Shown: positions 1 to 59,753 of the stretch, in pieces | Layout: each line of letters opens with the position of its first letter | How positions within the stretch are numbered: position 1 is the first letter of the stretch | Assembly (NCBI GenBank): GCA_964228865.1 | Contig: CAXRAI010000045.1 | Span: forward strand, 1 to 59,753 | Source of the DNA: Salinimicrobium sp. | GTDB taxonomy: Archaea > Thermoplasmatota > Poseidoniia > Poseidoniales > Poseidoniaceae | Direction of reading: 5' to 3' | Length of the DNA: 59,753 nucleotides | Notes under the pieces: model-generated | Databases searched by the model: none | Told to the model about the DNA's origin: nothing | Seen by the model: the letters and a program-made list of their open reading frames with translations, nothing else | Position numbers and translations under genes: made by a program

Positions 1-227
1 GAAGATGAATGGGATGCAAGAGTAAGCGAACAGACTCCTGCTTCATTCTGTTAACCAACTTAGCGTAAAATATCCAATTCATAGAAATCAGATTCCGCTT
101 TTCATTGCATGGGCTCCCCTTGCAATACCCAGCTGTTGGAATGGTACCCTTGCGACTGACCTTCAGTCATCGGTTTGGGGTGATCGAGAATCGTGGCGGA
201 TGAACACCGCCTGACCGTCAATGTCGA

Positions 228-1613
228 TCAAGAACGCTTGGGGCCACGGCGGCGACGCTTGCCTCCGCCATCTTCGGCTTCCTCGCGCTTGGCGCGCTCT
301 TCACGGGACGAGCGGCGATTGCCCCCGCCGCCCCCACCGCGCTTGCCTCCACCGCCTTGCTTGGCGATGTCTGCGCGAATCTTGCGTCCGTCGACCTCCT
401 TGCCGTTGATCGCCTCGACCACCTTCGCAGCGTCGGCGTCTTCGGCGATGAAGACGAAGCCGAAGCCCTTCGAGCGGCCGTTGTCCATCACCAGGTCGGC
501 GCCGACGACGTTGGCGTGTTCGGCCACGAGGGCTTTGAGCGCGTCAACGTCCGTGTCGAAGGAGAGGTTGCCGACGTAGAGCTTCGTGCCCTTGGGCTGC
601 GGCTTGCGCTCGCCGCGCTCCCGCTTCTGGTCCGCATCGCGAACACCAATGCGGCGGCCGTTGATGCGCTTGCCGTCCAGCGCGGCGATGGCGGCATCGG
701 CATGGGCCTTCTCGCCGTAGGTCACGAAACCGAAGCCACGGGAGGTCCCAGAGTCGTCGGTCATCACGACGCAATCGGTCATGTCACCGTGCGCAGAGAA
801 GAGTTCGCGAAGTTTGTCGGTGTCCACGCCCCGGTCCAGGCCGCCAATGAAGAGACGGCATCCGGGCGCGCTGCGCTGACGGCGTTGTCCGCCACCACCG
901 CCACCGGTGTCAAAGCGGGGGTACTCGCGAGGCCGGCCGTCTTCACGAACGTCCTCAGCAAGGAAGCTGGCGCGAGCGGCCGGACCCTTGGAGAAGTGCG
1001 CTTCTGTGGCGCCGGTCCAGCGCTTGCCTGCGCCGTTCAGCGCGGCATGACCTTCACCCATACCGTATCCATCAGCAAGCGCGCGGAAGGTGCGCTCACC
1101 GCAATTCGGGCAGTGCATGTTCCAGTCGCCTTCCTGGTCCGGAACCATGGTGGTGCCGCAGTGGTGGCACAGCGCATGAAGGACGCCAGATGCGGCGTCG
1201 TTGCGCATGTCGATGCGGAGCACAGGAGAGGCGGCGGTGACCACCGCTCGGCACACGTCACGACGACGGAGGCCGTCACTGACTTGGTGGAGGTAGCGGT
1301 CAACGATGTCCGTCACGCGAAGTTGAGCACGGAGTTGATCGGCCACAGGAGGAACGTCTTGCCCTTCGACGCTGACGATGACCAATTCGGCGTTCTTCTC
1401 GTTGACCTTGTCAACGACGCCGATGACCACGTCTCCGACCTTGATGTCCATCACGTGGTTCAGGGCTTCCACGCTGACCGAACCGTCGGCTTCGTGGACG
1501 TGCCCGAGCACGGTTGCAATCAGGTCGGATCCGTGCACGGCCGTGCCGGGTCCAGCGGTTTGGGCAGGATGGGTCCCGACCTTGGTGCCGGGCGTGACGA
1601 GGCTCGTCGTCAT
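228..1613 (-). CDS. csl4: Exosome RNA-binding subunit Csl4 fused to two RRM domains and a Gly/Arg-rich tail
   Basis: N-terminus has Csl4 architecture (VTPG..VG...GPGT, S1-like KVGDVVIGVV, Zn ribbon CHHCG...CPNCG, R.LA..YG). Two RRMs follow, with RNP2/RNP1 motifs LFIGGL/RGFGFVTY and LYVGNL/KGFGFVFI. Start placed at ATG 1613 (MTTSLV). Confidence 0.85.
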   Translation of the reverse strand: MTTSLVTPGTKVGTHPAQTAGPGTAVHGSDLIATVLGHVHEADGSVSVEALNHVMDIKVGDVVIGVVDKVNEKNAELVIVSVEGQDVPPVADQLRAQLRVTDIVDRYLHQVSDGLRRRDVCRAVVTAASPVLRIDMRNDAASGVLHALCHHCGTTMVPDQEGDWNMHCPNCGERTFRALADGYGMGEGHAALNGAGKRWTGATEAHFSKGPAARASFLAEDVREDGRPREYPRFDTGGGGGGQRRQRSAPGCRLFIGGLDRGVDTDKLRELFSAHGDMTDCVVMTDDSGTSRGFGFVTYGEKAHADAAIAALDGKRINGRRIGVRDADQKRERGERKPQPKGTKLYVGNLSFDTDVDALKALVAEHANVVGADLVMDNGRSKGFGFVFIAEDADAAKVVEAINGKEVDGRKIRADIAKQGGGGKRGGGGGGNRRSSREERAKREEAEDGGGKRRRRGPKRS

Positions 1614-1685
1614 GAAATCACGTCGTGCGACACCGAGGTGGCGCGTCGGGGCCTCACGGACCCTCCTTTTCAATGCGTTCCTCCC

Positions 1686-2306
1686 TCAAGCGCGGGTGAA
1701 GCGCCGGCAAAGCACCTCGGTGTCTCGCCGTCCGCTGCGCTGATGGGCATGGACGAGCGGCAAACGAAACGGGGCACGAAGGACGTCCTCCGATTGCCAT
1801 CCATGACCCGCCGCCAAGGCTTCCACATGACTTGCCTCGGCATGATGCATGAGGTGAATCACCTCCGCTTCGCTGGTGAACATCGCTTCGAGGATCGGCC
1901 GGTCGGCTCCCGTGGTTTGCACGCCCCATGGCGGATTGCTGATGAGGACCGCTCCATGAACGGAGGCGAGGTCGTCCACCGACTGAACAGCCTCCACGAC
2001 CACGGTCACGTTCGCTTTGTGATCAGCCGCGTTTCGTTCGGCCACCTCGGCCACGGAAGGGTCGGCCTCGATGAGGCGCACGGAGGTCGCACCGAGCATG
2101 ACCGCACCCAAACCGAGGATGCCGTTGCCCGCGCCGACGTCGATGATCTCACGGCCCTCAAGGTCCCCAAAAGCGGCCATGGCAGCGAGCCACTCCGCCG
2201 CAAGGTTGCCCTCGGTGGCGTATTGCTCGAGGTCTGAGCGTTGCATCGGATGGGGCTCCAGTGAGGAGAGCGCCATCGCCAGATGCCGAAGGCGCACGTT
2301 GTTCAC
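1686..2306 (-). CDS. METTL5-like SAM-dependent (rRNA m6A) methyltransferase
   Basis: LEQY.T motif, DVGAGNG SAM-binding motif and NPPW catalytic motif. Next to csl4, as in many archaeal genomes. GTG start overlaps the upstream stop. Confidence 0.85.
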   Translation of the reverse strand: MNNVRLRHLAMALSSLEPHPMQRSDLEQYATEGNLAAEWLAAMAAFGDLEGREIIDVGAGNGILGLGAVMLGATSVRLIEADPSVAEVAERNAADHKANVTVVVEAVQSVDDLASVHGAVLISNPPWGVQTTGADRPILEAMFTSEAEVIHLMHHAEASHVEALAAGHGWQSEDVLRAPFRLPLVHAHQRSGRRDTEVLCRRFTRA

Positions 2307-2491
2307 CAGCGTGGTGGTTGGCCCTGACCGTAGCCTTGCTGCGCCTGAATTTGCTGCATGATGATGCGAATTTGCTCCGCTTCAGCACGGAGACGGGCCA
2401 CCAGTTGTTCACCCGGTTGTTGGGCTCCACAGAAGCGGCAAAACCGAATGTTGTCGGGATGCTGCTGACCGCAGTTGATGCAGAATCCCAT
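2303..2491 (-). CDS. Small zinc-ribbon protein with Gln-rich tail
   Basis: FCINCG...FCRFCG pair of CxxC motifs, followed by a helical and QG-rich tail. TTGAAG element 29 nt upstream of the ATG. Confidence 0.75.
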   Translation of the reverse strand: MGFCINCGQQHPDNIRFCRFCGAQQPGEQLVARLRAEAEQIRIIMQQIQAQQGYGQGQPPRW

Positions 2492-2516
2492 GGTTGAGAC
2501 GTGGGCGTGTTCGGCT

Positions 2517-3629
2517 TCAACCTTGCTGCCCTGTCATCTCGACGAACAAGGCCCAAGCGTTCAGATCGGTGGCCACGGCTCGCTCGTTGATGTCCTCCCA
2601 TCGAGGATCGTCCATCATGTCACCCGGTTCTACGCCCGCATCCATCAATTCCTGAATGAGCGCACGGAATTCCGCTTCAATCGGGGACATCTCAACCTCC
2701 GGCGGTGCATCCGGGACAGGAGGCACGGGCACCTCTTCAGGAGCGATGGATGCCTCTGGTGCGGCTTCAGTTGGAATCGGTGGCGCTTCAGAGGACGGAA
2801 CATCGACGACGGGCAAGGCCACCGTTTCTGACTCTGCGGCGACCATGTCTTCCATGGCCTCGTCCACGCGCCGGCTGACGTTTTCGAGCAAGGTCTCCGG
2901 ACGGTCGGGTTGAGCGACCTGAGGCAAAGGAACCGCCTCGTCGCTCGAGGCATCAGCAAGGTGCTCGACCTCGGCGGTTGGAGCCTCCTCAGCGCCTGGT
3001 TCCGGTTCGGTCACCGGTGCAGGCTCGGGCTCTGCGACCACCGGTTCAGGCTCGGGACGCTCAAGCCGGCCCACACCGAGCACTTCCGCTTGTTGACGTG
3101 CATGCTCTGCCGCTTGACGGGCGGGCAGACTCACGAAGCACTTGCCCGCGAGGGACGCCACCGAGAAGGGGAGGTGATATCGCTCGATGGCGGGAACGTC
3201 AGGATGCCTGAACAGGAGCAACCGCTCGATTTCGAAACGGCGCTGGTTGGGCAAGCCCATCGAAAACGGAACCGGATGGACCTCCACGGTGCTGCGCATC
3301 CAGCCCTCACGCGTGACCAAGTGTTGCAACCATGAGCCGAGATCGGAGGAGGCAAGGTCCACAAAGAGAAAGGAAGCAAGACGTGGGTCCAACCCCTGGT
3401 CTTCCAGCAGTGGAGCCTCGGCTCGAGGCCGATGGAACATGGAGATGACCGGCTGGCCGTGTTCCACCATGTCGCCGTGCATCTCGTACAGCTTGCGCTC
3501 TTTGCGGGGCATCATCATGAGCACGCGGGTTCGGCTTGCTGCTGGATCCCAAATGACGCCCCAACGCGAGGACGCCTCGGCAAGAAGCTGTCCGATGGTC
3601 GCATCTGGAATCATCGCCGTTACGCCCAT
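2517..3629 (-). CDS. Hypothetical protein: globular N-domain, Pro/Glu-rich linker, small helical C-domain
   Basis: 370-aa ORF that fills the space in a run of minus-strand genes. Protein-like composition with PE-rich low-complexity stretches. Confidence 0.7.
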   Translation of the reverse strand: MGVTAMIPDATIGQLLAEASSRWGVIWDPAASRTRVLMMMPRKERKLYEMHGDMVEHGQPVISMFHRPRAEAPLLEDQGLDPRLASFLFVDLASSDLGSWLQHLVTREGWMRSTVEVHPVPFSMGLPNQRRFEIERLLLFRHPDVPAIERYHLPFSVASLAGKCFVSLPARQAAEHARQQAEVLGVGRLERPEPEPVVAEPEPAPVTEPEPGAEEAPTAEVEHLADASSDEAVPLPQVAQPDRPETLLENVSRRVDEAMEDMVAAESETVALPVVDVPSSEAPPIPTEAAPEASIAPEEVPVPPVPDAPPEVEMSPIEAEFRALIQELMDAGVEPGDMMDDPRWEDINERAVATDLNAWALFVEMTGQQG

Positions 3630-3680
3630 GCGTTCACCCAGATGGGGAACAGACCTTGGGGTTTGAAGGGCTTCCGACGG

Positions 3681-4748
3681 TCAAGACCACCGTGTTGAGG
3701 CCAATTCGGCCAAGAGGACCACGCCGCCTGCAGCTCCGCGGATGGTGTTGTGGGACAGTGAACGCAGACGGACATGTCGGGGACCCTCCAGGCGGAGATC
3801 ACCCACCACCGTGGCCATACCTGCCTGCAAGTAGGTGGCCGGATCGACGTTTGTCGGGAAGGACTGACCGTCGGCCCAAAGGTGCACGTTCCGGTCGACC
3901 GGTCCATCGACACGCATGATTGGCTTGTGAGGGGCAGAGGGCAGACCCGCCGCCTCGGGATGGGTCGAAAAAGCATCCAACGCAGCCTGCACGTCAGAAA
4001 GCTCCACGCTGCTCGACAACTCAAACACGGCTTCGACGATGTGACCTTCGGTCTCATCGACGCGTTGGCATCGCATCTGTCCGTTGATCCTCGAGGGGTG
4101 GACGACCCCGTCGTTGAGGTCGCCCGCAACCCACCTCATCTCCCCCATCGTCTTCTCGGCTTCGCCAGGGATGTCAGGCGTCAGAGGCACCTCGCCACGC
4201 ATCAACGCATAACCTGCGCCCGAGCGCGCCTGTTCACTGGTGGCCTTGTACGCGCGCACACCGAAGGCACGGTGGAGGGCGAGGTAAGGCATCAAGAGCG
4301 GAATCAGCGTGCAATTGGTGGCGCATGCATGCATCACGTCATGCGCGGGGCGGGTCCTGAGGTGATGCGGATTGACGTCGGCCACGACCAGTGGAACCTC
4401 CGGACGTCGCCGATAGGCGCTGGCGTTCGAACAGACCCGAATGCCCCCTTCCACCAAGCGTGGTTCAAGCTCCAAGGCGACATCGGAGGGCACTGCGGAG
4501 AAGGCCCACGACACACCGAGGGCATGCAAGCGCTCCACAAGGCCGGGGTCGTGCACATCGAGCACAGGTGGAAGGGTCAACGAAGGCGCATGGCCTTCAA
4601 GCCCCCACAGCAGTTCTGCAGGGTCCTTTCCAGCTGTACGTTGAGATCCGGCCAACGCACGGAGGTCGAACATCGGGTGGTTGGCCAGGCGTTGTTGCAG
4701 ACGCTGACCAACGAGGCCGGACGCACCGAGAACCACCGCCCCATGCAT
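3681..4748 (-). CDS. asd: Aspartate-semialdehyde dehydrogenase
   Basis: VLGASGLVG Rossmann motif, SNASAYR, catalytic Cys in TNCT, Q.RSGAG and SHNTIRGAAG. Confidence 0.9.
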   Translation of the reverse strand: MHGAVVLGASGLVGQRLQQRLANHPMFDLRALAGSQRTAGKDPAELLWGLEGHAPSLTLPPVLDVHDPGLVERLHALGVSWAFSAVPSDVALELEPRLVEGGIRVCSNASAYRRRPEVPLVVADVNPHHLRTRPAHDVMHACATNCTLIPLLMPYLALHRAFGVRAYKATSEQARSGAGYALMRGEVPLTPDIPGEAEKTMGEMRWVAGDLNDGVVHPSRINGQMRCQRVDETEGHIVEAVFELSSSVELSDVQAALDAFSTHPEAAGLPSAPHKPIMRVDGPVDRNVHLWADGQSFPTNVDPATYLQAGMATVVGDLRLEGPRHVRLRSLSHNTIRGAAGGVVLLAELASTRWS

Positions 4749-4788
4749 CCTGAACGCTCTCCTGAGGTGCGGGTCACGCCAAGGCGCA

Positions 4789-5478
4789 TCAAAGGTGCGT
4801 TTTCCTCGCTTCCATCACCCGCCGTACGATGAGTTTCCGAAGGATGCGGACGCCATCGAGGATGGACGTCAATTTGGCCTCGCCCTTTCGTGCACGGTAA
4901 GGGATGCGGACCCATGTGGGCGGATGTCCCATCGCGGCCAAAGATGCGAACAATTCGGCTTCAAGTTCGAAACCCAAGCTGTTCAGACGCAACCGCTCCA
5001 CCACACCCCTGCGCATGACCCAACACCCAGAGCATACATCTGCAGCATCGGTTCTGTGCACGACGGAAGCCACCGCACTTAGAAATCGGTTCCCGAGAAA
5101 ATTCAGGGGGCTCATCGAGGAAGGCTCCAGCGGTCCTTGAAGGCGGTCACCCACAAGAACAGGATGCTGTGCGAGCATTGGTATCAGGTCCACCAAGGCC
5201 TCCACAGGATAGGTGCCGTCCGCGTCGATCATCGCAAGAGCGTCCCACGGGCCGGCGAGGAACACGTCGATTGCGGATCGGATGGCTGCACCTTTGCCGC
5301 GGCCGTGTTGCTGGACCACGTGAACGCCTGCAGCCTGAGCAAGGGCGACGGTCGCGTCTTCGCTGCGCCCGTCCACCACGAGCACATCGAACCGGTCGCT
5401 TTGGTCCAAAGCGTCCTTGAGGACGGATTTCACCCCTGCCTCCTCGTTGAGGGTTGGCAGCACGAGCAGCGCCCGCAT
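4789..5478 (-). CDS. Glycosyltransferase family 2 (polyprenol-phosphate glycosyltransferase-like)
   Basis: PTLNE, VVDGRSED, GKGAA, DADGTY (DxD) and Y..R.GE.KL motifs. Confidence 0.88.
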   Translation of the reverse strand: MRALLVLPTLNEEAGVKSVLKDALDQSDRFDVLVVDGRSEDATVALAQAAGVHVVQQHGRGKGAAIRSAIDVFLAGPWDALAMIDADGTYPVEALVDLIPMLAQHPVLVGDRLQGPLEPSSMSPLNFLGNRFLSAVASVVHRTDAADVCSGCWVMRRGVVERLRLNSLGFELEAELFASLAAMGHPPTWVRIPYRARKGEAKLTSILDGVRILRKLIVRRVMEARKTHL

Positions 5479-5497
5479 GAAAACCCGTGGGCGGCCT

Positions 5498-7717
5498 TCA
5501 TGTTGATGCTTTGGCCGAGGGAAGGTGGAAGGTCAGCGCATGCAACCGCAGACCGTCAAAACTGACCAATCGGTCGGTTCGACCGGAGGCACCTGCGGGG
5601 TCCAACCAGAGGCTTGACCCGTCGTCCAACGAGAGGTCGAGGTCCCCGTCCGGAAGGCCCTCGCCGCACAGTCGATCGTGCCCCGCGGGGCCAGAAAGGT
5701 CCTCCGACCATGTGCCCAACACAAAGGTGCCAGCGTCCAAAGGCCCGATGCGCTCCACATGGAGGCACATCGTGACGGGGCGGTCAGGCAAGGCATCGGG
5801 CAACGTGAAGGAGAGCGACAACGTCGCGGGAGCATCGATGACTGGACGGTGTGGTCCAAGGCCGTGAGCATCGTTCCACCGTTGCTCAATCCAAGGATCG
5901 GGACGCATGGTGCAACCATTGCTTGCACATGACGTTTCAACAAATGCCGCAACTCCGAGGAAGTCATCTTCGGGAACCTCACGAAGCGCCCATGCTCGGC
6001 TTCCGGACAGTTCGATCACCTCCTCCCACCACGGCGAGCGCTCCAACACCCAACCAAGGGCCCCGAGAGGGCTTGAGATGGCCCACTTGACATCGAGGTC
6101 GATGAGCGTGGCCACGTCATCGGTGAGCACGGCTTGCGTGGCGCGCAGGTGAAGCGCCGTCGGTCCGTCGTGGGCCCCGAGGTCAACGCCCACCGTCAGG
6201 TTGAGGCCTGAAACCACCATGGCTTCACCCCATGGTGCTTGTTCGGCGTAGACCAACGCTTCCCCTGACCAAGCATGAAGCCGTTCGGCCACCTCAACAT
6301 CTCCGGGGGCCAAGGCCAAGGTCTCATCATGAACCCATAAACGGGCCATGGCGCCCGTGGCCGCCACGCTCGCGAGCATGACCAAGACCACCAAGGCGAC
6401 GGCCAAGGGTCGAGGTGGACATGGATCGCCTTCGACCACGAAGAAACTCGGTGAGGCCTCAGCTCCACGCAGGGACGTGGAATTCGACCACCACAACGCG
6501 ACCAAAGCGGCTGCGGGGAGATGAAAGGCGTACATCCCCATCGCATACAGCCCAGATCCAAGGTTGGTCAAGGCGGCCCCACGTGCACCGTCTGGAAGAA
6601 GTTGAACCAGACTTAGCCCCCACGTCAACACCAACCAAAGCACCAGAAGGCGGGATTCACGGAAGCCCCGCAGACGCCAGCCGGCCCAAGCGGCAAACCC
6701 AACGAGAGGGCTGCCGTAGGCCAACATCGGCCAGCCACCCTGCCATCCGTCCTCGGCAAATGGAGCATCCAAGCGTACGTCTTGGCTGAGCAGGGCCACG
6801 CCAGACAGCAACACCACCAAGCCGAACAGCACACCGAGGTCGAGACGAAGGCGGTCAAGCGGCCCCTTGGCGAGGCCCTGTGAGGCCACGTCAGCCATGA
6901 GCAAAAGCATCAGCAGAAAGGCCCCGGCTGGATGAAGGAACGCACTCGCGATGGCGCTCAAAAAGAGCACCAGCCGCTTTTCAGAACGTGGTCCGTCCAC
7001 CTCCAACATCCTTCCGAGGTTGGCTGGAATCAACACGAGGGAGAGGACCGTGGGCCATCCGCTGTCCAAAACTTTCGAAAAGACCCCCACGGCGAGCATC
7101 ATTGCAAGGATGCCCTCGCCTCCCGCGCCGTGCCGGTCCATGGCGGAGAACATGCCAAGCAGCAGAGCAGCGAGGGTGAATTGACCAATGGCCAGACCAA
7201 CGCTCGGCAAGGGGAGCCCGGTCACGTGAGCGATGAAGGCCAAGAGCGCTGGAAATCCCGGAGGGTAGAGCCACTGGTGCCCTGAGGCCGACGCAAATGC
7301 GCCTCGTTCCGTGAGGTGGTGGGCCAACGCGGTGAACCCGACCCAATCGACACCTTGTGGGAGGTCAGCCGTCACCACAGGGAGCAAGGCCAACACGGTG
7401 ACCGATCCACCAAGCCAAATTCGACGCGTGGCACGCTGAGCGCGAAACCAAGCGTCTCGTTCCGAAGGCAAAGGAACTGGTGTGCGACGCACGGTGAACA
7501 GCCCCCACACTTGGAGCATCAACGTCACAAACATCGCCACCCAGATGGACCAGACACCGACCAAAACCAGGGCACCAAAAGCCGAGGCGAGGGCTGCAAG
7601 ACCCAGGGCCGGAGCAGCACACCACCGCTGCAAACGGTCGCCTTGCCCATGCAGTTTTGTGGCCAAGCCAAGCCCTGGCAGCACCGTCAACAGGCTCAAC
7701 GCGAGCAGAGCCTGCAT
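5498..7717 (-). CDS. Polytopic membrane protein, possible GT-C-fold glycosyltransferase
   Basis: More than 12 hydrophobic segments, an acidic loop (GVDW) followed by YPPGF, and a soluble C-terminal domain. Directly upstream of the GT2 gene. Confidence 0.55.
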   Translation of the reverse strand: MQALLALSLLTVLPGLGLATKLHGQGDRLQRWCAAPALGLAALASAFGALVLVGVWSIWVAMFVTLMLQVWGLFTVRRTPVPLPSERDAWFRAQRATRRIWLGGSVTVLALLPVVTADLPQGVDWVGFTALAHHLTERGAFASASGHQWLYPPGFPALLAFIAHVTGLPLPSVGLAIGQFTLAALLLGMFSAMDRHGAGGEGILAMMLAVGVFSKVLDSGWPTVLSLVLIPANLGRMLEVDGPRSEKRLVLFLSAIASAFLHPAGAFLLMLLLMADVASQGLAKGPLDRLRLDLGVLFGLVVLLSGVALLSQDVRLDAPFAEDGWQGGWPMLAYGSPLVGFAAWAGWRLRGFRESRLLVLWLVLTWGLSLVQLLPDGARGAALTNLGSGLYAMGMYAFHLPAAALVALWWSNSTSLRGAEASPSFFVVEGDPCPPRPLAVALVVLVMLASVAATGAMARLWVHDETLALAPGDVEVAERLHAWSGEALVYAEQAPWGEAMVVSGLNLTVGVDLGAHDGPTALHLRATQAVLTDDVATLIDLDVKWAISSPLGALGWVLERSPWWEEVIELSGSRAWALREVPEDDFLGVAAFVETSCASNGCTMRPDPWIEQRWNDAHGLGPHRPVIDAPATLSLSFTLPDALPDRPVTMCLHVERIGPLDAGTFVLGTWSEDLSGPAGHDRLCGEGLPDGDLDLSLDDGSSLWLDPAGASGRTDRLVSFDGLRLHALTFHLPSAKAST

Positions 7718-7748
7718 GGTTGTGGCTCGAGCGGAGGGTGGTTGAGCC

Positions 7749-8405
7749 TTGCCGACGAAGACCTATGACGCTGGACCGACTCGACCCTGCATGGACGGCT
7801 GGCCCTTTCACGAGGTGATGGCCATGCCAGGCGGCTACTGGGTCCTTGACTTGACCCGCCAACCCGTCGAGGGTTGGCAGGCCCCCTTCCCGTTCACGGT
7901 TGGGCGGTACGATGAGGCACGTCCGTGGATGTACAACACCCCTCTGTTCGGTGGCAGGCGCCATGTGCACCTTGGCTTGGATCTGGGAGGACCTGAAGGG
8001 ACGCCCGTGCACGCCTTTGCAGACGGTCACATCCACGCCATCGGGTTCGAGGACGCCGATGGCGGGTACGGGTCCACGGTGGTGACCGTTCACGACGTGG
8101 CCCTTCCAGCACACGTACCCCACCCTTGGGCGGGAAGCAAACACCGAGTGTGGGCCCTGCACGGCCACCTCTCACGTGCCGATTTGACCCGCTGGAACGT
8201 CGGCGATGCCGTGGAAGGTGGGCAGGTCATCGGTCACTTGGGCGGCCCGCATGAGAACGGCGGTTGGGCGCCGCACGTCCACCTCCAATTGGCCTTGACC
8301 GCCCCGGAAGGCTTTGACATGGAGGGCGTGGTGGCACCTGAAGACCGTGAATCCGCCATGGAACGACATCCAGATCCCCGTTTGGTCGTGGGCCCGCTGT
8401 ACTGA
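7749..8405 (+). CDS. M23 family metallopeptidase domain protein
   Basis: HLGLD (HxxxD), GTPVHA, GYG, HGHL and PHVHLQ (HxH) motifs. Start uncertain (TTG 7749 or ATG 7791). Confidence 0.85.
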   Translation: MPTKTYDAGPTRPCMDGWPFHEVMAMPGGYWVLDLTRQPVEGWQAPFPFTVGRYDEARPWMYNTPLFGGRRHVHLGLDLGGPEGTPVHAFADGHIHAIGFEDADGGYGSTVVTVHDVALPAHVPHPWAGSKHRVWALHGHLSRADLTRWNVGDAVEGGQVIGHLGGPHENGGWAPHVHLQLALTAPEGFDMEGVVAPEDRESAMERHPDPRLVVGPLY

Positions 8406-8409
8406 CCGT

Positions 8410-9495
8410 TCACTGGTGTTGAGCCAAATGAGCCTTCAGCGATGAGATGGGTCCGATGCTGGTGGGATCCTTCCCTGCGAGAACGGCCAAGGTGACGGAA
8501 AGCCAGTCCATCACGATGGAATGGTACAGCATCGCCTCAAGAAGGCTCGAACCTTCACCCACGAGTTGCCATGCCGCCTCGGTTTCGAGGTGCTGCACCA
8601 TCCACGCGATGCGGGAGCGGACCTCGGCTTGCATGCCGCGCCACGTCAACAACAGCACGGCTTGGTCCGCGACCGTTGGGTCTGCGACGTCACCGGTGCC
8701 TCCCCATGCCACGACTTCGTTGTGGTTCATTTCCGGCACAACCCCAATTCGGGCGAAGCGCCCGGAGTTTTCGTTCAGCTGATTCTTGAATCGCGTCAAG
8801 ACCGGGGCGAGTTCCGTCGGACCAAGCAAAGCCACGGACCGATCGAGCAAGGCCTCCGCCAGTGCTTCCACGCCCCCTACGTCGTTGTCACGAGGATCGT
8901 GAAGACGGGAGGCAGCACGAAGGCGGTCAAACATGCCTGCATCGTCTTGCCCCTGCGGAAGGAGGTTCAGCGAGCGGAGAAGCGAGACCTGCCGACCGAA
9001 GATGTGGCCGAACGCGGAACGAGGAGGTTGGCCTCCTGGCGCCCCCACCAAGTGGACGTGATCATGGGTTTCCGCCAATCCAGCCAACTCGCCTCCGGTG
9101 GCCACCACCACCACGGTGAACCCGTGGGCGATGGCCGTACGCGTGGCGCTCAGGGTCTCAGCGGTGTTCCCCGAATAGGAGGTTGCGAGCACCAACCAAT
9201 CAGAGGTCACCCAGCGTGGCAGGGCAGCGTCAGCATGAGACAGGACCGGGAGTGGGCCGTGGTCGTTTGCCAAACTGGAGAGAAAAGACCCGCCTGCAGC
9301 CGACCCTCCCATCCCAAGGCACAGCACCCCCGCCCATGCGCGAGCCCGAAGGTCCGGCAGCCAAGGGCAGGTCTGCTCGTTGACGGCGAGGAAAGCGGAT
9401 TGGAGGTCGTCCACGAAGCGCCCCACGTGTCCGAACATGTCCTCGCTGTCCAGTGCGTGAATGCGGGCAACGAGCGAGAGAGGGCCTTCCACCAT
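8410..9495 (-). CDS. Bifunctional phosphoglucose/phosphomannose isomerase (SIS domain)
   Basis: GMGGS, SYSGNTAET, GQPPR, RFKNQLNEN and PEMNHNE motifs. Start at ATG 9495. Confidence 0.88.
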   Translation of the reverse strand: MVEGPLSLVARIHALDSEDMFGHVGRFVDDLQSAFLAVNEQTCPWLPDLRARAWAGVLCLGMGGSAAGGSFLSSLANDHGPLPVLSHADAALPRWVTSDWLVLATSYSGNTAETLSATRTAIAHGFTVVVVATGGELAGLAETHDHVHLVGAPGGQPPRSAFGHIFGRQVSLLRSLNLLPQGQDDAGMFDRLRAASRLHDPRDNDVGGVEALAEALLDRSVALLGPTELAPVLTRFKNQLNENSGRFARIGVVPEMNHNEVVAWGGTGDVADPTVADQAVLLLTWRGMQAEVRSRIAWMVQHLETEAAWQLVGEGSSLLEAMLYHSIVMDWLSVTLAVLAGKDPTSIGPISSLKAHLAQHQ

Positions 9496-9518
9496 GCCTT
9501 GGCTGTGCCCTCGGGACC

Positions 9519-10598
9519 TCAAGGACCCTTCGTCAGAAGGTCTCGGTCCTGCGCCACTCGGGGCAGGGCCAGCCATTCCCCTTCGATTCGAGCCAGGATC
9601 AGACGCGTGCCGCTTTCATGGTCCCATGGCAGCGCCACAGCCTCCACCTTCCAAGACCTTGGATCGAGGATTTCTGCGGCGCTGGAATCTTCGGACAGGG
9701 CATCGACCACGATCAAATCGTGATGCCGAGCCATCACAACGGCATGCTCCAAATCACGCCAGGACGCGCCCGTCCGCTCATGGCGTTGAGCGTGTTCAAG
9801 GATGACGCCGTCCTTGGTCCACGAAGTTGGACGCCACAACGCATCGCGCCAACGAATGACGTCCCCCAAGGCATAGCCCGGCATGCGGTAGAGCAAGGTC
9901 AGACGGGTCACATCGACGCCGTCTTTTCGGCCGACGGTCGAATTGGTCTCGATGGTTTGACCGCCATGGTTCTGCACCAAATGTCGGCCCCACGCCCGAG
10001 CGAGGCCTTTCGAGCCAAGCACCACGTCGTATCCCCCCTGAACAGGGCCTTCCTTGGTGATGAAGAACATCGGGTCCTCGGGCATGTTTCCGATGACGTC
10101 GTCAAGGGTTCCTCGGAGCGTCGTCAACTCGTTGTCTTCAAGACGCCTCCCGCTCGAACGCAACTGCACGGTGGCCTCGAAGTAGTTCCCCGCACGCCGG
10201 GTGCACGTCAAACAAACACCGTTGCTCATGCGCGCTCGTACGGTCCGCTCCTCGGTGTAGAGCAGGTCATCGATGACCCCTTCGGCTTGAACGTGAAGCA
10301 AGGTGTGCCGGTCGGTGATCGGTTGCGCCATCATCCCGATGGCAATGTCCTCAGCGTCTTCGTGAAACGTGACGTGACGTTGCACCAAATCGTCCATCAG
10401 CGTCTCGTCCTCAATGAAGGTCCACCGGCCCTCGACTTCAGTCGCCCCGCACCTTGCGCACCGGGTCCACGGAATGTTGTCCGGTGCGCGCATCAAGGTC
10501 GTACGTTCGCGGGAGCAGGACTCGCACATCCCGTCGGTGAACAGGGGCGGTTCCGCCCCACACACGAGACAAAACGCCCCGCCGAGGTCCACCGCCAT
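9519..10598 (-). CDS. NMD3-family ribosome biogenesis protein
   Basis: CLVCG...CESC, CARCG and CLTC zinc knuckles, plus the GNYFEATVQLR signature. Confidence 0.88.
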   Translation of the reverse strand: MAVDLGGAFCLVCGAEPPLFTDGMCESCSRERTTLMRAPDNIPWTRCARCGATEVEGRWTFIEDETLMDDLVQRHVTFHEDAEDIAIGMMAQPITDRHTLLHVQAEGVIDDLLYTEERTVRARMSNGVCLTCTRRAGNYFEATVQLRSSGRRLEDNELTTLRGTLDDVIGNMPEDPMFFITKEGPVQGGYDVVLGSKGLARAWGRHLVQNHGGQTIETNSTVGRKDGVDVTRLTLLYRMPGYALGDVIRWRDALWRPTSWTKDGVILEHAQRHERTGASWRDLEHAVVMARHHDLIVVDALSEDSSAAEILDPRSWKVEAVALPWDHESGTRLILARIEGEWLALPRVAQDRDLLTKGP

Positions 10599-10627
10599 GC
10601 CCCGGGGTCGGCACGTCTCCCTTCAGG

Positions 10628-10804
10628 CTAGCGCTCGTCGTCGAGCACCGGGTCCACATTGCTGTCGTTCAACCCAAGGGCCGCTTCGGTGGAAGCCAAA
10701 CGACGCTCAATGTCTCGAGCTCGCGACATGACCGTCCACGTCCACACGCCCAAGGCCGTCAACATGCCAAGGTAGCCCAAAGCCAGCGCCGTCATGCCGT
10801 TCAT
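10628..10804 (-). CDS. Small single-TM protein, CcmD-like (58 aa, below the ORF-track cutoff)
   Basis: Manual translation: MNGMTALALGYLGMLTALGVWTWTVMSRARDIERRLASTEAALGLNDSNVDPVLDDER*. ATGA overlap with the ccmC stop and an upstream GGAGGTG SD. Has a TM helix with Tyr followed by a charged amphipathic helix. Confidence 0.65.
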   Translation of the reverse strand: MNGMTALALGYLGMLTALGVWTWTVMSRARDIERRLASTEAALGLNDSNVDPVLDDER

Positions 10805-11550
10805 TCCGCCACCTCCGCGTCGAGTTTGCCCTGCAGGCGATCAAGCCGCTGTTCGAGCGACGTCAGATGAACGCTTTCCATGAGGTGGCCGACGATGAGG
10901 ACGGTGAAGGAGAGCGCTGCGAAGCCAAGCAAAGCGCCCATTTCTGGCGCCAATGAGCCCCCGCCGTCACCCGATGCGATGACCGGACCAGGGTGGCGGA
11001 TCTGCCAAATTCGGGTGGCGATGTAGGTCAGTGGAACCAACACGAATCCAAACAAGCCAGCGGTGGCAAAAGTGTCACGTGACTCGACGCCATCGGGCTG
11101 TGCTCGACGGCCAAGCACCAGCAACAGCGCGAGGAGCGTCAACAACGCGAAGCTGTTGAGTCGAACGTCGGTCCAGTCCCATGGCACGCCCCATTCCGCG
11201 GCGCCCCAAAGGCAACCGGACCACACGGCCATCAAGCCGGTGGCGAGACCTGCTTCGCTTCCAGCCACATGCAGGCGCCAGCCGAGCGCAGACCGTCGCA
11301 TGAACCAGAGCGCGGAACCCACGAAGAGCACCCCGAAGGCGATCATCGCCATCCACGCGCTGGGCACGTGCCAATAGAAGAGGCGTTGCGCTTCTGGGGA
11401 CTCGAAGGCATCGTTCGGAACGCTCGGAACCCAGAGGAAGGCCAAACCGAGGGCTGCGCTTGCTCCGAGGTATCCCAGGGCCAAACAAACACGGCCCGTG
11501 CGTTTGCCCATGTGGCTTCGCTGAGCCGATGGGATTTGAACCATGTTCAT
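10801..11550 (-). CDS. ccmC: Heme exporter protein C / cytochrome c biogenesis protein
   Basis: YWHVPSAW, the Trp-rich WWD motif WGAAEWGVPWDWTDVRL, a C-terminal HP and about 6 TM helices. Confidence 0.88.
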   Translation of the reverse strand: MNMVQIPSAQRSHMGKRTGRVCLALGYLGASAALGLAFLWVPSVPNDAFESPEAQRLFYWHVPSAWMAMIAFGVLFVGSALWFMRRSALGWRLHVAGSEAGLATGLMAVWSGCLWGAAEWGVPWDWTDVRLNSFALLTLLALLLVLGRRAQPDGVESRDTFATAGLFGFVLVPLTYIATRIWQIRHPGPVIASGDGGGSLAPEMGALLGFAALSFTVLIVGHLMESVHLTSLEQRLDRLQGKLDAEVAE

Positions 11551-12785
11551 GCGAGCAGGTCCAAAAGCACGCCAAACGGAAGCACGGTCAGCGGCATCAT
11601 CAGACGAAGATGGAGGGCTTCCGGCCGTGCCAATCGGAGACCGAGCGCATCTGCAGCAGCAACGCTCTGGCTGAGCACGAGGCCCAAGAGAGCCCCAGAT
11701 AGCACCACATCAACGCCCACGGAAAGGTCGAGCAAAAGTCCCATCACCATCGGACCAAGGCCCCCAAGCACGAGCGGCGTCAATGGGTCCCGTGGCCGAA
11801 GGCCGAGGGCCTCCAGGCGTTGGAAGGCGCGATCTCGCCGCAACGTGAGCAAGGCCGCGTCTCCGGCCGCACCGCCCACAAAAGAGGGCAAGAGAAGGAG
11901 GCCCAACAGAGCAGTTGGAGAGAAATTGGCCACGGCGGATGCATCGAAGAACAACGTGGCCAGCGCCCAGGTCATCAAGACGCCGAGCACGGAACCAGAG
12001 AGTGGCGTCCCTCCTGCCCATGCATACCTTCGGCCAAGCCTCCACGACGAAGGGCGAGCGTTGTCCCCGGTCAACGTGGGCCACGCTTGTTCACGTTCGG
12101 CTCCTGCAGCGTTGTGTTCAACCGAACGCAAGTGGCCTTCGCTTAGCACGTAGGCTTGGCTGACCGATTCAAACCGCTCAGGATGATGCGTTCCAATCAA
12201 CACCGTTGCACCTCGAGCCATCACTTCAGCCACCAAGGCGGCGGTGGTTGTTCGTCCTCGTTCGTCGAGGGCCGCCATCGGTTCGTCCAGGACGAGCAAA
12301 CTCTCACGGTCACCGACCAAGCCTGGCAGCAGTGCACCGAGCACGCTCACTTTCCGACGTTGACCCTCAGAGAGCGCGAGCATGCGGTCATCGAGGCGAT
12401 GTCGGAGATCCATGCGCTGAGCCAACTCGGCCAGTTCCTCGTCATCGACACGAACTCCGGCGGCCATGGCGCAAACCTCGAGATGGTGCCGAACGCTTTG
12501 GTCGCGGACGCTTCCATCGGTTTGGAGCAACACGCCAAGGGGAAGATGAGGGTGCCGTGCGCGGCGCCCTTCTGCGTCTCGGACAACCTTCGATTGCGTC
12601 TGGACGACCCCTTCCTCGAGCGGATGCAGGCCCAGAATTGCCTCGATGAGGGTGGACTTCCCGGTTCCGTTTTCTCCCAAAAGGAGGGTGCACGTTCCCG
12701 GTTCAAGCGAAAGGTCAGCGCCTCGAAGAACGGTGTGTTGCCCACGGCGGACCACCAGTCCGCGCGCTTCGAGCACCGTGCCCAT
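11547..12785 (-). CDS. ABC ATPase (CcmA-like) fused to a C-terminal multi-TM permease-like (CcmB-like) domain
   Basis: Walker A GENGTGKST, signature LSEGQ, Walker B LVLDEP and H-loop THH. The last ~165 aa are strongly hydrophobic. Overlaps ccmC by 4 nt. Confidence 0.75.
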   Translation of the reverse strand: MGTVLEARGLVVRRGQHTVLRGADLSLEPGTCTLLLGENGTGKSTLIEAILGLHPLEEGVVQTQSKVVRDAEGRRARHPHLPLGVLLQTDGSVRDQSVRHHLEVCAMAAGVRVDDEELAELAQRMDLRHRLDDRMLALSEGQRRKVSVLGALLPGLVGDRESLLVLDEPMAALDERGRTTTAALVAEVMARGATVLIGTHHPERFESVSQAYVLSEGHLRSVEHNAAGAEREQAWPTLTGDNARPSSWRLGRRYAWAGGTPLSGSVLGVLMTWALATLFFDASAVANFSPTALLGLLLLPSFVGGAAGDAALLTLRRDRAFQRLEALGLRPRDPLTPLVLGGLGPMVMGLLLDLSVGVDVVLSGALLGLVLSQSVAAADALGLRLARPEALHLRLMMPLTVLPFGVLLDLLA

Positions 12786-12861
12786 GCCAAGGCCAACGGA
12801 CCCGCACCCAAGAAGCCGCCGACCCGCGAAGCGTCAAAGCAGAGGGCATGCTCGACATGCC

Positions 12862-13932
12862 ATGGCCACCGTACCGTTCGCGTGGCCGATGTTGACGCTC
12901 TTGGAGCAGGCCTTCATCGTGGGGTGGCTGTTGGCCGTCGTCTTGCCCATCGCATACGCCATCCGTTCGCGGGCACCCTTGTCCTTGGGCATCGTGCTGG
13001 CGGTGCTTTTTGGTTCGGTGATGCAAGCCCTCATCGGCGCAGCCTACCGCATGGACCTCATTCAGGACTTCATGCTCTGGTTTGACTTGGTGCTCATCCC
13101 CGGACGGATGAACGACCCGCGTTGGTGGCACACCGCGGTCACGGCGGGGTTTCTTCATGCACAATTCGACCTTATGCACGTCCTTGGCAACGTGGTGATT
13201 CTCGCCTTGGTGGGGGTGCCCCTTGAACAGCGCCTCGGCACGAAGCGGTACGCCATCGTGTACGCCATCGGTCTTCTGGGAGGTTCCTTGGCGTGGACGC
13301 TGGCCAACTGGGAGAGCGTTACCCCGGCATGGGGAGCAAGTGGAGCGGCCTTCGGGCTGCTTGGCGCGTATTTGGCCGGGTGGCCACGAGACGAGATTCC
13401 CTTTCCTCTGATTTTGATTCGGCCGTGGCCGGTCAGCCTGATCGCGCTCCTGTATTTCGCGCTTGAAATCGCGCGATGGTGGGCCGCAGAAGGTGGCGCG
13501 GGAGGAAACGTCGCTCACATGGCCCACCTGGGAGGTTTCCTTGCGACCTACCTCACGTTGCCTTTGGTTGCTCGCGGAGGCCCCGTGGCCACGGGTGTGG
13601 TGGACGGAGGGCCCAGCGGTTTGTCCACCCTGCGCGGGCGGCGTGACGCCATCAAGCGCAGCATGGTCAACCTGACCGACGTCGATGACCCTTGGACGGC
13701 GCGGGGAGTTCCGGTGCCCAAGCACGCCCGAGGTGTGTTGACCTCCTTGCTGGAGGCATCCGACGAGCCAGAAACACGGGCTGCGTGGTTCGAACAACTG
13801 GCCGCCGTGGTCCGTTGCCCGGACTGCGATGGCGAGGTGGGTGTCGTCGAACGGAAAAATGGACCGAGGCTTCAGTGTGCCACCGACCCGCAGCACCTCG
13901 ACTGGCCGCCTGATGAAGAGGCAACGGGATAG
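12862..13932 (+). CDS. Rhomboid intramembrane serine protease with C-terminal Zn-ribbon-like extension
   Basis: FLH...H..GN, catalytic GASG and AHMAHLGG motifs. C-terminal CPDC...C...H. Start at ATG 12862. Confidence 0.88.
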   Translation: MATVPFAWPMLTLLEQAFIVGWLLAVVLPIAYAIRSRAPLSLGIVLAVLFGSVMQALIGAAYRMDLIQDFMLWFDLVLIPGRMNDPRWWHTAVTAGFLHAQFDLMHVLGNVVILALVGVPLEQRLGTKRYAIVYAIGLLGGSLAWTLANWESVTPAWGASGAAFGLLGAYLAGWPRDEIPFPLILIRPWPVSLIALLYFALEIARWWAAEGGAGGNVAHMAHLGGFLATYLTLPLVARGGPVATGVVDGGPSGLSTLRGRRDAIKRSMVNLTDVDDPWTARGVPVPKHARGVLTSLLEASDEPETRAAWFEQLAAVVRCPDCDGEVGVVERKNGPRLQCATDPQHLDWPPDEEATG

Positions 13933-13963
13933 GCTCAAAGGTGTCCAGACGGACCGTTCCTTG

Positions 13964-16900
13964 ATGAGCGGAAGCGCCGACAGGACCGCACGCGGCACGC
14001 GCGTCGCCCTCTTCCTCCTCGTGCTGATGGTCACAGGACCGGCCGCGGCGGGCAGTGAAGCCTTGCTTCCCGACACCGAAGCCCGCGTCAACGTGGTGGA
14101 CGGCGTTCCTGCACTGATGTGTGGTGACGAACTCTGCCCTGCTCCTGACCGCTGGCCGGACCGCGCTGAGCGCCACGCCGAGGAAGCCTACGGCTGGTGG
14201 CTGCGCTACGGCCCAGACCTGGACGGAAACGGCATGGACGATCGCCTCCAGCGTGTCCTTGACGGGGCACCTTCCGTATCGCCCACGGCCATCGAAGGGG
14301 CGGATGGCCGGCTCACCGTCGCGATTGTGGTCGATTTTGCATGGCACCCCGAAGAGGCCGATGTCGATGCATTGCGCGCCATCCTCGACGCGCATGGCTG
14401 GGTTGGCGAGGAAGGGGGCGCGTGGTTTGACGACCCAGAGAGTTTGGATGCCATCGTCCTTGACCGCGTTCCCGTCTCCGCGCTCCTCGACATTTGGCGG
14501 CTTGAAGGCGTGGTCGTGGTGGAGATGCAGAACCTGCTTGTGCCCACCAACGACGTGGCTTCCAAGGCCATTCGAGCCCGGGACAGCGACGTGTACGCAG
14601 GCGAAGTGCACCCGACCGGGCTGACCGGCGACGGCGTCGTCATCGCGGTGCTGGACACGGGCGTGGACAACGAACACCGAAGCCTCAACGACTTTGATGA
14701 CGCAAGCGACGCCCCTGATTTGGACCCGCTCTCCTACGACGACCACAAGTGGGTTGCAGGATTTGACGCCACCTCGACGTCCTCAAACCCCGACGGCTCG
14801 CAGGATCCTGACGACGGTCAAGGCCACGGCACACACGTTGCGGGCAGTGCTTTGGGCACAGGCGATGCCTCCCGCCAGCACACAGGAACGGCTCCGGGAG
14901 CCTACTTGGTGGACGTGAAGGTCCTGACCGACGCCGGCGGCACGAATTCGCAATATTCCATCAGCGGCATTCAATGGGTGGTCAACAACGCCAACACCGA
15001 TTGGGGTCACAACGGATCGTCAAAAGGCATCCAAGTGGCGTCCATGTCCTTTGGTTCATTCAGTTCCCCCCTGAACCCCGACGACACCGGCGACAACGGC
15101 TCAAGCGCTGAAGCACGCCAGGTGAACAACGCCGTCGATGCTGGCGTGGTCTGCGTGATCGCCATGGGCAACGACGGTGCCCGGCGGGTGCCTTCACCGG
15201 CGAGCGCCGACAAGGGCATCGCCATCTCTGCAGCCAACGACCGAAACACGATCAACCGCACCGACGACTCCACGGCAAGTTACACCAACTACGGGCCCCG
15301 GGACGACGACGGCGACGACGATGAACTGGACGAATTGAAACCCGACCTGGCGTCCTACGGCACGGGCATCACCAGCGCCACTGCGGCCACCGGCACGACC
15401 TTCCCCGGTCAGCCGGACCGACCGAAGGCGGACACCGGTTACGATTCAAAGGACGGCACCAGCATGGCCACTCCGCTGGCCTCCGGCGTGGTGGCCCTCA
15501 TGCTCGAAGCCGATCCTTCGCTCGAGCCGGACGAAATCAAGCAATTCCTCCGTGATTCTGCCGAACGCCGTGGGAGCGCGAGCGAACCATCGATCGACCC
15601 GCACTGGAACGAAAAATGGGGATGGGGCCTCATCGACGCCTCGTGCGCTGTGGATTTGGTGCTCGAACGCACCTGCACATCGCTCGATGGCGGCACGGTC
15701 ATCGCGCCACCTCCCGTTGGAGACGGGGATGGAGATCACGTGGACATCACCTCCCACCAAAACGGAAGCCTGCTTCTGGCGGGTGACCGCGTCCGCTTCC
15801 AAGGCAGCGTCGAAGACACGACCGACCGCACCTACACGGAAGTGGAGGTGCGGCTCGAGCAATACCGTGACGGTTCGAGCAACCCCGTGGAGTTGCTTGA
15901 TTGGCGCAAAGCAGGAGGAGATCCCGCGGCGTGGTACCTTGACGTCACCCTCGACGACGACTGGGTGGACGAGGACGAGGATTACACGCTCATCCTTGCC
16001 CGAGCCCGCACCGACAGCGGAGATGTGTCGGCCACCGATGTGCGGTGGATGAACCTGGGACGCATGTCCGCCAGCATCACATCACCCTCAACACAGACGG
16101 TCCTGGAAGGAAGCGTCACGTTCACCGGCACCGCACAGGGCCCTGAGCCAAGTGCGGTTGAAGGCCGCATCGGCAACGGACCATGGGTTGAGGTCGCCAC
16201 CCTGAACGACGATGACTTCACGCTCCAAGACTGGTCGTGGACGTGGGATTCGACCGCTGTTGAGGACGGCGACCACTACGTCGCCGTACGCTTCGTCAAT
16301 CAATCTGGTGCCGTCAGTGAGCCTTTCCGCCGCACCTACGAAGTGGACAACCTTCCCGCAGCCCCAGAACTCGCCTTGACCGGACTCTCCAACGTGTACG
16401 ATCAGGGCCTCACGACGACGAGCGCCGTCGCGGGCACCGTGTTGGAAGTTCGGTTTGAATTCCTGAACGACGGGGATGCGGCAGCGGAAAACGTTGGACT
16501 CCAGTTGGATGCCCCTGGATCTGTCTCTGAAGTCTATCCAAGTCAGGGCCTCATCGCTTCGGTAGAAGCCGGTGAGCGACGCACCTACAGCTTGTGGTGG
16601 TGGGCCACCGAACCCGGAACCCACGAAGTCGTGATCACGATCGACCCGGAGGAGCGCCTGAGTGACGTTGACCGAACCGACAACGAAGTGCGATTCTCCT
16701 TCACCATCGAACCCCGGCCGGTCGAACCTAGCTTGCGCTTCTTGCAGGGTTCGGTCACGACCATGCCCCTCGTCCCTGTGCCCAACCAACCCTTCGAAAT
16801 CTCCGTCCGGCTTGACAACCTTGGCCAGAACGAGGCGACCTCGCTGACGATGAACCTCGAGCGATGGACGGAGGACGGGTGGCTGTCTGTGGAATCGGCC

Positions 16901-18784
16901 AGCATTGGCAGGGTCAACGGCGGCAGTTCCTCGTCGGGGTACGCAACCGCTCGCTTCCTCGACCAAGTCGACGCAATCGGTGGTCATCAATACCGCGTGT
17001 TGTTGAGTGGAAACGGTGTCGAGGCAGAGCATGCTGAGCACCGGTTCACGGTGGTCGCAGACACGTTCACGCTCGGCTCCCCCGTTCGCCTGTCGCTGGA
17101 CGATGGAGAAACGCCCATCCAACTCATCGGCGGCGACGATGGAGCCGTTCTGCTGACCACACGCGACGGTGAACTTCACGCTCGAATCCTGTCGAGTTCC
17201 ATGGTCGTGATCAGCGACGTTCTCGTCGAGCGCAATTGGGGCGGAGAGGTCGCGAGCACCGTGCGCAGCGACGCCATGATCCAGCTGGCCTGGACGCGAC
17301 GCACCATGAGCGAAGACGGGTACACCCTCCAGGATCTCGGCATCGCTGCCCTGACCACCTCAGGACAAATGACGCCCGTTCAGCGCGAGTTGACCCCGCT
17401 GAAATTGTCAGAAGGCAGCTACTGGGGACTGGACGTGGCCGAGCGTAACGGTGAGGTGGTCGTGGCTGGATACCACCGGGACATCTCAACCGGAGGCTCG
17501 TGGCTGGACGTGACCAGCATCTTCACCATGATCTCAGAGCGCCCAGACCTTTCCGGTTCGTGGGAGGGGCCGTACATCGTGCATGCTGATGTTGACGTGC
17601 TGGCTTCCCAAGGCGACCCCGTATCGGTGGCCATCAGCGACGAAAGGCTCCACATCCTCTTCCAGACTTCACGCGACGACGTGACTGGCGTTGAACGCCT
17701 TGGGCTGCTCTACAGCCATGGAGAACGGGCCCAGGAAGGATGGAACTTCATTGCCGCCGTCGGCGATGAAGCCTCGGACCACCACCTTGCGGTCGACGAA
17801 AGCGGTCAACTCATCGCCGCATGGATCGAGCGGCAGGGCCAAGACGCTCAAGTCTGCACCGCCGTTACTGACCAAAGTTGGAGCGTTGAGGACTCGACAT
17901 GCCTGTCGGCTCCGGGCGCCCTTCGTATGAGCACGATCCAACGCGAACATGGCGTGATGGTCATGTACGACGAGATTTCAGTCCGTGGACCTGTGGTCCG
18001 CTTTGGATTGCTCGCGGTGGGTGAGGGCGCAGAGGCCTATGCGTTGGCCAACATCCTCGAAGCCGGCCAGTTGCTTGGCGCAGACGGCAAGACCGCTGAC
18101 GTTGTCGTTGGTTTTGTGTCCACCACGGGCGCACTCGACCTCCGTATTTTGGCGGATGCCAACCCAAGCGATTCGGGCGAAAACAGCGCCACGTGGATCG
18201 ACGATTTGCTCGCCCCTCTCCCCGGCGACCGGGACATGCAGATGCTGATCCTCGGCGGCTCAGGTTTGGTGGTCGTTGTGCTCTTGTTGGCGATGGTGCT
18301 GACGGCTCGACGTGCCCTACGACGACGTCCAGGAGAAGGGGACGAAGAAGGCGATGACCAAGACGACGAAGTCGTGATGATGATCACCCCTGAGAACGAT
18401 GAATCGCCCTATGCGGTGGTCGAAGAGGAAGACACCATTGTTGCGGTGATGGACGACGATGAAGACGAGGCCGAAGAGGAGGAAACCGTCCGTCCAGACC
18501 CGGTTAACGCACGGCAGGAGCGGCGACGGCGACGCGCCCTTGCGGGAACACTCCCGAAGCCGGAGGCAACGCTGGCGTTGTCGACCCCACCCCTACCAGA
18601 TCTCGGCGATTTGCCCCTGCCTGACCTTTCGAATGCCCCGTTGCCCGAACTCCCCACGTTGCCGGATTTGCCCCCGCCAAGCCGTGAGGCCGTCTGTGGC
18701 AGGTGCGAGGCTTCATTCACCGTTCGAGACCTCCGGCTCCGCAAGATGCCGTGCCCGATTTGTGGCGAGTCCGTGGAGGTTTGA
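13964..18784 (+). CDS. Large membrane-anchored S8 (subtilisin-like) serine protease with Ig/CARDB domains
   Basis: Signal peptide and catalytic triad motifs VLDTG, HGTHVAG and GTSMATP. CARDB-like repeats (IDPE...E.D..DN). C-terminal TM, acidic/Pro-rich tail and CxxC..CxxC. Confidence 0.9.
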   Translation: MSGSADRTARGTRVALFLLVLMVTGPAAAGSEALLPDTEARVNVVDGVPALMCGDELCPAPDRWPDRAERHAEEAYGWWLRYGPDLDGNGMDDRLQRVLDGAPSVSPTAIEGADGRLTVAIVVDFAWHPEEADVDALRAILDAHGWVGEEGGAWFDDPESLDAIVLDRVPVSALLDIWRLEGVVVVEMQNLLVPTNDVASKAIRARDSDVYAGEVHPTGLTGDGVVIAVLDTGVDNEHRSLNDFDDASDAPDLDPLSYDDHKWVAGFDATSTSSNPDGSQDPDDGQGHGTHVAGSALGTGDASRQHTGTAPGAYLVDVKVLTDAGGTNSQYSISGIQWVVNNANTDWGHNGSSKGIQVASMSFGSFSSPLNPDDTGDNGSSAEARQVNNAVDAGVVCVIAMGNDGARRVPSPASADKGIAISAANDRNTINRTDDSTASYTNYGPRDDDGDDDELDELKPDLASYGTGITSATAATGTTFPGQPDRPKADTGYDSKDGTSMATPLASGVVALMLEADPSLEPDEIKQFLRDSAERRGSASEPSIDPHWNEKWGWGLIDASCAVDLVLERTCTSLDGGTVIAPPPVGDGDGDHVDITSHQNGSLLLAGDRVRFQGSVEDTTDRTYTEVEVRLEQYRDGSSNPVELLDWRKAGGDPAAWYLDVTLDDDWVDEDEDYTLILARARTDSGDVSATDVRWMNLGRMSASITSPSTQTVLEGSVTFTGTAQGPEPSAVEGRIGNGPWVEVATLNDDDFTLQDWSWTWDSTAVEDGDHYVAVRFVNQSGAVSEPFRRTYEVDNLPAAPELALTGLSNVYDQGLTTTSAVAGTVLEVRFEFLNDGDAAAENVGLQLDAPGSVSEVYPSQGLIASVEAGERRTYSLWWWATEPGTHEVVITIDPEERLSDVDRTDNEVRFSFTIEPRPVEPSLRFLQGSVTTMPLVPVPNQPFEISVRLDNLGQNEATSLTMNLERWTEDGWLSVESASIGRVNGGSSSSGYATARFLDQVDAIGGHQYRVLLSGNGVEAEHAEHRFTVVADTFTLGSPVRLSLDDGETPIQLIGGDDGAVLLTTRDGELHARILSSSMVVISDVLVERNWGGEVASTVRSDAMIQLAWTRRTMSEDGYTLQDLGIAALTTSGQMTPVQRELTPLKLSEGSYWGLDVAERNGEVVVAGYHRDISTGGSWLDVTSIFTMISERPDLSGSWEGPYIVHADVDVLASQGDPVSVAISDERLHILFQTSRDDVTGVERLGLLYSHGERAQEGWNFIAAVGDEASDHHLAVDESGQLIAAWIERQGQDAQVCTAVTDQSWSVEDSTCLSAPGALRMSTIQREHGVMVMYDEISVRGPVVRFGLLAVGEGAEAYALANILEAGQLLGADGKTADVVVGFVSTTGALDLRILADANPSDSGENSATWIDDLLAPLPGDRDMQMLILGGSGLVVVVLLLAMVLTARRALRRRPGEGDEEGDDQDDEVVMMITPENDESPYAVVEEEDTIVAVMDDDEDEAEEEETVRPDPVNARQERRRRRALAGTLPKPEATLALSTPPLPDLGDLPLPDLSNAPLPELPTLPDLPPPSREAVCGRCEASFTVRDLRLRKMPCPICGESVEV

Positions 18785-18786
18785 CC

Positions 18787-20607
18787 ATGTGTGGCATCAT
18801 TGGCTACCACGGTCAGCGGCAGGCGGCTCCGATCCTGGTCAACGGCCTCCGACGCTTGGAATACCGGGGGTACGACAGTGCAGGCCTCGCCATCCGAGGC
18901 GAGGCCTTTGACGTCCGAAAGCGAACAGGAAAGGTCGCCGAATTGGAAGCCTCACTTCCGGCAAAAATGCCGGGCACGATTGGAATCGCCCACACCCGAT
19001 GGGCCACGCACGGGGGCGTCACCGACGAGAACGCTCACCCTCACCTTGGACCGAAGCAAAGGGTGGTCATCGTCCACAACGGCATCATCGAAAACGCAAG
19101 TCGGATTCGAAGGCACCTCGAGCGGACAGGTGCATCGTTCCGGTCGGAAACCGATTCGGAAGTCATTGCGCACCGGCTCGAACGGGCCGTAGAGAAGGGT
19201 CAATCGCCCATCAGCGCGATGCGAACCGCCCTCAAGGGGCTCCGTGGCACGTGGGGCGTCTGTGCCTTGTTCCTCGACCACGACGAACTCGTCTGTGCCC
19301 GAAACGGCAGCCCGATGGTGATCGGCGAGACAGACCACGGCCTCATCGTGACCTCCGATCCACAACCCTTGGTGGAACACACCGACCGCATCATCATCCT
19401 CGAAGACGGCGACATCGCTGCATACGGCTCAAACGGTTTGACCATCGAACGTCTCGATGGCGGGCAAAGCGACACCTCAGCCATCACGCTTGAGGAGAGC
19501 TGGGGTGAAGCCGAGTTAGGTGACTATCCACACTACATGCTCAAGGAAATTTACGAGCAACCAGAGGCGCTCCGCCACTGCATTTCGGGCCGCCTTGACG
19601 CAAGGAACGGCAATGGCCGGCTCGGCGGCATGCAACTCACTGCGAAGCAACTCCGAACGGTCCCACACGTCAGGCTGCTTGGGTGTGGCACGGCCCTCAA
19701 CGCGGCGCTGATCGGCCAACAACTCATCGAACGCCTGGCCCGCATCCCCGCCGTTGCTCACGTTTCCAGCGAATTTCGCTATCAGGACCCTGTGGTCAAC
19801 CCCGAAGCCTTGCACTTCGCCGTGTCACAGTCTGGAGAGACCATGGACACCATCGCCGCCATCAAGGAAATCCAACTCAAAGGTGGGGACGTGCATGGGG
19901 TGGTCAACGTGGTCGGTTCCACCATCGCTCGGCTTTGTGGTCAAGGCGTTTACATCCACTCTGGACCTGAACAATCGGTGGCTTCCACCAAAGCCTTCTC
20001 CAACATGGTCGCTGCGTTGACCATTTTTGCCCTTCAAATTGGTCGGGCACGCCAACTCAGCGCCAACGAAGCGCGGGTGCTGGCCAAAGGCTTGCAAGAG
20101 GTCCCCGACCTGATCGAGCGCTATTTGGCCGACCCTGGTCCCATTGACGATGCGGTGGCCATGGTCGTAGAAGCCCCATCGTTGCTCTTCCTGGGCCGGG
20201 GCTTGTCGGCGAACGTTGCGAAAGAAGGTGCGTTGAAGGTGATGGAACTCACGTACATTCCCTGCTTGGCTTATCCTGCAGGTGAGATGAAGCATGGGCC
20301 CATCGCGCTTCTGGAAGAAGGCCGGCCCGTGATTGTCGTGGCGCCCGACGACGCGGTGAAAGAGAAGGTCGCCTCGGCCATCCATGAGTGCAAAGCCCGT
20401 GGCGCACGGATCATCCTCGTCTGCACCGAAGGCGACGAACTTGCAGAAGAAGCGGACGTGGCCATCGAGGTCCCGAAGACGCATCCGTTGTGTTCCCCGC
20501 TGTTGACCGTCTTGCCGTTGCAGTTGTTGGCTTACCGTACGGCGTTGGCCTTGGAACTCGACGTGGATCGACCACGAAACCTCGCCAAATCCGTGACCGT
20601 CGAGTGA
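18787..20607 (+). CDS. glmS: Glutamine--fructose-6-phosphate transaminase (isomerizing)
   Basis: MCGIIG N-terminus, LEYRGYDSAG, HTRWATHG, SQSGET and C-terminal PRNLAKSVTVE. Confidence 0.97.
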   Translation: MCGIIGYHGQRQAAPILVNGLRRLEYRGYDSAGLAIRGEAFDVRKRTGKVAELEASLPAKMPGTIGIAHTRWATHGGVTDENAHPHLGPKQRVVIVHNGIIENASRIRRHLERTGASFRSETDSEVIAHRLERAVEKGQSPISAMRTALKGLRGTWGVCALFLDHDELVCARNGSPMVIGETDHGLIVTSDPQPLVEHTDRIIILEDGDIAAYGSNGLTIERLDGGQSDTSAITLEESWGEAELGDYPHYMLKEIYEQPEALRHCISGRLDARNGNGRLGGMQLTAKQLRTVPHVRLLGCGTALNAALIGQQLIERLARIPAVAHVSSEFRYQDPVVNPEALHFAVSQSGETMDTIAAIKEIQLKGGDVHGVVNVVGSTIARLCGQGVYIHSGPEQSVASTKAFSNMVAALTIFALQIGRARQLSANEARVLAKGLQEVPDLIERYLADPGPIDDAVAMVVEAPSLLFLGRGLSANVAKEGALKVMELTYIPCLAYPAGEMKHGPIALLEEGRPVIVVAPDDAVKEKVASAIHECKARGARIILVCTEGDELAEEADVAIEVPKTHPLCSPLLTVLPLQLLAYRTALALELDVDRPRNLAKSVTVE

Positions 20608-20662
20608 ACGGCCGCTGAGTGAGGTTGATGAAGCCTCACGTTCACGCAGGTGCGGTGACCCC

Positions 20663-21388
20663 ATGAGCATCGAGCGCATCCCCACCCACATCGAAGGACT
20701 CGATGAGAACATGCAAGGTGGAATCCCCGAAGGCCACATCGCCATCGTGGCCGGTGCAAGCGGTGCGATGAAGTCCAGCCTGACCTTCTCGATGCTGTAC
20801 AACGCCGTGTTGTACGGAGAAACGTCCGGGATCTACGTGACCCTCGAACAAGGAAAGGACTCCCTGCGCTCCCACATGGCCAACATGGGCATGAACGTCG
20901 AAGACCCTCGCGTTCGAAACCGCATCGCGATCATCGACCTCGCCGACCTCCGCGTCCAACTTGATGAACAAGGCATGGGCAACCGCGTCGACTGGATGGG
21001 GCAATTGATCGCCCAACTCACCAGTTACCGCAACTCGATCGGCTTCGAGATTTTGGTCTTCGACTCCCTTGGTGCCTTTTTCACGCTCACCAAAATGGAG
21101 AACCCTCGCGACGAAATCTTCCGCCTCTTTGAAGCGGTTCGTCGCCTCGGTTTGACCTCCTTCTTCATCTGCGAAATGACCGGTGAGGATCACAAGCAGT
21201 TTGGAGAGTACGGTGTGGAAGACTACCTGTCGGACACCGTGATGCACCTTGTCATGGACCGTGATGCGGACGAGGTCAAGCGAAAACTCGGCATCGTCAA
21301 AATGCGACATACGCACCATTTGCTTGGATACCAGCCCTTCTGGTGGAAGGAAGACGAACAGCGCTTTTCCATCGTGAGCCGCCTTTGA
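20663..21388 (+). CDS. KaiC/RAD55-like RecA-superfamily ATPase
   Basis: RIPT.IEGLD...GGIP, variant Walker A GASGAMKS, YVTLE, VFDSL and R.L.IVKMR. Confidence 0.85.
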   Translation: MSIERIPTHIEGLDENMQGGIPEGHIAIVAGASGAMKSSLTFSMLYNAVLYGETSGIYVTLEQGKDSLRSHMANMGMNVEDPRVRNRIAIIDLADLRVQLDEQGMGNRVDWMGQLIAQLTSYRNSIGFEILVFDSLGAFFTLTKMENPRDEIFRLFEAVRRLGLTSFFICEMTGEDHKQFGEYGVEDYLSDTVMHLVMDRDADEVKRKLGIVKMRHTHHLLGYQPFWWKEDEQRFSIVSRL

Positions 21389-21397
21389 GGTGGTCCC

Positions 21398-21952
21398 TTG
21401 CACCTTGTTCTGGCCTCAGGCTCAGACCGTCGACGGCAGATGCTGGAAGCAATTGGACTGCGTCCAATCGTGGCCCCGGTCCACGTGAATGAGCATCGGA
21501 TTCAGGGAACGGTGGACGCGCAAGTCCTCCACATTGCGAAACAAAAGGCGGAGGCGGTCGGCGACGAACACCCAGGAAGCATGGTGCTCGTGGCCGACAC
21601 GATGCTGGCTGATCCTGACGACGCCCACCTTGCGCTTGGCCAACCCCCCGACGCGCAAGGCGCTCTCTCGATGTTGTTGCGCCTTCGAGGTCGCCGTCAT
21701 CGTGTCTGGAGCGCCTCAGGCCTCCGCATGGCCGGGACCTGGACCTTTGATTTGGCTTCGGCCGTGGTGGAGTTCGCACCCTTTGATGACGATGTGCTTG
21801 CGGAACTCGTCCACAGTGGCTCATGGAAAGGAAAGGCCGGGGCCTACGACCTCGCCGGAGCCATGGGGGCCCACGCCTCGTTGGTCGAAGGCGATGAAGC
21901 AACCGTTCTGGGCATACCCGGCCGGGTCCTCGAGGCCTTGAGCGGCCTATGA
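21398..21952 (+). CDS. maf: Maf-family nucleoside triphosphate pyrophosphatase
   Basis: LVLASGS.RR, KA, ADT, H.V.S and GKAGAY motifs. TTG start preceded by a GAGGTGG SD. Confidence 0.85.
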   Translation: MHLVLASGSDRRRQMLEAIGLRPIVAPVHVNEHRIQGTVDAQVLHIAKQKAEAVGDEHPGSMVLVADTMLADPDDAHLALGQPPDAQGALSMLLRLRGRRHRVWSASGLRMAGTWTFDLASAVVEFAPFDDDVLAELVHSGSWKGKAGAYDLAGAMGAHASLVEGDEATVLGIPGRVLEALSGL

Positions 21953-22438
21953 GGAAGGCATCGGCAGAAGTGCGGTGCCCCCGAGCTCATGCCGTGCAGT
22001 GTCCATCACCACATCCACACCTGGGATGAGGAAGAGACGATCATCGAGATCGAGCGCCCATGCGCCGACGCCGGTGGCCTCACCAAGCCGTCGGAGTTCA
22101 GCACGAAGGGAATCCTGATGGGCATGCATGTGAGCGATGCCGCGCAGATCAACAAACAGGGAATCCCCTTCTTGAACGCGAAGCAGCATACCGTTGACCG
22201 GCAAGCGCGATGAAGCATCGGGGGCCAAGTACCGGACCGCCCTGTGCGCCGTATGCGGTGCGCGCGGTCGCCACAAACCAAGGTCGATGAAGTGCGGTGA
22301 AGACGACGTTTCGAGCACTGGGGATGGCTCAGGAACCACCCTTGGTTCTGGCTGCGGATGGACAACTGGCGCAAGCACTTCGCTGCGCTGACCCTCTGCA
22401 GGGTCAGGCAAGCCAAAGAATTGCCAGAAACCACCCAT
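21947..22438 (-). CDS. Putative divergent cell division protein SepF-like
   Basis: N-terminal amphipathic MGGFWQFFG, a Pro-rich linker, FIDL, then a core (V..GD.L.VDL...L..EL..L....G....L.....L.P..V) resembling archaeal SepF. Confidence 0.5.
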   Translation of the reverse strand: MGGFWQFFGLPDPAEGQRSEVLAPVVHPQPEPRVVPEPSPVLETSSSPHFIDLGLWRPRAPHTAHRAVRYLAPDASSRLPVNGMLLRVQEGDSLFVDLRGIAHMHAHQDSLRAELRRLGEATGVGAWALDLDDRLFLIPGVDVVMDTARHELGGTALLPMPSS

Positions 22439-22448
22439 CCGCGTTCCC

Positions 22449-25400
22449 TCAGAGGTCCAGGCCGTCCAAGAGGCTGGACAGGTTGGATGGAGCGCCGGGT
22501 TGAGGCGCAGGCTGGGCCGGCGCCTGCACGGCCGGCGCGTTGGCCTCAAGCCACTTCTCGCCGTAGAAGGCCCACTGCTCCATGGTCCAACCCGGCGGCA
22601 AGCCAGAGGCGGGCAACGGTGGACCTGTTTGGACGGGTGCGGGAGCCGGAGCTGCGGCCACAGGTTGTGCGCTCATGTCCGGCATCGGCGTCATGGGCGC
22701 AGGCGTGGGTGCGGGCAGCGGTGCTGCATCGAAACTGGCGGCGACGGGAGCCTGGTCCCACATGGACGATGACTTGGTTTCGACCAGATCCTCCACACCG
22801 CCACGACGTCCCAAGACGAGCATGCTGCCCAACCCGAGGATAACCACGCCGAGCACGCCGATGATGATGGTCGTCGTCATACCGAATTCTTTCACGGCCC
22901 AAGCGATTGGGTTGTTGGTCGGTGCCTCGACCACCACGAATTGTACGTTCATCGTGTGTGTGGCTCCGTCGTCATCGGTGACCGTCAGGTTGACCGAATA
23001 GGTGCCCGGCTCAAGCGCCTCAAGTTGCAGGATGGGCAGGGTGCTGTCGATGGCGCCTGGCAGTGCATCGGTGTCCCACACATAGGTCAGGGTGATCAAG
23101 TCGGATGCCGTGTCCAACGAATCAGCGGCCGTCAGGTTGAGCCAGTCGCCTTCCATGAGGTTGGACAGGTTGCTGGTCGACGAGATGACCGCGGTTGGTC
23201 GGAGGTTGACGATGGTCAACGTGGTGTTGATGCTGGCCATGGCGCCGTCGTCATCGACGACGAAGGCGGTGATGAGGCGCGTACCTGCTTCAGACCAGAT
23301 TTGTTCGAGGGTCACGCCTTCGACGTCGCAGTCGTTCGTCTCGCCTCCATCGTTGTCGGTGTCGATACGAGCATCAAGGTCCCAACAGGTGGTCAGGTTC
23401 AGCACGTCCGAGGCCGTGTCGTCAACGTCGACGCTGATCTTGAGAAGTTCGTCCTCGTAGATGGCCACGGTAGGGTCGAGGCCTCCGATGGTCGGTGGAA
23501 CATTGCGGACCAGGACGTCCGCTTCCAACGTCCCTGAAGCAACGCCGTCGTCATCGATGGCCTGCACGGAAACGCGGTGGGTGCCGGAGACCGGCCATGA
23601 GGCTTCAATGGAGGAGACAGGTCCAACCGTGCCTTCTTCGAGTCCATCCACGAGGTCCGACAAGTCCCAAAGAACGGCCAGAGATGAAAGGTCGTTGGGC
23701 GTATCATCGGCTTGCACCAGAAGTCCAATGGGTTCGTCTTCATCGACAATCCAGCCTTCGATGACAGGGACTTCAGTGCCGTTGCGGAACAGCGCGATGG
23801 TGTCGAGCGACGGTGCGATGTTCGTGGCTTCCACGGTCGCGTTCACCACGGTGCTTGCACCGTCGTCGTCCGTTGCGGTGAGGGTCACCACGGTCAGGCC
23901 TTCATCGGATGGGGAGAAGGTGCAGCGGTCCGAAGCGCTTCCTTCTTCGCACACGACGCCGGACCACGAGAACAACACGTCGAGCCCGGCCGGCGAAACC
24001 GTGTCGTTGTCGTAGGCTTCCACGACACGAACGGTGGCCGAGGACCGTGCAGCCACCTGGGCTGGGGCTTCAATGACCACTTCTGGTGCGCGGTTGAGCA
24101 CGACCACTTCACCCGTGGCGACGCTGACGTCGCCCTCTTCGTCGATGACGTCGACCGTGACGCTCCACGCGCCGCCGTCGTTCCACGTCCATGCGAGGGT
24201 GCAGTCGTCTTCCTCGAGCCCTGTCTGGGTTCCAAGCGAGTTGACCACGGTAAAGACGCAGCGCACGTCACCGCCGTCCTCGTCAAAGCTTCCAGAGGCG
24301 TCAATCAGCACCTCTTCGCCGGTGGACCGCCCCTCCTCCCAGGTCAGGTTCGCTGTGGGCAGGGTGCCCACGAAGAAGGGAATGGACAGGAAATCGTTCG
24401 ACGCGTTCCCGTCGGTGGCGCCGATCGCTGAGGCATCGGTGAGGACTTCGACCGCTGTGGGCTGACCAATGTCGGCCGAGGCAACTTGGAAACTCAACGT
24501 CAGGCTGGTTTGCCCGTAGGCGCCGACAGGACCTGACTGCAACTTCATGGAAGGATTGGTCCCGTTCCACCATGCGGTGGCGATGGCGTTGCTCCCACCC
24601 ACGTCAAGGATGCCACGGTTGGCGATGAGGACCGTCATTTCGATGTCGTCGCCGTCGATGCCGGCCAAGGGGTCGCCCGGGCCAAGCCGAGTGGTGACGC
24701 CGTCACGCGTGCGGTCGACCACGATGCCGTTCTCCAACGGCAGGAGGTCAACACCAACGATGCTCAAATCAACGACCACCGTGTACACCCCGACCACGCC
24801 ATTTTGCGCGTCGAAAGCCACGATCCCGTCGCTGGAATGGTCGTCGTTGGACGGCGAACCGTCGGTGACCGTCGGCACGGTGTAGGTGCAGCATGCGATG
24901 CCGCTCCAACGGCTCTCTTGGGTGGTCGAAGGGCTCGACGAGGTGTCAAAATTCACCGAACCGGTCGCTCCTGCGATGCTGTACTCCATGTACGCCGAAT
25001 CGTACCGGTTGACTTGGTCGGAGAAACACGCGGAGTAGGCCGCAGGCGTGATGACGTATTCCACGTCCACGTTGACCGTGCTCGACGGCAGGTATGCGGG
25101 GTATTGTGCTGACATTTCCAAGGTCGTGCAACGCGCACCGGGATCGCCTGAGTTGACCACATTGTACGAGTCCTCTGGAATGTATTCCTTCAACGTCCAA
25201 TCGATTTGGAACCCTGCTGATTGTTGGATGCGGATCCATGACGGCCCTCGTACAGCAGGGCAGTACCATTCGAATCCGGTGGCGGAACCCGTGGTGTTCC
25301 ATTGGTTGATTTTGTAGGAATCGTCGCAACCGGTGTACGCCACAGAGTAGCCGTCTTGTGCGGTTGGAACACCGGAGTCGGTCACTTCCCACGTGGTGTT

Positions 25401-26090
25401 CTCTTGGGTGCTCGTGTCGAATTCGCTCGGGTCGAAGTAATCCGAAGAACCGCTCACCGTGGTGGTGGCCGTGTAAGCGTGCGACCAGTTGTCACCGGAG
25501 CGGACAGGGTGGTCACGGTTTTCCTTCGCCGGTGAGTATTCGGTGTCGAAGGTCAAGTCCGCGATGGTGAACCGGAGGAATCCAAGGTTGAACGGCGCGA
25601 ATTCGACTTTGAGATCAAAACTCGAATCGATGGTTGCCATGTCCGAGGCCCTCAGAACGTCGATGCCCTGGTACTCGATGTCGAGTTTCCCAGAAACGCC
25701 GTTAAAGCTCGCTCCGCTGTTTCCAGACGTGAAATCGCCATCGATGCTCATCGTGTAGGCCACGACGTTCGTGGCCGAAGCGTCGTTCATCGGTTCAAGT
25801 CCAATGCTTTCGATGACCATCGTCGTGTCACCCGAAAGCGTGCTGACGCTTGCTGAGACGCCGGAATTGGCGATGAGGGTGGCCACGTCAAACCCCGTGG
25901 CGTAGACCCATTCGTCACCGACGCGCCACGTGGGTACTTCGTCCACCACGGCCGTTCCAGAGGACTGAGCAGGCGAAATCGCCTCGTTCAGGGCAGGTTT
26001 GGACGCGGACGGCTGGACCATCGGAGACAACAACGCCGACAGGAAAATGCCGAGCAGCAGCAGGCAGACGGCCGAGCGCGAGGCGTTCAT
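22449..26090 (-). CDS. Large PKD-domain cell-surface protein with C-terminal TM anchor
   Basis: Signal peptide and several PKD-like repeats (DASGSFD.DG, W...G...V.V...DDDG). C-terminal TM, Pro/Ala linker and GPPLP..GLPPGWTMEQW motif. Confidence 0.85.
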   Translation of the reverse strand: MNASRSAVCLLLLGIFLSALLSPMVQPSASKPALNEAISPAQSSGTAVVDEVPTWRVGDEWVYATGFDVATLIANSGVSASVSTLSGDTTMVIESIGLEPMNDASATNVVAYTMSIDGDFTSGNSGASFNGVSGKLDIEYQGIDVLRASDMATIDSSFDLKVEFAPFNLGFLRFTIADLTFDTEYSPAKENRDHPVRSGDNWSHAYTATTTVSGSSDYFDPSEFDTSTQENTTWEVTDSGVPTAQDGYSVAYTGCDDSYKINQWNTTGSATGFEWYCPAVRGPSWIRIQQSAGFQIDWTLKEYIPEDSYNVVNSGDPGARCTTLEMSAQYPAYLPSSTVNVDVEYVITPAAYSACFSDQVNRYDSAYMEYSIAGATGSVNFDTSSSPSTTQESRWSGIACCTYTVPTVTDGSPSNDDHSSDGIVAFDAQNGVVGVYTVVVDLSIVGVDLLPLENGIVVDRTRDGVTTRLGPGDPLAGIDGDDIEMTVLIANRGILDVGGSNAIATAWWNGTNPSMKLQSGPVGAYGQTSLTLSFQVASADIGQPTAVEVLTDASAIGATDGNASNDFLSIPFFVGTLPTANLTWEEGRSTGEEVLIDASGSFDEDGGDVRCVFTVVNSLGTQTGLEEDDCTLAWTWNDGGAWSVTVDVIDEEGDVSVATGEVVVLNRAPEVVIEAPAQVAARSSATVRVVEAYDNDTVSPAGLDVLFSWSGVVCEEGSASDRCTFSPSDEGLTVVTLTATDDDGASTVVNATVEATNIAPSLDTIALFRNGTEVPVIEGWIVDEDEPIGLLVQADDTPNDLSSLAVLWDLSDLVDGLEEGTVGPVSSIEASWPVSGTHRVSVQAIDDDGVASGTLEADVLVRNVPPTIGGLDPTVAIYEDELLKISVDVDDTASDVLNLTTCWDLDARIDTDNDGGETNDCDVEGVTLEQIWSEAGTRLITAFVVDDDGAMASINTTLTIVNLRPTAVISSTSNLSNLMEGDWLNLTAADSLDTASDLITLTYVWDTDALPGAIDSTLPILQLEALEPGTYSVNLTVTDDDGATHTMNVQFVVVEAPTNNPIAWAVKEFGMTTTIIIGVLGVVILGLGSMLVLGRRGGVEDLVETKSSSMWDQAPVAASFDAAPLPAPTPAPMTPMPDMSAQPVAAAPAPAPVQTGPPLPASGLPPGWTMEQWAFYGEKWLEANAPAVQAPAQPAPQPGAPSNLSSLLDGLDL

Positions 26091-26114
26091 GCACCGCGAG
26101 GTGCGCTTCTGCCC

Positions 26115-26456
26115 TTAATTCAACGCCTCGATGAGTTCACGCATGATGATCACCGTGTCCATGGCGGCGAGCGCTCCAAGTCCTGCAGTCAGCACCTTGT
26201 AGGCCCCTTCATCATCGATGTGCCGCAGCCCAAATGACCGAAGCAGGTTCCGTGTGAAGTGACGCTCCTCTTCCGAGGGCATCCCGAGAAAGCGCTTCTC
26301 CCATTCGGTCAGGATGCAGCCACCGGACACGTGCCAATGGTACCTGACGCCAAGCAAGAACGCGAGGTGGACGACGGGCCCCGGCATCGGGACCATCCAA
26401 CCGGCCGCCCCGTACACAAAGACAACCACGTGCAAGACATAGACCAAGGTGGCCAT
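26115..26456 (-). CDS. DUF2784-like small membrane protein
   Basis: LH...V, hydrophobic segments and a GCILTEWE motif. Start at ATG 26456. Confidence 0.6.
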   Translation of the reverse strand: MATLVYVLHVVVFVYGAAGWMVPMPGPVVHLAFLLGVRYHWHVSGGCILTEWEKRFLGMPSEEERHFTRNLLRSFGLRHIDDEGAYKVLTAGLGALAAMDTVIIMRELIEALN

Positions 26457-26478
26457 TGCATGACGCACGGCGTCACGC

Positions 26479-27093
26479 TCAGAGCAGGTCGGCAAGCTCG
26501 TCCTTGATGATCTCGACGGCCTCGAGGATCTCGTCCTTGTGGCGCGCACCGGTGATGACCATCTTGCCGCTGCCGAAAATCAGGCAGACGACCTTGGGGT
26601 AGTCAAGACGGTAAATCAAACCGGGGAACTGCTCGGGCTCGTACTCGACCTTGTCGAAGGGCAGGTGGAAGGTGAGGTGGTTCAGGTTCAACTTGCGTGG
26701 TGCGTCGGCGAGGGGCTCGCCGGTGAACTTGTCCTTGCCGTCGTAGTCCACAGGGTAGTGGAGGGCGTAGGTCGCCACCATGTTCTGGACCTCGATCTCG
26801 ACGTCCTCAACTTCCCAGGTGGTGATCCCCGCGGCGCGGAGGTCGGCGATCATGCGCTCGATACCGGTCTGGATGTTCTGCTCGTCCTTTCCACCGGTGC
26901 ACACGGCACGGCCGGAACGGAACATGAGGATGGCGAGCTTGGGGTCAACGACGCGGTACACGACGCCGGGAAACTGCTCGGGCTCGTACTCACAGTTGAG
27001 TTGGATGGCGATGTCGGGGAGATCGAGTTCCTCAGCCACGCGGGTGCTGGCAACAACGTTCACCACAGTCAGGCGTTCTTCATCGGTGGTCAT
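26479..27093 (-). CDS. tbp: TATA-box-binding protein
   Basis: Two repeats with NVVAS/NMVAT, YEPEQFPG..YR and F.SG..V.TG. Start at ATG 27093. Confidence 0.97.
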   Translation of the reverse strand: MTTDEERLTVVNVVASTRVAEELDLPDIAIQLNCEYEPEQFPGVVYRVVDPKLAILMFRSGRAVCTGGKDEQNIQTGIERMIADLRAAGITTWEVEDVEIEVQNMVATYALHYPVDYDGKDKFTGEPLADAPRKLNLNHLTFHLPFDKVEYEPEQFPGLIYRLDYPKVVCLIFGSGKMVITGARHKDEILEAVEIIKDELADLL

Positions 27094-27115
27094 GGATGTG
27101 AGGAATGACCACCCG

Positions 27116-27123
27116 TATTTAAA
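27116..27123 (-). promoter_or_regulatory. TATA box of tbp
   Basis: TTTAAATA on the minus strand at -30 to -23 from the tbp ATG, consistent with a leaderless transcript. Confidence 0.7.
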
Positions 27124-27182
27124 GAACGGGCCGACGTAGAGACGCACACGGAATCAAAAAAACAAGACTTGGAGCGGGTACC

Positions 27183-27854
<672 letters not shown>

Positions 27855-29663
27855 TCAGCCGATGCCGAAGACCGACGAGGCGCGTTCAAGCAACACGGCC
27901 GTGATGAAGGAAGCAATGCCCGCCACCCACAACAACTGGATGGCTTGGCCCAGGGCACTGGTCAGGCCACCACCCCGCAAGCGCGTGGCGATGAGGGATA
28001 CGGCAGTCACTTGCCCAAGGATCAGGATGGACACGATGATCTTGAACATGCGAATGTTCGTTTCAACCGAAGACGAATCTTCCATGATCGGTAACGCGAT
28101 TCCAGCACCGAAATCGGCGAGCGCAGAAACGTCGGCGTTGTCGGTGATGCCCGAAGCCACGCCAGCGACCGCTTCACCCAACTGAAGCACGATGGCGATG
28201 GTGACGTTGAGCGACGTCACGCTGGCGATCAGCAAACCGATGGCTACGCCCCACATGGTGTTGGCCGAAAGGGAGCGGCGGTTGCGCAACGACAGCAGGT
28301 TACCGACCGACCGAGACACCATTTCCGCGGTTTGAGCCGGTTGGCCGGAGGATTGCGACCCTTCGATGTAGATGCGCGTGTACCTGGAAATGACGGCAGA
28401 GTTGGTGTCGGCGTTGAAGTAATCCCAAGCGCGGTCGGAATTGATGCGCGTGGAAAGCCGCTTCTCGAGGCGATCGATGGAGGAATCCAGCAGACCAAAA
28501 TCGATGCCTCGAAGGGCTTTGATGGTCGCCGACGGTTCCGATGAACGGGCTTGAGCCGTGCCGCCCAGCGCGCGGATGAAATCAGGATAGGTCTCGTCCC
28601 TGCGCAACACTTGGCGCTCTTCGCGCATGATGAGCGAGGAAGGGATCAGCATCGGCGTCAGGGGAATGGCGAGCAAAAGCAAACCGTACTTGTCCCAACC
28701 CTCACCGATGGCGCTCCAGTAGATGACGACCACGATGCTCGTCAAGAACAGCAAACCGAGGGTCACCGCCCCCGATGCAAGCAGCGCTCGGCGCGCGTTG
28801 ATGCGGAAGGGCGTCTCCAGCTCGTCGCGTGCGAAGGTGGCGTCGTCGGGAATCGTGGCCCTGAAGGCGAACACGGCACCGATGTTGACCAAGATGAACA
28901 ACAGAGACGCCAAGATCAGGAAGCGAAGCCGGCTGGCCACTTCAATCGGCGTATCGCTGGCGGAGCCGACCTCGAAGAGCACGAGGTGGATGCCGGCAAT
29001 GACCAGGCCGAACAAACCCGCCGTGACCATGGAGACGTAGATTTCCTGCATGGTGTCCACGCTCTCGAGGCGCGTGTCGTAGAGGGTGGTGTACTGCTCA
29101 GCCACCGTCTCCTGCTCGGAGCGCATGAACTCGTCAATGGGTTGGCCTGCCTCGATGGAGAAGGCCATCCGGTCAAGGAAGTCCGTCCACAGCGGAGAAG
29201 GCGATTGTTGCGCCACGATGCGGGCCGCCTCTGGCAGGGCGGTGTGCCACTTGTCCACCAACGTCTCGATACGCTTGACTTCGCTGGCCAGTTCACCGTA
29301 GTCGCGCATCTGTTTCAGGATGTCAAACATCGATTGCGCGCCAACTTCACCCAGCGAGAGGATGCCCATGCGCGTGATGAACATGTGCATCTCTTTCTCA
29401 ATGCGGTTCGCAGCACGCTGGACCTCGAGCAGCGGATACACGGCCGCGGAAACCGCGAGAATGAGAGGCAGCGTGATCAGCAAGGTGATGCCGGCCAATC
29501 CTGAGAAGAGCGCGCCGTCGGTGAAGCCCCCCGTCGAGAAAATAAGCACAATGGCGCTGATCAGTCCGGTGAGGGCGGCACCGCCGACGAAGAAGACCAG
29601 GTAGCGGGGAAACGGCATTTCGAGCCGGCGGAGGGCGATGTGCCAAATCGGCATGCGCTCCAT
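27855..29663 (-). CDS. arlJ: Archaellum assembly membrane platform protein ArlJ (FlaJ)
   Basis: Polytopic, T2SS-F-like domains (FL.R.AFSI..G, D..YPDFIR.LG). Last gene of the archaellum operon, after arlI. Confidence 0.9.
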   Translation of the reverse strand: MERMPIWHIALRRLEMPFPRYLVFFVGGAALTGLISAIVLIFSTGGFTDGALFSGLAGITLLITLPLILAVSAAVYPLLEVQRAANRIEKEMHMFITRMGILSLGEVGAQSMFDILKQMRDYGELASEVKRIETLVDKWHTALPEAARIVAQQSPSPLWTDFLDRMAFSIEAGQPIDEFMRSEQETVAEQYTTLYDTRLESVDTMQEIYVSMVTAGLFGLVIAGIHLVLFEVGSASDTPIEVASRLRFLILASLLFILVNIGAVFAFRATIPDDATFARDELETPFRINARRALLASGAVTLGLLFLTSIVVVIYWSAIGEGWDKYGLLLLAIPLTPMLIPSSLIMREERQVLRRDETYPDFIRALGGTAQARSSEPSATIKALRGIDFGLLDSSIDRLEKRLSTRINSDRAWDYFNADTNSAVISRYTRIYIEGSQSSGQPAQTAEMVSRSVGNLLSLRNRRSLSANTMWGVAIGLLIASVTSLNVTIAIVLQLGEAVAGVASGITDNADVSALADFGAGIALPIMEDSSSVETNIRMFKIIVSILILGQVTAVSLIATRLRGGGLTSALGQAIQLLWVAGIASFITAVLLERASSVFGIG

Positions 29664-29676
29664 CGTGATGCCCCCT

Positions 29677-31395
29677 TCAACGGTCGTTCACGCTGACCCA
29701 CGTGTTGACCGCCGATCGGAACGCATCCCAACCGCTCTGATAGTAGACGTTCAACAAGCCAAAGACGTCGTCGTAATGCGTCAAGTCCCGGTCCGCCATG
29801 TCTTGGATGGCCTGACGACGGCGCTCCAGCTCGTCGTAGATGTCACGCTTGTTTGAGAATCCGGCCATGGCGGCGATCTTGTTCTCAAGCAAGTGCGATT
29901 GGAACATACCGCGGAAGTAGTGCTTGTCCTTGACGGGGTCCCACTCGAACATGCCACGCGTCAGCACACCGTCGCTGTGCTTGTTGTAGCCGATGACCTC
30001 GTCCACACCCGTGATGCGGCGGGCGATGCCGCCACCGGGCGCTTCGACCACTTCTTGGAAGAGCGCGAAGTTGAGGTTGTCGAAGAAACGAATGGGGACG
30101 TTGATCGGGTCACCGGTAAAACGCTGAATCATCTTGACGATGGACGATGCGTGGAAGGTCGCGATGACGGGGTGACCCGTTTGCATGGCCTGGAAGGCGG
30201 TGGCGCCTTCCACACCACGGATCTCACCGATGATGATGTAGCGAGGCCGGCTTCGCAGGGCGGCTTTGAGCAGGTCGAACATCTCAACACGGCTGTCCTC
30301 GTTCTTCGAATCGCGGGTCACGAGGCGCTGCCAGATCTTGTGGCTGACCTTGACTTCAGGCGTGTCTTCAGCTGAGTAGATCTTCACGTTGTGGTCGATG
30401 AAGGGAAGGATGGCGTTCAGCGTCGTCGTCTTTCCGGACGCGGTCTCACCGGACACCAGCACGGACATGCCGTATTCGAGGCAAATCCAGACGTACGCCG
30501 CCACTTGCGCGCTCATTGTGCCCCACTTGATGAGCTGGACGATGGAAATCGTCTCCTCTGCGAACTTGCGGATGGTGAACGACGGGCCAAGCATGGACAC
30601 GTCGTCAGAGAAAATGATGTTGATACGGGAGCCGTCGAGCAGGGCTCCGTCGATGATCGGCTTGTTGTCGGACACCGGACGGCCGATGCGCTCGGACATG
30701 GCCCTCAGGTAGCGAGCAAGCACCTCGCGCTCACGGAAGCGGATGTTCGAGGTGACCATCCCGAACACCTTGTGGTCCATGTGGATGTACTTCAGACCCA
30801 CCGAGTGAATGTCTTCCAGCATCTCGTCGGAAAGCAGCGGCTCCAAGGGCCCGTTGCGGATGAGGTCGCGGATGATGATGTAGCGGAGACGCTGGCGCTG
30901 TGCTTCGTCAACGGCGAGGCGCTTGTCCTCAAGGCCGAGGATGTCCCACATGCGGCCCTGACGGCGGGGGCCAACAGGTAGGTCCTGACGGAGCACCGTG
31001 TAGCGGTCGATCATCTGGGAAAGGATGCCTTCGAATTCATCGTCGGTGGTGAAGTTCGGCGCAGCAGGGGCTTCCTGCAGGAGGACTTCCACGAGTTCAC
31101 GTCGGATGTTTTCCTCTTCTTCAGTAAGTTGTGGCTCAAGGCCAATCCAGAGGACTTGACCCGCGTCCTCCTCGTCTTCCGCAGGCTCGTAGATGTGGAC
31201 GAAAATGGGTTCCTTGGTGATGTAGATGAGGTTCAGCGGACGCTGCTTCTTGGCGTCACGGTCCAACGGACCGTAGTAGGTGGGCCTCGAGCCGTACCGG
31301 GCTTCGAAGTCGCGCACCCATTCCGCAACGTGCGGATGAGCCGCCATGACGCTCGCGAGATCGCCACGGGCGAACTTCAGCTCTTCGTCGGCCAT
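29677..31395 (-). CDS. arlI: Archaellum motor/assembly ATPase ArlI (FlaI)
   Basis: Walker A GETASGKTT, AEDTPE, RSRP.YIIIGEIRG and FQAMQTGH...TFH. Confidence 0.95.
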   Translation of the reverse strand: MADEELKFARGDLASVMAAHPHVAEWVRDFEARYGSRPTYYGPLDRDAKKQRPLNLIYITKEPIFVHIYEPAEDEEDAGQVLWIGLEPQLTEEEENIRRELVEVLLQEAPAAPNFTTDDEFEGILSQMIDRYTVLRQDLPVGPRRQGRMWDILGLEDKRLAVDEAQRQRLRYIIIRDLIRNGPLEPLLSDEMLEDIHSVGLKYIHMDHKVFGMVTSNIRFREREVLARYLRAMSERIGRPVSDNKPIIDGALLDGSRINIIFSDDVSMLGPSFTIRKFAEETISIVQLIKWGTMSAQVAAYVWICLEYGMSVLVSGETASGKTTTLNAILPFIDHNVKIYSAEDTPEVKVSHKIWQRLVTRDSKNEDSRVEMFDLLKAALRSRPRYIIIGEIRGVEGATAFQAMQTGHPVIATFHASSIVKMIQRFTGDPINVPIRFFDNLNFALFQEVVEAPGGGIARRITGVDEVIGYNKHSDGVLTRGMFEWDPVKDKHYFRGMFQSHLLENKIAAMAGFSNKRDIYDELERRRQAIQDMADRDLTHYDDVFGLLNVYYQSGWDAFRSAVNTWVSVNDR

Positions 31396-31408
31396 CGAAA
31401 TCTCCTCC

Positions 31409-32125
31409 TCAGCTCACCGCGGTGATGTCGACGATGAAGCCCATGCTGGGTTCGACACGCCAACCGATGTTGGTCTGCACTGGACCGGCCGCCCGCAGGA
31501 AGCGGGTCACGGTCAGGCTTCGCTTGATGTCCCCACCGATGAGGGCGGTGCTCATGTCGAGCACAAGTTCCGCGCTGCTGCGCAGCATGTGCAGCGCTTT
31601 TCCGTCCGTTTCCTCGGGGTCGACCGTCAGCAGGATCGAGCGACCGTCGGACACGACTTCACGCAAGCGCTGCATCATGGCGACACGCTCGGCATCGTTG
31701 TGCAACTCGGGCATGATCGAACTCGCGGTGTCCAAGACGATGACGTCCGCTTCTTCGATGGCCGGTGAGGTGAACACGTCGTAGAGCGACACGTCGGGGA
31801 CTGGCTCAGCGATGGTTCCGTAGCGCGAGAACACCGTAAGGCGTCCTTCCGTGAGCGGTTCGGTCACGCCGTAACCGATGGATTCCATTTGTTCAATCCA
31901 GCCGCGGGTGGTCAACTCGGTGGTCACCACGAGGATCTTGCAGCCGTTCTCCAGCATGCCGTGAACCAAGCGTTGCGAGACGAGGGACTTCCCTGAACCG
32001 ACCGTGCCCTGGATGAGGTAAAGCGAACGGTTCGGGAGGTGGAGTCCCATGGAATCCGCCAATGAATCGGTTTCCACACCGAAGGGGAAGCCGTCTTCGA
32101 CGGGCTTTGGAGCATGCTCAGACAA
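31409..32125 (-). CDS. arlH: Archaellum RecA/KaiC-like ATPase ArlH (FlaH)
   Basis: G..GSGKSLVSQ, TELTT..WIEQM.S.GY and C-terminal WRVEP..G..VDITAV. TTG start with a GAGGTGA SD. Confidence 0.9.
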   Translation of the reverse strand: MSEHAPKPVEDGFPFGVETDSLADSMGLHLPNRSLYLIQGTVGSGKSLVSQRLVHGMLENGCKILVVTTELTTRGWIEQMESIGYGVTEPLTEGRLTVFSRYGTIAEPVPDVSLYDVFTSPAIEEADVIVLDTASSIMPELHNDAERVAMMQRLREVVSDGRSILLTVDPEETDGKALHMLRSSAELVLDMSTALIGGDIKRSLTVTRFLRAAGPVQTNIGWRVEPSMGFIVDITAVS

Positions 32126-32600
32126 CGAGCCTCACCTCCGCATCCAAGGTGTCCGTACCCCGAACGTTGCTGACGAACTCGGAGGAGACCACCACGGTCA
32201 GCGTCACTTCGGTGTTGTTGGTGTAGGTCAGCGTGTTGTCAACGACCTGGACCTGAAGGAGTTCACCGGCGGACCAATCGCCACCGTTCATGACCGTCGT
32301 GGTCAAGTTACCGCTTTGTTGAACGCCGTCCACCAGGACCACGAGGGTGCTGTCGTCGAGGACCGAGGTGCCTGAGTTCATCAGGTAAAATTGGATTTGA
32401 CCGGTGAGGCTGTAGCGCACATGACCGGGATCTCCGGCCAAACTGACGTCGGTTTCTGCGTCGATGGCTTGTGCCCGGCGTTCCATTTCCATGGACCGCG
32501 CCACGTCGCCCCATTCTGCAATGAGGAAGGTGCTGACGCTGCCGGCCACCAGCAAGGCGGTAACGAGCATGATGAACGAGGTTGCACCACCGTCTGCCAT
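32118..32600 (-). CDS. arlG: Archaellum stator protein ArlG (FlaG)
   Basis: N-terminal hydrophobic segment, T.V...GDP, Y..NSG, VLVDG and W..GE motifs. Located between arlF and arlH. Confidence 0.8.
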   Translation of the reverse strand: MADGGATSFIMLVTALLVAGSVSTFLIAEWGDVARSMEMERRAQAIDAETDVSLAGDPGHVRYSLTGQIQFYLMNSGTSVLDDSTLVVLVDGVQQSGNLTTTVMNGGDWSAGELLQVQVVDNTLTYTNNTEVTLTVVVSSEFVSNVRGTDTLDAEVRLVV

Positions 32601-32609
32601 GTGCTCACC

Positions 32610-33248
32610 TCACACCAGTTCCGTCACGACGGTCGTTTCGCCGACCGAAAGCGCAAGGCGCTCCCAGGCCGTCGTCGAGCCTTCAAGCCACATGATCCAC
32701 ATCGTTTCACCCGAGTACAGGTTGTTGCCGATGGGTTCAGCCACCATGAGATCGGGCACGCGCTCGACGTTCTCGCCGTCGAGGAAGGCCCAGACCTCGT
32801 CCAAGGGGACCACGGTGCTGCCGAGGTTGGTCACGTTCGCGTGCACCACGCTGCCGAGGACGGCTGAGACGGCTCCGGTGGAGCCGCCAACGGAGCTGAT
32901 GGTCAGGGTTGGGGATGAGGTGAAATCCCTGTTCCCTTCCATGGCTACGCTGACGGCCACCAGGCCACCGCTTGCGTCCACTTCGGTCACGCTTCCGACC
33001 ACGGTCGTGCCGTCGAGGATCTGATCCCCGGCCACGTAACCGCTGCCGTTTGTGGTGATGCTGATGTCGACCAAACCGTTGGTGTCCACGTTGGCGTCCA
33101 CGAAGGACATCTGTGGAGGTGGTTCCCCCGGTTCCGTGACATCAAGGTGCGTGGCAAGTCGAGCGTCGAGGGTACCGACGAAGATGACGAAGACGGCCAG
33201 CATGGCCATCCCCACCACCAATCCACCGATGCCCGTCGACGCGCTCAT
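32610..33248 (-). CDS. arlF: Archaellum stator protein ArlF (FlaF)-like, with an internal insertion
   Basis: N-terminal TM and archaellin-like core NVTNLGS...FLDG...LYSGET. Operon position fits arlF. Confidence 0.65.
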   Translation of the reverse strand: MSASTGIGGLVVGMAMLAVFVIFVGTLDARLATHLDVTEPGEPPPQMSFVDANVDTNGLVDISITTNGSGYVAGDQILDGTTVVGSVTEVDASGGLVAVSVAMEGNRDFTSSPTLTISSVGGSTGAVSAVLGSVVHANVTNLGSTVVPLDEVWAFLDGENVERVPDLMVAEPIGNNLYSGETMWIMWLEGSTTAWERLALSVGETTVVTELV

Positions 33249-33252
33249 GCCT

Positions 33253-34113
33253 TCACGACCTCATGCTGTTGCTTGCTGCTGCAGCGCGCTGCGCTTGGTT
33301 GCGCCATGCGCTGACCAAGGCGGAGAAGGACAGCAGGGCCCGGTTCGGGAGGTGATCCGCCAAAGCGGCCTCGGTTTCCCCGGGTTCAGCCAACTGCACG
33401 ATGGCCATCACTTGACGGCCTTCGTCCGGACTGAGCATGCCTGAGTCCATCGCCTTCTGCGTGAAGCTGGACGCCGCCATGCCCGTCATGTGATCGAGCA
33501 GGAGGGCGGCGACCGTCGGTGCCCCAATGCGGTCACCCGACGCGCCTCCGAGGCCGTCAGGTGCACGCAAGAAGGGGTTTGCAGCCAGCGCTTGCGCTTC
33601 GTAGAGCTCAACGAGGGGTGCCTCGTCGTCCGGCTTGAGGCGTGAGGCCCCGTCGCCGGCTGGGATGCGCTCCCCGGACGCCGTGATGATCACGTCGCCG
33701 CTCATGGCTTCCATGTCCGTTCCTTCCTCGCCTTCATCGCTGAAGGTCGCGGTTGGACCGGACACCATCGCTTCGTCCACGCGGGTCTCGACCATGCGGA
33801 GCACGTCTTCGACCATGTCGAGTCGGCTGCTGATGAGCCGCTCGAGGCCGGACGTGTCCACGGTCGCGTTGACCTGTGCTGGTGCCGAGGGCGCCAGCGC
33901 TTGGGTCGTGGATGGAACGCTGCCAATGCTGTTGAGTTTGGCGCGTGCTGGGCCAGGACGGATCGTCCAAGCGTCCTCCTCGGACAACTCCCCCTCCTCA
34001 GGGTGGGGGACCTGCTCGATCGGGACGTTCGAGAGGACCTTCAGGTGACCTTCGGTCGCCTGAGCGTCATCGTCCGTCGCTGTCCGTGCACCGCCACCAA
34101 ATGGCCATGCCAT
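33253..34113 (-). CDS. Divergent ArlC/D/E (FlaC/D/E)-like cytoplasmic archaellum accessory protein
   Basis: Coiled-coil segment, then LVELYE......NPF, resembling the ArlC LYE..V...NPF motif. Sits between the archaellins and arlF. Confidence 0.55.
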   Translation of the reverse strand: MAWPFGGGARTATDDDAQATEGHLKVLSNVPIEQVPHPEEGELSEEDAWTIRPGPARAKLNSIGSVPSTTQALAPSAPAQVNATVDTSGLERLISSRLDMVEDVLRMVETRVDEAMVSGPTATFSDEGEEGTDMEAMSGDVIITASGERIPAGDGASRLKPDDEAPLVELYEAQALAANPFLRAPDGLGGASGDRIGAPTVAALLLDHMTGMAASSFTQKAMDSGMLSPDEGRQVMAIVQLAEPGETEAALADHLPNRALLSFSALVSAWRNQAQRAAAASNSMRS

Positions 34114-34115
34114 GG

Positions 34116-34162
34116 TGATGCCTCCTCTGCACCCCGTTGCCGGGGGGCATCAGGGCGCAGAG
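34116..34162 (-). other. Intergenic RNA stem-loop(s) downstream of the archaellin genes
   Basis: mRNA-sense CUCUGCGCCCUGAUGCCCCCCGGCAACGGGGUGCAGAGGAGGCAUCA. Contains a CCCCG-GCAA-CGGGG GNRA hairpin, plus UGAUGCC/GGCAUCA and CUCUGC/GCAGAG inverted repeats. Confidence 0.6.
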
Positions 34163-34166
34163 CGGA

Positions 34167-34778
34167 TCAGACCACCACAGCGCCTTCGGTGGCGTCGTTG
34201 ACCTTGAGGATGTCATAGGTCGTTCCGCCGCCGACGACGTGAATGTACAGCGTGGCCTTGACGTTGTTCGCGAACAGCGCGTCCGGGCTGCAGTCGTTGG
34301 TGTTGGGCGCCGCGACGTTGTCGTTGGCGTCGAGGGTGAAGCGGTAGGCGACACCTGACTCGAGGTCGTTGACGTCCGTCGCGGTGTCGTCACCGAGGTC
34401 AACCACGTTGCTGTCACCGAAATCGCCGGCGATGTACTGGAAGTTGCCCGCACCGTCGTCGCAGGAGACCTGCCACAAAACGTCGGTGTCGGCCGTGTCG
34501 TCACTGCCCGCAGCGAGGCGGAAGTAGACTTCGTACGATTCAGCACCGTCGTTGACGAAGACGTTGAGGACCTGCACCTTGCCGGACATTTCGTCCGTGG
34601 TGTCCTCACCGGTCGACTGGGCGTTCTGCTGGAGCTTCTCCGCGGTCTGAATGATGACCGCAGCGGCCACGGCAGCGACGAGGATCAGGGCGATGAAAAC
34701 GATCATCGCACCGATGCCGATCGCGGCCATGGTGTCCTGTTCTTGCGTGTTGTTCTTGTTCATGTTCGTGTTCTTCAT
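34167..34778 (-). CDS. arlB: Archaellin (second copy)
   Basis: Class III signal peptide followed by AIGIGAMIVFIALILVAAVAAAVIIQTA, and LAAGS. GAGGTGA SD upstream. Confidence 0.93.
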   Translation of the reverse strand: MKNTNMNKNNTQEQDTMAAIGIGAMIVFIALILVAAVAAAVIIQTAEKLQQNAQSTGEDTTDEMSGKVQVLNVFVNDGAESYEVYFRLAAGSDDTADTDVLWQVSCDDGAGNFQYIAGDFGDSNVVDLGDDTATDVNDLESGVAYRFTLDANDNVAAPNTNDCSPDALFANNVKATLYIHVVGGGTTYDILKVNDATEGAVVV

Positions 34779-34787
34779 GATCTCACC

Positions 34788-35366
34788 TCAAACGACGACG
34801 TCCCCAACGCTTGGGGAGCTTCCGTACTGGAGTTCTTCGTAGGTCTGACCGCCGCCCACAACGCTCAGCACAAGGATGTGAGCCGTGTTGGCCGCTGGCG
34901 CGCAGTCGGAGATGTCCATCTGGACGACGTAGGTCACACCCGGGTCCAAGGAGGTCAGAGCGACCTCCACACCGGTGATGTCGCCGTCGCCCTCGTGGGT
35001 TTCGGCATCGCCGAAGTTCCCCGCGGCGAAGGCCGTGGCGCCCGCACCGTCGTCACAGACGACGGTGTAGGACACGTCCGAAGGCACCACAGGGTTGCTT
35101 CCGGCAGCCAATTCGAAGGTGCTGAAGAGCGTCTCCGTTCCTGCTGTGTCGTCCCAGATGACGGTCGAGAGCAGGACCACCTTCGTGGACATCTGTTCTT
35201 GCGTGTCGTCACCCGCAGACTGGGCGTTCTGTTGCAGCTTCTCAGCGGTCTGAATGATGACCGCCGCCGCCACCGCCGCCACCAGGATGAGGGCGATGAA
35301 GACAATCATCGCACCAATCCCGATCGCTGCGGCGTTATCGCGCGTTTCGTTTCGTTCGTTGTTCAT
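34788..35366 (-). CDS. arlB: Archaellin (first copy)
   Basis: Same archaellin N-terminal helix and LAAGS..V. GAGGTGA SD upstream. Confidence 0.93.
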   Translation of the reverse strand: MNNERNETRDNAAAIGIGAMIVFIALILVAAVAAAVIIQTAEKLQQNAQSAGDDTQEQMSTKVVLLSTVIWDDTAGTETLFSTFELAAGSNPVVPSDVSYTVVCDDGAGATAFAAGNFGDAETHEGDGDITGVEVALTSLDPGVTYVVQMDISDCAPAANTAHILVLSVVGGGQTYEELQYGSSPSVGDVVV

Positions 35367-35373
35367 TTCTTGT

Positions 35374-36498
35374 TCACCTCATGTTGTGTGTTTTTCCCCC
35401 CCGGCGTCCGGGGGTGGAGTTGGAGGACGGACCGTCACGCGGTCCGCCGATGTCAATGCGGAGTGGGATACGGATGTGCGCCACCTCGTCAGGTTCCAAG
35501 CGCGGCACCATGGGAAGGGCGTCGGACGTGTAGCCCGGTGGGAACCACGGATCGATGAGGACATCGACCAAGGGCTCCATGGAACGGTTTTGCGCACGCA
35601 CGGTGCACACGATGTCGCCAGAACGCATCTCATAGCCGACGGCGAGGGCCAATTTCCTGGCCAGCGGAATTTCATCGGCGCCATAGCGCCGGTCTGCGGT
35701 GATCTCGAAGCGAACAGGAAGGTTGCCGCCGGGAGCGATGCTGGGCACGTCGATGAGTTCTGGGTCGGAGGTCCAGCCCTCGGGAACGGGAGGATGCATG
35801 CGCATCATCGGGAGGGTGATGGGGCCGTCGTTGATGATCCGGACAATCATGACGCCCATGTCGCCGCCAGCGGGCCACCGCGTGTCGATGCCGAGCCAGA
35901 AGTGGCGGAACAAGAAGGGGTTCAAGGTGGACGTATCGCCGCCGATCAGGTCGTCGACCAAGCCTTCGACCTCAGCGGCCGCCGTACCGACTTCACCGGC
36001 TTCCGCAGCGCTCGTGGCGTCGCGAAGACGGAGCAGAATGTGCTCCACTTCACCGTGGGAGACGTGGGACTTTTCCTTGAGCAGGCGGTGAAGCAGGGCC
36101 ATCGAGCGGCGCAGGTGGAGCACGGATTCCTTCAGCTCCTCCAAAGCCTTCTCAGCGCGGAGCACCGTTTTCAGGGCCTTCCGGAGGCGGTGGTGGTTCA
36201 GGTGAGCGCGGGCCTCGGCCACATCGAGTTCGGTCCTGGCCAGCGAGTTGACCTGCTGGTTCAGCACCGTGTTCACGGCCAAATTGAGGTCGCGACGGGC
36301 CGTGGCGACGGCGGGGCCGTCGTCCTGCTCTTCGAACTCAACGTCGTCGAGGTCTTCGTCATCGGGTCCAAGGTCTTCGACGTCGTCGTCCATGTGCTCG
36401 ACCTCGTCGTGCTCCATCGGCACGTCGTCAACGACCGCCTCCTTGTCTTCGACCTCGAAGGGGACCTCCTCGGTTTCGATGCCGTCCAATTCAGACAT
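35374..36498 (-). CDS. Hypothetical cytoplasmic protein: acidic N-tail, helical region, two NEW3/Ig-like modules
   Basis: No signal peptide. Two similar beta modules (V.I.N.G......P.PEGW......I.PG....V.F.I and V...N......PPGY......LEP.E...I...L). Start overlaps the upstream stop, and its own stop lies inside the arlB SD. Confidence 0.7.
   Translation of the reverse strand: MSELDGIETEEVPFEVEDKEAVVDDVPMEHDEVEHMDDDVEDLGPDDEDLDDVEFEEQDDGPAVATARRDLNLAVNTVLNQQVNSLARTELDVAEARAHLNHHRLRKALKTVLRAEKALEELKESVLHLRRSMALLHRLLKEKSHVSHGEVEHILLRLRDATSAAEAGEVGTAAAEVEGLVDDLIGGDTSTLNPFLFRHFWLGIDTRWPAGGDMGVMIVRIINDGPITLPMMRMHPPVPEGWTSDPELIDVPSIAPGGNLPVRFEITADRRYGADEIPLARKLALAVGYEMRSGDIVCTVRAQNRSMEPLVDVLIDPWFPPGYTSDALPMVPRLEPDEVAHIRIPLRIDIGGPRDGPSSNSTPGRRGGKTHNMR
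35398..35448 (-). other. Two GC-rich hairpins immediately upstream of the first archaellin gene
   Basis: Inverted repeats CCCCCGG/CCGGGGG (35398-35414) and CGGACCG/CGGTCCG (35428-35446). An A/C-rich stretch and the SD follow on the mRNA. Confidence 0.5.
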
Positions 36499-39400
36499 CC
36501 TCAACCACCCCCTGTTCGTCCCAGTCCACGGTTTCGCTCAACTCGCGTGCGGCCTGACTCGCTTCATCGAGAAGGTCAGCCAAACCGAGTCCGTCTTCAG
36601 CAAGGTCACCGAGGAGTCGCGCCGGATCGGCCAAGTCACGCTCGATGCGCGCCGAAGAGGTCTCGATGTCGGTGAGCCGCCCGTAGATGCGGCCGTACGT
36701 CCGATTGCTGCGGCGCAGCAGGTAGATGACGCCGAAGGAGACCACGATGAGGTAAGCCAACAGGCTGCCGCCGTTGAGGTTGTCACCTGGCACTTGTGCG
36801 GGCACACCCATGACGATGAGCACGAACCCGAAGATGGGAAGCGCAAGGATGGTGCTCAATGCGCGTTGCGTGTCTCGCAGCGCCTCGAAGTGATCCGCAT
36901 ACACGGTCGAAAGGCCCTTGCGTTGACGCTGGTAATCCTCGTGGAGCACGCGGAATTCTTCGGACGCCCGCCAACTCATGCGCCACGTCCACAGCGCGGC
37001 GACCGTAAGCACGACCGGACCCCACCAAACAATGGAGAGCAGGTGGAAGGAGAAGCCAAGACCAAGCAAGCCTGCGTAGACGGCAGCAAGGCGGAAGTTG
37101 TCGTTCTGGTTGCGCAAGGCCACAAAGAGGGCCGCCAGCAGGAGACCTGCGGCCGCTCCAGCAAGGACCACAATGGGACGCGGGGACCACGCCACCACTT
37201 CTTCTTCGATGACGAGGCGGTTGTTGTCAACCTCGTCGCCGAAGCTGGCGGAGACCGGTGAAGACCAGTCCGCCGTGCAGCGCAATTGCGAGGAGCTGAG
37301 CCACCAGTCCATGCTGTTGGGTTGGATGCCGAACTGCACGTTCACGCTCTCACCGGGGAACAACAACGGGATGGCCTCGGGGCTGTTCACGACTTCAGCA
37401 CCATCGCAGATCAGTTCGGGGAGAACCTCGACCGCCAACGATGTGCCGTAGTTCACGATGTCAAGGCTGAGGTTGGTGGCGACACCCTCCATGAGGCGGT
37501 CTCCTGTGATGGTCCACTCTTTGGCCACGCCCTCGAGGTCGAAGGCGGGATCTGCCTTGGTGTCCAACCGGTAACGGTAGGTGGCCTCCGTGTACTCGGT
37601 GTACCCCGCGTTCTCGTTGGGGTGGTAAAGGCGGAAGGTCAAGTCCCAGCCGTCGCCAGGAAGGAGGTTTGGTCGATCGGGTGCATCGATGGCCATCGTG
37701 GGAGCACCCGTCGTTTCCCATGCTTGGCGCAGAGGGAGCGTGATGAGGCCGTCACCGGCGCATCCGGTCGCGGTAAGGTCGAGGGCATGCGTTTGGTCGG
37801 CACCGCTCCCGGTCACGAGGTCGAAGCCCCAAATCAGGTCTGAAGCGGAGATGTCTGGGGCGATGATGCCCGGTTGAATCAAGCGTTCTGCAGAGCACAA
37901 TTCCAATTCGTAAACGGCCGCCGTGGAGGCACTGACTGGGATGTGGGTCCACATGAACGGGCGATTTTCCACACCGTCATCGAGGCCTGGCATGAAGACG
38001 TCGGGTTCGTTTTGGAACATCCGAGAAACCGCCAGGTTGGTTTCGAGCACGGCAGAGCCACTGACGCTGGTGTCCACCGGGGTAAGGGTCACCCGGAGTT
38101 CACCCTGAAGGGAGAGCAAGGGCTCCAGTTCAACAAGTTCCACCACGACGTCGAGGGTCGTGTCCACGCCACGACGAAGGCTGACCACCTGAGACGCGGC
38201 GCTGGACAAGGCCCAATCCTCGCTGAGTTGATCGGTGCCCGGGCGGTACAAGGCCACGTCCACGTTGACGTCGATGTCTGCGTTGCCAACGTTCCTCACC
38301 GAGGCGCTGATGCCTTGCGACAAGCCGCGGTGGAAGAGCAAAGTGCTCGGCCAGTCAGGGCTGCTGATGTCGAAGAGAGGCGCGATCACGACGTCCACGC
38401 TGCCGAGGGTCCGCAGCACTCCCGTTTCGGTGTCGTTGACGTAGATGAGGACCTCGTGGACGTCACCACGGTCGAGCTGAGCCGTGCCGCCAAGCGCGGG
38501 CACGGTGATGCTCAAGGTACCGACTTGACTCTCGTCAATGGGCAACTGCACCGTGTAGAAATCGAGGCTTGCTCCCCAACCGTCATCGATTTGTGGGACC
38601 AAGGTCAGGTCCTCGAGGTAGTTCCCATCGTTGGTGAGCGTGAACGGCAAATTCACCGTCGTGCCGGGGATGGCGTTGTGTTGGACCCCGCTGCTTCCAG
38701 CATCGTCGTCAAGCGAGGCATCGAAGACCAAAGCCACGTCGTCCATCTCGCTGACGTTGGCTTGGATGATGGCCTCAAGCACGGGACCTCCGATCACGGT
38801 CACGATCACCGTCGCCGAGTAATTTACGTCCGCCGCAGCGTCTTCGCTCGGGTTCAATTGCACTTTCACGCCGTCACTGAAACCTGCACCGATCAGCACC
38901 GAAGTGCTGCTTGTCAGGGTGAAATCCACTTCGTCGTCCGGATCAACAATCTCCACCGTGAATTCGGCCGGAGTGTTTCCTGTGTTCATCATCGTCAGGC
39001 TGGTCAGAGGAGATTCGAAGATGCTCAAGTTGACCAAGCGGTAGGGCGGGTCCAGCGTGGCATCCACAAAGGCCTCGACGGTGATGGGAATCTGGGCTTG
39101 ACCGATGACCTCGCCCGTGTCCGTGTTGGATATCTCAAGGTCCACGTGGGTGATTGACCCTGCTTTGGCCAATGGATCTGAGGTAACGGTGAGGTCGAAG
39201 GTCGTTTCATGGGCCGTGCTGATCACGTTGGGGTAAGCGGCCACCTGAGACGGCAGACTGCTCACGGTGGTCATCAAGCCACCAGCGGTGCCAAGCGTGG
39301 CTGACCACTCGACGGGGAGGGTGTTCAGGAGGCTGATGGTGTAATTGGAGACGTCGTTGCCCACGTTGCGCAGTCCAATCGGGAAGGTGGTCGCAACCCC

Positions 39401-41431
39401 AACCTGCGCGGTTCGGACCCCCTCGTCGATGATTTCACCGTCGTTGATGCCGGGGACGCTGACCGTGACCGTTCGGGTCACTGGAGCCGTGTTGACGCCA
39501 CCGGATGAGTGAACGGTGGAGAGGCTGGGGGTGACCGTCACATCGGCTTCAAGCAAGCCCGCCAAGGGGAGGGAATCTGCGGGTCCTTGCACCGAAAGAA
39601 CGGCAGGACTGGTCATGCCCAAGGTCATGTTCGTTGCGTTGGGCGGCGATGGCGTGAAGGCCCAACGGGAGGCTTCAGAGAACCCGCCTGCGCCTCCGTG
39701 AGAGGTAAATCGGACGTCCGAAACCGCCACGGTGGCGTTGACCAACTCGTTGACGTTGTTGATGAGGTTGTGACGAACCTCGAGGTCCATGGGCACCAGT
39801 GCGTCGTATCCAATGCCATAACGGGCCGCACGGACGTCGGCTTCGGAGAGTTCCAACGCGTCCAATTCAAGCCCTGGATCGACCACGATAACAGGAGCCA
39901 CGGAGAGTTCGAGTTCGTCGTTCACAGGAACGCCGTTGACCGCTGAAGCACCCACCCAAAGGTCGACCAAATCGCCCTCTTGGTTCCGCTCGGCGGGGTC
40001 AAGGGGGGCGCTGATGTGGGCCGGGGTGACCGTCACATCAAGGCTCACCGTTTCTCCAGGGGCAAGGTATCCGGTCTGCGGAGGGACGGGCAGCTCAACC
40101 GTCCAGCCTTGTGGGGACGGTGAGAAGCCTGCGGTCATCAGGAAATTGGTGTTCACGTTCCCTTGATTGGTCACGTTCACGGTGATGCCGGTGGGCAGGC
40201 CTGGCACCACACTGATGCTGGTGTTGTCGATGTCGACCTCGGAGAGGAAGAGTTCACCGGCCGTGATGCTGACCACCGCCTGAAGCGAATATTGGGGGCT
40301 GGCTCCTTGTGAGGTGAAAGTCACCGTCAACAGTTCGGTTTGCCCGATGGACGCCGTGATCGGAACGTCGACGTTGGCGACAAATTCGAGGTTGCTCCCG
40401 GCTGAGATAGGCCCGGTGTTCAACGGCCATGAGGACGTGTCGGACCAACCGAGGAGGCTGTGCGTGGCCACGTTCCAGTTGTCCAGCTGCTGACCTGTGT
40501 TGTCGAGTTGGAAGGTCAGCAGTTTGCTGGTCCCGGGCTGAAGCGTGCGGTCTTGCGGAGCGTGGAGCGCAGCCGCGTAGTCAGAAAAGACGACGTCGAA
40601 TGCCGCCACTTGAATGACTTCGCTCCACGAACCTGGTCCCGTGAAGGTCACGGTCATGGTGATGTTGTACCCGCCTGCGAGGCTGGTGGCGTCCAAGGAG
40701 ACGAGGAGGAGTTCGGAATTCGCAGGATTGTGCAGCGAGCCGGGTGCAAGAACCGCGATGGTGTTGGACGGGTAGGTGTTTGCAGCCCCGCCGCTCAAGG
40801 GCGTCAACACGACGTCCATGGTGGCGCTCATGTCGGTGACGCCGTCGTTCTTGACGGGCACCGACAGTTCGTACGTGCCCAACGAGAGACGAGCCACAGA
40901 CTGACCTGGGCTCGCTTCGGGGTGGGTCGGGGCGAGGGTGGTGCCGTCGAGGTAGCGTTCAACGTCCAACGCAAGGACCCGTTCATCGTTCATGGTGTTC
41001 CCGTCCAGCTGGGACGAAACGCGGGCGTAGAGGGTCTGGTCCTCTCCCGTTGCGGCCGTCCAAGACATGAGGAACACCGAGGGCGCACCCCCGGGTGCAA
41101 GGGAACCGGTGGACATTTGGTCGACTTGAACCTCAAACGCGGTTGGAGATCCCTTGTGGAACAGGGACAGGGTGGCGCTGCCTGCGAGCGTCCCCACGTT
41201 GGCGACTTCGATTCGAACCGTGTGGGCGCCGGGAGCAGCCACGACGGAGATGATGCCCCCTTCGTTGAGTTGAATGGAACCGTGGTTGTCCAGCGTCAGG
41301 CTGCTGACGCTGAAGTCAGGGCCCGCCCGACCTGAGGTGGCTTCTGCGGCCGGGGTGGCCATGGGCAGGACGAGGGTGAGGAGGAGCAAGGCGACCAAGC
41401 CAATGGACGAAGCACGGGAAGCCATGGTCAT
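36491..41431 (-). CDS. Giant exported multi-Ig (CARDB/NEW3-like) protein with C-terminal ~5-TM domain
   Basis: Signal peptide and many repeats of V.N.GN..D......GW.......L.PG....V.V..P. C-terminal multi-TM region with cytoplasmic helices. Confidence 0.8.
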   Translation of the reverse strand: MTMASRASSIGLVALLLLTLVLPMATPAAEATSGRAGPDFSVSSLTLDNHGSIQLNEGGIISVVAAPGAHTVRIEVANVGTLAGSATLSLFHKGSPTAFEVQVDQMSTGSLAPGGAPSVFLMSWTAATGEDQTLYARVSSQLDGNTMNDERVLALDVERYLDGTTLAPTHPEASPGQSVARLSLGTYELSVPVKNDGVTDMSATMDVVLTPLSGGAANTYPSNTIAVLAPGSLHNPANSELLLVSLDATSLAGGYNITMTVTFTGPGSWSEVIQVAAFDVVFSDYAAALHAPQDRTLQPGTSKLLTFQLDNTGQQLDNWNVATHSLLGWSDTSSWPLNTGPISAGSNLEFVANVDVPITASIGQTELLTVTFTSQGASPQYSLQAVVSITAGELFLSEVDIDNTSISVVPGLPTGITVNVTNQGNVNTNFLMTAGFSPSPQGWTVELPVPPQTGYLAPGETVSLDVTVTPAHISAPLDPAERNQEGDLVDLWVGASAVNGVPVNDELELSVAPVIVVDPGLELDALELSEADVRAARYGIGYDALVPMDLEVRHNLINNVNELVNATVAVSDVRFTSHGGAGGFSEASRWAFTPSPPNATNMTLGMTSPAVLSVQGPADSLPLAGLLEADVTVTPSLSTVHSSGGVNTAPVTRTVTVSVPGINDGEIIDEGVRTAQVGVATTFPIGLRNVGNDVSNYTISLLNTLPVEWSATLGTAGGLMTTVSSLPSQVAAYPNVISTAHETTFDLTVTSDPLAKAGSITHVDLEISNTDTGEVIGQAQIPITVEAFVDATLDPPYRLVNLSIFESPLTSLTMMNTGNTPAEFTVEIVDPDDEVDFTLTSSTSVLIGAGFSDGVKVQLNPSEDAAADVNYSATVIVTVIGGPVLEAIIQANVSEMDDVALVFDASLDDDAGSSGVQHNAIPGTTVNLPFTLTNDGNYLEDLTLVPQIDDGWGASLDFYTVQLPIDESQVGTLSITVPALGGTAQLDRGDVHEVLIYVNDTETGVLRTLGSVDVVIAPLFDISSPDWPSTLLFHRGLSQGISASVRNVGNADIDVNVDVALYRPGTDQLSEDWALSSAASQVVSLRRGVDTTLDVVVELVELEPLLSLQGELRVTLTPVDTSVSGSAVLETNLAVSRMFQNEPDVFMPGLDDGVENRPFMWTHIPVSASTAAVYELELCSAERLIQPGIIAPDISASDLIWGFDLVTGSGADQTHALDLTATGCAGDGLITLPLRQAWETTGAPTMAIDAPDRPNLLPGDGWDLTFRLYHPNENAGYTEYTEATYRYRLDTKADPAFDLEGVAKEWTITGDRLMEGVATNLSLDIVNYGTSLAVEVLPELICDGAEVVNSPEAIPLLFPGESVNVQFGIQPNSMDWWLSSSQLRCTADWSSPVSASFGDEVDNNRLVIEEEVVAWSPRPIVVLAGAAAGLLLAALFVALRNQNDNFRLAAVYAGLLGLGFSFHLLSIVWWGPVVLTVAALWTWRMSWRASEEFRVLHEDYQRQRKGLSTVYADHFEALRDTQRALSTILALPIFGFVLIVMGVPAQVPGDNLNGGSLLAYLIVVSFGVIYLLRRSNRTYGRIYGRLTDIETSSARIERDLADPARLLGDLAEDGLGLADLLDEASQAARELSETVDWDEQGVVEDV

Positions 41432-41847
41432 GCGCTCGCCCTCCTGAACGCGTGGACGGCGACGGTCTTGCCCTGACGCTTCATTTGCTCGACCAGTTGT
41501 TGGAGCAGTCGATCGTGTTCGGCGTCACTGATGCCCAAGCGACGCCGCTCCTCCCAGAGAAGGAGTTGCTCGGTGCGGGACAGCACGGCGTCCTTGAGGT
41601 AGAGCTCAAGGGTGCGGCGGTACGCATCTCGGTCGGAGATGGCGTACACGATGGTATCGCCTGGGAGGCGGTCAGCGTGGTGTTGGATGACGTTGCCAAG
41701 GTTGAGGGCTTCGTCGTAGGAAAGGTGACGGCGATCCAGGTCGTTCTGGATGGACGAAGCGATTTCCTGAAGCGCGTACCGGGTCGGAGCACGCTGAATC
41801 CGTTTCAGATAGCGGCGGCAGCGACGCGACATACGCACTGCTGCCAT
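41428..41847 (-). CDS. Small helical hypothetical protein (ENT/TerB-like C-terminal motif)
   Basis: ATG 41847 with TTTCAAG 30 nt upstream. ATGA overlap with the next gene. C-terminal AY...L....D..LS..E..LL...R..LGIS..EH..L. Confidence 0.7.
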   Translation of the reverse strand: MAAVRMSRRCRRYLKRIQRAPTRYALQEIASSIQNDLDRRHLSYDEALNLGNVIQHHADRLPGDTIVYAISDRDAYRRTLELYLKDAVLSRTEQLLLWEERRRLGISDAEHDRLLQQLVEQMKRQGKTVAVHAFRRASA

Positions 41848-42012
41848 AGTTCCAACTTTCCCTGCCGGTTCTTGAAAGAATCGCCAATGGCACCTTTCGC
41901 TACCCGAAGTGACTTTCATGTCATTCAACACGCATAAACAGTATGCTGTGGGCGCCGAGTCTGCTTTGAAGACGACCAACAGTTGATACAGGCCCCGCTC
42001 AAGCGTGTTTTC

Positions 42013-42498
42013 ATGAGCGAGGCCCCCACCTTCGAAGCCGGACAACGTGCGCCGACGTTCCAGGCCAACGACGCAGCAGGAAACACGCATGACCTCAGTG
42101 CAACACTCGCCGAGGGTAAACACGTGATCCTGTACTTCTACCCCCGTGACAGCACGCCCGGATGCACCACGCAAGCCTGCGATTTCCGTGACAACATGGC
42201 CCGCTTGAACACAGAATCCTACGTCGTTTGGGGCGTCTCAAAGGACAGTGCTGCATCGCACGACAAGTTTTCCACCAAGCAGGAACTCAATTTCCCGCTC
42301 CTCCTCGACGAGGACGGAAGCCTGCACGAGACCTTTGGCACATGGCGCATGAAGATGAACTACGGAAAGGAGTACATGGGTTGTTCCCGCTCCACCTTTG
42401 TCATCGCGCCAGACGGGACCTTCGCCTGGGCGCGATACAACGTCCGTGCCAAGGGACACGTGGACATGCTGATGCGTGAACTTGGACTTGGAGCGTGA
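42013..42498 (+). CDS. bcp: Peroxiredoxin Bcp/PrxQ
   Basis: LYFYPRDSTPGCTTQACDFRD and RSTFVI motifs. Start at ATG 42013. Confidence 0.93.
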   Translation: MSEAPTFEAGQRAPTFQANDAAGNTHDLSATLAEGKHVILYFYPRDSTPGCTTQACDFRDNMARLNTESYVVWGVSKDSAASHDKFSTKQELNFPLLLDEDGSLHETFGTWRMKMNYGKEYMGCSRSTFVIAPDGTFAWARYNVRAKGHVDMLMRELGLGA

Positions 42499-43330
42499 AG
42501 GTCTGAGCGAGGAAGCACGTCGAACCGTGTCCGCGTTCCTCGAACGCTGTGTCGCCTACGCGTCCTCGTCCATTGAGCGCAAAACACAACGCGGTGAAGA
42601 CACGAGCGGTTGGGAAGCCTACAGGGACCACACCACGTTTGCCCTTGACGAAGTCCGTACAGGCCGCCTCGACGCTTGGTTGAGCGGACAGGGCGATGAC
42701 CAACCTGCACGAACGTCTCAGCGCTTGGTGAACGGACACAACACGTTTCGGATGGATGACCTCGATCACCCCTCTCGAGCACGCCTGCTGACGGCGACGC
42801 TCTCGCCTCGGCCATTGGTGTTGGTCGCCACCACCGATCAGCACGGACGCCACAACCTCGCACCCATGACCTCCCTCAGCGTGGTCTCCAACAGCCCACC
42901 CTTGGTCGTGATGTCCTTGTCAAGCGACCGGGAGGGCAGGGCGCGCGACACCCTCCTCAACCTCCGAGAATGCCCCAACGCGACCCTGTACGTGTTGCTG
43001 AGCGGCCCCGATGACGCAGAGTTGGTCGCCAACACCGCACCTTCGGTCCCCAGAGGCACCTCAGAATGGAACGCCGTTCCTCACGTCAACGACAGCGGGG
43101 GTCGACCCTTTCTCGACCGGGCGGCAGCAGCACTGCAGGTCCGCATGGTGGACGAACTTCCGTTGCCCGAAGCCGTGGCACGGTTGGTCGTGTTGCGGGT
43201 GGAGGAAGTCCTGCTTCCAGAAGCGACCTCCGACGCAACAGCGCTCGACGTGCTGTGTCAGCACGGCCTCGACCGCTTGATGGCAAGCCCCACCGGCTGG
43301 TCGCAGGTGGTCGATCATCGCTCGTCCTGA
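42476..43330 (+). CDS. Flavin reductase-like (FMN-binding split barrel) protein with N-terminal extension
   Basis: PRP..LV.T.....G..NLAP.S......S..PP and RDTL.N motifs. Start uncertain. Confidence 0.75.
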   Translation: MNLDLEREGLSEEARRTVSAFLERCVAYASSSIERKTQRGEDTSGWEAYRDHTTFALDEVRTGRLDAWLSGQGDDQPARTSQRLVNGHNTFRMDDLDHPSRARLLTATLSPRPLVLVATTDQHGRHNLAPMTSLSVVSNSPPLVVMSLSSDREGRARDTLLNLRECPNATLYVLLSGPDDAELVANTAPSVPRGTSEWNAVPHVNDSGGRPFLDRAAAALQVRMVDELPLPEAVARLVVLRVEEVLLPEATSDATALDVLCQHGLDRLMASPTGWSQVVDHRSS

Positions 43331-44277
43331 AGCGTACGCCACGTCCGCCTCAACCCGTCCTCAAGTGACGTCGTGGCTTGCCAACCGAGCTGGTGGTTGG
43401 CCGCTTGTACGGCAGGGCGGCGGTGACGAGGATCCCCGGGATGGCCCGGTGTACCCATGCGAACCGATGCCCCAGTCAGGTTGCAGATGTGGGCCGCAAG
43501 GTCCGCGATGCTGGTCTCCACCGTTGAAGCGAAATTGAAGGCCGACCCGGCCAAAGGCCCCGAGCCGTCCACGCCTTCATCCAGACGGCCCAGACGCTCC
43601 AAACCGTCCACGACATCCCCCACCCATGTGAAGCAGCGGCTTTGCTGCCCGTCTCCATGGACCTCAAGTGGTCGTCCGTGGGCGGCCCGTTCGAACATCA
43701 TCGCCACCACCTGCCCGTTTTGCCCGCCTTTCGCGCGAGGGCCGTAGGCGTTGCATGGTCTCGCGATGCGCACATCGAGGCCTTGCGCCACCGCGGCCTG
43801 GGCCAGAACCTCCACGAGGTACTTGGAAGCCCCGTAGCTGTGCCGCAGGTGTTCGCTCGGTGGCGAGAACGTCGAGCGTTCATCGACGTGCATCATGTCG
43901 GGCGCCTCACCGTAGGCTTCAGGCGATGAAGCCATCACCAGCCTCGCGCCCCAACGTTCTGCTGCAGCGATGGCCTGCAGCGCCCCATTGACCGCGACGT
44001 CGACCACCTCGATGGCCTCGCGATCGAAGCGCGCAGTGCCGTTGATGGCTCCGAGGTGGTGGATGAGGTCACACGGCCCCACGGCTTCCTCCACCGCCAT
44101 CCACGATGCACTGGAGCGTACGTCACCCTCGATGAGCGTGACATCGGGTGGGCACTGCTCGAGCGAGGAACGTGACCCGTCGTCCAAGATGGCCACCTTG
44201 TGACCCTTGGCGACCAAGAGGTCGACCAGATGTGACCCAAGGAAACCGGTCCCACCCGTGACGAGGACCGGCCCCAT
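43315..44277 (-). CDS. NAD-dependent nucleotide-sugar epimerase/dehydratase
   Basis: VTGGTGFLG, ASS.E.YG, YGASK, N.YGP and GDG.Q.R.F motifs. Start at ATG 44277 with a GAGGT SD. Confidence 0.9.
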   Translation of the reverse strand: MGPVLVTGGTGFLGSHLVDLLVAKGHKVAILDDGSRSSLEQCPPDVTLIEGDVRSSASWMAVEEAVGPCDLIHHLGAINGTARFDREAIEVVDVAVNGALQAIAAAERWGARLVMASSPEAYGEAPDMMHVDERSTFSPPSEHLRHSYGASKYLVEVLAQAAVAQGLDVRIARPCNAYGPRAKGGQNGQVVAMMFERAAHGRPLEVHGDGQQSRCFTWVGDVVDGLERLGRLDEGVDGSGPLAGSAFNFASTVETSIADLAAHICNLTGASVRMGTPGHPGDPRHRRPAVQAANHQLGWQATTSLEDGLRRTWRTLQDER

Positions 44278-44281
44278 GACC

Positions 44282-46063
44282 TCACCCCTGTGCCGTGACG
44301 CGCTCCAGCACGTTGAGGCGAACTGCACCTCCGGCCTCACGGACGAGCTCGACAAGATCGCCGTCGTTCACCTCGAGGCACGGGTCCTCGTCGAAGCCGT
44401 GCGCATAGGGTAAGCCAAGCAGGGAAGCCGCAGGGAGGGAAAGGGGGCAAACGTCCCTGGTGACGATGGCCGTTGGGCCACGCCCTCGATACATCAGCCC
44501 CATCAGGACGTAGGGGGCGACGGTCGATCCAGATCCCTTCGGGTAAATCAGGACCTTTTGTTCGATTGAGCGACCGTCCAACGGATGGCCGCGCTCGTCG
44601 ATTTCACCCGTCTCACGGTCGACGTACCCGAGGTAGGTGATGGGCACGTCGGTCACCATTGCACGTCCAACCACGCGGTATTCGGGTTGGGAGGACAAGC
44701 CTTCACCGCTCAGTGCGCATCCACCGTCGTGGTGGTTCACGTTGCTTTGTGGGACATGGTGGGAACGATCTCCAAGGTCTGGGCGAGGTCCCTGTGCGAG
44801 GGTTGGGTCAAAGGCGTGTGCAACGCAGGTTTCGATGTCTGCGACGCTGGTTGGAATGCGGTTCAGGCCACTGGTCAGGTAATGCTCGGCCTTCATTGAA
44901 TTCGTCAAGAGGTGGTTGAACCGCTCACGGTTGTAGGGCGTCACCTCAGGACAGGTGTCCTTCAGCACCACCGCTCCGCTTTCCTCGAGCATGGCCAGCG
45001 AGCCATCGGCCTCGGCCAGGGCATGGTTTTCACGGCTGGTGAACATCCAGAGGCGCCCGTCGGGGATTATGGCACCCATTTCGGCGTGCGCCCTGACCGC
45101 TGAGGCGGTGAGCCGAATTTCCTCAAGCGAGGCTTGCGGGCACCCGATGACCACCAAGTCGACGGTGCCCTGCGGCGCGAGCTCTTCTTTTCGCTTCGCG
45201 AGGGCGGCTTCATCAAACACAAGCGTTCCTTGCCAGCCGCCTTCTGGAGCCGCCCAACCATCGCCCTCGCGTTGCAGTGGGGGGTCGACAGAAATGCCGT
45301 TGACCCACAACATCGGCGTGCCGTAGTTGGCCGCTGCAGCGGTGAGGGCCTTGCGCTCTGCAAAGGTCATGCCCGACTCAAGACCGAGGATGAAGGGCAT
45401 TGGACCCCACGGCATGGACCAACCGGGTTGGGCCTGTGCGCCAATCCAATCGCCAAGGATCGAATAATCGGCCAGTGTGGCAAGGTCTGCGGTCACCTCA
45501 ACACGGATGTTTGGACGGCGGTGTTCGTCGAGGTGAAGCCCCCAACGCGGGGCAAAGCCGGTCAAGGCCGTCGCCAGGGCAGAAAGTCCTGATTCGCGGT
45601 TGGTCCGCATTTTCGTCCACGAATTTGCGAAGCAGACCGCGTTGGACTCGGCCCAACAAGCGATGCCTTCCTCAAGTTCCTCTCCTCGATCGTAAGGGGT
45701 GCAGGACAGGGTGGGTCGAATGCCGAGTTTGGTGTAGGCGTCCACGATGTTCAATTGGGCTTCCAAAAAGCCCTCGCGTCCGAGGTCCATCTCGTCCATC
45801 CGATCGGCATCGCATCCAGCGGAGTTGAGCGTGGTTGGGATCGTGACCCCGAGACCACCGTCTTGGGTCAAGTCCTCGAGAAACCTGACGAGGCCGTCTC
45901 CGCCTGTGATGACCGAAACACCAGACACGTGGGAATCTTTGACTTCGACAAAGGAGGATGCCCCTGCCGTCAACGCGAGGTCGACGACCAAACGAGCCCC
46001 TTTCTGCCGGGCAGGTCCTTCCGCCCCCTCAAGTTGAGCCTGCAAGCGCGGTGGCAGGTCCAT
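44282..46063 (-). CDS. Aconitase X family protein, large (DUF521) and small (DUF126) subunits fused; candidate phosphomevalonate dehydratase
   Basis: SCTPY, W.ESNAV.FANS, RTNRE, IGCP and DTC (Fe-S ligands) in the N-terminal part. GYVD..TG.I....HPL.G.SI..KVL..P.G.GST in the C-terminal part. Confidence 0.85.
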   Translation of the reverse strand: MDLPPRLQAQLEGAEGPARQKGARLVVDLALTAGASSFVEVKDSHVSGVSVITGGDGLVRFLEDLTQDGGLGVTIPTTLNSAGCDADRMDEMDLGREGFLEAQLNIVDAYTKLGIRPTLSCTPYDRGEELEEGIACWAESNAVCFANSWTKMRTNRESGLSALATALTGFAPRWGLHLDEHRRPNIRVEVTADLATLADYSILGDWIGAQAQPGWSMPWGPMPFILGLESGMTFAERKALTAAAANYGTPMLWVNGISVDPPLQREGDGWAAPEGGWQGTLVFDEAALAKRKEELAPQGTVDLVVIGCPQASLEEIRLTASAVRAHAEMGAIIPDGRLWMFTSRENHALAEADGSLAMLEESGAVVLKDTCPEVTPYNRERFNHLLTNSMKAEHYLTSGLNRIPTSVADIETCVAHAFDPTLAQGPRPDLGDRSHHVPQSNVNHHDGGCALSGEGLSSQPEYRVVGRAMVTDVPITYLGYVDRETGEIDERGHPLDGRSIEQKVLIYPKGSGSTVAPYVLMGLMYRGRGPTAIVTRDVCPLSLPAASLLGLPYAHGFDEDPCLEVNDGDLVELVREAGGAVRLNVLERVTAQG

Positions 46064-46158
46064 GAGGTCGGGTCATGGAGGAAGGCCCTCAAGCCTGCCG
46101 GAAGGAAGACGTTGATTTCGGCAGAGGTTTTGTTACGTTTGATGACGAACGTCGAACC

Positions 46159-48249
46159 ATGTCGACGGCCCAATCCGCCACACATCAGCAGCAACAGCAG
46201 CGAACAGAAGACGAGCGCGGAGGCCGAACGGCGGCCGTGATTCAGGGTGTGCTGATCCTCTTGGCGCTCGGACTCGGTGGAGCCGGGATGGTGTTGCCTC
46301 TGAACGATGCCGCTGATGTTGGACAGATCTCGATGCTCATCGTCACGGAGGACGCAACGGAGGGCTGTCCCGGATCGGGCGTCCTGCTCCTGTACGGCGC
46401 GGATGAAAACGGAGACGGAACGCTTGCAGCCTCGGAGCGAGACGGCTCGACCACCGTCTGTGACGGTGCACGTGGCCCAAGCGGAACGCCTGGGACTGAC
46501 GGCCTGCAGGTGCTGATGACGAGCTCCACGGTGCCCCCAGGATCCACATGCGCTGAAGGGGGGTTGGCCTATGCGTGGGGCTTGGACCTCGACAACAACG
46601 CTACACTCGAAGACGCCGAAGTGCTCGAGACCTCCTTCCTTTGCCACGGCACGGAAGGGACCCCCGGCACCAACGGCTCGCCTGGCCTTGACGGCCAAAA
46701 CGGCAGCGACGGTGAGGACGGGCAGCACGGGACCACCGCCCTCATCACCTCCGAACTCCCCGACCCGGGCGTCTGTCCCGTGGGCCTGCTGCTTCACATC
46801 GGCTTGGACGATGGCCTTGAGGCCGGAGACGGGGTGCTCCAACCCGATGAAGTCGACGAAACGGTGCGCATCTGCGCCACAGACCTGCGGACGGGTCCGC
46901 TCTCTGATTTGAGCCCGGGTTCTGCAAATTCTCTCACGAATGGGTGTGATGCCATGGCGCACATCGGGGACGACCTCTATGCCGCCATGACCGACGGCAC
47001 CTACGGGTGTGAGTTGCACCGCTTCGCAGGCGGGTGGAACGCGCCCACCTTGGTCGCCGATTTGAACCCGAGCGGCGACGCCCAGCCAGGCCTTCACCTC
47101 GGCTTGGTGGCTGCTTCGGCCGACGTGCTGCTCTTTGACGCGACCGGCACCAACGGCCACCGCGGCCTTTGGGCGTTGAACGCAAGCACGATGGACGCCA
47201 CACCGCTGATCGTGGACGGTGCTGGAGGCACCGTCGATGGCACCTCCATGCTCATCCCCTGGTTGGACGGACACGTGCTCAGCCGCCCCGGTGGCGCTGG
47301 ACTGCCGTGGTGGACCGACGGCACCGTCGAAGGAACGATGACGCTCGACCTTCATCCGGCCATGTCAGAAGGGACCGCATTGCAGGCGTGGGCTGCAGGC
47401 ATGCTCCGCATCGGCATCGACCTCGGCCTCAGCGACGAGAACGGGCTCTGGATGGATGTCGAAGACGGTTCAGGCGACGTTGAACCGGTCCTGATCCACC
47501 CCAACGGAACGGTGCAGGCCTTCGACGTCTGGCCAGCAGGCTCGTCCTCCCCGGCCACCGGCGTGGCGGTTCACACCGGAATCGTCGTCGTGGGAACGAC
47601 CCCAGAAGGCCGGCAACTGGTTCACCTTGACCCGGCCCAACCTCCACGTCAGGTCACCCACCTGGTCCGGTCTGGAAGCGGCCAACCGCCTGCCTTTGTG
47701 GGGACCGCCTTCGGGCTGATGGCCCTTGACGACCATGTGGTGTTTGATGCCGTGCTCGACGGAGCCGATGCGTCCCTGTGGGGCTGGAACGCGTCCTCAG
47801 ACGAAGTGCAACGGCTCTCAACGACGATGATGAACCCCGGCGGTGACATGCGACCCATCGAACACCACGGACGCTTGTGGTTCTCGTGCGTGATCGTGGC
47901 CAACGGATCGGAGCCGTGCAGCACGGACGGGACGGTGAACGGCACCCACATGCACGAGATGGTGCCGGGTTGGACCGGCTCAGTGCCTCGCGCTGCCGTT
48001 CCATTCCAGGACGGCATCGCGGTCTTGGCTGCGTCCGGTTCCGGTTCAGCGCTGCACCAGCTTGACCTCAACGGCAGCCAGCTGCTTCACGACCCCAATC
48101 CATCGGGTGATGCCGACGCTGGGCGGTACGGAGGGTTGTTGGTCGACGAGGACCGTTTCGTGTTCGTGGCCCATGACGGAAGTTCAGGCCATGAATTGCA
48201 CGGATGGTGCCACGGTGGGATGACCCAATCCTGGCTGATCTGGCCCTAA
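46159..48249 (+). CDS. Membrane-anchored protein with Cys/Ca-binding repeats, collagen-like linkers and an ELWxxDGT-like beta-propeller
   Basis: N-terminal TM, three C..GG.....G.D...G.L...EV.....C repeats separated by G-X-Y triplets, then G.EL/EP..TDGT..GT-type repeats. Start at ATG 46159. Confidence 0.75.
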   Translation: MSTAQSATHQQQQQRTEDERGGRTAAVIQGVLILLALGLGGAGMVLPLNDAADVGQISMLIVTEDATEGCPGSGVLLLYGADENGDGTLAASERDGSTTVCDGARGPSGTPGTDGLQVLMTSSTVPPGSTCAEGGLAYAWGLDLDNNATLEDAEVLETSFLCHGTEGTPGTNGSPGLDGQNGSDGEDGQHGTTALITSELPDPGVCPVGLLLHIGLDDGLEAGDGVLQPDEVDETVRICATDLRTGPLSDLSPGSANSLTNGCDAMAHIGDDLYAAMTDGTYGCELHRFAGGWNAPTLVADLNPSGDAQPGLHLGLVAASADVLLFDATGTNGHRGLWALNASTMDATPLIVDGAGGTVDGTSMLIPWLDGHVLSRPGGAGLPWWTDGTVEGTMTLDLHPAMSEGTALQAWAAGMLRIGIDLGLSDENGLWMDVEDGSGDVEPVLIHPNGTVQAFDVWPAGSSSPATGVAVHTGIVVVGTTPEGRQLVHLDPAQPPRQVTHLVRSGSGQPPAFVGTAFGLMALDDHVVFDAVLDGADASLWGWNASSDEVQRLSTTMMNPGGDMRPIEHHGRLWFSCVIVANGSEPCSTDGTVNGTHMHEMVPGWTGSVPRAAVPFQDGIAVLAASGSGSALHQLDLNGSQLLHDPNPSGDADAGRYGGLLVDEDRFVFVAHDGSSGHELHGWCHGGMTQSWLIWP

Positions 48250-49979
48250 TCCCGCCAATCGTGACGCCCCGCAAGAGGCATCCGCCATCCCTGCCCGAAG
48301 GCGCGCACACTGACGCGGGGTGCAGGGGGCATTTGCCAGCGCTTGTGCTCGTTCCGTCCCATGCGGGCGAGCACATCAGCCACCACCGCACCGTCCTCGC
48401 CACGAGCCACGATGGCCGCATGGTCGAGTCCTTCCTCGATGTGCGCCCTGAGGATGCGATCCAACACGGGATAGGGCGGCAGGGTGTCTTCGTCCACTTG
48501 GTCGGGCGCCAGTTCAGCAGAGGGTGGTTTGGTCATCGTCGAGGCGTTGACCGGCTCATCCTTGCCTCGGGCCCGGGCCCGGGCGTTGAAGACCTCAGCC
48601 AGTGCATAGACGTCCATCTTCCACAGGTCACCAAGCGGGGCATAGCCACCGGCCATGTCGCCGTACAAGGTGCAGTAACCTTGGGCCAATTCCGACTTGT
48701 TGCCCGTGGCGATGGCCATCGCGCCCTCGGCGTTGGCATGACCCATCACCAGCAGGGCGCGCAGGCGTGCTTGCAGGTTCTCTCCGGCGACGGCGTGTCC
48801 GGTGCGGAGCACCTCGCCAAGCAGGGCTTCGGCCGGCTCGTGCATGGTGTCCAAATGCAGTTCAGAAAACCGCATGCCCAAGGCTTCGGCCGTCCACCGG
48901 GCATCGTCACGGCTGTGCTGCGAGGAATGACGCGAAGGCAGCGCGAGGCCATGGACGGCTTCGGGACCCAAGGCCTCCGCGGCAACACAGGCCGCGACGG
49001 CAGAATCGATGCCACCCGACAGGCCAAGCACGATGCGTTGGAGACCTGACTTGCGGCAATAATCCGCAAGCCCTGTGACCACCGCATCGACAAGTCCCTC
49101 TGCGCCGGTGACGACGGGAGCCGGTTCGTTTGGTTCGAGCACCACAACGTCGTGCGTACCGATGGACAAGGCATCGTGAGCGTCTGAAGGCGTCCACGTG
49201 CAGGAGGAAGGGTCCTCGAGATCGACGATCAACACGCCTTCGGCCCATGCCGGAGCAAGCACGACGGTCCCGTCGGGCCAAGCTGCAACGGAGGACCCGT
49301 CGAACACCAGATCGTCGTTCCCGCCGACTTGGTTGGCCAACAGGAAAGGCATGCCCAGGCGTGAGGCTGCCGTTCGCGCGACCGTGACACGGTCGGCGAC
49401 CTTGGTTTGGTGGAAAGGAGACGCCGAGAGGTTCACCGTGGCGGACAGGGTGGCGTCTTGGCGGACCAAGGCTGCCAATTGAGCCACCGGGTCCACGCCG
49501 TAATCCACTGGCGTCAAACCTGCGGCCTGCCACGCATCCTCACAGACGGTGATGCCGAGGTCCACGCCTCCTGCTCCACGCACCAAGCCGGGTCGGGAAC
49601 CTGGTCGAAAGTAGCGTGCCTCGTCAAACACGTCGTAGGTGGGCAAAAGCTGCTTGTGGGCGACCACCTTTCCTCGAAGTCCCTCGCCCACCGCCAACAC
49701 GCCGTTGGCGGGTGCAACCTCACGGTCGCTTCCCGGCACGGGTGTCCCGATCAGGGTGGGTATCGCCGGGTGGCAGGACGTGGCCTTCTCAAAAGCCGCC
49801 TGAACAAACTCTGGGGACATCAGAAGGTCGCGTGGAGGGTATCCTGTGATGGCCAATTCGGTGGAGACGGCGACAAGCGCTCCGCCTTTCGCGGCTTGGT
49901 CGACCAGCCCCAGCAATCGCTTCGCATTGCCCGCAAGGTCCCCAACCGTGGGGTCGGCTTGAAGCAGGGCGATGCGCAT
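48246..49979 (-). CDS. nadE: Glutamine-dependent NAD+ synthetase
   Basis: Nitrilase domain (EL..TGYPP.DL, K.LLP.YDVFDE.RYF, CED.W) plus synthetase domain (GLSGGIDS, ENLQAR, TGNKSE, YCTLYGD, PSAEL). Confidence 0.93.
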   Translation of the reverse strand: MRIALLQADPTVGDLAGNAKRLLGLVDQAAKGGALVAVSTELAITGYPPRDLLMSPEFVQAAFEKATSCHPAIPTLIGTPVPGSDREVAPANGVLAVGEGLRGKVVAHKQLLPTYDVFDEARYFRPGSRPGLVRGAGGVDLGITVCEDAWQAAGLTPVDYGVDPVAQLAALVRQDATLSATVNLSASPFHQTKVADRVTVARTAASRLGMPFLLANQVGGNDDLVFDGSSVAAWPDGTVVLAPAWAEGVLIVDLEDPSSCTWTPSDAHDALSIGTHDVVVLEPNEPAPVVTGAEGLVDAVVTGLADYCRKSGLQRIVLGLSGGIDSAVAACVAAEALGPEAVHGLALPSRHSSQHSRDDARWTAEALGMRFSELHLDTMHEPAEALLGEVLRTGHAVAGENLQARLRALLVMGHANAEGAMAIATGNKSELAQGYCTLYGDMAGGYAPLGDLWKMDVYALAEVFNARARARGKDEPVNASTMTKPPSAELAPDQVDEDTLPPYPVLDRILRAHIEEGLDHAAIVARGEDGAVVADVLARMGRNEHKRWQMPPAPRVSVRAFGQGWRMPLAGRHDWRD

Positions 49980-50028
49980 GAGGCTCAGTCCTGTCTCCTG
50001 CACCTGCCTCATAGGGCTAATGGCGGCA

Positions 50029-53000
50029 TCAGCCGTGTCGACGGTCCACGCCGTCGGCGTCACGGTACCACCACGAGCCGTCCTTGGGGTCATGGTACCA
50101 CCAGACACCGTCGGCGCCCTGGGTCCATCCGTCCGAAGCGCCTTGGGCTTGTGCCGGCTGAGCGTCGACGGCAGCACCGGCTGCAGCGTTTGCCGTTGGC
50201 GGTGCTGCGGCATCGCTTGAAGCGTCCACTTCGTCGAAGACCTCGTCGTGTTCGTCCTCGTACTCATCGTCGAAATCGTCGTCCCAATCGTAGGCGTCTC
50301 GGGAGCCTTGGCGCGACGTGGCTCGGGCGATGAACAGAAGGAAGAGGCTGATCACCAGAAGGGCCACCACGCCGACGGCGCTTCCGAGCAGGGGATTGAC
50401 GCTGCCAAAGATGCGCTCGGACAGGTCGGCTTCCTCTTGGACGCGAACGTCCACCACAGGACCGCTTGCGACGTCACCGTTTGGCAACACCACTTCGACC
50501 CACTGAGCACCCGGGGCGTCCGGCTTCCAGTCGACGGCGACCGTACCGATGGCGCCTTGTGCAATCGAGAGAGGTTGGGAGCGAAGCAGGCTTCGCGTGC
50601 CGTCGAGTTGGACGACTTCGAAGCGGACCTCCACTTCCCCGTCAAGGCTTCCAACGTTCTCCACCGCTGCTTCCACGACCGTTTGGTCGCCGGTGGTCAA
50701 ACCGAGGCTGCCGTAGGTCACCGCCGTTGGTGCAATGTCAAACTCCGGCCGGTACCATTCCATGGCCCAAGCGCCGTCAGCCCCGGATTGCCCGCGTGCG
50801 TCGAGGAGATGAACGGCCTCGTTCCCGGCGAAGTCGCGGGCTTCAAGCGCCACAGCAACCGTCAACCGCTCCTCAAGCATGTTCGGATCAATGCCCGAAA
50901 GATCGATGGTGCCCTGAACCTCCAAGCGCAGCCCGACGTTGACGGTGGACATGAGTTTCAGGGGCACACGGCCGTTCCTGAGTTGGTCGCCGGTGCTGTC
51001 ATCGATGACCCACCACGTCAACTCCAGGGTGGTGTAATCCAGCCCGCCTTCCTCTTCCACCAGCAACGTGACGTCGTACGTGGTGGGCTCAAGGGCTCGA
51101 CCGGGAAGCGGTGAAACGACCTCAACCACGGCAGGTCCGAGGCCATCCACCACCATCCAGCGAACGGCCGTGGCCTCGTCGGTCACGTCCCGTCCGCCCT
51201 CAGGCAGGCATGCCACGCCCCACGTCAACGGCAGGGTTCCACCGTAGCCTGGAGCAAACATCTCAGCGTTCCAAATGCCGTTTCGCGCGACCACCTTGGT
51301 CGAGCGCCCCGCGAGGGAAACCTCGACCTCGCAATCGAAGACCGGGGCTTCCTCCGTCGCGGCGAATTGGATGGCTCCGAACACCTCGAAGCGGCTGCCG
51401 GGCGTCAGCCGGGCACCGTCCTCGAGCATCGTGCCTTGGGACAAAGTCAGTTTGACACCTTCGGAAGGCATTTCGAGCTCGGCAGAGAAGGACCACGCGG
51501 CCTCGTCGAAGCCCGTTTGGGCCTGATTCCCAGCACGATCGACCAGCACAAGCCCAGGAACGCGGGTCAAATCACCGAGGTCCGGCGTGTTCCACGCCAG
51601 TTCGAAGGTCACCTCGAGGGTCATGTCCTTCTCGAAGGGGTGCGCATCAAGCACCGCACCACGAATGCGGCAGGTCTCCACGATGACCAGGTCGGTCATC
51701 GAGGTGCAGTTCCCTGTGTCCACGTCATACGCAACCGCCATCGGCGAAGCGGGGCGGTCGTAAGCCAGGTGGAATTCGACCGTGGCCAAGTCGCTGAGCC
51801 CGTTCTGTTCTTGCAGGTCGATGCTCACGCTGTAGGGCGTGCTTGGATGCAGCACCGTGCGAGCCTCGTCGTCGAAACGGAAGGCATCGTCTGGGATGAA
51901 CGGGGCGGTGTCCGGACCGATCTCGTAGATGAACAGGTGCTTGTTCCGCTCGGCCGACCCACCGTCCTCGAGGACGTGCCCTGCTTCGTCGCTGCCGGTC
52001 AAGTACACGGCGACGCGTTCACCGTTCAGTCCTGACCGGTCGTCGAGCAGGAGCGTGTAGGTCCCTGTGGACGCCGTGAGGTCGTTGGGCGGATACAGTT
52101 GGACTCGGGTGTGCTCGCCTTCGTTCGGCCAGCGGTCGCCGTTGTCGTCATCGCGCCACTCGAACCAAACCATGGCCTCGAGGTCGTCTGGAAGGAGGAC
52201 GTGGTCCATCACGTCAATTTCGAAGCGTTGCGTACCAGAGGGCATGCGGTGGTCGTAAGCCTCGATGTCCACGCCGAGCACACGTGGGGCCATTGGGTCG
52301 ATGGTGAAGGTGCGGTTGATCACCGAGATCGGTCCGGTACCAAGTCCAGAGGTCGACACGATCCGTACCTCCCACGTTACCGAACCAAAAGTGTAGGGCG
52401 CGACGGTGGGGAAGACGAGTTTGCTGCTTGCCGGTGCATCTTCGACGGCGACCAAATCTTGCCCGAGCCAAACCTGAACCTCCGCGTCTCCAGCAAGGAA
52501 GGGTTCGTGGTTGATGGGTGCCTGTTCCCAACCCAAGTCAACGGTCACGTTCACCGGGGTTCCGGCGATGAGATAGGTCACATCAGGCAAGATACCTCCT
52601 GCGGAGGTGGCGAAGGACACGCCGTCAAGCACCAGGTCGTCGTCCAAGCCAGCGCCGCCGTCCGTCCATCGGTAGGTGGCCGGCATCGAATACACGCCGT
52701 CACCGTCCACCATGCGCAGGTCGAGGTCTACGGCGGGTGCATCGTCCCAAAGTGATGTCAGACGGAAGACGACCTGCACCTCGGTTGACGTGCTGAAGCC
52801 GCCCACGCCGAGGCCGCTTTGCACCGTCACCGGTGCGTCTGGATGAAGCTCCACGAGGCCCGCGTTACCGGAGAGGGTCACGGGTTGGCTGCCACCGAGC
52901 GGGATGAACCAACCGTCCTGCTGGTCCACGGAGGCGACGTCGAGACGAAGCGCGACGGCGCTGGACTCGTGGAGGAAGGTCGCGTTGAACTTGCGCCAGG

Positions 53001-55344
53001 CCGACGAGGGGACCACCGGAGAGGCACCGCCGGCAACCATGGTCGCGTCATGGACGGCGATGGTGGCGACGGTCGTGGCGTCTTGAAGGGTCAGGCTCAC
53101 CCGCCCTGGGGTGTCCGCAAGCAGGTCGAGGTCAAGGGTGCCGTCGCCTGTGCTGAGACGGGCCGCATTGGCGGCGAGAAGGAGTGCATCGCTGCCGCTT
53201 GAGGTCAGGGTGACGCTCGCGGTGCTTGGAGCAGAGAGCGCCCCAAAGGTCACGTTTCCACTGGCGTTGACTTCGAACTCAATCTGCCGGTAATTGATGC
53301 CCTGCTCAGGCAAAGAGGCACCACCGATCAGGGCCTGTCGGAGGGTGTCGACCTGATCCGGGTCCAATTCGATGCGGTGTGCAGGGGCGGGATCGACCGA
53401 ATCGGTCAGGACCGGAAGGCCGTTGACGAGCATGGTCCATCCGCTCACGTTCCCGTTGGCAGAGCGGACGGTCATGCCGAAATCGAGGAGCTGCGTCGGC
53501 GCCCAAAGCTCCACACTCGCCCGTCCTGAAGGGTTCACCGTGGTGGATGTCGTCGTGCTTCCATCGATGAAGCGGTCTTGCCACCCCCATGCGCCAATGC
53601 CCTGCACGGTCGTGGCAGGGCCCCATTCATCGCGTCCGTCGAGGCCCAAATCAAGGCGGGGCGCCGTTGGGCGTTCTCCGCTCAGCGCGTCGGCTCGAAC
53701 CCAAGCCACCCACCACGTCCGAGGCACCTGCACCCAGGTGCCGTTGGTCGCGTTGCCGGTGCTGTTGCCTGTGCTGTTGCCTGTGCTGTTGCCGGTGCTG
53801 TTCCCGGTGCTGTTGCCTGTGTTGTTGCCCGTGCTGTTGCCGGTGGCGTTGACGTAGACGGAATCCACGATGCCGAGGAAGCGAAGTTGCACCGCCGCGG
53901 CGTGTTCGTCGGCGGCAAAGGTGTGCGGCAAGGAGACGTTGCTCCAGGTGGTTTGTGAAGGGAGACGCATCTGCGCGGTCACGTTCTCAGCACCGGCGCT
54001 GAGGCGCCATGCTTCTGGGGCAAGATCGCTGTGGATCCAAGGCGTGGTCAGCCACCCGCCGTCGTCGCCCTCAACGCGCATGCCTTCTGAGAAATCCGTG
54101 GGCGCTGCGATGCTTCCTGGTGCTTCCGCAATGTCGTATTCGGTCCATCCGATGGACGCGTTCATCTCCCAACCTGTGGTCTCCGGATCCGCCCAAAGGT
54201 GGTCCGCCCAACGGCCGTCGAGGTGCAACGCATGCACGGTTGGCATGGCGCCTCCAGCACCCGGGAGCATGGTCAGGTGAATGCGAATTTCGTCATGGAC
54301 GTGTGCGTCCAGCAAGCCAAGGTCGATGAGGGGGCCTGTGCGGTTCTGGTGGGTCGAGATGGGCATGGCGTTGCCGTCGAGGACCGTCCAGAGCAGTTCG
54401 GAACCGGCAGGGAGCTCGGCTTCGATGCTCACGTCCGACCAGCGTCCTTCCTCGACGTTGCTGACGCCTCCGCCCCAACCGATGGTGGGGGAGGTCCACT
54501 CCGAAACCAGCGGCGCAGCAAGACGAACGTCATCGATGAACCAGTAATCGCAGCAGGTGCTGGATCCGGAGGTTTGGTGGAAACGGATCTGGGCGTTGGC
54601 GTGGAGTGCAGCGCTTGGGAGGTTCCAGCTGAAGAAGGTCCACGTGTTGTTTGACGCCGGTGAACCGGACACGGTGTGGAGGTTGTTCCAGCTGTTGGAC
54701 GCGGTGCGGTACTGGATGCGGAGGTCCTCGTTGGAGTCCGGCTCTTCACCGCAGGACGAGGAGCCTTGACGGATCATCACGTGCAGGGGCATGGACGGAA
54801 CACCAGAGAGGTCGATGCTCGGGGAGGTGGCGTACGTCGAACCTGCGTAGGTTCGGATGGCACCTCCGCTGGAACCGTTGAGGCCACACGCTGGTGAAGT
54901 GACCCGCGAGGCGTAACTGTTCGAGAAGGACCACCCCGGCGCGCCGGTGTTGAAGTCCCAGAATTGAGCACCACCCGACCCGACCAGTGCTCCACCGGCG
55001 GTGGAGACGCCGTCGGCGATGGCGTTGGGGTTGTTCCAAGCGTCGCTGCCGGTCCAGGAAAATCCGTCTCGGGCGCCATCAACGGAAGGTTCCATGACGA
55101 CTTCAAGGGAGGTCAGCGGGTTCTGGTTGGGCAGGTCGACCCACGCCGGGTCGGTGGCAGCGTTGGGGCCGACGTCCACGTCAACGGTCGATCCAAGGGT
55201 CACTTCAGGTCCGTTACCTCGAGAGGCAGAGGACGGACTCAGCGCCTCGTCGAAAACGGGTGCAGGGACCATCGGAGAAAAACTGGCGAGGATGAACAGC
55301 AAAAGCAGGGCGCAGGGCAACCCCCTCCCGCGCGCGTCATCCAT
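50029..55344 (-). CDS. Giant cell-surface glycoprotein with a reelin-like jelly-roll module, CARDB domain and C-terminal TM anchor
   Basis: Signal peptide at MDDARG, a lectin/reelin-like domain, an NST repeat, a CARDB-like segment, TM, acidic tail and Trp-rich terminal motif. TTCAAG 30 nt upstream of the ATG. Confidence 0.8.
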   Translation of the reverse strand: MDDARGRGLPCALLLLFILASFSPMVPAPVFDEALSPSSASRGNGPEVTLGSTVDVDVGPNAATDPAWVDLPNQNPLTSLEVVMEPSVDGARDGFSWTGSDAWNNPNAIADGVSTAGGALVGSGGAQFWDFNTGAPGWSFSNSYASRVTSPACGLNGSSGGAIRTYAGSTYATSPSIDLSGVPSMPLHVMIRQGSSSCGEEPDSNEDLRIQYRTASNSWNNLHTVSGSPASNNTWTFFSWNLPSAALHANAQIRFHQTSGSSTCCDYWFIDDVRLAAPLVSEWTSPTIGWGGGVSNVEEGRWSDVSIEAELPAGSELLWTVLDGNAMPISTHQNRTGPLIDLGLLDAHVHDEIRIHLTMLPGAGGAMPTVHALHLDGRWADHLWADPETTGWEMNASIGWTEYDIAEAPGSIAAPTDFSEGMRVEGDDGGWLTTPWIHSDLAPEAWRLSAGAENVTAQMRLPSQTTWSNVSLPHTFAADEHAAAVQLRFLGIVDSVYVNATGNSTGNNTGNSTGNSTGNSTGNSTGNSTGNATNGTWVQVPRTWWVAWVRADALSGERPTAPRLDLGLDGRDEWGPATTVQGIGAWGWQDRFIDGSTTTSTTVNPSGRASVELWAPTQLLDFGMTVRSANGNVSGWTMLVNGLPVLTDSVDPAPAHRIELDPDQVDTLRQALIGGASLPEQGINYRQIEFEVNASGNVTFGALSAPSTASVTLTSSGSDALLLAANAARLSTGDGTLDLDLLADTPGRVSLTLQDATTVATIAVHDATMVAGGASPVVPSSAWRKFNATFLHESSAVALRLDVASVDQQDGWFIPLGGSQPVTLSGNAGLVELHPDAPVTVQSGLGVGGFSTSTEVQVVFRLTSLWDDAPAVDLDLRMVDGDGVYSMPATYRWTDGGAGLDDDLVLDGVSFATSAGGILPDVTYLIAGTPVNVTVDLGWEQAPINHEPFLAGDAEVQVWLGQDLVAVEDAPASSKLVFPTVAPYTFGSVTWEVRIVSTSGLGTGPISVINRTFTIDPMAPRVLGVDIEAYDHRMPSGTQRFEIDVMDHVLLPDDLEAMVWFEWRDDDNGDRWPNEGEHTRVQLYPPNDLTASTGTYTLLLDDRSGLNGERVAVYLTGSDEAGHVLEDGGSAERNKHLFIYEIGPDTAPFIPDDAFRFDDEARTVLHPSTPYSVSIDLQEQNGLSDLATVEFHLAYDRPASPMAVAYDVDTGNCTSMTDLVIVETCRIRGAVLDAHPFEKDMTLEVTFELAWNTPDLGDLTRVPGLVLVDRAGNQAQTGFDEAAWSFSAELEMPSEGVKLTLSQGTMLEDGARLTPGSRFEVFGAIQFAATEEAPVFDCEVEVSLAGRSTKVVARNGIWNAEMFAPGYGGTLPLTWGVACLPEGGRDVTDEATAVRWMVVDGLGPAVVEVVSPLPGRALEPTTYDVTLLVEEEGGLDYTTLELTWWVIDDSTGDQLRNGRVPLKLMSTVNVGLRLEVQGTIDLSGIDPNMLEERLTVAVALEARDFAGNEAVHLLDARGQSGADGAWAMEWYRPEFDIAPTAVTYGSLGLTTGDQTVVEAAVENVGSLDGEVEVRFEVVQLDGTRSLLRSQPLSIAQGAIGTVAVDWKPDAPGAQWVEVVLPNGDVASGPVVDVRVQEEADLSERIFGSVNPLLGSAVGVVALLVISLFLLFIARATSRQGSRDAYDWDDDFDDEYEDEHDEVFDEVDASSDAAAPPTANAAAGAAVDAQPAQAQGASDGWTQGADGVWWYHDPKDGSWWYRDADGVDRRHG
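53737..53850 (-). repeat. 12-bp tandem repeat encoding (NxTG)n: ten consecutive N-glycosylation sequons
   Basis: Degenerate GTGCTGTTGCC(G/T) repeats encoding NATGNSTGNNTGNSTGNSTGNSTGNSTGNSTGNATNGT. Confidence 0.9.
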
Positions 55345-55445
55345 AGGGCGAGCCTGCACCTCTCGGGACTTGAATCCTTCACCGTTGGACCGGTTTCGAA
55401 AACGAGCGGGGAGAGGTTGAAGACGAGGCCCTTGGTGCTCGGCGC

Positions 55446-58400
55446 ATGCCTCGTCCCTCGCCTGCGGGCGACCTCGATCCGGTGGCCCTCGAAGGGGACC
55501 TGCTGAAGCAGTGGGCCGAAGAGGGTGCTTTTCAGGCCTCCATCGAGGCACGGCGCGGCGGCGCGCCCTTCATTTTCCTCGAAGGACCGCCGACCGCGAA
55601 TGGAAAACCAGGCATCCACCACGTCGTGGCTCGGACCTACAAGGACATCGTCTGCCGCTGGAAAACGATGCAGGGTTTCGTCGTTGAGCGAAAGGGCGGT
55701 TGGGACACCCACGGCTTGCCGGTGGAAATCGAGGTGCAGAAGCGCCTCGACCTGATGTCCAACGAGCAAATCGAAGCCTTCGGCATGCAGGCCTTCAACG
55801 ACGCGTGCCGTGAGTCCGTGTGGACCTACGAACAGGCTTGGCGTGAAATGACGGAGCGCATGGCGTATTGGGTGGACCTCGACGACCCTTACGTGACCCT
55901 CGACAACACCTACGTGGAGTCAACGTGGTGGGCCATGAAGCGCATGTTCGACCAAGGCTTGCTCTACCGCGGGCACAAGGTGCTGCCGTACTGCCCGCAA
56001 ACCGGGACCTCCTACTCCAGCCACGAGGTCGCCCTCGGCTACAAGGAAGTCGAGGAACCATCGGTCTACGTCAAATTCCGACTCGTCGATGACGAGGCTT
56101 CCGTTCTCGCATGGACGACCACGCCGTGGACGCTTCCCGGCAACGTCGGCTTGGCCGTCGGGCCGGAGGTCACCTACGTCCGCGTTCGCGTCACAGCGGA
56201 CCCCGAGGCCTGGGAAGGCGCCGGTGGCGCCACCGTCGGTGAGGAATTGATCCTCGCAGAGGACCTCATGGGCGAGGTGTTGCGCCATCACGTCGAGGTC
56301 GTCGAGCGCATCCAAGGCGCCGACCTCGTCGGCCGCGCCTACCATCCACTCTTCCCCGAGGCCGTGCCCCGTGGCGATTCCACCACGGCCTGGACGGTGC
56401 TGTCGGCCGATTGGGTCACGACCACAGACGGTACGGGTGTGGTCCACACCGCCGTCATGTACGGTGAAGACGACTACCACCTCGGGATGGAAGCCGGCTT
56501 GCCCGCGCACCACACCGTCGGCATGGACGGCGCCTTCGTCGAAGGCGTCCATCCCGAACTCGACGGGCGTTACGTCAAGTCGTGCGACGAGGACATCATC
56601 CGGCTGCTCGCTTCCGACGGTGGACCGGGCAACAACGGCGCCGCCTCGGGCGTGCTCTACCGTGAGAAGGCCTACCTCCACGACTACCCGCACTGCTGGC
56701 GCACCGACCATCCGCTGCTCTACTACGCGATGGACAGCTGGTTCGTGCGCATGACCGCGGTCAAGGACCGCCTGCTTGCCTTCAACGATCAAGTCGAATG
56801 GGCCCCCGATTGGGTCGGCGAAGGACGCTTTGGCGAGTGGCTTCGCAACGTCAAGGACTGGGCCATTTCCCGTGAGCGCTACTGGGGTACGCCCCTGCCG
56901 GTGTGGCGCAGCGAAACCGGCGAAATGCTGTGCGTCGGCTCCATTGCCGAACTTCAGGCCGAGGTCGAGAAGGCCAACGCCGCCGGTTTCGAGAACCCGG
57001 CCTGTCCCGACGATGTGGACCTGCACCGACCCGTGGTGGACGCGTTCACCCTCGTCAGCCCGACCGGCCTGCCGATGCAGCGCGAACCCTTCGTGATGGA
57101 CTGCTGGTTCGACTCGGGCTGCGCGCCCTTTGCGCAGTGGCACCACCCCTTCGACGGTGGCGAGCGTTTCGACGCCAGTTTCCCCGTGGACTACATCTGC
57201 GAAGGCGTGGACCAAACGCGCGGCTGGTTCTACACGCTGCTCGCGGTCTCCACGACCGTCTTCGATTCGCCCGCCTACAAGCGCTGCTTGTCGCTTGGGC
57301 TCATCCTCGACGCTGAGGGCAAGAAGATGTCCAAATCCCGCGGCAACATCGTCGACCCCTGGGACCACTTCAACCGCGAAGGGGCCGACGCCACGCGCTG
57401 GTACATGGTGACCGCCGGAGCGCCGTGGAACCCGCTGAAGTTCGATTCAAACGGCGTGCGTGAGACCTACGCGAAGATGTTCCTCACCCTGTGGAACGTC
57501 TACAAATTCCACGCCGATTACGCCGCACTGGACGGCTACGATGCCGAGACCTCCGAGCCGATGGACGTCGCGGACCGACCCGCACTGGACCGATGGATCC
57601 TCTCGCGTTTGGCCACCGTGGCTCAGGCCTATCACGAGGGCTTCGTCACTTGGGATTACCACAAGGCCTGCCGTGAACTGGAGGATTTCGTCGTCAACGA
57701 CCTGTCCAACTGGTACGTCCGCCGCAGCCGCCGTCGTTTGTGGGACGGCGCCCAAACCGTCGACAAGCTCGCGTGCCAGCACACCCTCCACGAGGTGTTG
57801 ACCACCGTATGCCGCCTCGTCGCTCCTGTGGCGCCCTTCATGGTCGACGTCATCCACCGCAACCTGACCGGCGAAGCGGTGCATCAGGCCGCTTGGCCTC
57901 TGGGCGTCCCCGGCGGCCTCGAAGGCGCAACCGCCGACGCGTGGGATGCGGACGCCGAAGCCGCGACGGCCAACCTGCCTCCGCAGGATGCCTCGCTCGA
58001 AGCGACCATGGCGCTGGTGCGGGAACTGGCCGAAACCGGCCGACGCATCCGCGTGGACGCCAACCGCCGTCAACGCTTGCCGTGCCGCGAAGGCTGGATC
58101 GTGGCCGGTCCTGACCTCTCCGCCTTCCACGACCTCTTGGAAGAGGAACTGAACGTCGAGGCCATTCAGGCCGAGGCGGATTTGGACCGCTTCCAGCGCC
58201 TCGTGCTCGCGCCGAACTTCCGCGCCCTCGCACCCAAGGCGCGCCAAGCGGTGAACGACATCGCGAACGCCATCAAGAACGCCGAGGATCCAGAAGCGAT
58301 GCTCACCGAGATCAACGCCGGTTCCTGCACCATCGAGGGCGTGGCCATCACCCCAGAAGACGTCGAAGTTCGGCGCACAGAACGCGAAGGTTTCGCGGCC

Positions 58401-58733
58401 ATGACGCTCAACACGCAGGACGGTGAAGCGCAGGTCAGCCTCGTGCTCGACATGGCGGAAACGCCCGCGTTGCTCAGCCGTGGCCTGGCCCGCGACATCA
58501 CCCGACGCGTGCAGGCTCGCCGCAAAGCGCTGGACTTGGCCATCGAAGCGACGATTTCCCTGCAGGTCTGGACGACCAATGCTCCCGACCTCGCCTCGGA
58601 GGACCGCCAGTACATCGCCAGCGAAACGCGCGCCGCTGAAGCCGTGTTCCACGACGTGGGTGACGCTCCCGCCGAAGCGGAAGGCTTCGAGGTGGACGGC
58701 GCCACGGTCCACGTGCTTGTCGTCGAGGCCTGA
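55446..58733 (+). CDS. ileS: Isoleucine--tRNA ligase (type 2)
   Basis: EGPPTANG.PGIHH, GWDTHGLP, WTTTPWTL, DWAISR.RYWG, DQTRGWF and KMSKS. Confidence 0.97.
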   Translation: MPRPSPAGDLDPVALEGDLLKQWAEEGAFQASIEARRGGAPFIFLEGPPTANGKPGIHHVVARTYKDIVCRWKTMQGFVVERKGGWDTHGLPVEIEVQKRLDLMSNEQIEAFGMQAFNDACRESVWTYEQAWREMTERMAYWVDLDDPYVTLDNTYVESTWWAMKRMFDQGLLYRGHKVLPYCPQTGTSYSSHEVALGYKEVEEPSVYVKFRLVDDEASVLAWTTTPWTLPGNVGLAVGPEVTYVRVRVTADPEAWEGAGGATVGEELILAEDLMGEVLRHHVEVVERIQGADLVGRAYHPLFPEAVPRGDSTTAWTVLSADWVTTTDGTGVVHTAVMYGEDDYHLGMEAGLPAHHTVGMDGAFVEGVHPELDGRYVKSCDEDIIRLLASDGGPGNNGAASGVLYREKAYLHDYPHCWRTDHPLLYYAMDSWFVRMTAVKDRLLAFNDQVEWAPDWVGEGRFGEWLRNVKDWAISRERYWGTPLPVWRSETGEMLCVGSIAELQAEVEKANAAGFENPACPDDVDLHRPVVDAFTLVSPTGLPMQREPFVMDCWFDSGCAPFAQWHHPFDGGERFDASFPVDYICEGVDQTRGWFYTLLAVSTTVFDSPAYKRCLSLGLILDAEGKKMSKSRGNIVDPWDHFNREGADATRWYMVTAGAPWNPLKFDSNGVRETYAKMFLTLWNVYKFHADYAALDGYDAETSEPMDVADRPALDRWILSRLATVAQAYHEGFVTWDYHKACRELEDFVVNDLSNWYVRRSRRRLWDGAQTVDKLACQHTLHEVLTTVCRLVAPVAPFMVDVIHRNLTGEAVHQAAWPLGVPGGLEGATADAWDADAEAATANLPPQDASLEATMALVRELAETGRRIRVDANRRQRLPCREGWIVAGPDLSAFHDLLEEELNVEAIQAEADLDRFQRLVLAPNFRALAPKARQAVNDIANAIKNAEDPEAMLTEINAGSCTIEGVAITPEDVEVRRTEREGFAAMTLNTQDGEAQVSLVLDMAETPALLSRGLARDITRRVQARRKALDLAIEATISLQVWTTNAPDLASEDRQYIASETRAAEAVFHDVGDAPAEAEGFEVDGATVHVLVVEA

Positions 58734-58735
58734 GC

Positions 58736-59482
58736 GTGCGCGTGGTCAGCCTGGTCCCCAGTTTGACCGAGACCCTGTTCGACCTTGGCTTGGGCGTGGA
58801 CCAATTGGCCGGGCGCACCCCGTGGTGCATCCATCCCGAAGCAGCCAACGACGTTCCCGTGGTGGGCGGCACGAAAACGCCGAACCTGAACAAAATCCTC
58901 GATGCCCGTCCTGACGTGGTGGTCCTCGACCGCGAGGAGAACCCGAAAGCAGTGCACGACGCGCTTGTGGAACAGGGCGTGAGGGTGGTGGTCTCCACCG
59001 TTGAACACCCTGCGGAGGTCCCTGCCTTGTTGCGGGAACTCGGCGAAGCGGTCGGTCGCACGGAGGACGGCGAGCGCTTGGCCAAGGCCACCGAAACCGC
59101 ACTCGCCGGGCAGCCCTCAACAGAGAACCCCGGCCCCCGCGTGGCCCCGATGATTTGGCACGAGCCCCTCATGGCCGTGGGACCACGACGCTATGCTGGA
59201 GCCTTGTTGGAGGCGATGGGGTGGACCGTGCCGGACCTCGATCCTGAAGGCAACGGATACCCCGTGGTCACGCCGGAGTTGCTTGTGGAACACCGCATCG
59301 AAGGCCTGCTGTTGTCCAGCGAACCCCATGAGTTTGCCTTGGAGGAAGGCGAGGCCATCGCCGATGCCGTCGAGGCTTTGGGCGCCGCGCGACCGTGGTG
59401 CAGGCTCATCGACGGCGAGGCGCTCACCTGGTTTGGATCACGCACGCATCGTTCGCTCGAAGGGGCAGAACTCCAGCCTTGA
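58736..59482 (+). CDS. Helical-backbone metal receptor (BtuF/TroA-like) protein
   Basis: RVVSLVPS.TE...LG, C.HP, VGGTK.P and EEN motifs. No signal peptide. GTG start 2 nt after the ileS stop. Confidence 0.8.
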   Translation: MRVVSLVPSLTETLFDLGLGVDQLAGRTPWCIHPEAANDVPVVGGTKTPNLNKILDARPDVVVLDREENPKAVHDALVEQGVRVVVSTVEHPAEVPALLRELGEAVGRTEDGERLAKATETALAGQPSTENPGPRVAPMIWHEPLMAVGPRRYAGALLEAMGWTVPDLDPEGNGYPVVTPELLVEHRIEGLLLSSEPHEFALEEGEAIADAVEALGAARPWCRLIDGEALTWFGSRTHRSLEGAELQP

Positions 59483-59486
59483 CGGC

Positions 59487-59738
59487 TCAATTCGTCTCGC
59501 CTGCGTCCTCGTCTCCTTCGACAGGATCCTTCTTTTCCAAAACGGCCTTCAGCTCAGCGAATTTCTTCGGGCTTTGCACCTTGAGGAACGCAAGGTATTC
59601 TTCCGTCGTTTCGAACTCGATGGGCATGACGAAAATCTCCTCGCATTCCTGGCACTGGTAGCGCTGCCCGGTCATGAAACCCATGTAGGGATAGACCTGA
59701 ACGCCGAAGCAATTTGAGCAGATACGAAACGAAGCCAT
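59487..59738 (-). CDS. Small Zn-ribbon hypothetical protein
   Basis: CSNC...YQCQEC followed by an acidic helix. Start at ATG 59738. Confidence 0.65.
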   Translation of the reverse strand: MASFRICSNCFGVQVYPYMGFMTGQRYQCQECEEIFVMPIEFETTEEYLAFLKVQSPKKFAELKAVLEKKDPVEGDEDAGETN

Positions 59739-59753
59739 GCGGGCACCCAATAC

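What the first reader, a model, noticed from the sequence alone, without database searches (positions are those of the whole stretch)
228..1613. Archaeal exosome cap subunit Csl4 fused to tandem RRMs and an RGG-like tail
Seen: a complete Csl4 (NTD, S1, Zn ribbon), a ~65-aa linker, two canonical RRMs (about nt 860-630 and 587-360) with intact RNP1/RNP2, and a Gly/Arg-rich basic tail. Established: characterised archaeal Csl4 proteins end at the Zn ribbon and recruit DnaG. RRMs are typical of eukaryotes and some bacteria and are rare in archaea. Eukaryotic exosomes use separate RRM adaptors such as RBM7 or Nrd1/Nab3. Inference: this lineage may have built an RNA-selecting adaptor directly onto the exosome cap, an archaeal RNA-targeting module convergent with eukaryotic adaptors.
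Basis: partly seen in the sequence, partly recalled or inferred. Interest (0 to 1): 0.82.

Follow-up and report, generated by a model that had tools for sequence, protein, structure and literature searches.

The report
Exosome cap Csl4 fused to RRMs
In this ocean archaeon (Marine Group II) the only gene for Csl4, a lid subunit of the RNA-degrading exosome, is a real and strongly conserved fusion to two RNA-binding RRM domains and a basic tail, which probably gives the machine its own RNA-catching arms, though this is untested.

Summary
Window 228-1613 (-) is one open 461-aa gene. It has a full-length Csl4 (NCBIfam equivalog above cut-off, four invariant zinc-ribbon Cys, best PDB match A. fulgidus Csl4 2BA1), a 66-aa extension, two RRM_1 domains with intact RNP1/RNP2, and a Gly/Arg/Lys tail.

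It is not an assembly artefact. Contigs from independent runs show no indels, full-length relatives occur across the family, and dN/dS is 0.009-0.21 in every part against the two nearest relatives.

The fusion is order-wide in Poseidoniales, in three architectures:
- two RRMs
- one RRM
- treble-clef zinc finger plus one RRM

Every RRM found in 59 of 61 Poseidoniales genomes lies in csl4. The sister order keeps a 186-aa Csl4 and a separate ~85-120-aa RRM protein, so the fusion probably arose at the base of the order. No Csl4-RRM fusion was seen in the other Thermoplasmatota sampled, but three lineages carry RG-rich tails on Csl4.

The genome keeps Rrp4, Rrp41, Rrp42 and DnaG. The function (built-in RNA-capturing arms on the exosome cap) is inferred, not shown.

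Databases label the protein simply 'Csl4'. I found no paper describing the fusion. This scan has already met it in at least 8 other genomes. I class it as a new variant of a known kind.

The parts
228..1613 (-). Whole CDS of the fused Csl4-RRM-RRM protein (461 aa plus stop at 228-230)
   Evidence: full-length relatives; the only Csl4 in the genome
1062..1601 (-). Csl4 module, aa 5-184 (N-terminal domain, S1-like barrel, zinc ribbon)
   Evidence: NF034126 96.8 bits, model positions 2-179 of 180; 2ba1_A E 1.2e-17; Foldseek top hit 2ba1_A E 9.6e-18; pLDDT 80-91
1494..1601 (-). N-terminal domain, aa 5-40 (ECR1_N)
   Evidence: PF14382 28.5 bits, cut-off 27
1194..1442 (-). S1-like beta-barrel, about aa 58-140. 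The bounds are inferred from strands in the model.
   Evidence: strands 62-70, 74-82, 95-99, 120-127 and 132-135 in the AF2 model; covered by the Csl4 family model
1086..1175 (-). Zinc ribbon, aa 147-176, with Cys 149, 152, 168 and 171
   Evidence: weak zinc-ribbon Pfam hits; the four Cys are invariant in 42 of 42 sequences
951..1061 (-). Order-specific conserved extension after the zinc ribbon, aa 185-221, predicted helical. N193, G196, R198, W199 and D221 are invariant.
   Evidence: 42 of 42; helices 189-193, 201-207 and 211-221; dN/dS 0.026 and 0.028 for aa 185-250; no Pfam hit in this stretch
864..950 (-). Disordered Gly/Arg-rich linker, aa 222-250
   Evidence: pLDDT below 50 over 222-250; 7 G and 7 R of 29 residues
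624..863 (-). RRM1, aa 251-330; RNP2 is RLFIGGL, RNP1 is RGFGFVTY
   Evidence: PF00076 (nt 648-854, 72.9 bits); beta-alpha-beta-beta-alpha-beta fold in the model; dN/dS 0.016 and 0.009
594..623 (-). Short basic inter-RRM linker, aa 331-340
   Evidence: pLDDT below 50 over 331-339
360..593 (-). RRM2, aa 341-418; RNP2 is KLYVGNL, RNP1 is KGFGFVFI
   Evidence: PF00076 (nt 375-581, 57.5 bits); NF058537 best stretch aa 345-418; 50-56% identity to small standalone RRM proteins
231..359 (-). Gly/Arg/Lys-rich tail, aa 419-461. It includes a predicted helix at 436-446 (nt 276-308) on the conserved S.RE..A.REE motif, and a KR-rich end.
   Evidence: the motif is conserved in f1 and f2 sequences
1686..2306 (-). 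Upstream co-directional methyltransferase gene (206 aa), 72 nt before csl4. It is a conserved neighbour and probably in the same operon.
   Evidence: PF05175 MTS 35.8 bits; the same MTase-csl4 order is seen in the sister order (loci L026-L028)

Best explanation
This is the organism's single Csl4 gene. I infer that the protein sits, like other archaeal Csl4s, on the Rrp41/Rrp42 ring as an RNA-binding cap subunit.

From the peripheral zinc ribbon it extends:
- a conserved helical segment
- a flexible Gly/Arg linker
- two RRMs
- a basic tail

Most likely these act as tethered arms. They bind single-stranded RNA through the RNP1/RNP2 surfaces and the RG-rich stretches, raise the local RNA concentration at the S1 pore, and so widen or bias the choice of substrates for phosphorolytic 3'-5' decay (or for tailing in the reverse reaction).

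Shown here: the gene, its domains, its conservation, its distribution, and the presence of partner genes. Inferred: incorporation into the exosome, RNA binding by the RRMs, and the effect on substrate choice.

Origin: a small prokaryotic-type RRM/glycine-rich protein was fused to Csl4, probably at the base of Poseidoniales.
For: **Csl4 identity.**
- The equivalog model is above cut-off over its full length.
- 2BA1 Csl4 is the best match by sequence and by fold.
- It is the only Csl4 in the genome. The only other hit to the query is the N-terminal domain of Rrp4.

**Partner genes in the same genome.**
- An rrp4-rrp41-rrp42 cluster is present. Rrp41 scores 315.5 bits, Rrp42 235.4 and Rrp4 121; all three are best hits but below the curated cut-offs.
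- DnaG scores 354.5 bits against a cut-off of 300.
- DnaG is found in 36 of 37 Poseidoniales genomes.

**RRMs look functional.**
- The RNP aromatic residues are kept in 37-42 of 42 sequences.
- dN/dS against the two nearest relatives is 0.016 and 0.009 for RRM1 and 0.062 and 0.024 for RRM2. The Csl4 core gives 0.057 and 0.105.

**Architecture.** The model shows confident domains joined by segments with pLDDT below 50, and pTM is 0.45. That means beads on a string.

**Distribution.**
- All 201 of 201 order genomes match the query. Family f1 shows near-full-length matches. Family f3 matches only aa 4-250, yet its frames are 430-480 aa long and carry a zinc finger plus one RRM.
- In 61 genomes at least 88% complete, 28 of 29 f1 genomes (plus G000) have exactly 2 RRMs in one frame. 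29 of 30 f3 genomes have an RRM hit: 28 have one and one has two. All listed frames are 301-598 aa.

**Sister order.** It has a separate 186-aa Csl4 (157.7 bits) and a separate 84-120-aa RRM protein.

**Elsewhere in the phylum.** Csl4 frames are about 185-260 aa, and no RRM fusion was seen in those checked.
Against: - There is no experimental datum on this protein.
- The complex prediction of Csl4(1-250) with DnaG gave no answer. It counts neither way and is recorded under Tried and rejected.
- Rrp4, Rrp41 and Rrp42 score below NCBIfam's curated cut-offs, so they are called by best hit and gene order only.
- RNA evidence is one 191-nt contig in a metatranscriptome library, which does not prove transcription.
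- The RRM tree does not resolve the donor. The fused RRMs do not group with the sister order's standalone RRMs (quick tree, 84 columns), and by identity they are closer to unnamed small proteins (50-56%) than to the sister-order ones (40-45%).
- Sequence specificity cannot be read from the sequence.
Confidence: 0.6

Rival explanations
1. RNA-chaperone reading. The RRM plus Gly/Arg module is a tethered RNA chaperone of the cold-shock, glycine-rich RRM type. It melts or holds structured RNA for a helicase-less exosome in cold sea water, rather than selecting particular substrates.
For: - The RRMs match the small prokaryotic Rbp model NF058537 (110.1 bits).
- They are 50-56% identical to ~100-aa RRM/glycine-rich proteins, some of which sources label 'cold-inducible RNA-binding protein'.
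- RG-rich tails alone, without an RRM, were added to Csl4 in three other Thermoplasmatota lineages. This suggests that general RNA affinity is what is selected.
Against: - Two RRMs with very low dN/dS, and family-specific architectures such as the zinc finger plus RRM in f3, suggest more than non-specific binding.
- No temperature or expression data were examined.
- This reading overlaps the best explanation rather than excluding it.
Confidence: 0.2
2. Exosome-independent reading. The fusion protein mainly works away from the exosome ring, as a free multi-domain RNA-binding protein (S1 + Zn + 2 RRM) in translation or mRNA stabilisation. Alternatively, the RRMs serve as protein-protein modules.
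For: - Standalone RRM proteins exist in relatives without any link to csl4.
- Bacterial Rbp3 is reported to interact with ribosomes and mRNA 3' ends (PMC12232666; title and start of the abstract only, listing).
- pTM of 0.45 shows no fixed contact between the arm and the Csl4 body.
Against: - It is the only Csl4 in a genome that keeps Rrp4, Rrp41, Rrp42 and DnaG.
- The Csl4 part keeps the family signature over its full length and is under purifying selection.
- The RNP aromatics, which are RNA-binding residues, are conserved.
Confidence: 0.12
3. Artefact reading. The long ORF results from a frameshift, a chimeric assembly or a read-through of two genes.
For: - The gene lies at the very start of its contig (window = C45:1-59753).
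- Some database entries are truncated calls that begin at an internal Met in RRM1 (P0131, P0132, P0136).
Against: - The same uninterrupted frame is found in f1 genomes across 11 genera.
- Contigs from runs of different studies carry no indels.
- dN/dS is well below 1 in every part.
- In the two genomes with no RRM hit (G016, G039), the Csl4 match is also missing or weak. The two disappear together.
Confidence: 0.01

Closest known systems
Canonical archaeal Csl4 (A. fulgidus AF_0206, PDB 2BA1/3M7N/3M85; NCBIfam NF034126)
   Same: The N-terminal domain, S1 barrel and 4-Cys zinc ribbon are present over the full model length. It is a single-copy gene in a genome that also has Rrp4, Rrp41, Rrp42 and DnaG.
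   Different: It carries 277 extra C-terminal residues: a conserved helical extension, two RRMs and a basic tail. Canonical Csl4 is about 180 aa (chain length 179; frames of 185-260 aa in the phylum).
Small prokaryotic RRM / glycine-rich proteins (NCBIfam NF058537 'RNA-binding regulator'; cyanobacterial Rbp type)
   Same: One RRM followed by a Gly/Arg-rich tail, with the same RNP1/RNP2. RRM2 is 50-56% identical to such proteins. The sister order has them as 84-120-aa genes.
   Different: Here the RRM is duplicated and covalently joined to an exosome subunit. No standalone copy was found in the Poseidoniales genomes searched.
Eukaryotic exosome adaptors with RRMs (RBM7 in NEXT; Nrd1-Nab3). The comparison rests on recall plus the listing (PMC5146272, start of the abstract).
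   Same: The idea is the same: an RRM brings RNA to the exosome.
   Different: The eukaryotic adaptors are separate polypeptides that act through the helicase Mtr4 or through Rrp6. Here the RRMs are part of the cap subunit itself, and no helicase link was examined. It works like them at most and is not a member of those complexes.
Archaeal DnaG as a Csl4-bound RNA-binding accessory (S. solfataricus; PMC3672285 and PMC4227792, starts of the abstracts in the listing)
   Same: It is an extra RNA-binding module attached to the exosome through Csl4. DnaG is kept in this genome and in 36 of 37 order genomes.
   Different: DnaG is a separate subunit with a Toprim fold. The RRM arm is covalent and of a different fold. 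Whether both are present on the same particle is unknown.
Csl4 with RG-rich tails in other Thermoplasmatota (loci L040, L041, L042)
   Same: Csl4 extended at the C-terminus by disordered Arg/Gly-rich sequence.
   Different: These have no RRM and no conserved post-ribbon helix (Pfam finds only ECR1_N in L041 and L042).

Membership tests
Archaeal Csl4 (NF034126 / PRK09521) | Family model matched over its full length and above the curated cut-off | tested here: met
   96.8 bits against a cut-off of 90; aa 5-184 match model positions 2-179 of 180
Archaeal Csl4 (NF034126 / PRK09521) | Three-domain fold (N-terminal domain, S1, zinc ribbon with 4 Cys) | tested here: met
   ECR1_N; Cys 149, 152, 168 and 171 invariant in 42 of 42; Foldseek top hit 2ba1_A at E 9.6e-18, TM 0.65 on the target
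Archaeal Csl4 (NF034126 / PRK09521) | Partner genes for the Rrp41/Rrp42 ring and Rrp4 in the same genome | tested here: met
   rrp4-rrp41-rrp42 cluster on C15. The scores are best hits but below the curated cut-offs.
Archaeal Csl4 (NF034126 / PRK09521) | Physical incorporation into the exosome cap | not testable with these tools
   Needs reconstitution or pull-down
Archaeal Csl4 (NF034126 / PRK09521) | Recruitment of DnaG | tested here: inconclusive
   The DnaG gene is present (354.5 bits). Binding could not be assessed.
RRM_1 (PF00076) | Profile match above the gathering score, twice | tested here: met
   122.6 bits overall; 72.9 and 57.5 bits per domain
RRM_1 (PF00076) | Beta-alpha-beta-beta-alpha-beta fold with RNP1 and RNP2 aromatics | tested here: met
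   Secondary structure; F255, F294, F296, Y346, F384 and F386 conserved
RRM_1 (PF00076) | Binds single-stranded RNA | not testable with these tools
   Needs EMSA or CLIP
Small prokaryotic Rbp (NF058537) | Domain model above cut-off | tested here: met
   110.1 bits against a cut-off of 100; best stretch aa 345-418
Small prokaryotic Rbp (NF058537) | Standalone protein of about 80-130 aa | tested here: not met
   Here the domain is part of a 461-aa Csl4. All RRM frames listed for Poseidoniales are 301-598 aa.
Eukaryotic RRM adaptors of the exosome (NEXT, NNS) | Separate adaptor complex acting through Mtr4 or Rrp6 | tested here: not met
   The RRMs are in the same polypeptide as Csl4. It is an analogy only.

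The most novel reading that the evidence does not exclude
The fusion is a 'Rosetta stone'. On this reading, small RRM/glycine-rich proteins of prokaryotes are substrate adaptors of the phosphorolytic 3'-5' decay machine (the exosome in archaea, perhaps PNPase in bacteria). Poseidoniales hard-wired this adaptor into the cap, giving up to six RRMs per particle. That would create a sequence-selective, multivalent RNA-targeting exosome, functionally convergent with the eukaryotic NEXT and Nrd1-Nab3 adaptors. The family-specific versions (2 RRMs against zinc finger plus RRM) would tune different target sets in Poseidoniaceae and the second large family.
Probability: 0.3. Interest if true: 0.8.

Novelty: new variant of a known kind. 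Interest (0 to 1): 0.6.

Why it matters

An exosome whose cap subunit carries its own RRMs would be the first archaeal case of an RRM-based targeting module on this machine. It offers a simple, reconstitutable system (Rrp41, Rrp42 and this Csl4, with or without the arm) to ask how accessory RNA-binding domains set substrate choice. In eukaryotes that question needs multi-protein adaptors.

The unfused state in the sister order, and the RG-only tails in other Thermoplasmatota, give natural controls. The fusion also hints at a function for the little-studied standalone RRM proteins of prokaryotes.

On the practical side, database names ('Csl4', 'nucleolin', 'hypothetical') hide the architecture.

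Tried and rejected
1. **Complex prediction.** Complex prediction of Csl4 aa 1-250 (alignment A1) with the genome's DnaG (alignment A2) returned 'no answer', score 0.00 in both runs. Controls were not run. It says nothing either way.
2. **Longer forms of canonical Csl4.** The search for homologous proteins with the sister-order 186-aa Csl4 and lengths 'longer' examined 1424 candidates, and none reached E<=1e-5. This is weak evidence at most that other long Csl4 forms are rare.
3. **RRM tree.** It used 133 domains and 84 columns. Only the quick IQ-TREE run was used because the careful search did not finish.
   - The origin of the fused RRMs is unresolved.
   - The fused RRMs fall outside an 85%-supported group holding all 81 small standalone RRM proteins, the 5 sister-order ones and the two RRMs of one tandem-RRM protein.
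   - The f2 RRMs cluster together (95), which may mean a separate duplication.
   - I draw no donor from it.
4. **Naming the nearest small RRM proteins.** The listing of cluster members gave no names for 9 of 9. Only two names appeared (Patescibacteria, Phycisphaeraceae).
5. **Long Csl4 open frames outside the order.** I fetched 10 loci.
   - 6 were upstream read-through in high-GC DNA, ending where a normal Csl4 ends.
   - 1 had a short (~45-aa) non-RG tail.
   - 3 had RG-rich tails.
   - None had an RRM.
6. **High-scoring multi-RRM proteins.** P0244, P0246, P0251, P0253, P0302 and P0268 have 3-11 RRMs and no Csl4 domain.
7. **Apparent 186-192-aa 'standalone tandem RRM' proteins.** P0131, P0132 and P0136 start at an internal Met of RRM1. 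I read them as truncated gene calls.
8. **RNA evidence.** One 191-nt metatranscriptome contig (X18) and partial cover in X16, which is flagged 'probably DNA'. This is not enough to claim expression.
The phrase does not occur in the 15 Marine Group II papers listed. Supplements are closed, so it remains unchecked.
Full report
**What is there.** The minus strand of window 228-1613 holds one uninterrupted ORF of 461 aa with an ATG start. A TTG 60 nt upstream would add 20 residues. Relatives in the same genus begin at the same MTTSLVTPG, so I use the ATG.

Domain evidence:
- Pfam finds the exosome N-terminal domain ECR1_N (aa 5-40) and two RRM_1 domains (E 6.1e-36), plus weak zinc-ribbon hits at 147-176.
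- NCBIfam's Csl4 equivalog NF034126 scores 96.8 bits (cut-off 90) over aa 5-184, which is model positions 2-179 of 180. The small prokaryotic RRM model NF058537 scores 110.1 bits (cut-off 100).
- By sequence, the best solved Csl4 is A. fulgidus 2ba1_A (179 aa; E 1.2e-17; query 5-187 against chain 3-178). The RRMs match PABP, nucleolin and hnRNP A1/A2B1.

An AlphaFold2 model built on a 42-sequence alignment has mean pLDDT 73.9 and pTM 0.45. It shows:
- a confident Csl4 body
- three short helices at 189-221, with falling confidence
- a disordered stretch at 222-250
- RRM1 (251-330)
- a 9-residue disordered link
- RRM2 (341-418)
- a disordered tail with one helix at 436-446

Foldseek's top PDB hit is again 2ba1_A (E 9.6e-18), followed by tandem-RRM proteins.

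**It is a real gene.** Several lines agree.
- 543 database proteins match at E<=1e-3. Nearly all of the best 120 listed are 463-485 aa, 50-95% identical, and carry both PF00076 and PF14382. Sources name them 'Csl4 [Candidatus Poseidonia sp.]', 'Poseidoniaceae archaeon', 'nucleolin' or 'hypothetical'.
- 15 DNA runs from 5 studies hold at least 89% of the sampled words.
- In the four runs laid there are no indels or joints. One contig spans nt 228-1043, across both RRMs, the extension and the end of the zinc ribbon.
- Nei-Gojobori dN/dS against the two closest relatives (L005, L006) is shown below. The added parts are at least as constrained as Csl4 itself.

| Part | dN/dS vs L005 | dN/dS vs L006 |
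|---|---|---|
| Csl4 core | 0.057 | 0.105 |
| aa 185-250 | 0.026 | 0.028 |
| RRM1 | 0.016 | 0.009 |
| RRM2 | 0.062 | 0.024 |
| Tail | 0.098 | 0.209 |

- In alignment A1 the RNP aromatic positions are kept in 37-42 of 42 sequences and the four ribbon Cys in 42 of 42. Five positions beyond the canonical Csl4 end (N193, G196, R198, W199, D221) are also invariant.

**Genomic setting.** The window is contig C45 of an 85%-complete, 1.85-Mb genome.
- The query finds only itself and the N-terminal domain of Rrp4 in that genome.
- RRM_1 finds only the two domains of this gene.
- The genome has an rrp4-rrp41-rrp42 cluster. Rrp4 scores 121 bits, Rrp41 315.5 and Rrp42 235.4. All are best hits, and all are below NCBIfam's cut-offs.
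- It also has an archaeal DnaG (354.5 bits, cut-off 300) and a bacterial-type RNase PH.
- A methyltransferase gene (PF05175) lies 72 nt upstream on the same strand. The same MTase-csl4 order is seen in the sister order.

**Distribution.** In 201 genomes of the order (three coded families), all match the query.
- Family f1 includes the window; database names indicate Poseidoniaceae. It shows near-full-length matches (1-460) at 40-96% identity.
- Family f3 is presumably Thalassarchaeaceae. NCBI taxonomy lists two named families, and the assignment is my inference. It matches only aa 4-250, yet its frames are 430-480 aa. Translation and Pfam show Csl4, then the same conserved post-ribbon segment, RG repeats, a treble-clef zinc finger (PF23477), one RRM and an RG tail.
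- The small family f2 has one genome with two RRMs and one with a single RRM.

A scan of 61 genomes of the order that are at least 88% complete gives:
- 28 of 29 f1 genomes (plus G000) have exactly two RRM_1 hits in one frame.
- 29 of 30 f3 genomes have a hit: 28 have one, and one has two on two contigs.
- All listed frames are 301-598 aa.
- The two genomes without an RRM hit (G016, G039) also lack a good Csl4 match.

So in the genomes searched, every RRM of the order sits in csl4.

**Outside the order.** Five genomes of the other families in the same class have a separate Csl4 of about 186 aa and a separate RRM protein in frames of 101-121 aa. For example, L026 scores 157.7 bits on the Csl4 model, and L022 scores 121.1 bits on NF058537. 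One of these RRM proteins has a Gly/Arg-rich tail much like the one at the end of the fused protein.

In a 221-genome sample of the phylum, 215 match the Csl4 model, and outside Poseidoniales the frames are mostly 185-260 aa. Of the 10 longest frames that I fetched:
- 6 are upstream read-through
- 1 has a short tail
- 3 (families f11, f18, f49) are Csl4 with RG-rich tails of 55-125 aa and no RRM

RRM_1 is found in 58 of 161 phylum genomes. Outside the class it is found in 23 of 125, always in frames of 80-158 aa. None of the four archaeal control genomes has it.

An all-library search of 1.84 billion cluster representatives lists, among its best 150, nine full-length fused representatives that fit the three architectures, plus partial ones. 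Six of the other high scorers, checked with Pfam, are multi-RRM proteins without Csl4. A weaker fusion in another phylum would fall below that list, so I write 'not found', not 'absent'.

**Origin.** The unfused state in the sister order and the fused state in all three families place the fusion most simply at the base of Poseidoniales. The building block looks like a small RRM plus Gly/Arg protein.

The RRM tree (quick run, 84 columns) does not resolve a donor. The fused RRMs do not group with the sister-order proteins. By identity RRM2 is 50-56% identical to unnamed small proteins (two are named Patescibacteria and Phycisphaeraceae), against 40-45% to the sister-order ones.

**How it probably works (inference).** In solved archaeal exosomes the Csl4 zinc ribbon lies at the rim of the cap and the S1 domains line the pore; this is established from 2BA1/3M7N and recalled here. 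A C-terminal extension of about 37 conserved and 29 disordered residues would let two RRMs and a basic tail sweep the space above the pore.

With one to three Csl4 per particle this gives two to six RRMs. I therefore favour tethered RNA-capturing arms that raise affinity and bias substrate choice for decay or tailing.

A chaperone role for structured RNA is a close rival. A mainly exosome-independent role is less likely, because this is the only Csl4 and the Csl4 part is intact. The invariant N-G-RW-D segment after the ribbon has no Pfam match and no explained role. It may be a docking element.

**Literature.**
- Full-text searches for Csl4+RRM+archaea gave 9 papers, all on eukaryotes or general.
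- Poseidoniales+RRM gave 0 papers.
- 'Marine Group II'+'RNA recognition motif' gave 0.
- 'Archaeal exosome'+RRM gave 14, none on this by title or abstract. I checked passages of PMC11789484; it concerns a fungal protein.
- Csl4+Poseidoniales gave 2, and Csl4+'Marine Group II' gave 2.
- The only substantive co-mention is the Undinarchaeota paper (PMC7414124). The passages I read concern loss of Csl4 in DPANN, not this fusion.
- Supplementary tables of Marine Group II pangenome papers could not be opened and may list the gene under another name.

**Earlier notes of this scan.** At least eight other windows from other genomes carry follow-up notes describing the same fusion. My independent tests agree with them.

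**Verdict.** This is a lineage-wide, strongly constrained architectural variant of a known exosome subunit. It is unremarked in the papers I could search, and its function is untested.

Noticed in passing
own genome C49, locus L031:1114-1935 (-): A bacterial-type RNase PH (TIGR01966, 234.7 bits, cut-off 141.5) is encoded alongside a full archaeal exosome set.
   Followed up: no
own genome C18, locus L032:901-2178 (+); loci L044-L060: DnaG in f1 genomes carries a 15-37-aa N-terminal Gly/Arg/Asn/Ser-rich extension before the conserved MKY start. DnaG in f3 genomes lacks it.
   Followed up: partly
loci L041:1647-2594 (-), L042:1983-2930 (+), L040:1839-2918 (-): Csl4 in three other Thermoplasmatota families (f11, f49, f18) has RG/RGG-rich C-terminal tails of about 55-125 aa but no RRM. 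This looks like a recurrent tendency to add basic disordered tails to this cap subunit.
   Followed up: partly
loci L027:1495-2052 (+), L028:1495-2040 (+): The 182-186-aa Csl4 of sister-order family f4 seems to lack the four-Cys zinc-ribbon pattern (read by eye from the translations).
   Followed up: no
phylum family f20 (for example G276, G286, G301): 11 of 12 genomes have standalone RRM proteins. Most f20 genomes give only weak hits (E about 1e-4) or no hit to the Csl4 model; 19 of 24 match at all.
   Followed up: no
loci L014-L018 (f2 and f3 genomes): A gene of about 450-575 aa with a conserved 'WLVIDGYEDEPAAFGVP' N-terminus lies directly beside csl4 in f2 and f3. It looked radical-SAM-like by eye, and I ran no family scan on it. 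In the window the neighbour is a small methyltransferase instead.
   Followed up: no
window 276-308 (-), aa 436-446: A short predicted helix lies on a conserved C-terminal motif (S.RE[LE][QR]A.REE) followed by a Lys/Arg-rich end. It is shared by f1 and f2 proteins and absent in f3, and its role is unexplained.
   Followed up: partly
window 2303-2491 (-): A 62-aa ORF just upstream of the methyltransferase begins with a CxxC...CxxC pattern (MGFCINCG...FCRFCG). It appears only in the mechanical ORF list.
   Followed up: no

Follow-up and report, generated by a model that had tools for sequence, protein, structure and literature searches.

The archaellum operon of Poseidoniales (Marine Group II) is headed by three translationally coupled genes, P139, giant and P374, and the last two appear, from comparisons of sequence and gene order, to be an old accessory pair heading arl operons in several Thermoplasmatota classes. 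The window, a 59,753-nucleotide stretch from a Poseidoniales MAG (genome 85% complete), carries an archaellum cluster of 11 ORFs running from 41847 to 27855, all co-oriented on the minus strand, which bears out the 11 genes up to arlJ described in a first-pass annotation. The first gene, P139 (41428-41847), encodes a basic, soluble, all-helical protein of 139 aa; the second (36491-41431) a 1646-aa Ig-repeat envelope protein with C-terminal TM segments, the giant; and the third, P374 (35374-36498), a protein of 374 aa counted from ATG, listed among the ORFs with 376 aa when a TTG lying two codons before that ATG is taken as the start. They are followed by the archaellin genes arlB1 (34788-35366; PF01917, 74.9 bits against a cut-off of 29.5) and arlB2 (34167-34778; PF01917, 75.8 bits), X286 (33253-34113), Y212 (32610-33248), an ArlG-like stator protein (32118-32600; NF052591 ArlG, E 2.4e-17, 63 bits, below the cut-off of 110; PF01917, 35.4 bits), ArlH (31409-32125; NF052589, E 6.4e-53, 179.8 bits against a cut-off of 215), the motor ATPase ArlI (29677-31395; NF058587, 673 bits against 550) and the platform protein ArlJ (27855-29663; NF004704, E 1.8e-115, 386.7 bits against 550). 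CheW, CheF and Peptidase_A24 were not found in a search of the entire 85%-complete genome, which extends the earlier remark that the window lacks chemotaxis genes and a prepilin peptidase.

X286, a soluble acidic protein without a Pfam match, occupies the operon position of the ArlC-D/E fusions of other Thermoplasmatota, and its equivalents in 6/6 non-Poseidoniales loci match FlaC_arch and Arch_fla_DE. Alignment of X286 with these equivalents by hhalign was not significant, but they share an LY..NPF motif and, as a lead, ESM links X286 to Arch_fla_DE at 0.86, so that X286 is probably a very divergent ArlCDE counterpart. Y212, which has an N-terminal hydrophobic segment by hydropathy and no family match in Pfam or NCBIfam, is placed as an ArlF counterpart by operon position only. 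Since the cluster has its own ArlG-like, ArlF-position and ArlCDE-position genes, the three head genes are additions and not replacements.

The coupling of the head genes was read directly from the sequence, in agreement with the first-pass annotation: P139 and the giant gene overlap by 4 nt (ATGA), the giant gene and P374 by 8 nt (ATGTCTGA), and the P374 stop codon TGA (35374-35376) falls within the Shine-Dalgarno-like GAGGTGA, 7 nt from the arlB1 ATG. The last arrangement is peculiar to this genus, the spacing between P374 and arlB being 55-234 nt in other genera. A Shine-Dalgarno-like motif (GGAGG/GAGGTG) lies 5-12 nt before the start codon of all 10 internal genes, and P139 is the sole gene of the 11 without one, a pattern consistent with the first gene being leaderless. 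A promoter-like block, GGCGATTCTTTCAAGAACCGGCAGG (BRE/TATA-like; 41861-41885, minus strand), stands about 21 nt ahead of the P139 ATG; it includes the TTTCAAG noted previously at 41871-41877 and recurs nearly identically in other genera at about -40 to -18 from the ATG of the P139 orthologue; the block would imply a leaderless or near-leaderless P139 transcript. The previous statement that no TATA is visible before arlB is true, but it is uninformative, because the 150 nt upstream of each of the 11 genes, those of P139 too, contain no 8-mer in which 7 or more positions are A/T. Just upstream of arlB1 lies a conserved element, CTCCACCC..GGGGG (35396-35419, minus strand), a GC hairpin followed by an A-rich run, through which the P374 ORF reads in this genus; its TCCACCC is invariant in 7/7 sequences aligned across five genera, with the 5-bp stem largely retained. 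A consensus scan, which returned 16 terminator-like sites where 12 are expected by chance, placed a hairpin with a T-rich tail at 27822-27837 (minus strand), 18 nt past the arlJ stop.

Profiling of 41 related Poseidoniales genomes (27 true-ArlI-positive, 14 ArlI-negative) located P374, the giant C-terminus and P139 in 24 genomes each, all of them ArlI-positive, with the C-terminal part of the giant single-copy and confined to arl loci. None of the head genes was found in the 14 ArlI-negative genomes, save a P139 fragment of 30 aa where a contig ends (G010), and the pair is thus no envelope protein common to the whole order. In the three ArlI-positive genomes without P374 (G007, G019 and G035) contig ends break next to the cluster, and the giant of G035, like that of G264, lies on another contig end. 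Wherever the contig of a relative extends far enough the head genes are syntenic with arl, and the order P139-giant-P374-arlB-X-Y-G-H-I-J is identical in 11/12 loci from three families; the contig of the twelfth locus (L031) ends inside arlI, and in L046 the order is unchanged with the P139 match missing. The question raised at the outset, whether the three genes occur only with arl clusters, is therefore answered affirmatively for these 41 relatives, contig breaks apart, and neither conservation without archaella nor unlinking from arl was seen among them. As independent evidence, however, this co-occurrence is weak, because the head genes are contiguous with arl and one deletion would remove all.

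P374 is homologous to P374-like proteins encoded in arl clusters of other Thermoplasmatota (hhalign 99.15%, E 3.9e-19, 257 columns). Near-full-length matches were obtained in 31 non-Poseidoniales genomes, and in 22 of these the P374-like gene shares contig and strand with arlI and lies 3-5.5 kb upstream of it; among seven inspected loci it is directly followed by an archaellin gene in six and preceded in five by a gene for a protein of >1200 aa whose N-terminus has a hydrophobic segment and whose C-terminus is multi-TM. Between these giants and those of Poseidoniales the C-terminal TM domains have no detectable homology (hhalign 5.6%), and the features common to giants across classes, as far as they can be compared in sequence, are limited to architecture and Ig-level similarity. 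Genome G059 retains the pair with arlB, arlCDE and arlF, its arlI being on another contig. Besides G043, described below, 6 genomes have P374-like and arlI genes on different contigs. The pair is missing from many archaellated lineages: no P374-like match was obtained in family f16 (0/35, ArlI 35/35) or f10 (0/9, ArlI 7/9), so that an archaellum in itself does not require the pair. The Oxyplasma operon is described, in the available text of PMC12448462, as arlB-C-D-F-G-H-I-J only. Such lineages would suit an explanation in which the genes are conserved neighbors without a motility role, for example a general surface protein and a membrane-skeleton partner standing beside arl by chance, as would G043 (family f7), where the pair lies away from arlI, which is on another contig, and is followed by coiled-coil and STAND/TPR genes. 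We think this improbable, given that the pair was found in 0/14 non-archaellated Poseidoniales and stands before arlB, in the same position and on the same strand, in six or more families belonging to other classes, an arrangement hard to keep without selection. The favorable linkage tests, together with the pair preceding arlB in other classes, make it likely, on genomic grounds, that the head genes are functionally tied to the archaellum.

The anatomy of the giant agrees with the earlier description of a multi-Ig/5-TM protein. Hydropathy indicates a signal-like hydrophobic segment at the N-terminus and 4-5 TM segments at 1417-1575, and the intervening ectodomain of ~1380 aa consists of Ig repeats, its Pfam matches being of Ig type (HYDIN/VesB Ig, CARDB and NEW3). 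Two predicted cytosolic segments, a loop (~1483-1521; W-x-S-E-E-F..I-H-E-D-Y-Q-R) and the tail (1576-1646; Y-G..Y-G-R-L-T-D..R-I-E-R-D-L-G-D-P), carry their motifs in 12 orthologues and rank with the best conserved regions of the protein (~0.4 versus a typical 0.25-0.3). It is possible, though unlikely, that the giant belongs to a module for adhesion or surface sensing that is co-expressed with the archaellum, binding particles or algal surfaces while its TM domain and partners report or stabilize attachment, and that the MGII archaellum itself may serve attachment. Ig repeats of the CARDB/NEW3/HYDIN type are typical of adhesins, the ectodomain evolves fast (24-39% identity across genera versus 58-87% for ArlI), the genome search returned neither CheW nor CheF, and Rinke et al., in the available text of PMC6461757, favor adhesion over motility for the MGII operon. 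However, it is not obvious why an adhesin should require a polytopic anchor and a conserved cytosolic partner dedicated to it, a structural machine role is the better fit to the constant place directly before arlB across classes, and no lectin or other recognizable binding domain was found in the giant by Pfam search.

P374 is soluble and acidic, with a disordered acidic N-terminus, a helical bundle (61-185), a conserved linker (LNPFLFRHFW), two Ig-like β-sandwiches (200-348) and a genus-specific C-terminal tail (AF2 model, pLDDT 75.8). Foldseek with this model returned tandem Ig-like proteins (E ~1e-4), and the family HMM reaches NEW3/CARDB/DUF11 proteins (PF10633, PF07705, PF01345), which are likewise β-sandwiches, with a Pfam score below threshold (13.5 versus 24.4 bits). 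Those domains are usually extracytoplasmic, whereas in P374, which has no signal peptide or TM segment by hydropathy, they would be cytosolic. Profile similarity of P374 to the ArlC-D/E fusions (hhalign 15.6%) and to X286 (1.6%) was not significant; a short NPF[LI] motif is common to all three.

P139, modeled by AF2 with six helices (pLDDT 92.4), is 45-72% identical across genera and families, about the level of ArlH (44-68%), and has no match in Pfam or NCBIfam; a resemblance to ENT/TerB is a lead only. It is present in 45/301 Thermoplasmatota genomes, every one from Poseidoniales, and is a lineage-specific addition within that order, outside the old module, which narrows the three-gene module of the first-pass annotation to two. 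One might suppose a role in cytoplasmic assembly or regulation, with P374 chaperoning archaellins or ArlCDE-like ring proteins before assembly, P139 a regulator and the giant incidental, and the P374-like genes immediately before arlB, the NPF[LI] motif, the basic character of P139 (26 K+R versus 18 D+E) and the two-domain PapD-type pilus chaperones among the Foldseek matches of P374 (CupB2, FimC and Caf1M, E 4e-4 to 5e-3) are in keeping with it. Yet what the chaperones match is a generic pair of Ig domains, at low TM-scores (0.12-0.17 of the query), and fold comparison gave no DNA-binding fold for P139. In type IV filament assembly archaellins are already in the membrane when they are assembled, so that there is no reason to expect a soluble chaperone. 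The giant gene and P374 moreover overlap by 8 nt and stay together even without arl neighbors (G043), and we consider such a role doubtful.

S-layer-like multi-Ig proteins of archaellum loci are in print for Methanococcales (arCOG05057) and Thermococcales (PMC13705601, which cites Makarova et al. 2016), which qualifies the novelty first claimed for the locus. As described in the available text of that source, they resemble the giant in being large and secreted, with several Ig-like folds, and encoded within the arl locus, and they are proposed to prime the envelope or remodel it locally for the filament. By the same description the giant differs in ending in a ~5-TM polytopic domain with conserved cytosolic segments and in being always paired with a cytosolic P374-family protein at the operon head before arlB; the available text and supplements mention neither a partner protein nor Poseidoniales. 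The 'Putative MGII motility operon' of Tully 2019 (PMC6336850) is the same locus, for which the available text reports syntenic 'orthologous proteins lacking annotations' and conserved flanking genes in MGIIa, leaving the head proteins uncharacterized and drawing neither a coupled unit before arlB nor a link to other Thermoplasmatota. Like the ArlF/ArlG stator and the ArlX or ArlC-D-E ring, the head genes are accessory and operon-encoded next to arlB; in characterized archaella ArlF/G brace the motor against the envelope and ArlX or ArlCDE surround ArlH/I in the cytoplasm, but the head-gene proteins have no detectable homology to any of these.

We favor, with moderate confidence, an archaellum-dedicated envelope or anchoring module. 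The giant would form a membrane-anchored scaffold or collar at the archaellum base, as a counterpart of the S-layer-like Ig proteins of Methanococcales and Thermococcales arl loci, and may offer the filament passage through the envelope, bracing for the ArlF/G stator, or both. P374, joined in Poseidoniales by P139, would dock on the conserved loop and tail of the giant in the cytosol, and the docked proteins would tie the scaffold to the motor's cytoplasmic part. Much of the trans-membrane scaffold first envisaged thus stands, the linkage to arl and the anatomy (ectodomain, TM bundle, conserved cytosolic segments and two soluble partners) fitting it, although P139 is not of the old module. The available text of PMC12448462 treats the action of ArlF/G in Thermoplasmatales, where an S-layer is absent, as an open question. 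What is new is that the giant and P374-like pair lies directly upstream of arlB in other Thermoplasmatota classes too, and the giant and P374 are probably an unrecognized part of the motility apparatus.

An ORF scan of the window revealed 11 consecutive minus-strand ORFs running from 41847 to 27855, headed by the genes for P139, a 1646-aa protein (hereafter the giant) and P374, and continuing with two archaellins (arlB1 and arlB2), X286 and Y212 in the ArlCDE and ArlF operon positions, an ArlG-like protein, ArlH, ArlI and ArlJ. P139, the giant, P374, X286 and Y212 were the five ORFs left without a name after family scans. The junctions described in the first-pass annotation match the sequence exactly: P139 overlaps the giant gene by ATGA, the latter overlaps P374 (ATG at 36498) by 8 nt, and P374 ends in a TGA contained in GAGGTGA, 7 nt ahead of the arlB1 ATG. 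A GGAGG/GAGGTG-like motif is located 5-12 nt before the start codon in all 10 internal genes and none is found before P139, a pattern that at the sequence level fits the usual picture for a leaderless first gene. The TTTCAAG highlighted in the same annotation sits within a 25-nt block (41861-41885) that is nearly unchanged upstream of P139 orthologues in other genera. The further claim that no TATA precedes arlB holds in that none was seen there, but a scan for AT-rich 8-mers detects nothing of TATA grade ahead of any of the 11 genes and is therefore uninformative on a separate arlB promoter. An Rfam search of 27000-43000 returned no family, and a sigma-70 and terminator scan of the window gave matches at chance level. 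On the minus strand at ~41900-41940, between a peroxiredoxin-like gene (41983-42498, plus strand) and P139, lies a TTTATGC box followed by an inverted repeat whose position is kept across genera and whose sequence is variable (GTGAAT-N8-ATTCAC in locus L023, GCATTA-N4-TAATGC in locus L027); it may represent an additional promoter plus operator or else a hairpin in the RNA.

Family assignment of the arl genes is firmest for arlB1 and arlB2, which match the archaellin family PF01917 with 74.9 and 75.8 bits (cut-off 29.5), and for ArlI, which matches NF058587 with 673.2 bits (curated cut-off 550). ArlJ and ArlH are clear best matches that fall below their curated cut-offs (386.7 vs 550 bits, E 1.8e-115, and 179.8 vs 215 bits, E 6.4e-53, respectively), as does the ArlG match of the ArlG-like 160-aa protein (63 vs 110 bits, E 2.4e-17), and Y212 is an ArlF candidate by position and N-terminal hydrophobic segment only. 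X286 has no FlaC_arch or Arch_fla_DE match in Pfam, and hhalign against the ArlC-D/E fusions of other Thermoplasmatota is not significant (0.87 %); it occupies the slot held by clear ArlC-D/E fusions in other lineages, has the LY..NPF motif common to both, and carries an ESM lead towards an ArlCDE-type component. The archaellins of the window start ...AAIGIGAMIVFIALILVAA. PF01478 (Peptidase_A24) was not detected at E<=0.01 in the genome of the window (G000, 85 % complete) or in five other Poseidoniales genomes that are 91-97 % complete (G023, G113, G211, G246 and G039), the same search being positive in 12 of 14 reference genomes. In Poseidoniales the class III signal peptidase may have diverged strongly, or another enzyme may have taken its place. 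Prepilin peptidases carry a GxGD-type motif, and the transmembrane (TM) domain of the giant was ruled out as the missing enzyme on the grounds that it has no such motif and that its conserved acidic residues lie in the cytosolic loop.

Phylogenetic profiling of 41 Poseidoniales genomes, drawn from the own genus, family and order of G000 (a 1.85-Mb MAG), detected true ArlI in 27 (26 above the cut-off and one partial match of 544 bits). P374, the C-terminal 267 residues of the giant (single copy each time) and P139 (strong matches counted) were each found in 24 genomes, all ArlI-positive. The three genes were found only where ArlI is present, as the link to the archaellum proposed earlier would have it; the 14 ArlI-negative genomes yield one trace, a 30-residue P139 fragment at a contig start in G010 (82 % complete), although, because the genes are contiguous with arl and one deletion removes all of them, this co-absence is a count of genomes and not of independent events. 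In the three ArlI-positive genomes that lack P374, the absence is an artefact of assembly: the contig stops 1.7-2 kb upstream of arlI in both G019 and G035, and in G007 one contig stops just after arlB1 and another carries P139 and residues 1-1467 of the giant to its end. The G035 giant and the N-terminus of the G264 giant likewise lie at other contig ends. Gene order, traced by tblastn with the eleven window proteins, is the same as in the window in 11 of 12 spanning loci from three families, and in the twelfth (L031) the contig ends inside arlI; one genome (G311) has the order of the window with no P139 match. Across genera, identity to the window is 45-72 % for P139, 30-60 % for P374 and 24-39 % for the giant, compared with 44-68 % for ArlH and 58-87 % for ArlI, and the contigs that carry close P374 relatives are labelled Candidatus Poseidoniales or Poseidoniaceae. 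P139 and the giant gene, which overlap in other genomes, are ~3.3 kb apart in an MGIIb genome (G040; L031 8979-12231). The idea that the giant is a general S-layer protein of Marine Group II (MGII) was discarded, since it was not found in the 14 non-archaellated relatives.

Beyond the order, a phylum sample of 301 Thermoplasmatota genomes was searched, in which P139 is present in 45, Poseidoniales only. Against 1.84 billion proteins, the P374 HMM built solely from Poseidoniales retrieves only 80 representatives, of which about nine are full length, and four of its matches are distant collinear relatives with a helical-plus-two-sandwich layout; a search seeded with a non-Poseidoniales P374 alignment gave only 6 proteins. 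The same HMM produces weak matches in two other families, to G059 (3.5e-9) and G047 (6.2e-7), both within arl clusters. The G047 cluster reads giant (1489 aa), P374-like (330 aa), arlB, ArlC-D/E fusion, ArlF, ArlG, ArlH, ArlI and ArlJ, and that of G059 reads giant (1282 aa), P374-like (568 aa), arlB, ArlC-D/E fusion and a pair of large proteins with ArlF domains, its arlI being located on a separate contig. In the latter cluster (L043 934-5085), split from its arlI, an ArlF-like domain (NF052590, E 1e-18 and 1e-13) opens the large proteins of 642 and 715 aa, one of which contains LapB-type repeats, and both look like "giant ArlF" variants. Judged by hhalign (99.15 %, E 3.9e-19, 257 columns), Poseidoniales P374 and the P374-like proteins of other classes are homologous, and a combined profile finds near-full-length P374-like matches (E<1e-36) in 31 non-Poseidoniales genomes. 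In 22 of these the match shares contig and strand with arlI and lies 3-5.5 kb upstream of it, in seven it is on a different contig from arlI, and for two the arlI position is lacking.

Five further loci were inspected closely besides G047 and G059. The loci of families f19, f36 and f45 show the order giant, P374-like, arlB, ArlCDE, F, G, H, I (the giant being cut by the contig end in f45), and the f46 locus has a 520-aa polytopic protein where the giant is expected. In G043 (family f7; L051 2390-8976), the giant and P374-like genes are followed by genes for two coiled-coil proteins, zinc-ribbon proteins and a STAND NTPase with TPR repeats, in place of arl genes, a context that might point to a role of the pair of giant and P374 in a membrane skeleton. 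No P374-like match at E<=1e-6 was obtained in families f16 and f10, though ArlI is present in 35/35 and 7/9 of their genomes; with large archaellated families lacking a P374-like match, the pair is therefore old and widespread, and not universal. The chief evidence against a core structural role comes from G043 and from the many archaellated lineages that lack the pair. These cases would also suit a reading of the genes as conserved neighbours without relation to the archaellum, which we regard as improbable because the pair was not found in the 14 ArlI-negative Poseidoniales searched. In G052 (L052 11446-14740), from f16, a family without the pair, the arl cluster has two ArlI genes in tandem, each scoring above the curated cut-off, and the tandem arrangement recurs in many other f16 and f27 genomes (e.g., G079:C13:3282-6532 and G253:C3:123353-126588).

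The giant combines a signal-like N-terminus with ~1380 residues bearing Ig-type Pfam matches (HYDIN/VesB Ig, CARDB, NEW3), hydrophobic segments by hydropathy at residues 1417-1441, ~1448-1482 (probably a hairpin), 1522-1549 and 1552-1575, and an acidic C-terminal tail, for which the positive-inside rule would predict an N-out, C-in topology. Motifs in the cytosolic loop (W..SEEF..IHEDYQR) and at the start of the tail (YG..YGRLTD..RIERDLGDP) are kept in 12 orthologues, and both regions rank among the best conserved of the protein. The giants of other lineages have the same architecture; by BLAST they give an Ig-level match only (E 6e-4 over 133 aa), and their C-terminal TM domains show no detectable homology to those of Poseidoniales, hhalign reaching 5.6 % with shallow alignments (12 and 6 rows). 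Several Ig-like folds, the signal-like N-terminus and the arl locus are features of arl-associated S-layer-like proteins of the arCOG05057 type. The Ig-rich ectodomain could also be that of an adhesin or a surface sensor expressed together with the archaellum, a reading that we consider possible if rather doubtful.

P374 is acidic and has no TM segment or signal peptide. Its AF2 model (pLDDT 75.8) predicts a disordered N-terminal region ahead of a bundle of five helices (61-185) and a pair of beta-sandwiches (200-348). Foldseek returned only generic tandem Ig-like matches at E ~1e-4 to 5e-3 with low TM-scores (transglutaminase C-terminal domains, PapD-type chaperones and ASH/MSP proteins), and the helical-bundle matches by VIA (Z<=8.4) are within noise. 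The match to PF10633 (NEW3) scores 13.5 bits, below the gathering threshold of 24.4 (E 0.086); the family HMM finds NEW3-bearing proteins among 1.84 billion sequences at E 5e-8 to 5e-4, a NEW3-like region in PDB chain 9fyn matches P374 at E 8e-6, and no solved P374 homologue was found beyond this NEW3-like domain. Comparisons of P374 with ArlCDE and with X286 by hhalign were not significant. Recoding, suggested by internal TGA, TAG and TAA codons in several genomes, was ruled out by translation, the matches overrunning the true stop into the intergenic region. P139 is basic and is modeled as six helices (pLDDT 92.4), with no Pfam match, nothing in Foldseek at E<=0.001 and VIA Z<=8.0; its ESM-Atlas neighbours include proteins with TerB or ENT domains (0.82-0.84), and residues 38-138 align with EMSY ENT domains at VIA Z 7.0-7.1, within the noise range for helical proteins. 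That the soluble proteins are cytosolic assembly or regulatory factors is a further reading, which we judge unlikely. A motif like P139 73-120 was also noted in a protein of 350 aa that has zinc ribbons at both termini (G000:C15:62739-63791; L036 1739-2791, minus strand), which adjoins an actin/MreB-like gene and has equivalent weak matches in nearly all Poseidoniales searched.

The P374-arlB gap measures 55-107 nt in other Poseidoniaceae genera and contains a conserved element in which TCCACCC is followed by a short stem of GC pairs, an A-rich run and finally the SD. In the window, a CTCCACCC..GGGGG element forming a GC hairpin lies upstream of arlB1 (35396-35419, minus strand), followed by an A-rich run, and in this genus the P374 ORF reads through the element; the ancestral stop has been lost, hence the genus-specific tail and the stop-in-SD arrangement. 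A second GC hairpin, CCCCGGCAACGGGG, is located between arlB2 and X286 (34114-34166, minus strand). As predicted elements flanking the archaellin genes, these hairpins might delimit a stable stretch of archaellin mRNA and may act in processing or stability. Metatranscriptome contigs from four runs, one of them flagged "probably DNA", were mapped on 33200-42100. Among the three true RNA runs, none yields a contig that crosses from P374 into arlB1, and the only bridging contig (X1, 33653-36595) comes from the flagged run. RNA-library contigs cover parts of the giant gene (X5, 38830-39037 and 40684-41260; X15, 37470-37573) and of P374 (X5, 36315-36464; X15, 35518-36084), DNA carry-over being possible in both cases, and contig depths are no basis for ranking the genes by expression.

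We propose that the pair acts together with the archaellum and that, in Poseidoniales, all three proteins belong to a single assembly spanning the membrane, because the genes are translationally coupled, because cytosolic segments are conserved on a fast-evolving surface protein, and because a dedicated soluble partner keeps its place before arlB across classes. As a general class of explanation, a scaffolding or anchoring role in the envelope, at the base of the archaellum, is in our judgment somewhat probable, and it agrees with the published idea drawn from S-layer-like proteins in the arl loci of other orders (PMC13705601, in the portion accessible to us). A more specific proposal, which we put forward tentatively, is a hitherto unrecognised two-protein archaellum component, widespread in Thermoplasmatota, that serves as an S-layer-independent envelope anchor and has P139 as a third subunit in Poseidoniales. 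Under this proposal the giant polytopic Ig-repeat protein would form a collar or brace around the filament base, cytosolic P374 would clamp it to the motor from inside, and P139 would be a subunit added by Poseidoniales. If true, such an anchor would answer how the ArlF/G stator resists torque without a paracrystalline S-layer.

Marine Group II, as yet uncultured, ranks with the most abundant archaeal groups of the surface ocean. The MGII "motility operon" has been used to infer lifestyle, swimming or particle attachment, with its ~6.5-kb head left "hypothetical". In the sections available to us, Tully 2019 (PMC6336850) describes a "putative MGII motility operon" with FlaAGHIJ, "several orthologous proteins lacking annotations" and uncharacterised conserved flanking genes, and Rinke 2018 (PMC6461757) and Orellana 2019 (PMC6864105) report flaB/H/I/J without chemotaxis genes and debate adhesion versus motility; those sections of the three papers make no mention of a giant membrane protein or its partners. 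Multi-Ig S-layer-like proteins at some arl loci and conserved hypothetical proteins in the MGII operon are already known. A polytopic anchor whose cytosolic motifs are conserved, its constant partnership with the P374 family, and the pair heading arl operons across Thermoplasmatota classes were not found in the accessible text of the literature searched, supplements included except for one PMC13705601 file. Stator anchoring without a regular S-layer in Thermoplasmatales is presented as an open question in the available part of a 2025 study (PMC12448462), and the pair is a concrete candidate for it because of its conservation before arlB in several Thermoplasmatota classes. The finding defines targets, namely the cytosolic loop and tail of the giant, P374 and P139. 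Should the giant be an adhesin, the archaellum would be genetically tied to attachment, which would bear on particle colonisation by MGII.
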